Below, piece by piece: positions 1 through 20,000 of a stretch of 20,000 nt of DNA (position 1 is the first letter of the stretch; each line of letters opens with the position of its first letter). The notes beneath the pieces are model-generated. The model had not been told where the DNA came from, did no database searches, and saw nothing but the letters and a program-made list of their open reading frames with translations. The DNA comes from an uncultured virus (IMG/VR IMGVR_UViG_3300019378_000501) (taxonomy: Duplodnaviria; Heunggongvirae; Uroviricota; Caudoviricetes): IMG/VR virus record IMGVR_UViG_3300019378_000501. The stretch is one strand, 5' to 3'. The position numbers and the translations under genes are program-made.

Positions 1-2
1 AG

Positions 3-752
3 CTGCTTGACGACATCGCGGGCGATCTCGGTTACGACATCGGCGACGACGTTGACTGGGATCTGATTGCCGGTGACACCGACATCAACTGGGACGACAT
101 TGTTTACACCGACGAGGACGGCAATATTTATACCGACGAGGACGGTGACGGCATCTGGACTGACCCTCTTACCGGGCTTGAATACCCCGGTGACGGCATG
201 AAGTGGGTTACGGAAGATCAGCTTATAGATCTGTCCGACCTCATGGACGATTTGGCCGCAAGTGACGCGTCTCTTATGCAGTACAGCATCCCGAACGACG
301 TTCTGCCTACGTTATACGGCGGCAAAGTCACCACAGAAATCACGCCCACTGTAACCGGCTCCGACCGTCCCCACTATTACACCCCCGCCGTTTGGTACAT
401 TCAGAACGGCAGCAGCAACGGCATTATCTTCCTTGACGAGCCGTTCTTCCACGGTACTGCAAGCGGCGGCAGCATCACCGTTTACGACGAAGCTATCACG
501 ATCCGTGACGGCAGCTCTAAGGCGGTCTATTGGTCGAGCTGTACGACCCAGTTCACCACGGCAAACCTGCCCAGCCCCTACAGCAGCTACCCCATTCAGT
601 ATGTGTGTTGGCAGTGTCTTTACGGATCTCTGAGCGACGCTTTGATTTCCAAAAACGACAACACCATCACAAGCGACGACATCAAGAACGGTACAACCGG
701 CTTGAAAACCATGACCTATAACGGCGTAACTTATTACGCCGTCGGTCAGTAA
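3..752 (+). CDS. Phage tail-region protein, 5'-truncated by the window, with a very acidic segment
   Basis: The frame of ORF 198..752 is open back to base 3 (LLDDIAGDLGYDIGDDVDWD...). It lies directly upstream of tail-fibre-like genes. Confidence 0.6.
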   Translation: MLDDIAGDLGYDIGDDVDWDLIAGDTDINWDDIVYTDEDGNIYTDEDGDGIWTDPLTGLEYPGDGMKWVTEDQLIDLSDLMDDLAASDASLMQYSIPNDVLPTLYGGKVTTEITPTVTGSDRPHYYTPAVWYIQNGSSNGIIFLDEPFFHGTASGGSITVYDEAITIRDGSSKAVYWSSCTTQFTTANLPSPYSSYPIQYVCWQCLYGSLSDALISKNDNTITSDDIKNGTTGLKTMTYNGVTYYAVGQ

Positions 753-771
753 GAAGGGAGGCAAACCGAAA

Positions 772-1419
772 GTGGCAACCCAAACCACAAACTACGGGCT
801 GACGAAGCCTGCGGCATCTGATCCCGTAGACATTGAGGTTCTTAACAAGAACTTCGATGTAATTGACGAGCAGATCAAAAAAGCTGCGGACGCGATCCCG
901 CCTGTAGCTACACAGAGCGTGGCCGGTATCGTAAAGCCTGATGGAACCACGATCACCGTCGATAAAGACGGCACGATCCGGGGCGCGCAGACCTATGTGC
1001 TGCCTACCGCCTCCGAAGAAGTTCTCGGCGGTGTTAAAGTTGGTGAAAACCTTACCGTTGGCGCAAATGGTAAGCTGAACGCCTATGCGAATATCGTCAA
1101 AGACGACATCCCGACTGCTGGCAGCGAAAACGTTCCGTCGTCTGGCGGCACTTATGCCATGATCGCTGAGGTCAACTCTCAGGTCAACAGTCTGAATACG
1201 CAGGTTGTGGCCCTGACAACCGGCATCACATGGAAACCGGCAGTCGATACCTACGACAGTATCGCGACCACATACACAACCCCGTCCGTCGGATGGACAG
1301 TGATGTGTCTGGATACCGGCTATGCTTACCAGTGGGACGGCTCCACATGGAACTTTGTCATGGCCTCTCTCGTGGCTGTGGCAAGCGTCGACGACGTTAA
1401 AGCAGTATTGGAGGTGTAA
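772..1419 (+). CDS. Tail fibre-like structural protein
   Basis: GGAGG RBS and GTG start. N-terminal TTNYGLTKP..D..DIEVLNKNFDVID and PxAT...G.VK repeats (PVATQSVAGIVK, LPTASEEVLGGVKVG) are typical of phage fibre proteins. Confidence 0.65.
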   Translation: MATQTTNYGLTKPAASDPVDIEVLNKNFDVIDEQIKKAADAIPPVATQSVAGIVKPDGTTITVDKDGTIRGAQTYVLPTASEEVLGGVKVGENLTVGANGKLNAYANIVKDDIPTAGSENVPSSGGTYAMIAEVNSQVNSLNTQVVALTTGITWKPAVDTYDSIATTYTTPSVGWTVMCLDTGYAYQWDGSTWNFVMASLVAVASVDDVKAVLEV

Positions 1420-1423
1420 GCGT

Positions 1424-1717
1424 ATGACCAGAGGAACAACCCCTGTAATTCTCGTAAAGCTCCCTCAGGAGATTGCGTTTGACACGCTCTACCTTACGTT
1501 CAAACAGGCGGGTAAAATCGTCGTGGAAAAGACGTTGGAGGACGTGTCGATTGACGGCGCGAACATCTACGCCCCGTTGACACAGGCCGAAACACTGGCT
1601 TTTAACGGATCTTCCGACGTGCTGATCCAGCTTCGCGGCAAGGTTGGCGAACAGGCTTACGCGTCCAACATTGTCCAGCGCACCGTCGACGACATTTTGA
1701 AGGACGGTGAGATCTAA
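1424..1717 (+). CDS. Conserved phage tail/baseplate-associated protein (97 aa, MxRGTTP type)
   Basis: GGAGGTG RBS before ATG 1424; beta-rich sequence; located in the tail module. Confidence 0.55.
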   Translation: MTRGTTPVILVKLPQEIAFDTLYLTFKQAGKIVVEKTLEDVSIDGANIYAPLTQAETLAFNGSSDVLIQLRGKVGEQAYASNIVQRTVDDILKDGEI

Positions 1718-1718
1718 T

Positions 1719-2582
1719 ATGGTTGAATTGACTGTCGAAATCAATGAAACCGAAACCCTTGAAATCAGTGTAAAAACGCTGCACTTTCTCGGTTTCACGG
1801 ATCACGCCAAAATGACAAATCGGGATGCAACCGATCAGCACCCCATTGAGGCAATCACCGGGCTTGCGGAAAAGCTGAAAACACAGGATGAAACTGCCAC
1901 CCGGCAGGGAGAAACGCTTGCACAACAGGGCGAAACTCTGACTGCGCACGGCGAGGCGATCACAAAACACGGTGAAACCCTGTCGAGCCACGCCGAAGCC
2001 CTCTCCCAACACAGAGAGGTTATTACTGGACAGGGAGAAATCCTTGCCCAACATGGCAAGGTTTTAACTGCCCATTCTGAGGCACTGACAGCCGTTCGTG
2101 AGGACGTTACTGCGCAGGGTGAAACCCTCTCCCAACACGGCGAAGCCCTTGTGCAGCAAAACGAGAAGGTCACTCAGCAGGGCGAAACACTCGCACAGCA
2201 CGGGGAAGCGCTTTCCCAGCAGGGCGAGGAAATCAAAAATCATGGTGAGACACTTTCTCAGCACGGAGAAACCTTGACCGCGAACGGGGAGGCAATCACT
2301 AAACATGGTGAAGCCCTGTCCAAGCACGAAGAAACTCTTGCGCAACACGGGGAGACGATTTCTCAGCATACAGAGGGTATCAATGCCCACGGTGAAACTC
2401 TCACCCAGCACGGGCAGACGCTTTCTCAGCACGGGGAAACCCTTACGCAGCATACAGAAAGCCTTAACGCCCACGGCGAAACCCTGACCGCACACGGAGA
2501 AGCTCTTGAAAAGCTCAGTGCTTTTTCCGATAAAAAAATCGCGTCCGTTTCGGACGTACAGGAGGTTTTAACAAATGCCTGA
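1719..2582 (+). CDS. Coiled-coil fibre protein with heptad repeats
   Basis: Phage fibre-type motif DH..MTNRD..DQHPIEAITGL followed by 30 uninterrupted 7-aa repeats. Confidence 0.7.
   Translation: MVELTVEINETETLEISVKTLHFLGFTDHAKMTNRDATDQHPIEAITGLAEKLKTQDETATRQGETLAQQGETLTAHGEAITKHGETLSSHAEALSQHREVITGQGEILAQHGKVLTAHSEALTAVREDVTAQGETLSQHGEALVQQNEKVTQQGETLAQHGEALSQQGEEIKNHGETLSQHGETLTANGEAITKHGEALSKHEETLAQHGETISQHTEGINAHGETLTQHGQTLSQHGETLTQHTESLNAHGETLTAHGEALEKLSAFSDKKIASVSDVQEVLTNA
1884..2513 (+). repeat. 30 x 21-nt degenerate coding tandem repeat, consensus (H/Q)GETL(S/T)(Q/A)
   Basis: Read directly from the translation, QDETATR through HGEALEK. Confidence 0.95.
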
Positions 2583-3876
2583 TATGAGCCAAGTCCTTGA
2601 CCTTGCCGGTGTTGCTGCAATCCGTGATTGGGTTACGGCAAATTTCCTCAAGAAAACCGACGCTGAACAGATGATGGCATCTAAGATCCAGCTTACGTTC
2701 GGCCCGGATTTCGAGGGCAAAACCTACACAATCACCGGCGGCGCGAACGAAACCTATACTGGCACAGTTCCCGCAACCCTGATCGTGACACAGACCATTA
2801 AGACCCTCAACACCGAATACGTTGTCACCTGCACCAATGAGGACGGTGTTTCCTATGAACGCTCCGTTACCATCGGCAGCTACTACGGCGTTTACCAGAG
2901 TGAGTTCGTTTCCTTCCGCGCTTATCTGGTTTGTACCGCAGACGCAGGCTGTACGGTTATCGCTACCAACGGCAGCAAGACCTACTCCGGCGTAGCCGAC
3001 AGCAACGGCGAAGTTACCCTGAATATCGGCGCAACCGGCACTTATTCCGTTACCGCCTCCATGGGCGGCTCCACTACGGAGGCCGTTACCGTGGAAGTCA
3101 CCGAAGCAGGCGCAACTTACACCTGCAAGCTGCCCTCCCTGTCTGGCCCTGAGATCGTTTCTTGGGCTGACGGTACTGACGAACAGATCGCAGCTATGGT
3201 CGCAGCTCTGGACGACGGTACGATCTCCATTGAGGATACCGGTTGGGCCGTGGGCGACGAGCGCGTTGTTACTCTGTCCGCTATGGCTGCAACCGGCGTT
3301 GGCGAATCCCACGCCGAACAGTCTGTAACTCTGGTGCTGATGGACAGCCAGCACTTCACGCTGACCGAAGCAACCGCTGGTGGCGACACCAAGGATCACT
3401 TTGTCGTTGGTTTGAAGAACTCTCTGAACGAGAAGGGCTACATGAACAGTTCCAACACCAACAGCGGCTCTTGGAGCGGCTGCGCTCGTCGTACATGGTG
3501 TAACGACGTATTCCGTGCGGCAATCCCTGAAACGCTCCGGGGTTGCTTCAAGCAGTTCAAGGTTCCTACCGCTACGACCTACAATGGCAGCTCTGTCACT
3601 GAAACCGATGATTACTTTGCCCTGTTTGCAGAAAAAGAAATCTTCGGTTCTTGCACCTACTCCAACTCTACGGAGGCTGCGGCCCTGTCTCAGATCGAGT
3701 GGTATGCTACTGCGGCGAACCGTAAAAAGACCGTCAACGGGTCTGCCGACCTCTGGTGGGAGCGTTCTCCTCATTCCAGCACCAGCAGTTACTTCTGTAT
3801 TGTCACCTCCGACGGCGCTGCCAATGTCGGCACCGCCAGCAGCACTATTGGCCTCGCGCCCTTCGGCTGTATCTAA
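2575..3876 (+). CDS. DGR target protein 1, probable receptor-binding/tail protein with C-terminal variable domain (DUF6273/C-type-lectin-like)
   Basis: The last 45 codons are VR1. Thr-rich beta-sandwich-like N-terminal half; C-terminal W..C.RRTWCN..F, F...EKEIFG, WWERSP and GLAPFGCI motifs. Confidence 0.9.
   Translation: MPDMSQVLDLAGVAAIRDWVTANFLKKTDAEQMMASKIQLTFGPDFEGKTYTITGGANETYTGTVPATLIVTQTIKTLNTEYVVTCTNEDGVSYERSVTIGSYYGVYQSEFVSFRAYLVCTADAGCTVIATNGSKTYSGVADSNGEVTLNIGATGTYSVTASMGGSTTEAVTVEVTEAGATYTCKLPSLSGPEIVSWADGTDEQIAAMVAALDDGTISIEDTGWAVGDERVVTLSAMAATGVGESHAEQSVTLVLMDSQHFTLTEATAGGDTKDHFVVGLKNSLNEKGYMNSSNTNSGSWSGCARRTWCNDVFRAAIPETLRGCFKQFKVPTATTYNGSSVTETDDYFALFAEKEIFGSCTYSNSTEAAALSQIEWYATAANRKKTVNGSADLWWERSPHSSTSSYFCIVTSDGAANVGTASSTIGLAPFGCI
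3739..3873 (+). repeat. DGR variable region VR1
   Basis: 135-bp ungapped match to 4426..4560 with 18 mismatches, all opposite TR adenines. Confidence 0.97.
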
Positions 3877-3887
3877 AATCTCAAAAT

Positions 3888-3908
3888 CCGCGCCCCTTGT
3901 GGGCGCGG
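3888..3908 (+). promoter_or_regulatory. DGR homing hairpin/cruciform downstream of VR1
   Basis: ccgcgccc-cttgt-gggcgcgg, an 8-bp GC stem 14 nt after the VR1 end. Absent after the TR. Confidence 0.85.
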
Positions 3909-3927
3909 TTCATCAAGGAGAAAAGTT

Positions 3928-4392
3928 ATGTCTGTTCCAACTTGGATGCGGTCAGAATCCAAAACAAAGTTTCTTTGGAGGCTTTACCGGCTTAATATCC
4001 GCATAGGTGAAATCGTTGCAAACCACCCGACAAAGTATCGGGCGAATTACGGCGACAGTCTGATTACCACGGCTCTTGACGCGCTGACACACGCGCAGGT
4101 GGGCAACGGTATTTATATGCACGTCGCCATTTCGGAATCCGAATATCAGCTCCGGCGCAGGCATCTTCGCGAAGCGAAAGGCTACGTCGAAGCGGTGGCT
4201 ACAACAGCTTACATCTATTTGGAGCTGACCGCGAAAGCGGACGGCGTAAAGAAGGAAAAGATACTGAAACAGGAGGAAGAAATCGGCCTTGAGTGCGCCG
4301 AAATCTCCCGAATGATTAAGGGTGTTTTAGACAGTGACCGACGGATCTACAACGCCCGGTATCGCGGCCAACAGCCTACCTTAACTGAATAA
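3928..4392 (+). CDS. avd: DGR accessory variability determinant (Avd-like four-helix bundle)
   Basis: 154-aa basic, helical protein between the target and the TR; AAGGAG RBS. Called mainly from position and size. Confidence 0.8.
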   Translation: MSVPTWMRSESKTKFLWRLYRLNIRIGEIVANHPTKYRANYGDSLITTALDALTHAQVGNGIYMHVAISESEYQLRRRHLREAKGYVEAVATTAYIYLELTAKADGVKKEKILKQEEEIGLECAEISRMIKGVLDSDRRIYNARYRGQQPTLTE

Positions 4393-4425
4393 TCAAACTG
4401 CGGTTACGTCCTGCAACACACGCTT

Positions 4426-4560
4426 GGGTCTGCCAACAACTGGTGGGAGCGTTCTCCTAATTCCAGCAACAGCAATAACTTCTGTAATGTCAACTCCGAC
4501 GGCACTGCCAATAACAACAACGCCAGCAACACTAATGGCCTCGCGCCCTTCGGATGTATC
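4426..4560 (+). ncRNA. DGR template repeat (TR)
   Basis: Intergenic between avd and RT. Contains 14 AAC/AAT codons and 37 adenines, and aligns to both VR1 and VR2. Confidence 0.97.
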
Positions 4561-4750
4561 GTGAAAACGTCAGAAAAGTAGCGACAGTGAAATTAGACGG
4601 GATACATATTATCTTTTTACCCCTTTTTATGATACAGGAGGATGTGACCGCGCCGCCGATGAACGGCGGTGAATTAACACCGTGGCTCAGTCAGGCGCTT
4701 GCACCGGGCTGATACTGCATACGCAGGCACGGAATATGGGGATTTTTCGT

Positions 4751-5788
4751 ATGACTTTTGAAGAAGTCTTTTCAGTAGAACATCTGTTAATTTGCGCGCG
4801 AGAATGTCTACGCGGCGTAACGTGGAAACAATCTGCACAGATGTTTGAAGTAAATCTGCTGCAATGGGTGGCAACGCTTCACAAGGAGCTTATGCAAGGC
4901 ACTTACCGCTCACGAGGCTTTCACAACTTCACAATTTGCGAACGCGGAAAGCGACGTGAAATTTCATCTGTCCACATCTCCGAACGATGTGTACAGAAAT
5001 GCCTTGTGAAATTCGCATTGAAGCCCACCATTGTTCCACGCCTGATCTATGATAACGCCGCAACCATAGAGGGACGCGGAACGGAATTTGCAGTAAAACG
5101 ACTGCGGGAGCATCTGCGCTACCATTTGGCGCGTTACGGGAGAACCGGCGGGATCTTGACTATCGATTACCACAATTATTTCGGCAGCATAGATCACGAC
5201 CGGCTCTTGGAGATGTACCGCGGGATAATTGACGACGATCGGGTATATGACCTGATCGTCTATTTTATTCGCTGTTTTCCCGGTGACAAGGGCCTCGGCT
5301 TAGGATCGGAGATCTCGCAAATCAGCGCGGTTTTCTACCCTAACAGCCTTGACCACTATATCAAGGACGTGCTTATGGTGCATGGTTACGCTCGATACAT
5401 GGACGACAGTTACATTATCAGCGACGACCTTGATAAGCTACGGGAATACCGGGACATCATCACCCGAAAATCTGCGGAATTGGGGCTTGAACTCAATGCC
5501 AAAGTGACGCAGATAACGAAATTCGACGGCGGCAGCTTTGTCTACTTGAAGAAACGCGTTTTTATCACCGAAGATCATCGGATCGTGATGCGGCTCGTTC
5601 CGAAAAACATCACGCAAAGACGCAGAGGTATCAAGAAACAAAGGAAAATGCTTGCGGACGGTAAGATTTCGCCCGAATCTATGCGGCAATCATTCAATTC
5701 TTGGCGTGGATACGCCGAAAAATACGATAGTTATACATCAATCAAACGTCTGGAAACGCTGATGGACACCGTGACCGGCGGGCTATAA
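4751..5788 (+). CDS. DGR reverse transcriptase
   Basis: Motifs ERGKRREI, DYHNYFGSIDH, GLGLGSEISQ (DGR-type SQ) and YARYMDD; no RNase H or endonuclease domain. Start uncertain (4682 GTG, 4736 or 4751 ATG). Confidence 0.95.
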   Translation: MTFEEVFSVEHLLICARECLRGVTWKQSAQMFEVNLLQWVATLHKELMQGTYRSRGFHNFTICERGKRREISSVHISERCVQKCLVKFALKPTIVPRLIYDNAATIEGRGTEFAVKRLREHLRYHLARYGRTGGILTIDYHNYFGSIDHDRLLEMYRGIIDDDRVYDLIVYFIRCFPGDKGLGLGSEISQISAVFYPNSLDHYIKDVLMVHGYARYMDDSYIISDDLDKLREYRDIITRKSAELGLELNAKVTQITKFDGGSFVYLKKRVFITEDHRIVMRLVPKNITQRRRGIKKQRKMLADGKISPESMRQSFNSWRGYAEKYDSYTSIKRLETLMDTVTGGL

Positions 5789-5815
5789 AGCTACACAACG
5801 ATAAGGAGAAGCCCA

Positions 5816-6319
5816 TTGACTATTTCAGATTTATTCGCCTCCTTCGGAGTGGGAGAGGTGGTGGGGCAGTGCGGCATTGTATTAGTGGTCGTCTTTTCCC
5901 TGCTCCAAATCGCTCCCATTAAAATTAACCCGTGGAGTTGGCTCGGTAAGAAAATCGGAGGTTTCTTCGGTTCTCTTGCCGCCAGAATCGGAAAAGCGAT
6001 AAACGGAGAAGTGATTACTGAGCTGAGCGGTATCAAGGATCGTTTGGCTGAGTTGGAGAAGCACGACCAGCGTCAAGACAAAGACCGGGGTGAGGACAAG
6101 GCCCTTGACGCACGCCGACGAATCCTGCAATTCGCCGACGAGATCCGCAGAAAAGTCCGTCACTCCGAAGAACATTTCAACAACGCCTTTGAGGACATCG
6201 ACTACTACAAAAAGTATTGCGATGAACACACCGACTTTGAGAACGACAAAGCGCGTATCAGCATCAAGATCATAGAAGAAACCTATGAGCGCTGTACGCG
6301 CGAAAATGATTTCCTGTAA
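5816..6319 (+). CDS. Membrane-anchored lysis-module protein (possible holin-like)
   Basis: N-terminal hydrophobic helix, IKINPWSW motif and charged C-terminus; precedes the lysin; AAGGAG RBS. Confidence 0.55.
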   Translation: MTISDLFASFGVGEVVGQCGIVLVVVFSLLQIAPIKINPWSWLGKKIGGFFGSLAARIGKAINGEVITELSGIKDRLAELEKHDQRQDKDRGEDKALDARRRILQFADEIRRKVRHSEEHFNNAFEDIDYYKKYCDEHTDFENDKARISIKIIEETYERCTRENDFL

Positions 6320-6333
6320 GGAGGACAGTACAA

Positions 6334-8385
6334 ATGAGCCTGACTGGAAAAACCAACGCGCAGAAGATCTGGAACTACCTGATCGCAAAGGGCCTGACCC
6401 CCGCCGGTGCCGCCGGTCTGATGGGCAACCTTTACGCCGAAAGTGGTTTCAAGGCAACCAATCTGCAAAACACCTACGAAAAGAAGCTGGGGCACACCGA
6501 CGCATCGTATACCAAAGCGGTAGACGATGGCTCTTACACCAACTTCGCAAAGGACGCTGCTGGCTACGGTCTGGCCCAGTGGACTTACCACACCCGGAAA
6601 GCCGCGCTGCTGGCTTTCGCTCAGGCTGCGGGTAAGTCTGTGGGCGATCTGGAAACCCAGCTCGACTTTCTTATCAAGGAGATGTCTGAGGGCTACAGCG
6701 GTTTGCTGAACACCCTCAAAACGACCACCTCCATTCAGACGGCATCCGACCTCGTGCTGACCCAGTTTGAGCGCCCCGCTGATATGGGTGACACCGTTAA
6801 GGCGAAACGCGCAGGATACGGGCAGGCCTACTACAACGAGTTCGCCGGATCTTCCGCTGCTGCGGAGGAGGAGCGCTACACGGAGGCACAGTTCGACATT
6901 ACCACCCCCATCAAGACTGCGGCCCAGCTCGCGGCAAAAGCAAGCCTTGTAGCCAAGAACTACAAGACCCTGTACGTCATGGGCTGTTTCGGCGCTCCCA
7001 TGAACGCCGCAAATAAAGCCCGGTACTGCGCAAACCACAGCTACAACAAGGCTGCGGATCGTACCGCCATGATTCAGGCAGCAAGCGCCGACACTTTCGG
7101 TTTTGATTGTGTTTGTCTTATCAAGGGCCTGCTGTGGGGTTGGAAGGGCGACACCAGCAAGACCTACGGCGGCGCGTCTTACGCGGCCAACGACGTTCCT
7201 GACATCGGCGCGGACAGCATGATTAAAGTCTGCTCTGATGTTTCCACCGACTTCTCCAATGTCGAGGTGGGCGAGGCGGTTTGGTGTGAGGGCCACATCG
7301 GTATCTACATCGGCAACGGTCTGGCCGTGGAATGTACTCCCCGCTGGAAGAACTGCGTTCAGATCACCGCCTGTAACTGTGACGTAACTGGGTACAACCG
7401 TCGGAACTGGACGAAGCACGGCAAGCTGCCCTACGTCACCTATGACGAAAACTCTACCGAAAAGGTAGAGGATACGAAGTCTGAGGATACGAAGTCTGAG
7501 GATGCGGCGGCTCCGAAAGAACTGAAAGTGGGCGACATTGTTACGTTCACCGGCACGAAGCACTACGCAAACTCCAACGCTGCGACCGGCCCCGCCTGCA
7601 AGCCCGGTAAAGCGAAGATCACTGCAATCAACGCAAAGGGCAAGCACCCCTACCACCTGATCCGTGTATCCGGCGGCGGCTCCACCGTATACGGATGGGT
7701 CGACACCAACGACATCGAAGAAGCAGCGCGGGTCGAAGCTACACAGCCGGAGGCCGCGACAAAGAAAACGAGCTGGGAGGTCGGCGATGAAGTGGACTTC
7801 ACCGGCACGATCCACTATGCGAGTTCCAATGCGACGCGCGGCGTATCCTGCAAACCCGGTAAAGCGAAAATTACCGCGATCTACGCCAAGGGTAAGCACC
7901 CCTATCACCTGATCCGTGTATCCGGCGGCGGCTCTACCGTATATGGATGGGTCGACGCTTCTACTTTCGGCGCGGACGAAGTGGAGGACGCTGCGGAGGA
8001 GCCTGACCCCGACGACTGGGACAGTATTAAATACTTCAAGAAATCCGAGTTCGCCTGTAAGTGCGGGCGATACTGTGACGGCTATCCCGCCGAGGTCGAT
8101 ATGACGATGGTGAAATACGCCGACGCGATCCGCGCGCGACTGGGCGTACCTGTGTCCGTCAACAGTGGTTTGCGCTGTAAACAGCACAACGCCAACGTGG
8201 GCGGCGTGTCCAACTCTCAGCACCTTTACGGCGGCGCTGCGGACTTGGGTTGCCCTGCCGGAAAGACCGTCGCTCAGATGGTTGCTGCGGCTGAGGCCGT
8301 CATGGGCAACACCGGCGGCATCGGTACTTATTCTTGGGGTATTCACATCGATTCCCGGAAAACCAAATCCCGTTGGAACGGATAA
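6334..8385 (+). CDS. Multidomain endolysin: phage-lysozyme-2-like, NlpC/P60-like, two SH3-like repeats, peptidase M15-like
   Basis: GNLYAESG/GYGLAQWT/FERP; FDCVCLIKG...GHIGIYIGNG; two KVGD.V...GWVD repeats; EFACKCG/SGLRC..HN/SQHLYG.AAD/IHID. Confidence 0.85.
   Translation: MSLTGKTNAQKIWNYLIAKGLTPAGAAGLMGNLYAESGFKATNLQNTYEKKLGHTDASYTKAVDDGSYTNFAKDAAGYGLAQWTYHTRKAALLAFAQAAGKSVGDLETQLDFLIKEMSEGYSGLLNTLKTTTSIQTASDLVLTQFERPADMGDTVKAKRAGYGQAYYNEFAGSSAAAEEERYTEAQFDITTPIKTAAQLAAKASLVAKNYKTLYVMGCFGAPMNAANKARYCANHSYNKAADRTAMIQAASADTFGFDCVCLIKGLLWGWKGDTSKTYGGASYAANDVPDIGADSMIKVCSDVSTDFSNVEVGEAVWCEGHIGIYIGNGLAVECTPRWKNCVQITACNCDVTGYNRRNWTKHGKLPYVTYDENSTEKVEDTKSEDTKSEDAAAPKELKVGDIVTFTGTKHYANSNAATGPACKPGKAKITAINAKGKHPYHLIRVSGGGSTVYGWVDTNDIEEAARVEATQPEAATKKTSWEVGDEVDFTGTIHYASSNATRGVSCKPGKAKITAIYAKGKHPYHLIRVSGGGSTVYGWVDASTFGADEVEDAAEEPDPDDWDSIKYFKKSEFACKCGRYCDGYPAEVDMTMVKYADAIRARLGVPVSVNSGLRCKQHNANVGGVSNSQHLYGGAADLGCPAGKTVAQMVAAAEAVMGNTGGIGTYSWGIHIDSRKTKSRWNG
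7522..7956 (+). repeat. Duplicated ~61-aa putative cell-wall-binding domain (7522..7704 and 7774..7956)
   Basis: 252-nt offset; the final 69 nt of each copy differ at only 4 synonymous C/T sites. Confidence 0.9.
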
Positions 8386-8438
8386 ACCATTCACTGTAAA
8401 TCGCGCCTGCGGGCGTAAATTTGAAAGGAGATATTATT

Positions 8439-8828
8439 ATGATCCCTGAAATCATCATCGAAACCGTCGTGCAGATCCTCGCCTGCCTGCTTGTCACCCT
8501 GATCGGCGTGCTGGGCGCTTGGCTGACCGCCAAGATCGGCAAAAAGGCAGAACTGACCAACATCGGTCTGGCTACCAATGAGGTTGTCAGTGCCGCGCAG
8601 CTCACCGTTCTTGAGTTGCAGCAGACCGTTGTTGAACAGTGGAAGGCTGCAAGTGCTGACGGCAAGCTGTCCGAAGATGAAATTAAAGAGTTGGGTGTTA
8701 TGCTGATTCAGAAAACTATGGAAAAGATGTCTGCATCTGCGAATAACCTGCTTGTCTCTGCGGGCGTGGACATCACCGCCATTATCAAGGGCGCGGGTGA
8801 GGCCATGATCCAGAGCATGAAGAAGTAA
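8439..8828 (+). CDS. Holin (LL-H-like)
   Basis: AAGGAG RBS; single N-terminal transmembrane helix; directly after the lysin. Confidence 0.7.
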   Translation: MIPEIIIETVVQILACLLVTLIGVLGAWLTAKIGKKAELTNIGLATNEVVSAAQLTVLELQQTVVEQWKAASADGKLSEDEIKELGVMLIQKTMEKMSASANNLLVSAGVDITAIIKGAGEAMIQSMKK

Positions 8829-8841
8829 TATCCGCACCATT

Positions 8842-8876
8842 GGGCGCACGGGCTTCGGCCTGTGCGCCCTTTTTTT
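8842..8876 (+). terminator. Rho-independent terminator of the late/lysis operon
   Basis: gggcgcacgggc-ttcg-gcctgtgcgccc followed by T7. Confidence 0.92.
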
Positions 8877-9185
8877 ATGCCCAAAATGTCACCACATGGT
8901 TGTCCACACCGCATTTTTAATCTGTTGCAAACTGTTGTTGTGTTGACAAACGCGAGAAACAGATTTTTAAGGTGGTGACGCGAGTGTTGCCCTAAAGTGA
9001 CGACAGAAAAAGCCTTGCGGTTCTTAGGTTTTTCTATATTTGTCAACACTTCAACACTTATTTCTAATTGACTTATAAAAAGTAGTATTTAGGCAGTATA
9101 CGCAACGCCTAAAACGCCTGAGCGCACACATCTGTACGCGCGTGCGCGAGTGTTGTTGCCCTGTAATTTTGGCTTGCATAAATCC

Positions 9186-9262
9186 AGTCAAATTTTTTTG
9201 ACAAAACTATTGACAAGTCAAAAGTCTTTTGCTAATATAATGATAGTCAAAAACATTTGACT
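9186..9262 (+). promoter_or_regulatory. Sigma-A-type promoter overlapped by three 18-bp palindromic operators (AGTCAAA-N4-TTTGACT)
   Basis: TTGACA 9210-9215, 17-nt spacer, TGn-TAATAT 9230-9238 (TATAAT also at 9236-9241). Operators at 9186-9203, 9216-9233 and 9245-9262. Confidence 0.8.
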
Positions 9263-9301
9263 GAAACGACAATCGAAAAACGACATACGGAGGAATTAAC
9301 C

Positions 9302-9517
9302 ATGGAAAAAACCAATAAGGGCCTGTACATCATCAAGAAGTCCGAAAGCACCGTCAAGGGCCGCAACGTAGTCCTTACCCGCAAGACCAATTTGGCAGGC
9401 GACGTTCTGCATGGCGTGGTTCTGGAAAACACCCGGAACGGTCGTCACCAGAAAATCGGAACCTTCGCCGGTATTCTCCCCGCGTGGAACGTCTACAAGG
9501 CACTCGTGAAAAAATAA
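9302..9517 (+). CDS. Hypothetical basic protein, first gene of the accessory operon
   Basis: GGAGG RBS before ATG 9302; 71 aa. Confidence 0.7.
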   Translation: MEKTNKGLYIIKKSESTVKGRNVVLTRKTNLAGDVLHGVVLENTRNGRHQKIGTFAGILPAWNVYKALVKK

Positions 9518-9578
9518 GCCGAAACGGGCAACAGCCCGTAGCCGGGAACCGCCCCACCTGGCCTGACGATGGCAGGGC
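9518..9578 (+). ncRNA. Type II hammerhead ribozyme with pseudoknot
   Basis: gcc-GAAA-cgggc(aaca)gcccg-UA-gccggg(loop)ccuggc-CUGACGA-u-ggc-a-gggc; all three stems pair. Confidence 0.85.
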
Positions 9579-9610
9579 ATCACGACAAACGACAATCGGA
9601 GGTAACGATT

Positions 9611-9814
9611 ATGTTTCATTACAAAGTTAAATATTCTTGGCTGACCGGGATCGGCAGCGAGCGGGTTTATGAGTACGACATCTACATTGCAGAGAATTGT
9701 CAAGAGGCTGCCGACCTTTGCCGTAACGAATACGGTCATTTGCCCGGTATGCGCGTCGAGTTCATCTGGAAAAGCAATTACGGCTCTTGGCTGGCCGTCA
9801 ACGCATGGAGGTGA
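9611..9814 (+). CDS. Hypothetical protein
   Basis: GGAGGT RBS before ATG 9611. Confidence 0.65.
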   Translation: MFHYKVKYSWLTGIGSERVYEYDIYIAENCQEAADLCRNEYGHLPGMRVEFIWKSNYGSWLAVNAWR

Positions 9815-9819
9815 GCGCT

Positions 9820-10212
9820 ATGAAGGTAGTAAAAAACGACCGCGAGCTGCGGGTCGCTTATGAAATCCTTACCCTCCTGACCGATGGGAGCCACACGTTC
9901 GCCAACCCTGAGAGGCTGTCCCAGTGCATCATCGAAACAAAGCGCGCAATGCGCCGGTACACTCACCGCGAAACCGGCTACGACCGCCGGATCATCAAGG
10001 ACGACGGCATGGATGGTTATCTCAGCCTTGAGCGGCTGCCCGACGACATTCGGGATCTGGAAGAAGCCAACCGTTTCTTTGAGCAGTTTATGACCTACCA
10101 TTACCGGCCCTCTGCCTACGATTGCACCGGGCAGGCTATGACAAATTGGTTCAAAGTGTTCCCCCGAAACGGCGGGTTCTACGCCTACCATTCTGTCAGC
10201 TTCGACGTTTAA
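9820..10212 (+). CDS. Hypothetical phage protein
   Basis: GGAGGTGA RBS before ATG 9820; contains YDCTGQ. Confidence 0.7.
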   Translation: MKVVKNDRELRVAYEILTLLTDGSHTFANPERLSQCIIETKRAMRRYTHRETGYDRRIIKDDGMDGYLSLERLPDDIRDLEEANRFFEQFMTYHYRPSAYDCTGQAMTNWFKVFPRNGGFYAYHSVSFDV

Positions 10213-10225
10213 GGAGGCGGCAAGG

Positions 10226-10396
10226 ATGTTCGAGAAACGCTTTTGCCCCTACTGCGGCGCTCCGTTATCTGACGGCTGTGATTGCGCCGCAGAGTTGGAG
10301 CGGTACGAAAACGAGCTGATCGAGGAACTGGAAGATCGCCAGTGCATGACAGCTTGGCAGCAGGACTTGATTGACCTGCGCAGGTTTGAGCGATAA
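10226..10396 (+). CDS. Small Zn-ribbon-like protein (56 aa; not in the ORF track)
   Basis: AAGGAGG RBS; MFEKRFCPYCGAPLSDGCDC...RRFER*. Confidence 0.7.
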   Translation: MFEKRFCPYCGAPLSDGCDCAAELERYENELIEELEDRQCMTAWQQDLIDLRRFER

Positions 10397-10408
10397 GGAG
10401 GTTTTGAT

Positions 10409-10603
10409 ATGGCTACCTACAAAGTGACGCGTGAAGGTTATCGCGCAACGATCCTCACCCGCGAGGGTGAAACCCGCGTTTCCCGGCTCTATCCCCGGTG
10501 CGACCGTGAGCTTTTGGAGCAGGCGTGTGAACGCATGAGTAAGATCGGCGAAGCCGTTTCCTATTCCATCGATTGGGTTAGGGTTCAGACAGATGCAGGG
10601 TAA
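10409..10603 (+). CDS. Hypothetical protein
   Basis: AAGGAGG RBS; tightly packed with neighbours. Confidence 0.7.
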   Translation: MATYKVTREGYRATILTREGETRVSRLYPRCDRELLEQACERMSKIGEAVSYSIDWVRVQTDAG

Positions 10604-10617
10604 GGGAGGACAACCAC

Positions 10618-10872
10618 ATGAATGAGTTTAATCAGGGCTACGAAATCATCGCAGCCGAAACCTATCAGATCACCGAGAAAGGCAGAGAGTGCCGGATCGT
10701 GTTAGGCCGCATGGAAACCAAGTACGGCGCGATGTTTGTCACTTGGGAGAGTACCACCGGCGCTATCGGCGGCGACGGATACGCGGACTACTTTTGGGGC
10801 CATTACCTCGACAACGAGAAAGCGGCTCGCGCCGACTATCACCGCCGACTGCTTGAGAAGTATGAGAGCTGA
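10618..10872 (+). CDS. Hypothetical protein
   Basis: GGAGG RBS; FVTW...YFWGHY..A..DY..R motif of the kind seen in mobile-element proteins. Confidence 0.7.
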   Translation: MNEFNQGYEIIAAETYQITEKGRECRIVLGRMETKYGAMFVTWESTTGAIGGDGYADYFWGHYLDNEKAARADYHRRLLEKYES

Positions 10873-10888
10873 GAAAGGAGCTGTCACC

Positions 10889-11050
10889 ATGTACGAAATC
10901 GTGTACGACTACGACGACGGGTGGAGCGAATCCCGAAACAACGTCGAAACGTTCGAGGGTTCGTGGTCTGAGTTGCAAGACCACATCAAGAAGATGCGCC
11001 GCAACGGTTGCTACAACATTTACGCGACAAGCGTTAAGGAGGGCTTATGA
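10889..11050 (+). CDS. Hypothetical protein (53 aa)
   Basis: AAAGGAG RBS before ATG 10889; stop overlaps the next ATG. Confidence 0.65.
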   Translation: MYEIVYDYDDGWSESRNNVETFEGSWSELQDHIKKMRRNGCYNIYATSVKEGL

Positions 11051-11454
11051 AACGACTGACTTACTGGAACGGTAAGAAATGGATCTTGCCGCAGGGATCT
11101 TGGCGAGAGATCGCCGACCGACTGGCCGCCTATGAAAATACCGGCTTGGAGCCTGACGAGATCGCTCAGTTACAGGCCCACAGTCCTGTTGAGAACGATT
11201 TTCCAGTCGGCGGCGACATCTTTACCGCAGTAATCGTAGCCCGTGAGGGCGGCGGCTATGTCCCCTACATCGACCCGGTAAACTGCTGTGCTTTCCTCCG
11301 TGCGTCGGAGATCCGGGAGCTGGCAGACAATCCCGATGTTATCAACCAGCGCGGCGCAAACCATCTTGTTATTGAGGTTTACCCGGATCGTTGGCACGTC
11401 GCTCAGGTGGGCGGTTATACCCCGGACAGCGGTATGTATACCAAACTTTACTGA
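11047..11454 (+). CDS. Hypothetical phage protein
   Basis: MKRLT...RLAAYENTGLEPDEI motif common in phage accessory proteins. Confidence 0.7.
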   Translation: MKRLTYWNGKKWILPQGSWREIADRLAAYENTGLEPDEIAQLQAHSPVENDFPVGGDIFTAVIVAREGGGYVPYIDPVNCCAFLRASEIRELADNPDVINQRGANHLVIEVYPDRWHVAQVGGYTPDSGMYTKLY

Positions 11455-11469
11455 TCGGAGGATTTGAAT

Positions 11470-12387
11470 ATGAACTATTACGAGATCAACGAAGATGCTG
11501 CCAAACGCGCTAAGGACGCGAACAGCTTTTTCGACTACGTTCCCGGTTCCGCAACTCACCACTACCGTGCGGAAGTGGATAGGGCTGCTGAGATCGCAGC
11601 CAAGCAGAAAGAGCGTGTCGACCCTATGTACCACGCCAAGATCGACGGTCTGTTGGAGAAGTTCGCCCGCGAGCTGGCCGAAGTTATCAATCATCGAAAC
11701 GAGATTGACGCACGCGTACCCTCTGTGATGGTCGCCGGTGGCAGCAATTTCCCTGTCGCGGCTAAGAATCGGCAGAACGCAGCTCGTGAGCGTAACGACG
11801 CGAGGTATGCAGAGGTTCAGGAGATTTTGCGGAAGATCCAGAGCGTCGGCATGGGCGGCATTATGAGCGACGATAAAAACGCCGTCGCCAAGCTGACCGC
11901 GAAGTTGGAAAAGCTCGAAAAGCATCAGGCACTTATGCGAGCCGCCAATGCTGCGGTTCGCATGAAGGATGTTGAGAAGGGCGACGCTAAGTTAACGGAG
12001 TTGGGTTACACCGCAGAGGAAATCAATCAGCTCCGCACTCCCGATTTCTGCGGTCGTCTCGGATACCCTGATTATGAGATGAAGAATAACAACGCGAACA
12101 TTCGCCGGATTAAGGAGCGTATTGCCGCTTTGGAGAAAGAGGCGCAGCGCGCCGCCGAGAATGTCGACGCGGAGCCGGTCAAGGGCGACGGCTATGAGTT
12201 GATTGAAAACGCCGAGATTGGGCGTATTCAGTTTGTTTTCGACGGTAAGCCCGACGAGTATACCCGCGCGCTGTTGAAGTCTAACGGTTTCCGTTGGTCG
12301 CCCTCTCAAGGCGCTTGGCAACGGATGCTGAACGATAACGGCAGATATGCGGCCCAGCGGATTATCGAAAAACTGAACGCAGAATGA
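11470..12387 (+). CDS. DUF3560-related protein of phages/conjugative elements
   Basis: PSVMVAGGSNFP, I.SDD..A..KL, NNNANIRRIKERI and RIQ..FDGKPD...R..LK..GFRWSP...AWQR motifs. Confidence 0.6.
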   Translation: MNYYEINEDAAKRAKDANSFFDYVPGSATHHYRAEVDRAAEIAAKQKERVDPMYHAKIDGLLEKFARELAEVINHRNEIDARVPSVMVAGGSNFPVAAKNRQNAARERNDARYAEVQEILRKIQSVGMGGIMSDDKNAVAKLTAKLEKLEKHQALMRAANAAVRMKDVEKGDAKLTELGYTAEEINQLRTPDFCGRLGYPDYEMKNNNANIRRIKERIAALEKEAQRAAENVDAEPVKGDGYELIENAEIGRIQFVFDGKPDEYTRALLKSNGFRWSPSQGAWQRMLNDNGRYAAQRIIEKLNAE

Positions 12388-12421
12388 CGGATAAGCTACA
12401 CGAAAGACGGAGGCGACAAGC

Positions 12422-12583
12422 GTGAACAACGTTTATGAAGGTTTTGCAATCATCGGTATTTACCTCGCACCGCTTATGGCGGCCCTCGCTATCGGCGGTA
12501 TCTTTTCAGATTTCATCTTGCCCCGGTGTCCACGCTTGCTCTGTTTTCTTGAGTGGGTGTTCGGGATCGACTTGGGGCCATGA
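12422..12583 (+). CDS. Small membrane protein (53 aa; not in the ORF track)
   Basis: GGAGG RBS and GTG start; MNNVYEGFAIIGIYLAPLMAALAIGGIFSDF... Confidence 0.6.
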   Translation: MNNVYEGFAIIGIYLAPLMAALAIGGIFSDFILPRCPRLLCFLEWVFGIDLGP

Positions 12584-12596
12584 GAAAGGAGCTTCA

Positions 12597-12791
12597 ATGT
12601 TCATCAAAGCGACCATCAAAGTTACCAAGGAGAACACGATCTGGATTAACCTCGATAACGTCACAATGGTAACTCCCTGCATCAACGGTACGACATTGCA
12701 TTTCACCGGCGGCGGGCAGGTCAACGTTGTCGAGGATTTCGACACGATCCGTGAGCGGATCACGTTCGCAGAAGCAATGAGAAAGGTGTGA
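12597..12791 (+). CDS. Small protein, FlbD-like pattern
   Basis: AAAGGAG RBS; IWINLDNV..V......T.L.F..G..V.V.E..D.I. Confidence 0.55.
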   Translation: MFIKATIKVTKENTIWINLDNVTMVTPCINGTTLHFTGGGQVNVVEDFDTIRERITFAEAMRKV

Positions 12792-12994
12792 CAACTGTGG
12801 GATATTTCGATACCCTTGCAAAGTTCTTAGGGATGTTCCCTAACTTTCTCGAATCGGTGGCGTTTTGGTCGCCGGTTCGAGACAAAAATACTATTCGTGT
12901 CGAGCTGAAAAGCGGTCAAAAGCTGCTGTTTACCTACTGGAATGACCGGGAGTGGAGCCTGACCGCCGTAAACGGCGCAGTTCGGAAAGTTTAA
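12788..12994 (+). CDS. Hypothetical protein
   Basis: GTGA overlap with the preceding gene. Confidence 0.6.
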   Translation: MTTVGYFDTLAKFLGMFPNFLESVAFWSPVRDKNTIRVELKSGQKLLFTYWNDREWSLTAVNGAVRKV

Positions 12995-13013
12995 CCGTAA
13001 GGAGGAATGACCA

Positions 13014-13496
13014 ATGCTTACCGAGATCACCGGCGACCTGTTGACGGTTCGCGCCGGAATTATCTGTCACCAAGTAAACTACTACGGTGTCATGGGTGGC
13101 GGTGTCGCCGCTGCCATTGCTGATAAGATTCTGTCAGCCGAACAATATGCCGCCTACTCCATGTACTGCAAGCAGGCTGGCCGTACAGCCTTAGGCAGCG
13201 TTCAGTTCTTAGGATGCGCCCCCGGTCTGGTCGTCGCCAATATGTTCTGTCAGGACGAAGCTCTTGCCCAGAGAGGCGGCAACCTTTGCATCACTGACTA
13301 CGACCTTATGTACCAATGTTTCAAGCGCGTGCGCAATATGGCACAGATCCAAAAGATGCGGGTTTACATCCCGCGCAATATTGGCTGCGGCATCGCCGGT
13401 GGTAACTGGGATACCGTGAAGCAGATCATGGAGGACGTTTTCGGGAAAGGCCCTGTGGACGCTTTCATCGTAGGGCGGGAGGTTGGAAATGGCTAA
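13014..13496 (+). CDS. Macrodomain protein (Poa1p/TARG1-like)
   Basis: GDLL...IICHQVN..GVMGGGVA and IGCGIAGGNW..V motifs. Confidence 0.85.
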   Translation: MLTEITGDLLTVRAGIICHQVNYYGVMGGGVAAAIADKILSAEQYAAYSMYCKQAGRTALGSVQFLGCAPGLVVANMFCQDEALAQRGGNLCITDYDLMYQCFKRVRNMAQIQKMRVYIPRNIGCGIAGGNWDTVKQIMEDVFGKGPVDAFIVGREVGNG

Positions 13497-13791
13497 AATC
13501 GTCGAATGTGTTTCCGGCATTGATGGTAACGGCTATCAGTATATGTTGGGTTGGCGAGCGCCACTGTGGTTGGATGCACACGGCCTGAGAAATGGGCCAG
13601 CATGGGCGCTCCGACTGCACCACGATAAGAACCGTTCCGAACTGGAAACCTTTATTTGGGTTGGTGGCACACCTCGCAACGGAAAAACTGTCGCGGTGTT
13701 CAAAGACGAAATCATTACCGAGGGCGAACTTCCGGCACTACTGAAAAAGCATAACATCCCGTTCGTGGAGGTCGAAGATGGCAAGGCGTAA
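13489..13791 (+). CDS. Hypothetical protein
   Basis: GGAGG RBS; 8-nt overlap with the macrodomain gene. Confidence 0.65.
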   Translation: MAKIVECVSGIDGNGYQYMLGWRAPLWLDAHGLRNGPAWALRLHHDKNRSELETFIWVGGTPRNGKTVAVFKDEIITEGELPALLKKHNIPFVEVEDGKA

Positions 13792-14131
13792 GAGCTACAC
13801 GAACGCGGATCAGATCCGCAGCATGACCGACGATCAGTTGGCAAAAGCACTTTTAGATGCGAACGATACCGGCGTTTCCATTCCTTTCTGTCAAGAGCTG
13901 CCGGAGTGTGAGGCGCTGTTGGACACCGGGATTATCCCGGATGAAAAGTGTCTACAGTGCGTCAAGGAGTGGCTGAAACGGCCTGCATTTACGAGGGGGG
14001 GGAGTATCGCATGGATAATAAACTGGGTAAGGGTGTTCGTTTTGAACGTATCCGTCGAATCACCGGCTATCTGGTCGGAACCTTGGATCGCTGGAATAAT
14101 GCCAAGAAAGCTGAGGAACGTGACCGTGTAA
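13778..14131 (+). CDS. Hypothetical Cys-containing phage protein; true stop probably 14018 if the G8 tract is G7
   Basis: TNADQIRSMTDDQLA...C...WL motif; reads through the G8 at 13995-14002. Confidence 0.6.
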   Translation: MARRKSYTNADQIRSMTDDQLAKALLDANDTGVSIPFCQELPECEALLDTGIIPDEKCLQCVKEWLKRPAFTRGGSIAWIINWVRVFVLNVSVESPAIWSEPWIAGIMPRKLRNVTV

Positions 14132-14187
14132 AGCACGGCATTGTTATCAGGAAGGAGGAAGAAAATCATGCCCAACATGAAGTCTGA
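14011..14187 (+). CDS. Stand-alone glycyl-radical domain resembling the NrdD C-terminus (58 aa)
   Basis: FERIRRITGYLVGTLDRWNNAKKAEERDRVKH; GGAG RBS. Confidence 0.85.
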   Translation: MDNKLGKGVRFERIRRITGYLVGTLDRWNNAKKAEERDRVKHGIVIRKEEENHAQHEV

Positions 14188-14401
14188 TGAATACTGGCGC
14201 GGTAAACCCGGAGCCAAGTACGGTATCTGGAACGATGTCAAAAAGGAGTTCCAGTTCGGTATTTGCGAGGACACGCCCGCGTTGGCAGAAGCTCGCCTCA
14301 GACAACGGATTGGCCGCGACAGCCACAAGTGGAGGTTCCAAGTTCGACGGTTGACCGGCGAGGCGCTACACCGAGCGATGGAGGCGGCGAATGAAAAGTG
14401 A
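14168..14401 (+). CDS. Hypothetical protein
   Basis: AAGGAGG RBS before ATG 14168. Confidence 0.6.
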   Translation: MPNMKSDEYWRGKPGAKYGIWNDVKKEFQFGICEDTPALAEARLRQRIGRDSHKWRFQVRRLTGEALHRAMEAANEK

Positions 14402-14606
14402 ACCGCAGCAGATCCCCGCAGCGAAAAGTTGTAAATGCGGTGAGCGCCCGGTTTACTTTACGTTTGACGATCCCGCCGGTGTTATTTTCCACCGCATGAT
14501 GTGTCCGCGTTGCGGAAAGAAGGTAACGAGTTTATCAAAGATTAAAGCGATTTTTCGTTGGAACGAATACATAACGGAGGTGATGTCGTGGTTGGTGAAG
14601 AAATGA
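14391..14606 (+). CDS. Lar (restriction alleviation)-like Zn-ribbon protein
   Basis: CKCG...CPRCG...AIFRWN pattern. Confidence 0.5.
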   Translation: MKSEPQQIPAAKSCKCGERPVYFTFDDPAGVIFHRMMCPRCGKKVTSLSKIKAIFRWNEYITEVMSWLVKK

Positions 14607-14800
14607 TTGAGCGCGAGGACAAGCGCCGTCGTCATGCGTTGACATTGGCGCAGGTCGAATGGGCTTACGAGAAATGGTGTTTGGGTTATACCTTGGCTCA
14701 GATTGCCGAAGCCCTCCACGTCTCGTCCCGCACGGTATCGCGTGCGTTTGAATTGTTGGGCAAGCCACGAGTACGGCCCAAGCTGATTTATGGAGGCTAA
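14588..14800 (+). CDS. Small helix-turn-helix DNA-binding protein
   Basis: GYTLAQIAEALHVSSRTVSRAF; GGAGGTGA RBS before GTG 14588 (alternative ATG 14603). Confidence 0.75.
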   Translation: MVGEEMIEREDKRRRHALTLAQVEWAYEKWCLGYTLAQIAEALHVSSRTVSRAFELLGKPRVRPKLIYGG

Positions 14801-14803
14801 ATT

Positions 14804-15187
14804 ATGAGAGGCGTTGTATTTACAACCGATAACCAGATGTACGTCAAGGACTTCGGACGGCCCTTGTATGAAACCATCGGCAAAGAGGTCGACGGTTGGA
14901 TCGAAGTCGTTCACCCTGTCGGGCTTAAAAGAGCGCCCAGCAAACTTTGTTTCGTCTGCAATGAAGAAGGTCTGTTGCGCGGTCTGCCTTTGAACGCGTT
15001 CGGCAGTGTGCTTTACGGCACGCAGCACCACGGACACCCTATTGTCGGTAACATCGTGTTTATGCGTGAGGGCATTGTGAACGGCGAGCCTGATTTTGTC
15101 GAGCTGACCGACACTGATATTCAGTGGATTAAAAAGTTGGCTCGTGACGTGTCCGGCGACCTGATCCGGGAAGTTGAAGCGAGGTGA
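14804..15187 (+). CDS. DUF3846-like protein
   Basis: VDGWIEVV...VCNEEGLL.GLPLN...IVGNIVF. Confidence 0.75.
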   Translation: MRGVVFTTDNQMYVKDFGRPLYETIGKEVDGWIEVVHPVGLKRAPSKLCFVCNEEGLLRGLPLNAFGSVLYGTQHHGHPIVGNIVFMREGIVNGEPDFVELTDTDIQWIKKLARDVSGDLIREVEAR

Positions 15188-15193
15188 GATCTC

Positions 15194-15517
15194 ATGCCTG
15201 AAATCGAATTGCAGCGATGCCCCAACTGCGGCGGCCCTGCGAAACTCCACACGAAACACGGAAAGTTCCGCTACGAGTGCGACGGCGACTGTTGGACTTC
15301 CACCGGCCTGTATAGCGCGCAGGAGGGGGCCGCCCGTGAATGGAACCGACTGAAAGGGCGGGTGCCTGAACGGGATTGTCTGATGTGCAAGCACTCCATG
15401 TCCTGTGATTCTCCTGACGGCCCACAGTTGGTCTGCTTTTGTTGTGCTGGACACGAAGGTGAGGAAACGTATGTTGATGAACCCTGTGAGAATTATTCGG
15501 GAGCATGGTTCTTATGA
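15194..15517 (+). CDS. Lar-like Zn-ribbon protein with an extra Cys-rich C-terminus
   Basis: LQRCPNCGGPA...CDGDC...AAREWNR, then CLMCKH...C..CC...C. Confidence 0.6.
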   Translation: MPEIELQRCPNCGGPAKLHTKHGKFRYECDGDCWTSTGLYSAQEGAAREWNRLKGRVPERDCLMCKHSMSCDSPDGPQLVCFCCAGHEGEETYVDEPCENYSGAWFL

Positions 15518-15628
15518 GCGACACCTAAAATCGAAAATCCGTAAGTTTAATCGCGTATTTTGAGAAAAAATCTCAAATTCGCGTAGTTAAAAACGAAAAT
15601 ACGCAAATTAGGAGGTATCTAAGAAACA

Positions 15629-15958
15629 ATGGGACTTAGCATTACGATCACTCGCCGGAAAGGGAAAAAGTGTCCTCATTGTGGTGAGCTGGTGGGGTAT
15701 GAGGTGCTTGCGGATCTGATGGGTGGTGGCCGAAACTGGTATCCGATTTTAGAGCGTTTCGGCTACTATGTACCCTATGAGTCGCGCACCGAAGAAAACG
15801 ACTGGTATGGAAAAGACATGGTGTTGACCGCCGAACAAGCCGATGAACTGTACCGTTATTCTCAGCACCACGAGCTTTATTGTCAGGGCGGTCTTAGGTC
15901 GGTGATCGCTCAGGCGTTGCATGAGGGCGACCAGATCGTAATTAACGCGGATTGGTAG
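15629..15958 (+). CDS. Hypothetical protein with CPHCG motif
   Basis: AGGAGGT RBS. Confidence 0.7.
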   Translation: MGLSITITRRKGKKCPHCGELVGYEVLADLMGGGRNWYPILERFGYYVPYESRTEENDWYGKDMVLTAEQADELYRYSQHHELYCQGGLRSVIAQALHEGDQIVINADW

Positions 15959-15968
15959 GAGGTAAAAC

Positions 15969-16154
15969 ATGGCAGCACCAAATAACTCCCGATGCCCCCG
16001 ATGTAAAGCAAGGCTCCGGGTCAGATCCGGGCAGTATGTAAGCTATACCTGCGGACGCTGCGGCTATTCCAAAACAGAGGAGCCGGATAATATGACCAAA
16101 GAGTTTCTTTGGGGGCCGCTGTTCGAGACGAGGAGGATGAAACGTGGCAAGTGA
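15969..16154 (+). CDS. Small Zn-ribbon protein
   Basis: CPRC...CGRCG; AGGAGGT RBS. Confidence 0.65.
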   Translation: MAAPNNSRCPRCKARLRVRSGQYVSYTCGRCGYSKTEEPDNMTKEFLWGPLFETRRMKRGK

Positions 16155-16398
16155 AAAACCCTCCGTTCATATCGGAGATACTTTGTTCATCATCGGAAAG
16201 TACAGTTATTCGCCGGACGAGGCCCCGTCAATCATAGAGGTGCAAGTGGCGTACGATCTCCATAAGCGGCATTTCGCCTATCCTAAATCGGGTCGTGGCA
16301 CATTCAGCTTTGCAACCGGCGACATGGGAAAAACGGTATTTACGAACCGCAAGGACGCAGAGCGCGTTTTAAGGAGGATTTTAGATGCGTCCGATTGA
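16144..16398 (+). CDS. Hypothetical phage protein
   Basis: GAGGAGG RBS and GTG start; GKTVF....AE C-terminal motif. Confidence 0.65.
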   Translation: MASEKPSVHIGDTLFIIGKYSYSPDEAPSIIEVQVAYDLHKRHFAYPKSGRGTFSFATGDMGKTVFTNRKDAERVLRRILDASD

Positions 16399-16579
16399 TG
16401 GCAATGGTAGAAAGTACAAGCTGGAGGAATACGACCTCAAGGCTCTCCGGGAGGCACGGCAGCGAATTATGGTCGTTTACAACTACCATTACGGCGCTCC
16501 CCGTGCGTCTGGTACGATCAAGCGGATCGAAACCATCCTTGCAAAAATCGATCGTTTGATAAAAGAAAGTGAGGATTAA
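16385..16579 (+). CDS. Hypothetical protein
   Basis: AAGGAGG RBS. Confidence 0.65.
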   Translation: MRPIDGNGRKYKLEEYDLKALREARQRIMVVYNYHYGAPRASGTIKRIETILAKIDRLIKESED

Positions 16580-16583
16580 CCCG

Positions 16584-16742
16584 ATGGCAAACAGATTCTA
16601 TGCAAAAGGCGAGCTGAAAGACGAAAAAATCGTTGTAGCGCTCAAACGTGCTGCCAACGATTATGAAAACGGCGAGATTGCAGAGGTGCATGACCTGTTG
16701 TTGGAAATCGCCGCAGCTATCGAAGAATGGGAGGACGCGTAG
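16584..16742 (+). CDS. Small helical protein (52 aa; not in the ORF track)
   Basis: GAGG RBS; MANRFYAKGELKDEK...EEWEDA* fills the gap exactly. Confidence 0.65.
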   Translation: MANRFYAKGELKDEKIVVALKRAANDYENGEIAEVHDLLLEIAAAIEEWEDA

Positions 16743-17110
16743 TGATTTTTGAAAACGAATCAATACGAAGTCGTTTTACAGCGGCTTTCCCGAAGTTTTA
16801 TATCAATCACAATTTGGAGGCGATTGTCCATCCGCGCAGAAATTCTTATTTCCTGCTGTCCGATGTGCGTACCGAAAAGGATCTGATCGCCAAAATCCTT
16901 GAATGGCTTTCCAGAGAGGCGGCCAAATCTATTACTAAAGAATCTCAAAAATATCACCTTGACGGGATCAATGCTTTTCTTGGTACTGATTTTTCACAAG
17001 AGGACATGATGCAAATTTACACCTATCTTGGAAACAGGTGTAACCATGATAAGACGCTACACTTTATTGATAGCGGGTATGACCTGTCCGTATTGACGAA
17101 GGAGGCCTAA
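16742..17110 (+). CDS. Hypothetical phage protein
   Basis: GGAGG RBS and GTG start; K.LEWLSR.A.K and IYTYLGN..NH motifs. Confidence 0.7.
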   Translation: MIFENESIRSRFTAAFPKFYINHNLEAIVHPRRNSYFLLSDVRTEKDLIAKILEWLSREAAKSITKESQKYHLDGINAFLGTDFSQEDMMQIYTYLGNRCNHDKTLHFIDSGYDLSVLTKEA

Positions 17111-17111
17111 C

Positions 17112-17441
17112 ATGGCTAAAGAAAAAACCGCAAAAGAGATCGTGCAGGCAGCGGCTCAGGAGCATCGCCGCAAGGCCAATGAGAACTGGGAGTATTACCA
17201 GACCACGGGCGTAGGTCGCTACGACACCGCCTATTACAAACACGATTCCATCGCTACGGCGCTGGAAAAGTATCTGGCTTCCGAACAGATCCGGGAGGAT
17301 GCGTCTGCGTTCAAAAACATCCTTGCGAATTTTGCAGCAGACGCAGCGGCTACCAAGGGCCTGCCCGATGCTGACCGCCTGAAAGCGCTGGACAAGCTGG
17401 CGCGGGAGCTGGTGTGGCGTGCAAAGATGGAGGGGATCTGA
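17112..17441 (+). CDS. Hypothetical helical protein
   Basis: AAGGAGG RBS. Confidence 0.7.
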   Translation: MAKEKTAKEIVQAAAQEHRRKANENWEYYQTTGVGRYDTAYYKHDSIATALEKYLASEQIREDASAFKNILANFAADAAATKGLPDADRLKALDKLARELVWRAKMEGI

Positions 17442-17620
17442 TGGAATGTAGAAACTGTCCGAACCTCAAGCATTGTCAAAGGCAGTGTATGGATCTGCCC
17501 GCCGGGAAAACTTGCGGCGATTGTCGCTATGTGAATTGGTGTATGGTGGCTTACGGGGTCAAGCCCGAAAACACGTCCTGCGACTTTGAGCCGATTCGAT
17601 TCAAACCGAAGGAGATGTAA
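17441..17620 (+). CDS. Small Cys-rich protein (59 aa)
   Basis: TGATG overlap with the preceding gene; 8 Cys. Confidence 0.65.
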   Translation: MECRNCPNLKHCQRQCMDLPAGKTCGDCRYVNWCMVAYGVKPENTSCDFEPIRFKPKEM

Positions 17621-17626
17621 AAAATA

Positions 17627-17863
17627 ATGTTCGCATCGAAAAGAAAGCTGAGAGAAGAAAACACCCGGCTCAAATACCGGGTGGCTGATCTGGAAGAACG
17701 GCTCTGCCCGTGTGAGAGCCACGCGTGGAAACACGTCGGCACTGACCTTGAGGGCGGCACAGGCAGGGGCGACGAACTGTCCATCTATAACTACAGATGT
17801 CGTCGTTGCGGTAAAATGCTGCGGTCGATCCAGCCTTTCTTGGATCGGGAGGTTTCAGAATGA
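17627..17863 (+). CDS. Small protein with coiled coil and Zn-binding motif
   Basis: LCPCESH.W...CRRCGK; AAGGAG RBS. Confidence 0.65.
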   Translation: MFASKRKLREENTRLKYRVADLEERLCPCESHAWKHVGTDLEGGTGRGDELSIYNYRCRRCGKMLRSIQPFLDREVSE

Positions 17864-18299
17864 ATACAGCAGTAATGTTCAGCAGTAAGACCGACGATTG
17901 GGCTACGCCGCAGGAGTTTTTCGACGGCTTGAACCGGGAGTTCGGTTTCACCCTCGATCCTTGCGCCGACGACCGCAATCACAAATGCGCGAAGTATTAC
18001 ACCCGCGCGCAGGACGGTCTTTCGCAGGACTGGGGGGGGAACGTGTTTTCTGTAACCCGCCGTATGGCAAAGAAATTGGAGACTGGGTTCGCAAGTCTCT
18101 GGAAGAAAGCGCGAAACCGAACACCCTCGTTGTTATGCTTATTCCGGCAAGAACCGACACAAAGTATTTTCACGAGTACATATACGGAAAAGCGGAGATC
18201 CGATTTATCCGTGGTCGTCTCAAATTCGGCGGGCAAAAGAACGCGGCCCCGTTCCCGTCGATGGTCGTGATCTTTGGGGCCGGGAGAGCTACACAATGA
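17860..18299 (+). pseudogene. Phage DNA N6-adenine methyltransferase (Dam-like), frameshifted at a G8 tract
   Basis: DDWATPQ..F...FTLDPCA..DGL.QDW in one frame and VFCNPPY...LIPARTDT..FH...RGRLKF...APFPS in the other. The frames switch at 18032-18039. Confidence 0.85.
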
Positions 18300-18553
18300 G
18301 CAGATACAAGATCCGTAGCGATGTAGAGTTTTACCCGCACACGAAGAAAAGGAAAAAACCCATCGCCGGTTCAACCGTTGCGACAAGCCTTTTCCTTGTG
18401 GCGGTACATGAGGATCACCCATCGTTCACCATCGCCCAGCTCAGGGAGCTGCTGACAGACAAGACGAAATACATCTTGGAGCCGGATGCAGTTGCCGTTC
18501 TGGACGCGTATATCAAAATTGGCGAAAGCAATATTATTCCAAATTGGAGGTAA
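18296..18553 (+). CDS. Hypothetical protein
   Basis: ATGA overlap with the methyltransferase stop. Confidence 0.6.
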   Translation: MSRYKIRSDVEFYPHTKKRKKPIAGSTVATSLFLVAVHEDHPSFTIAQLRELLTDKTKYILEPDAVAVLDAYIKIGESNIIPNWR

Positions 18554-18557
18554 AATT

Positions 18558-19337
18558 ATGTTTGAAGTAATCGAGAAAGCAACCGGCAAGCGCCTGAACG
18601 TCTACGCGGTAGACGGCGACCATTTTGTTGTCGGCACGGACGACGGCTTTGAGTTCCAGCCCATGGCCCTGTTCGCGCCTGTCACGGCCCTCAGCGGGGT
18701 CGAAGCGCCTACTAAGGTGCAGGATTGCCCCTGTACTGTTTCCGTCACTGAGAGCCGTTCTGCGGATCTGGACGCGGCCCTCACCGATCTTGCGTCCGGC
18801 AAGGTTCCTGTTGTGTTGGGCAACACCGTTTCCACTCGCCTGCTGGACGGTACGGAAGTGGATCTCGTCGTGACTGACTTCGATGAAAAGACGATCCGGC
18901 TTGAGAGCCGTGATTGCTTGGGGGTCAACACCTCTGCGAATGACCTCAAGGCGTATCTGGACAGAGTGTACGCGCTGCTGCCTGAGGCCCTGAAAAAGCG
19001 CATCGTGGAAGTTGAGCGCGTCCATCTGGACTATAAGGGTAAGAAGTTTACCGACCGCTGTAAACTGTTCGTGCCTGCGGCCTCTGAGGTATTTCCTCCT
19101 GACGATTGCTACGGTGACAAGGGCCTGTACGAGCAGATGGAGTGGTACAAGGACGTACATAACCGTATGCGGGCTGACAGCAAGCGGGGTGACAGTCATT
19201 GGTATTGGCTGAGTTCTCCTTATTCCAGCAGCAGCAATTTCTTCTGTATTGTCTACTCCGACGGCACTGCCGATTACATCAACGCCAGCATCACTTATGG
19301 CCTCGCGCCCTTCGGCTGTATCATTTCTAAGATCTGA
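18558..19337 (+). CDS. DGR target protein 2 (remote target, 259 aa) with C-terminal variable domain
   Basis: GGAGGT RBS before ATG 18558; contains VR2. The C-terminal domain is homologous to target 1 (LPEALK, LF....EVF, Q.EWY....NR, W..SP, GLAPFGCI). Confidence 0.92.
   Translation: MFEVIEKATGKRLNVYAVDGDHFVVGTDDGFEFQPMALFAPVTALSGVEAPTKVQDCPCTVSVTESRSADLDAALTDLASGKVPVVLGNTVSTRLLDGTEVDLVVTDFDEKTIRLESRDCLGVNTSANDLKAYLDRVYALLPEALKKRIVEVERVHLDYKGKKFTDRCKLFVPAASEVFPPDDCYGDKGLYEQMEWYKDVHNRMRADSKRGDSHWYWLSSPYSSSSNFFCIVYSDGTADYINASITYGLAPFGCIISKI
19213..19322 (+). repeat. DGR variable region VR2
   Basis: 110-bp ungapped match to TR 4451..4560 with 12 mismatches, all opposite TR adenines. Confidence 0.96.
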
Positions 19338-19342
19338 TAATC

Positions 19343-19361
19343 TGCGCCCCTTGTGGGCGCA
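19343..19361 (+). promoter_or_regulatory. DGR homing hairpin downstream of VR2
   Basis: tgcgccc-cttgt-gggcgca, with the same loop and core stem as the VR1 hairpin. Confidence 0.85.
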
Positions 19362-19417
19362 CGGGCCGGAGCTACACAGCCGGTCAAACGGATCTAACTG
19401 AATCGGAGGTAAACGAC

Positions 19418-19642
19418 GTGCGAGCTTACGTTTTGTACGAGCCTGTAAAGTTCAGCTACCCGGAGGATATGGAGAAGATCATGGACTATCTACAGCATCG
19501 AGGTAAGCTGAACGTGCAGCCTAAAACTGTAGAAAATTATTACTTCGACTTTTCCGAAGAAAAATATTCCGCAGGCTGGATCGGTGTAAACCTTCTCACC
19601 CTTGAGGAGTTTGCGGAATGGCTGTCTGAACAGGAAATCTGA
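19418..19642 (+). CDS. Hypothetical protein, last phage gene before the terminator
   Basis: GGAGGT RBS and GTG start. Confidence 0.65.
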   Translation: MRAYVLYEPVKFSYPEDMEKIMDYLQHRGKLNVQPKTVENYYFDFSEEKYSAGWIGVNLLTLEEFAEWLSEQEI

Positions 19643-19648
19643 AAAAGG

Positions 19649-19685
19649 AAAATGCCGGGACGGTTTTCACCGTTCCGGCATTTTT
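19649..19685. terminator. Bidirectional intrinsic terminator between the phage operon and tmRNA
   Basis: aaaatgccgggacggt-tttc-accgttccggcatttt(t), A-run on the left and T-run on the right, between convergent genes. Confidence 0.85.
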
Positions 19686-19737
19686 ACGATCAGCGCAAAG
19701 ACGTTCGCATAAAATACGAGTTCGTATGCGCGCTTTA

Positions 19738-20000
19738 TGGTGGAGCCGAGGGGAATCGAACCCCTGTCCGAAGGCAACTTGACAAGACTTTCTCCGAGCG
19801 CAGTTTGTTATTTACATTCCCTCATCCCGACGGGAACAAACACCCTGCGGGACTTGGTAGCTTCATAATGCATGGTACACGCAAAGCTTTGTGTACGCAC
19901 GTTCTCTACTCAGATCACACCCGAGCCCGGCTCGTAGACCTTCCGGGGCGGATGGGCGCCTAATTAGGCAGCCAGAGCAACAGTTCTGTTGTCAGTTAAA
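19738..20000 (-). ncRNA. ssrA: tmRNA (5' end outside the window); tag peptide (A)DNRTVALAA*
   Basis: The reverse strand ends ...GACAGGGGTTCGATTCCCCTCGGCTCCACCA (T-arm, acceptor stem, CCA). The tag frame at 19993..19964 follows TAACT and ends ALAA-stop. Confidence 0.96.

Follow-up and report, generated by a model that had tools for sequence, protein, structure and literature searches.

A 2011 study described the type II class of hammerhead ribozymes together with its pseudoknot and its occurrence in prophages, where hammerheads with this pseudoknot were reported to flank genes (PMC3088659). According to the text of that study, tandem prophage hammerheads of types I-III cleave in vitro and one set also cleaves in vivo in E. 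coli. Clustered hammerheads are described there from the prophages of Clostridium scindens, Azorhizobium caulinodans and Agrobacterium tumefaciens; the clustered ribozymes cut polycistronic transcripts of about 2 kb in vitro, and the A. tumefaciens set does so in vivo in E. coli as well. The role proposed for the clusters is the processing of long phage transcripts, and the hypothesis that prophage hammerheads split mRNAs into separate units was already put forward in the same work, whose text records that no spliced or circular products were detected. One type II construct cleaved approximately 20-fold more slowly once its 6-bp pseudoknot had been cut back to 4 bp (PMC3088659). Three type II hammerheads are known to self-cleave in the cells of Desulfovibrio vulgaris, where cyPhyRNA-seq detected cleavage via the 2',3'-cyclic phosphate and 5'-OH ends in cellular RNA (PMC8782182). 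A 2019 review treats the role of bacterial and phage hammerheads as an open question and describes the transcript-processing hypothesis as unproven (PMC6765202).

The locus considered here lies in a stretch of 20,000 nucleotides (the window) of an uncultured virus of the Caudoviricetes (IMG/VR record IMGVR_UViG_3300019378_000501), in which positions 9518-9578 of the + strand read as a hammerhead with a complete core and all three stems, in which a pseudoknot of 4 bp joins loop I to the 3' tail. The element is almost certainly a real member of the type II family, and a genuine pseudoknot-stabilised ribozyme that processes the operon mRNA is, taken as a whole, the likely and best explanation of the locus. 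It shares with the type II hammerheads of Rfam family RF02276 the permutation, the catalytic core, the loop I/3' tail pseudoknot and the co-directional phage or prophage setting, and departs from them by having A instead of C at the cleavage site and only four pseudoknot pairs. Like the clustered prophage hammerheads, as these are described, it flanks single genes or short gene blocks in a prophage operon, whereas the C. scindens, A. caulinodans and A. tumefaciens sets are arrays of two or three ribozymes and the window operon holds a single one. The D. vulgaris hammerheads are likewise of type II and lie near hypothetical and phage-like genes, and differ in host phylum. The window copy is an ordinary further member of a class which has been known since 2011 and is very common in phages.

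Architecture of the element

The ribozyme abuts the stop codon of the upstream gene (TAA, 9515-9517) and its first bases, GCC at 9518-9520, form the 5' strand of stem II, with C9520 corresponding to C11.1. The start at the base after the stop codon had been noted in the initial annotation, as had the core, the stems, the GUA triplet, the CUGACGA motif and the complementarity between loop and tail, and a reading of the sequence bears out every base of these. Stem II is followed by the core sequence GAAA (9521-9524; G12, A13, A14 and A15.1) and by the stem III hairpin (9524-9539), which consists of the A15.1-U16.1 pair (A9524-U9539) and the helix CGGGC/GCCCG (9525-9529 and 9534-9538) closed by an AACA loop. 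The last base of stem III belongs to the GUA triplet at 9538-9540, in which A9540 is the cleavage-site nucleotide (A17, the H17 position), and scission is predicted from the hammerhead consensus to fall between 9540 and 9541. GUA sites are cleaved well under the NUH rule. The stem I hairpin (9541-9562) has arms GCCGGG (9541-9546) and CCUGGC (9557-9562), which form 6 bp including one G-U pair, and a 10-nt loop I of sequence AACCGCCCCA; within this loop, GCCC at 9551-9554 is complementary to GGGC at 9575-9578 in the 3' tail. The core is completed by CUGACGA at 9563-9569 (C3, U4, G5, A6, C7, G8 and A9), after which an extra, bulged U at 9570, typical of the subfamily, separates A9 from G10.1 (G9571), the first base of the 3' strand of stem II (GGC, 9571-9573).

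The features by which hammerhead membership is judged in the methods of PMC3088659, namely C3 to A9, G12 A13 A14, the A15.1-U16.1 pair and an H17 position that permits A, are all present at 9518-9578. Of the core-adjacent pairs, G9541-C9562 and A9524-U9539 form directly and G9571-C9520 forms only with U9570 bulged out. Stems I and III are each capped by a loop and stem II is open, which is the type II permutation, and the pseudoknot of loop I with nucleotides 3' of stem II comprises exactly 4 bp, the minimum for the type.

A strict descriptor, which requires the core, no fewer than 3 bp in stem II and no fewer than 5 bp in each of stems III and I, finds one site over both strands of the window, the element at 9518-9578, and none in 300 dinucleotide-preserving shuffles; a relaxed descriptor likewise finds one site in the window, against a total of three over 100 shuffles. 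The thermodynamic fold of the element is modestly better than that of shuffled sequences (z -2.07), and the stem III hairpin also appears when 9480-9540 is folded. Since the opposite strand has a fold of about the same quality, little can be read from folding energy alone.

When positions 9200-10300 of the window are compared by blastn with 50,697 phage records, the ribozyme stretch alone (9515-9579) finds a match, at 80% identity, in Faecalibacterium phage FP_Mushu and two near-identical records. The Mushu copy (NC_047913, 2235-2299) lies between the co-directional genes gp06 (stop at 2237) and gp07 (start at 2318), and the genes on either side are unrelated to those flanking the window copy, blastn detecting no similarity beyond the ribozyme. 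Both copies start at the upstream TAA and have the same stem lengths, a 10-nt loop I, a GGGC tail and the bulged U. The differences in the stems are compensatory: stem III is CGGGC/GCCCG in the window and CGCCC/GGGCG in Mushu, and the first pair of stem I changes from G-C in the window to A-U in Mushu. Mushu has a G-C pair where stem I of the window has G-U; the window copy has A at H17 and C at N7, the Mushu copy C and A, respectively. The pseudoknot has 6 bp in Mushu versus 4 bp in the window, and the Rfam scores are 34.5 and 24.8 bits. The pseudoknotted type II structure that had been proposed from the sequence is therefore right, as attested by the compensatory changes relative to Mushu and by the covariation that the pseudoknot and stems I and III show throughout the family.

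Rfam scores and the covarying family

A default Rfam scan of the window at gathering thresholds reports only the tmRNA and leaves the hammerhead unreported. The Rfam search by which the initial annotation had proposed to check its reading has a divided outcome: at permissive thresholds Hammerhead_II (RF02276) aligns from end to end (model positions 1-66 of 66) and no competing Rfam family is found at the site, but the score of 24.8 bits lies below the gathering score of 37 bits. The corresponding E-value is 0.005 on 301 nt and 0.18 on 11 kb, and 1.2e-4 when RF02276 is searched as a single family against the 30.5-kb record. A covariance model of 107 other copies from phages, built with the window sequence left out, assigns the window copy 59.8 bits (E 5.3e-15) over the 30.7 kb formed by the window and the rest of the record, where the runner-up reaches 10.6 bits. 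The relatives were chosen by a pattern derived from conserved parts of the window copy itself, so that stem II and the core match by construction and the independent evidence in model and alignment is that of stems I and III and the pseudoknot only. With 59.8 bits from this model, the shortfall against Rfam does not stem from a missing feature; it reflects the Rfam seed, A17 and the GCCC/GGGC subtype of the pseudoknot, sister copies of which score approximately 34 bits in RF02276. The RF02276 model in addition treats a U between A9 and G10.1, such as the window copy carries, as an insertion.

The search pattern fixed only stem II, GAAAC, GU and CUGANGA-UGGCAG, and among IMG/VR sequences it matches at least 116 stretches, among bacterial genomes at least 134; the bacterial carriers among the matches listed include Oscillospiraceae, Ruminococcus, Faecalibacterium, Planctomycetes, Streptomyces, Paenibacillus, Bifidobacterium and Akkermansia. 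The U before stem II, which had been remarked upon as one extra base, is indeed there at 9570, but it is not peculiar to the window copy, being shared by these viral and bacterial loci and by all 107 of the pattern-selected relatives that were used. Among 23 pattern-matching copies from 20 loci that were tested against Rfam, 20 score above the cut-off, and the remaining three comprise copies of 34.3 and 30.5 bits and one unlisted at E <=0.1. Since 20 of the 23 tested copies that carry the U pass the Rfam cut-off, much of the Rfam family carries the extra base as a regular feature, and it is no defect of the window copy. A sister copy without it (L008, 290-351) has the same GGC/GCC stem directly abutting A9. 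The running text of PMC3088659 does not mention a U between A9 and G10.1, and the figures and alignments of that paper may show the variant.

Covariation was assessed in an alignment of 108 distinct sequences, comprising the window copy and 107 relatives among the matches listed, in which stem II is invariant because the search pattern fixed it. Standard pairs fill 94.9% of the paired cells, compared with 73.1% in shuffled alignments and at most 41% when the pairing partners are slid, and the covariation score is 0.573 against 0.152 and at most 0.115, respectively; none of 500 shuffles reaches the observed score. Changes on both sides of a pair are seen in four of the six pairs of stem III, in all five of the stem I pairs and in three of the four pseudoknot pairs, whose strands in the window copy are 9551-9554 and 9575-9578. 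Individual parsing succeeded for 104 of the 108 sequences, and 83 of these form at least four consecutive Watson-Crick pairs between their own loop I and their own tail. When loops are combined with the different tails of other sequences, this holds for 6.0% of 9,352 combinations.

The parsed sequences also bear on the possibility that the window copy is a decaying or very slow hammerhead, impaired by A17, a 4-bp pseudoknot and the G-U pair in stem I and left over in a recently acquired cassette. Nucleotide 17 is C in 101 of the 104 parsed sequences, A in only two and U in one, and the window copy has A; it scores almost 10 bits less in Rfam than the Mushu copy of the same architecture, the relative phage L255 lacks the element altogether, and the approximately 20-fold loss of rate upon truncation of the pseudoknot from 6 to 4 bp, measured on one construct, would point in the same direction (PMC3088659). 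Yet the core consensus is kept at every position and allows A at H17 according to the same source, no stem is broken, and where the copy departs from Mushu the changes compensate rather than disrupt. A pseudoknot of exactly 4 bp is also found in 41 of the 104 parsed sequences and one of 5 bp in 40, these being the commonest lengths. Decay of the ribozyme is in our view unlikely. It may still be slower than the best copies, as suggested by its 4-bp pseudoknot and the effect of that truncation, and the element is a bona fide type II hammerhead, probably active, if perhaps slowly.

The operon and its swapped cassette

The window is the right part of the virus record and ends inside a tmRNA gene, which identifies the record as a prophage at ssrA. 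The left part of the window carries a diversity-generating retroelement (DGR) with a reverse transcriptase (4682-5788), a template repeat (4426-4560) and variable repeats in two DUF6273 genes (3739-3873 and 19188-19322). It is followed by a lysis cassette with an endolysin (6334-8385), which is weakly similar to those of phages of Faecalibacterium, Acutalibacter and Roseburia and so gives a bare hint of a host among the gut Clostridia, and a holin-like gene (8421-8828). The cassette ends with a + strand hairpin that resembles an intrinsic terminator (8842-8869; 12 bp, ten of them G-C, then seven T) and sets the upstream limit of the transcription unit. A non-coding stretch of 340 nt leads to a promoter-like sequence on the + strand at 9210-9238 (TTGACA-17 nt-TAATAT with a TG before the -10 hexamer, 10 of 12 consensus matches), where the operon transcript presumably starts, and then comes gene 1 (9302-9517, +; 71 aa from ATG 9302, ribosome-binding site GGAGGA at 9290-9295), the longest open reading frame of which starts with TTG at 9257 (86 aa). 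The strong terminator and the promoter-like site upstream of gene 1 fit its designation in the initial annotation as the first gene of an accessory operon. Downstream of the ribozyme, a Shine-Dalgarno-like GGAGG read at 9598-9602 precedes gene 2 (9611-9814, +; 67 aa from ATG 9611), which would be the first cistron on the 3' cleavage product. Neither gene has a Pfam or PHROG family and no relatives of either were found in viral contigs; in Atlas, gene 1 meets only unnamed viral clusters at 0.85-0.86. Two sequencing runs (shares 0.07 and 0.25) yield contigs at 9200-9292 and 9705-10400, with 9293-9704 uncovered.

Gene 2 is followed by about 10 kb of small + strand genes, among them matches to Macro, DUF3846, Lar and Dam. 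The second DGR target gene (18486-19337, +, with its variable repeat at 19188-19322) lies on the same strand approximately 9 kb downstream of the ribozyme, and no strong + strand terminator is found across the 10 kb that lead to it. The suggestion that the ribozyme-bearing transcript extends to this gene is consistent with these observations and is possible. No link between the ribozyme and the DGR itself was found.

Of the related phages found, the closest is L255, which is 85% identical at the amino-acid level in the 131-aa gene that follows gene 2. Its alignment with the window spans 8448-9298, which covers the holin, the promoter and the 5' UTR to just before the ATG of gene 1, and resumes at 9807; in L255 one unrelated gene of 112 aa fills the space between the aligned parts, without a hammerhead, the highest score at this locus with the 107-copy covariance model being 9.3 bits. 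The ribozyme accordingly belongs to a swapped cassette of gene 1, hammerhead and gene 2, which is absent as a whole from L255, and its absence there shows it to be dispensable for the rest of the operon.

The tight fit of the ribozyme between its neighbouring genes is widespread in the family. For 107 distinct copies among the matches listed, considering same-strand open reading frames of at least 40 codons, the upstream frame ends at the first base of the ribozyme (offset 0) in 30 and overlaps the ribozyme by its final G (offset +1) in a further 28, so that the stop is flush in 58 of the 107; it lies within -2 to +1 in 77, and 12 copies have no upstream frame of this length within 40 nt. The next frame begins no more than 30 nt past the end of the ribozyme in 85 of the 107. 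On these counts the ribozyme usually occupies the entire gap between stop codon and ribosome-binding site, an arrangement that bears on the open question of what hammerheads of this kind do.

A flush stop would also suit a ribozyme gated by translation: a ribosome that terminates there would cover stem II and GAAA as well as the 5' arm of stem III, so that cleavage would sense how heavily gene 1 is translated and the element would be a switch instead of a site of constitutive processing. The placement of the stop within -2 to +1 in most copies agrees with this, as does an outer helix in the minimum-free-energy fold (9504-9509/9580-9585), which would clamp the ribozyme and has one strand in the last codons of gene 1. 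The placement is explained equally well by genome compaction or by the keeping of the stop codon on the 5' product, however, and the outer helix is without covariation support and has no equivalent discernible by eye in the Mushu flanks. Hammerheads moreover fold and cut fast and irreversibly, so that transient occlusion may only delay the cut. We give ribosome gating as the reason for the placement little credence.

The genes that flank the hammerheads vary. A PHROGs scan of 141 flanking open reading frames from loci L002 and L004-L083, plus the two of the window, leaves most without a family and returns scattered matches, of which a Mu-type transposase occurs four times, beside MazF-like, Lar-like, HNH and RecE-like proteins and regulators. 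No constant partner gene emerges across the frames scanned, and the text of PMC3088659 likewise states the lack of one. A role of the hammerhead as a preferred recombination breakpoint was considered and rejected: among 76 copies with 600-nt flanks, the two sides are discordant in 20 of 27 similar pairs (0.74), which is no clear excess over control junctions 300 nt away (21 of 33, 0.64, and 7 of 13, 0.54).

Predicted processing of the operon mRNA

As a type II ribozyme that processes the operon mRNA, the element would be transcribed within a + strand message starting near 9245. Once the polymerase has moved past approximately 9578, the 61-nt element would fold: stems I and III would become hairpins, both ends would be clamped by the open stem II with its 3 bp, and the 4-bp pseudoknot GCCC/GGGC would keep stems I and II parallel. 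Self-scission would then separate A9540, ending in a 2',3'-cyclic phosphate, from G9541, which would bear a 5'-OH, the end chemistry reported in PMC8782182. A cut after 9540 that detaches gene 1 and leaves a 5'-OH end, as proposed in the initial annotation, is the standard hypothesis for ribozymes of this class. The predicted 5' product carries gene 1 with its stop codon intact and a 23-nt tail that ends in the stem III hairpin and the cyclic phosphate. On the 3' product, which carries gene 2 and the downstream genes, the 5'-OH would be paired in the stem I hairpin. As only the 3-bp stem II joins them, the products should part, and the cut would be effectively irreversible. Gene 1 and the rest of the operon would end up as separate mRNAs, each with its own stability and translation. 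The hammerhead is probably active in vivo, and a role in uncoupling the two parts of the mRNA is about as likely as not. Both predicted products being capped by hairpins, with the upstream gene keeping its stop, the design is a testable one, and a cassette of two genes with a single ribozyme offers a clean test case for the mRNA-uncoupling hypothesis.

Self-cleavage within an mRNA is also used by the glmS ribozyme, which belongs to another ribozyme class and needs a metabolite cofactor, and by RiboJ, a synthetic hammerhead engineered as an insulator. The analogy is a functional one only, in that self-cleavage sets the fate of the downstream fragment or uncouples the downstream gene, and in contrast to glmS the window hammerhead gives no sign of ligand dependence. 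A more far-reaching and rather doubtful proposal is that the hammerhead is a portable intercistronic insulator, which fits flush between stop codon and ribosome-binding site, travels with small accessory cassettes and is perhaps cleaved under the control of ribosomes. Each gene of a cassette would thereby receive a hairpin-capped 3' end that includes its stop codon and a hairpin-capped leader with a 5'-OH. If this were true, phage hammerheads would be the natural equivalent of synthetic ribozyme insulators, and their commonness in mosaic early and accessory regions would be explained.

Alternatively, the hammerhead and a second ribozyme might jointly free a segment of RNA or close it into a circle, as part of a system for RNA excision or circularisation or of a mobile RNA. 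Related loci do hold clusters of two or three hammerheads or have twister-sister, twister-P5 and pistol ribozymes as neighbours, and the possibility was raised in PMC3088659. The window copy is, however, the sole hammerhead of its kind in the 30.5-kb record. No other ribozyme is found at E <=5 within 8800-19760 or at E <=1 over the 30.7 kb, in a scan of limited sensitivity that also missed the hammerhead. Together with the spliced and circular products that the authors of PMC3088659 report as undetected, this makes excision highly improbable here. The notion that there is no ribozyme at all and that a chance pair of hairpins serves at most as an intercistronic stabiliser or attenuator could appeal to the sub-threshold Rfam score and to a fold only modestly above shuffles, but it is effectively refuted by the empty shuffles of the strict descriptor, the 59.8 bits from a family model built without the window, the conservation of the same 65-nt stretch in an otherwise unrelated phage and hairpins that are not followed by a run of T.

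Real copies of the ribozyme go unreported by standard annotation: the window copy falls below the Rfam gathering threshold, and the Mushu copy is not annotated in GenBank, where the record has no RNA feature for the matching element. The AUG formed by A9, the bulged U and G10.1 was considered as a start codon and rejected, given that just 26 of 106 copies have it in frame with the downstream open reading frame, and that it is open through in 18. In the window copy this AUG happens to lie in the downstream frame.

The hammerhead cassette and its counterpart in the closest relative

Where the window has gene 1, the type II hammerhead and gene 2, the closest relative phage found (L255) carries a single 112-aa gene that is unrelated. 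On sequence comparison, the difference between window positions 9299-9806 and L255 positions 1649-1990 is a cassette swap, as the two phages have in common the holin, the regulatory region, the promoter and the 5' UTR up to the base that precedes the first start codon, and their similarity resumes from gene 3 onward. The stretch between the terminator (8842-8869) and the promoter-like site (9210-9238) upstream of gene 1 is non-coding (8880-9240) and contains a repeated motif that was recognised by eye. One copy, gcgagtgttg..ccct, is located at 8980-8993 and the second, which carries a ttg insertion, at 9146-9162; several TTGACA/TGTCAA words were likewise seen by eye in the same stretch. The motif and these words may serve a phage regulator as operators.

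Downstream of the ribozyme, matches were obtained in four genes of the operon, between 13014 and 18270, namely a Macro domain (13014-13496), DUF3846 (14804-15187), a Lar restriction alleviation match that is under the Pfam cut-off (15194-15517) and a Dam methyltransferase (17860-18270). Judged by these predicted domains, the genes look like an anti-restriction or host-takeover set.

Ribozymes in related viral loci

The hammerhead of Faecalibacterium phage FP_Mushu (NC_047913.1, 2235-2299; locus L002) is unannotated in the GenBank/RefSeq record, and the match appears in the blast table under the label 'hypothetical protein' because it overlaps the final 3 bases of gp06. Self-cleaving ribozyme classes are known to cluster in phage DNA, and the neighbours of the hammerheads in four related viral loci (L004, L007, L008 and L009) agree with this. 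Further classes occur 200-900 nt from the hammerhead, comprising twister-sister (74 bits), twister-P5 (64.9 bits) and pistol (63.6 bits), with sites at L004 722-805, L007 1541-1594 and L009 1886-1953. L008 contains three hammerheads inside 1.3 kb (290-351, 995-1059 and 1545-1608), two of which lack the bulged U that is found in the window hammerhead between A9 and G10.1 (U9570).

Retroelement, internal repeats and integration site

A diversity-generating retroelement in the window (2575-5788 and 18486-19337) is complete and has two targets; its reverse transcriptase (RVT_1) is encoded at 4682-5788. The template repeat, of 135 nt, lies at 4426-4560. One variable repeat (3739-3873, 87% repeat identity) closes a DUF6273 gene (2575-3876), and the other (19188-19322, 76%) closes the second DUF6273 gene (18486-19337), about 15 kb away.

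Repeats of 21 nt (7 codons) form a long array at 1905-2510 within an ORF (1707-2582). This ORF probably encodes a fibrous tail or fibre protein, given that its Pfam matches, to DUF16 and the bacterial collagen middle region, are weak and of coiled-coil type. The endolysin gene (683 aa, Phage_lysozyme2 and Peptidase_M15_3) contains a 159-nt direct repeat of 84% identity (7546-7704 and 7798-7956), which corresponds to a duplicated internal domain whose translation appears twice.

On the minus strand at 19738-20000 lies a tmRNA gene (87.6 bits), of which the window end leaves the 3' part. Since the IMG/VR virus record ends inside this gene, at window position 19759, the element is a prophage that has integrated at ssrA, and host DNA makes up the final ~240 bases of the window.

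Follow-up and report, generated by a model that had tools for sequence, protein, structure and literature searches.

One DGR with a tail-module target and a second, early-operon target 14.7 kb away in a gut prophage

The DGR, its template and its two targets

The DNA analysed, referred to here as the window, is a stretch of 20,000 nucleotides from an uncultured virus record (IMGVR_UViG_3300019378_000501), the features of which are collected in Table 1. The window represents a siphovirus-like prophage of a gut bacterium of Oscillospiraceae type, located at the tmRNA gene of this host. From position 19745 on it departs from a near-identical virus record (G000), and ARAGORN reported no tmRNA in the window, because the tmRNA gene is cut by the window end. 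Target 1 is encoded in the tail module, where the start of its gene overlaps an upstream gene for a 291-aa coiled-coil protein. The template repeat (TR) is adjoined by a DGR-type reverse transcriptase (RT), recognised by its RVT_1 and phrog_1423 matches, in which the motifs LGSEISQ and YMDD are found at aa 207 and aa 239, respectively; the sequence [I/L]GxxxSQ is a marker of DGR RTs. The product of the intervening candidate accessory gene was modelled as a four-helix bundle (pLDDT 66.8), for which Foldseek returned weak matches only (E 0.07-0.8), including the DGR RNP chains 8ub7/8ub8 and Avd 4dwl, and for which no sequence-level match was obtained in Pfam, PHROG, NCBIfam or PDB.

Table 1. Positions of the DGR components, targets and neighbouring features in the window
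Feature	Position	Strand	Basis or properties
Target 1 gene, 433 aa, tail module, DUF6273 C-terminal domain	2575..3876	+	Pfam DUF6273 E=2.6e-13; phrog_37900
VR1	3739..3873	+	135 nt vs TR 4426-4560, 18 mismatches, all at TR adenines
Hairpin downstream of VR1	3888..3908	+	DNA fold -12.3 kcal/mol; core same as after VR2
Avd-like accessory gene candidate, 154 aa, pI 9.3	3928..4392	+	Position between target 1 and TR
TR	4426..4560	+	Identical in window and record G000
DGR reverse transcriptase, 368 aa	4682..5788	+	RVT_1 E=4.8e-13; phrog_1423 E=1.3e-77
Terminator-like hairpin with T-run, strong; end of tail/lysis transcription unit	8842..8869	+	12-bp stem, 10 GC pairs, then TTTTTTT
Promoter-like site (9210-9238) within 18-nt inverted repeats; likely early-operon start	9185..9263	+	10 of 12 matches, TG extension
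Target 2 gene, 259 aa	18558..19337	+	Pfam DUF6273; AF2 model; 70 homologues
VR2	19213..19322	+	110 nt vs TR 4451-4560, 12 mismatches, all at TR adenines; variation confined to TR-adenine codons
Hairpin downstream of VR2	19343..19361	+	DNA fold -9.6 kcal/mol
tmRNA gene (3' part), prophage/host junction	19738..20000	-	Rfam RF00023, 87.6 bits, E=4e-33

Exactly three copies of the repeat, namely TR, VR1 and VR2, are present in the whole 30,488-nt record. A sequence-only reading of this DNA had proposed that one DGR serves two targets, that VR2 is an ungapped repeat of the TR with adenine-confined mismatches and an abrupt 5' end, that its share of the 135 TR bases is limited to 110, that it is independent of VR1 and that it has an IMH-like end and hairpin of its own, all of which was borne out. 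The alignment of VR2 with TR 4451-4560 is free of gaps, and the TR base is A at 12/12 mismatches, as it is at 18/18 mismatches between VR1 and the TR. Given 37 adenines in the 135-nt TR, and 32 in the part used by VR2, the binomial probability of all mismatches falling at A by chance is 3.7e-7 for VR2 and 7.6e-11 for VR1. Identity between VR2 and the TR collapses on both flanks, the similarity ending abruptly 5' of 19213. Eight TR positions are altered in both VRs, five of them to different bases. Additionally, the TR base is retained by VR2 and altered in VR1 at 7 positions within the VR2 span (4475, 4493, 4504, 4514, 4516, 4520 and 4535), and retained by VR1 and altered in VR2 at 4 positions (4478, 4492, 4510 and 4534). 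The different substitution pattern rules out VR2 as a copy of VR1.

The 3' ends of VR1 and VR2 share the same GC-rich stretch, with C in both where the TR has A at 4554, and a 17-nt hairpin core is common to the regions downstream of them. The TR, conversely, lacks both the IMH-like end and the hairpin, the predicted DNA folding energy after it being -1.0 kcal/mol as against the values listed for the two VRs. Within related phages, a complete hairpin with a conserved loop and a covarying stem follows VR2 in 13/16 records; in the other three the 70-nt stretch compared ended before or inside the hairpin. These features resemble those of Bordetella phage BPP-1 (Mtd, avd, TR, brt), where mutagenic retrohoming is likewise adenine-specific, the VR is at the C-terminus of a C-type-lectin fold, as in target 2, and a GC-rich IMH-like end is followed by a hairpin, the two elements being reported to suffice for targeting a heterologous gene (PMC3240598). 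BPP-1 differs in that its one target, a tail-fibre protein, is encoded next to the DGR and has a beta-prism and a beta-sandwich for attachment, whereas the second target in the window is remote, is encoded in an early operon and appears from its model to be without such domains.

By the mechanism proposed here, the TR would be transcribed, and the RT, probably together with the Avd-like protein, would copy it into cDNA with random bases opposite adenines. The cDNA would then replace either the adjacent VR1 or, in trans at a distance of 14.7 kb, VR2, with recognition of each VR through the GC-rich stretch at its 3' end and the hairpin that follows. The upstream crossover at VR2 would be bounded where homology stops, and the shortened use of the TR would therefore follow; the outcome would be the rewriting of approximately 18 codons on the predicted lectin-fold surface of the target 2 protein.

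Natural variation at VR2

Nine natural copies of target 2 with an identical 218-aa N-terminus carry 8 different VR peptides, and 324/324 residue cells in these copies are reachable by changes at TR adenines only. In a comparison of 13 sequences, variation was seen at 18 of the 36 VR2 codons; these 18 each contain a TR adenine, and none of the 16 adenine-free codons is variable. Over 19,759 nt, the window is distinguished from G000 by 15 differences, of which 4 are in VR2 (all at TR adenines), 2 elsewhere in the interior and 9 at the host junction; none falls in VR1 or the TR. Sequencing runs were compared as contigs, and run X3 contained a second allele of VR2, in which 7 bases differ, each of them at a TR adenine; it is not regarded as independent because X3 may be the source sample. 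The contigs of runs X3 and X7 break at 19220. Among related virus records with an RT, a search for adenine-only runs between the ends of the target genes and the RT loci showed that the target 2 homologue's 3' end matches the local TR with mismatches at adenines only in 16/16 cases, the runs being 59-116 nt long with 10-19 mismatches. In this lineage, turnover of VR2 in nature is at least equal to that of VR1, the tail target, for which 6 distinct peptides were found in 7 cluster members.

Adenine-specific variation of VR2 among reads or related genomes had been named in the sequence-only reading as the test for an inactive relic, and strong variation of this type was found among the protein variants, in G000 and in the X3 allele. 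There is hardly room for doubt that VR2 is genuine as a second target of the one DGR in this prophage and that it is currently active. Very little credence is due to the notion that diversification of VR2 has ceased, leaving an inactive relic or a copy of VR1 made by recombination: three near-complete related records (G009, G019 and G034) do keep a homologue without a detectable RT, and targets can therefore outlive their DGR, but the idea is contradicted by the peptide variants, which occupy one identical N-terminal backbone and differ only in adenine-compatible ways, by the 4 differences in VR2 as against 2 in the other 19.6 kb between near-identical copies, by the second allele within one sample and by a substitution pattern unlike that of VR1.

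Target 2, its genomic setting and its relatives

The start codon assigned to target 2 agrees with the conserved MFEVIEK N-terminus of its homologues and is preceded, 8 nt upstream, by GGAGG. The protein comprises an SH3-like barrel (aa 1-41), a disordered linker (aa 44-63) and a C-type-lectin/DUF6273 domain (approximately aa 70-259), the Pfam match (PF19789) extending over aa 130-252 with 32 bits (gathering cutoff 23.5) and E=1.4e-7. The AF2 model (pLDDT 85.3) and VIA-align place VR2 at the C-terminus of the C-type-lectin fold, with the varying codons, some 18 in number, on the predicted surface. VIA-align of aa 81-259 gave as the best structural match the N-terminal DUF6273 domain of a Thomasclavelia ramosa IgA peptidase (PDB 9qa6; Z 14.3, rmsd 2.6, 161 residues), together with the DGR variable protein TvpA of Treponema denticola (PDB 2y3c; Z 8.6, 129 residues) and numerous CTLDs with Z values near 6; the 50 matches listed did not include Mtd. 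Both 9qa6 and TvpA belong to cellular surface or secreted proteins and, at ∼11% identity to target 2, do not permit transfer of function. Foldseek of the model against PDB yielded nothing at E<=0.001, and the best scores in a protein-atlas search with aa 1-85 (0.77 and 0.76) were below a useful level. The predicted pI is 4.9, and no signal peptide or membrane segment is visible in the sequence. Similarity to target 1 by BLASTP is limited to aa 135-255 versus 311-433 (33% identity, E=4e-18), in keeping with the earlier suggestion that the N-termini are unrelated. Before the lectin domain the model contains only the 41-aa barrel and the linker, with no recognisable fibre-attachment domain and no Mtd-like beta-prism or beta-sandwich.

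At 14.7 kb from the TR, the gene for target 2 closes, as its last sizeable member, a long early operon that runs rightward and includes primase, macro-domain, Lar-like and Dam-like genes. Its start follows the upstream ORF by 4 nt, its direction is that of the operon, and the gene is separated from the prophage/tmRNA junction by ∼400 bp. This setting, at the end of an operon and off the tail module, corresponds to that described in the sequence-only reading, and the operon is preceded by a strong promoter-like site flanked by inverted repeats. No promoter-like site of comparable strength was found near target 2, where the best candidate had 9 of 12 matches. Promoters and terminators were called by consensus matching only, and the 11 promoter-like sites found, compared with 9.0 expected in shuffles, are no higher than expectation.

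Seventy homologues of target 2 were identified. Neither the phage collection nor the E. coli genomes gave a Megablast match to the locus, and tblastn of target 2 against the phage collection (E<=1e-5) matched Roseburia phage Shimadzu only. The window, Shimadzu and 15 related loci were scanned over 3-5 kb flanks (all ORFs of at least 55 aa in one set; + strand ORFs of at least 80 aa and - strand ORFs of at least 150 aa in the other), and in 17/17 loci no head or tail PHROG was present among the scanned ORFs near the gene. Early, replication or accessory genes surround it in every one of these loci, with neighbours that include genes for primase, exonuclease, DNA polymerase, ssDNA-annealing protein, ParB-like protein, methyltransferases, macro/ADP-ribosylglycohydrolase, Lar-like protein, PAPS-reductase-like protein and anti-repressor. 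A serine integrase gene is located just downstream in 5 loci, and in some relatives the homologue lies in the midst of replication genes, between those for exonuclease and DNA polymerase.

The Shimadzu homologue, orf43 (LR596903.1; tblastn 36.8% identity over aa 81-211, E=8e-17), is small like target 2 (209 aa as annotated), is likewise found among early genes, between methyltransferase genes and an Erf recombinase gene, and is the second, non-adjacent target of one TR beside a tail-gene VR1, as in the window; Cornuault et al. (bioRxiv 10.1101/575076) showed mutagenesis of both VRs in virion reads and in mouse-gut isolates. However, Shimadzu is a myovirus of a Lachnospiraceae host, as opposed to a siphovirus-like prophage at a tmRNA gene in an Oscillospiraceae-type host, and the match omits the first 80 aa of target 2, no relative of the SH3-like N-terminus being detected there. 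One TR with a large and a small DUF6273 target, as here, is described also for the Faecalibacterium phages Lelie and CP11 (PMC11792537) and FP_Toutatis (bioRxiv 10.1101/2024.10.15.618418), in sources which state that the function of the small targets is unclear or guess at receptor binding. The second VR gene of FP_Toutatis is reported there to lie 17,480 nt from the TR and to be a core gene that is retained even in genomes lacking the DGR; target 1 of this phage is Hoc-like and downstream of the RT, unlike in the window. Since no sequence match between target 2 and these three phages was obtained at E<=1e-5 in the phage collection, their small targets are considered to be analogous or very distant and not of the same family. 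The two-target layout, the novelty of which the earlier reading had implied, is nevertheless already published: the Faecalibacterium phages show the same arrangement, and it is preceded by Shimadzu orf43 and by the catalogue of Wu et al., which includes non-adjacent second DGR targets in prophages (PMC5758913).

Possible roles of target 2

To our knowledge, the phage DGR targets of demonstrated function are all virion receptor-binding proteins. From gene order and predicted structure, we tentatively prefer, with rather less than even confidence, a different role for target 2, namely that of a soluble hypervariable binder, as opposed to a receptor-binding protein of the tail module, made from the early operon together with replication and anti-restriction-type genes. 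Its ligand would most plausibly be a variable component of the host or of a competitor phage met inside the infected cell or at lysis, making target 2 a putative counter-defence, takeover or receptor-masking factor. The absence of head or tail PHROGs from the scanned ORFs in 17/17 loci points in this direction, as do the strong terminator that splits the tail/lysis unit from the promoter-like site of the early operon, the lack of a comparably strong promoter-like site near target 2, the predicted pI and an N-terminus modelled as a small barrel and not as a recognisable fibre-attachment domain. Gene position is circumstantial, however, some phage receptor-binding genes being located outside tail modules, and the regulatory calls carry the consensus-based limits given above. 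The lectin domain is, moreover, homologous to that of target 1 and the template is shared, and a related class of ligand for the two targets therefore fits.

In another reading, target 2 is associated with the virion, as an accessory protein for receptor binding or decoration whose gene simply lies off the structural module, the N-terminal barrel docking on a tail or head protein and the DGR widening adsorption specificity in parallel with target 1. It is a credible second choice, although we doubt that it is correct. Fold and template are those of target 1, binding of receptors is the role of BPP-1 Mtd and of other phage targets, and VR2 turnover at least equal to that of VR1 is as expected for a protein facing host-surface variation; receptor binding is also favoured for small DUF6273 targets by the Toutatis and nd4/nd12 authors (bioRxiv 10.1101/2024.10.15.618418; PMC10743442). 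Conversely, the gene sits on the early strand, among early, replication or accessory genes, in 17/17 loci, a strong terminator stands between target 2 and the late unit, and the model offers no Mtd-like attachment domain.

It seems improbable that target 2 is a moron located at the end of the prophage and expressed by the lysogen, to whose benefit it would act as a hypervariable cytoplasmic sensor or exclusion factor, for instance in countering superinfecting phages. The short distance to the prophage/tmRNA junction would suit such a role, as would its place as the last gene before the integrase in 5 related phages, a prophage-end position being typical for conversion genes. Intracellular DGR-diversified sensors have, in addition, been reported in bacteria (PMC10907252). 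However, no promoter-like site of its own was found for target 2, which follows closely on the upstream ORF in the direction of the early operon and has no effector domain fused or adjacent, and in other relatives the homologue is placed amid replication genes, between those for exonuclease and DNA polymerase.

Whichever role applies, target 2 with its VR2 is a clean natural case of trans action by a DGR on a second gene. If target 2 acts off the virion, as we tentatively prefer, then DGRs would not be purely host-range devices, and large surveys that search for targets only beside the RT would overlook an entire class of targets, a limitation that Roux et al. themselves acknowledge (PMC8144416). 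An extension of this reading, which is speculative and rather unlikely, is that the small lectin-fold DGR targets of early operons, comprising target 2, Shimadzu orf43 and the analogues in unrelated phage lineages, form a class of phage-made hypervariable binders with an off-virion function, exerted within the infected cell or at lysis, where they would be diversifiable factors of counter-defence, takeover or receptor masking, such that phage DGRs would serve a second arms race besides adsorption. The target 2 family is well suited to asking what role these small proteins play, with a cultured homologue in Shimadzu, which grows in Roseburia intestinalis, many natural variants on one backbone and an early-gene context that is consistent in all of the 17 loci examined.

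Template, variable repeats and DGR machinery

The sequence-only reading had aligned VR2 to the TR with every mismatch at a TR adenine and an abrupt stop at the 5' side. The alignment was reproduced (see the table), and identity collapses on either flank of the aligned stretch. Under a simple binomial model, with 32 adenines in 110 nt for VR2 and 37 in 135 nt for VR1, adenine-only mismatches would arise by chance with probabilities of 3.7e-7 and 7.6e-11, respectively. The claim that VR2 was not copied from VR1 also holds: eight TR positions are altered in both repeats, to a different base in five cases, while seven positions altered in VR1 retain the TR base in VR2 and four that are kept in VR1 are altered in VR2. 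VR2 also has the IMH-like end and hairpin of its own that were ascribed to it. The GC-rich 3' stretch is common to VR1 and VR2, with C in both at the equivalent of the A at TR position 4554, and one hairpin core lies 3' of each repeat, with predicted DNA energies of -12.3 (VR1) and -9.6 kcal/mol (VR2), the sequence 3' of the TR being without a fold (-1.0 kcal/mol). The virus record to which the window belongs (30,488 nt) has exactly three copies of the repeat. Diversification of VR2 would proceed by trans retrohoming at the IMH and hairpin, a mechanism that is well supported.

Features of the prophage segment and the evidence for each
Feature	Position	Strand	Evidence
VR1	3739-3873	+	final codons of ORF 2575-3876; 18 mismatches to TR 4426-4560, 18/18 at TR adenines
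Reverse transcriptase (RT)	4682-5788	+	RVT_1 E=4.8e-13; phrog_1423 E=1.3e-77; motifs LGSEISQ and YMDD
683-aa protein	6334-8385		Phage_lysozyme2 and Peptidase_M15 domains
Strong terminator-like hairpin	8842-8869		
Promoter-like site	9210-9238		10/12 matches, TG extension; 18-nt inverted repeats on either side
Primase	among early genes	+	phrog_19458 E=3.5e-113
HTH protein; DUF3846 protein	among early ORFs	+	
Lar-like protein	among early ORFs	+	E=4.7e-5, below Pfam cutoff
Macro-domain/DarG-like protein	13014-13496		phrog_335; weak N-terminal DarG antitoxin match, E=8.9e-8, below cutoff
Dam-like ORF, 136 aa	17860-18270		match limited to roughly the first 60 Dam-family residues (Pfam, aa 9-61)
VR2	19213-19322	+	ungapped alignment to TR 4451-4560; 12 mismatches in 110 nt, TR base A at 12/12
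tmRNA gene, 3' part	19738-20000 (last 263 nt)	-	Rfam, 87.6 bits

The RT carries a motif of the LGSEISQ type, which we take to be a mark of DGR RTs. Between target 1 and the TR, the position expected for Avd, lies a basic ORF of 154 aa with no sequence-level match to Avd or any other family in Pfam, PHROG, NCBIfam or PDB sequence searches. Its model, built with 11 positional homologues as input, is a four-helix bundle (pLDDT 66.8) with weak Foldseek matches (E 0.07-0.8) to 2gsc, 2rld, DGR ribonucleoprotein chains 8ub7/8ub8 and Avd 4dwl, among others, which is consistent with the ORF being a candidate Avd. Within TR 4464-4506, high-depth contigs of all four faecal metagenome runs compared show alternative letters, non-adenine positions included, which suggests the coexistence in these samples of further DGR phages whose TRs are closely related.

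Variation at VR2 and distribution of the family

Adenine-specific variation was looked for in 13 aligned sequences, comprising the 12 members of the target 2 90% cluster and the window copy. Eighteen of the 36 VR2 codons vary, all 18 with a TR adenine, and none of the 16 adenine-free codons does so; two codons do not vary despite having a TR adenine. Nine sequences that are identical over their N-terminal 218 aa have eight different VR peptides between them, and each of their residue cells (324/324) is reachable from the window TR by adenine-only changes. Across all 13 sequences, 461/468 cells are reachable, the seven exceptions being confined to three members that are more divergent and may have a TR unlike that of the window. 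Comparison with the near-identical virus record G000 revealed 15 differences in 19,759 positions, of which nine are at the attachment junction, two elsewhere and four in VR2, the latter (19221, 19222, 19230 and 19231) corresponding to TR adenines 4459, 4460, 4468 and 4469; VR1 and the TR do not differ between the two. VR2 is genuine and the DGR element is active; that VR2 is a relic is highly improbable. A second VR2 allele in run X3, with seven differences, all at TR adenines, is supporting evidence only, because rare variants are not visible in contigs and X3 is possibly the source sample itself; the contigs of X3 and of run X7 end at 19220. VR1 is likewise diversified (six VR peptides among seven cluster members). 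In the target 1 cluster (P0105 against P0102), one natural VR1 variant departs from the window copy at just the two variable codons nearest the 5' end (aa 392-393), which might reflect partial-length conversion or a separate event.

Homologues of target 2 number 70 at E<=0.001. A profile scan gave 35 loci in viral contigs, and 11 more lie in MAGs labelled Oscillospiraceae, Candidatus Enterenecus, Acutalibacteraceae, Ruminococcaceae, Anaerovoracaceae, Hungatella and Acetatifactor. A related RT is present in 16 of the 35 records, and in 13 of the 16 that are at least 90% complete. In all 16 RT-bearing records the 3' end of the homologue aligns to an RT-side stretch with adenine-only mismatches (runs of 59-116 nt with 10-19 mismatches), and VR1 is present 658-903 nt upstream of the TR. 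RT was not detected in three near-complete records, G009, G019 and G034 (loci L013, L023 and L038; 93-99% complete); in the two that were checked, at L013 and L038, the homologue has an intact ORF. A hairpin with a conserved loop lies 3' of the VRs in the RT-bearing relatives, its stem covarying and departing from the common form in G033 and G035. Within the 70 nt examined it is complete at 13/16 VR2 and 9/16 VR1 copies, the 70 nt ending too early in the others. Conserved loop and covarying stem fit the rule reported for BPP-1, in which, for the stem, structure matters and sequence is free to change, whereas for the loop the sequence itself counts (PMC3240598).

The two-target arrangement itself is not new, and the window adds another example. 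Many phage-associated DGRs are described as having one adjacent and one non-adjacent target in the same prophage (Wu et al., PMC5758913). In Roseburia phage Shimadzu, VR2 lies within orf43, of function given as unknown, and mutagenesis of the two VRs was demonstrated in virion reads as well as in all mouse-gut isolates (bioRxiv 10.1101/575076); a search of the phage collection with target 2 gives orf43 as its sole match (36.8% identity, E=8e-17). DUF6273 targets both large and small, with functions given as unclear, are reported from Faecalibacterium phages Lelie and CP11 (PMC11792537), small DUF6273 proteins as second targets are described by Baykov et al. (PMC10743442), and remote targets were, by the authors' own remark, beyond detection in the survey of Roux et al. 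(PMC8144416).

Prophage setting and possible role of target 2

The window is a prophage. G000 departs from it from 19745 onward (19745-19759), which marks the attachment junction, the prophage abutting the 3' end of the tmRNA gene; upstream, G000 has ORFs of capsid-to-tape-measure size. The window opens in the tail module; target 1, the Avd-like ORF, TR and RT come next, and then the 683-aa protein. Beyond the terminator-like hairpin, several operator-like repeats (8930-9059 and 9185-9263) lie around the promoter-like site. From that site to the junction all ORFs taken as genes are on the + strand and tightly packed (- strand ORFs overlapping early-operon genes were left out of the scan). Target 2, the final sizeable gene, starts 4 nt past the preceding ORF; the junction is about 400 bp away. 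No integrase was found within the window; relatives have a serine integrase just past the homologue. The sequence-only reading had placed target 2 at the end of an operator-controlled operon with Lar-like, macrodomain and methyltransferase genes and, from + strand ORF content up to the junction, this description is broadly right, except that the promoter and operator at 9185-9263 are candidates identified by consensus matches.

Gene context was compared at 17 loci, those of the window and of Shimadzu and 15 related ones, picked for diversity; five further loci sharing the ORF-size pattern of L011 were left out. Flanks of 3-5 kb were scanned against PHROG, one scan taking all ORFs of at least 55 aa (E up to 1e-5) and the other + strand ORFs of at least 80 aa and - strand ORFs of at least 150 aa (E up to 1e-8). 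At these cut-offs no head or tail PHROG was found among the scanned ORFs at any of the 17 loci. The neighbours are genes for primase, exonuclease, ssDNA-annealing protein and DNA polymerase, and ParB-like, methyltransferase, macro/ADP-ribosylglycohydrolase, Lar-like, PAPS-reductase-like and anti-repressor genes; a serine integrase follows the homologue on the opposite strand at five loci, and an endolysin lies 3.2 kb upstream at one. Shimadzu orf43 has methyltransferase genes on one side and an Erf recombinase gene on the other. Directly upstream of it is a small ORF annotated as DNA methyltransferase, a likeness to the Dam-like ORF at the level of annotation. Macro-domain homologues directly adjoin the target 2 homologue at loci L060 and L062.

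The AlphaFold2 model of target 2 (pLDDT 85.3, pTM 0.70) predicts a five-stranded barrel at aa 1-41, with Foldseek matches to SH3 domains over ~36 residues, a disordered linker at aa 44-63 and a C-type-lectin-like domain from ~aa 70 to 259. Only the lectin domain is common to targets 1 and 2 (33% identity, E=4e-18). No signal peptide or membrane segment was seen in the target 2 sequence, and its predicted pI is 4.9.

Target 2 is tentatively considered an early-expressed binder acting off the virion, a reading slightly favoured on the circumstantial grounds of where the gene lies, how the operon is built and which domains the protein has. It is also quite possible that target 2 is a virion-associated accessory adhesin; for the core second target of FP_Toutatis, 17,480 nt from the TR, receptor binding is suggested by its authors (bioRxiv 10.1101/2024.10.15.618418). 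A factor expressed in the lysogen is unlikely and, like a relic, ranks below both the off-virion binder and the virion adhesin.

The middle of the 683-aa protein varies among strains, as stretches of 84-1141 nt inside its gene are skipped in contigs of other samples (joints 6431-6553, 6791-7933, 7622-7894 and 7704-8613). At 13994 the X3 and X7 contigs have two or one extra G relative to the window, a length polymorphism inside ORF 13778-14131 in which an extra G would shift the frame.
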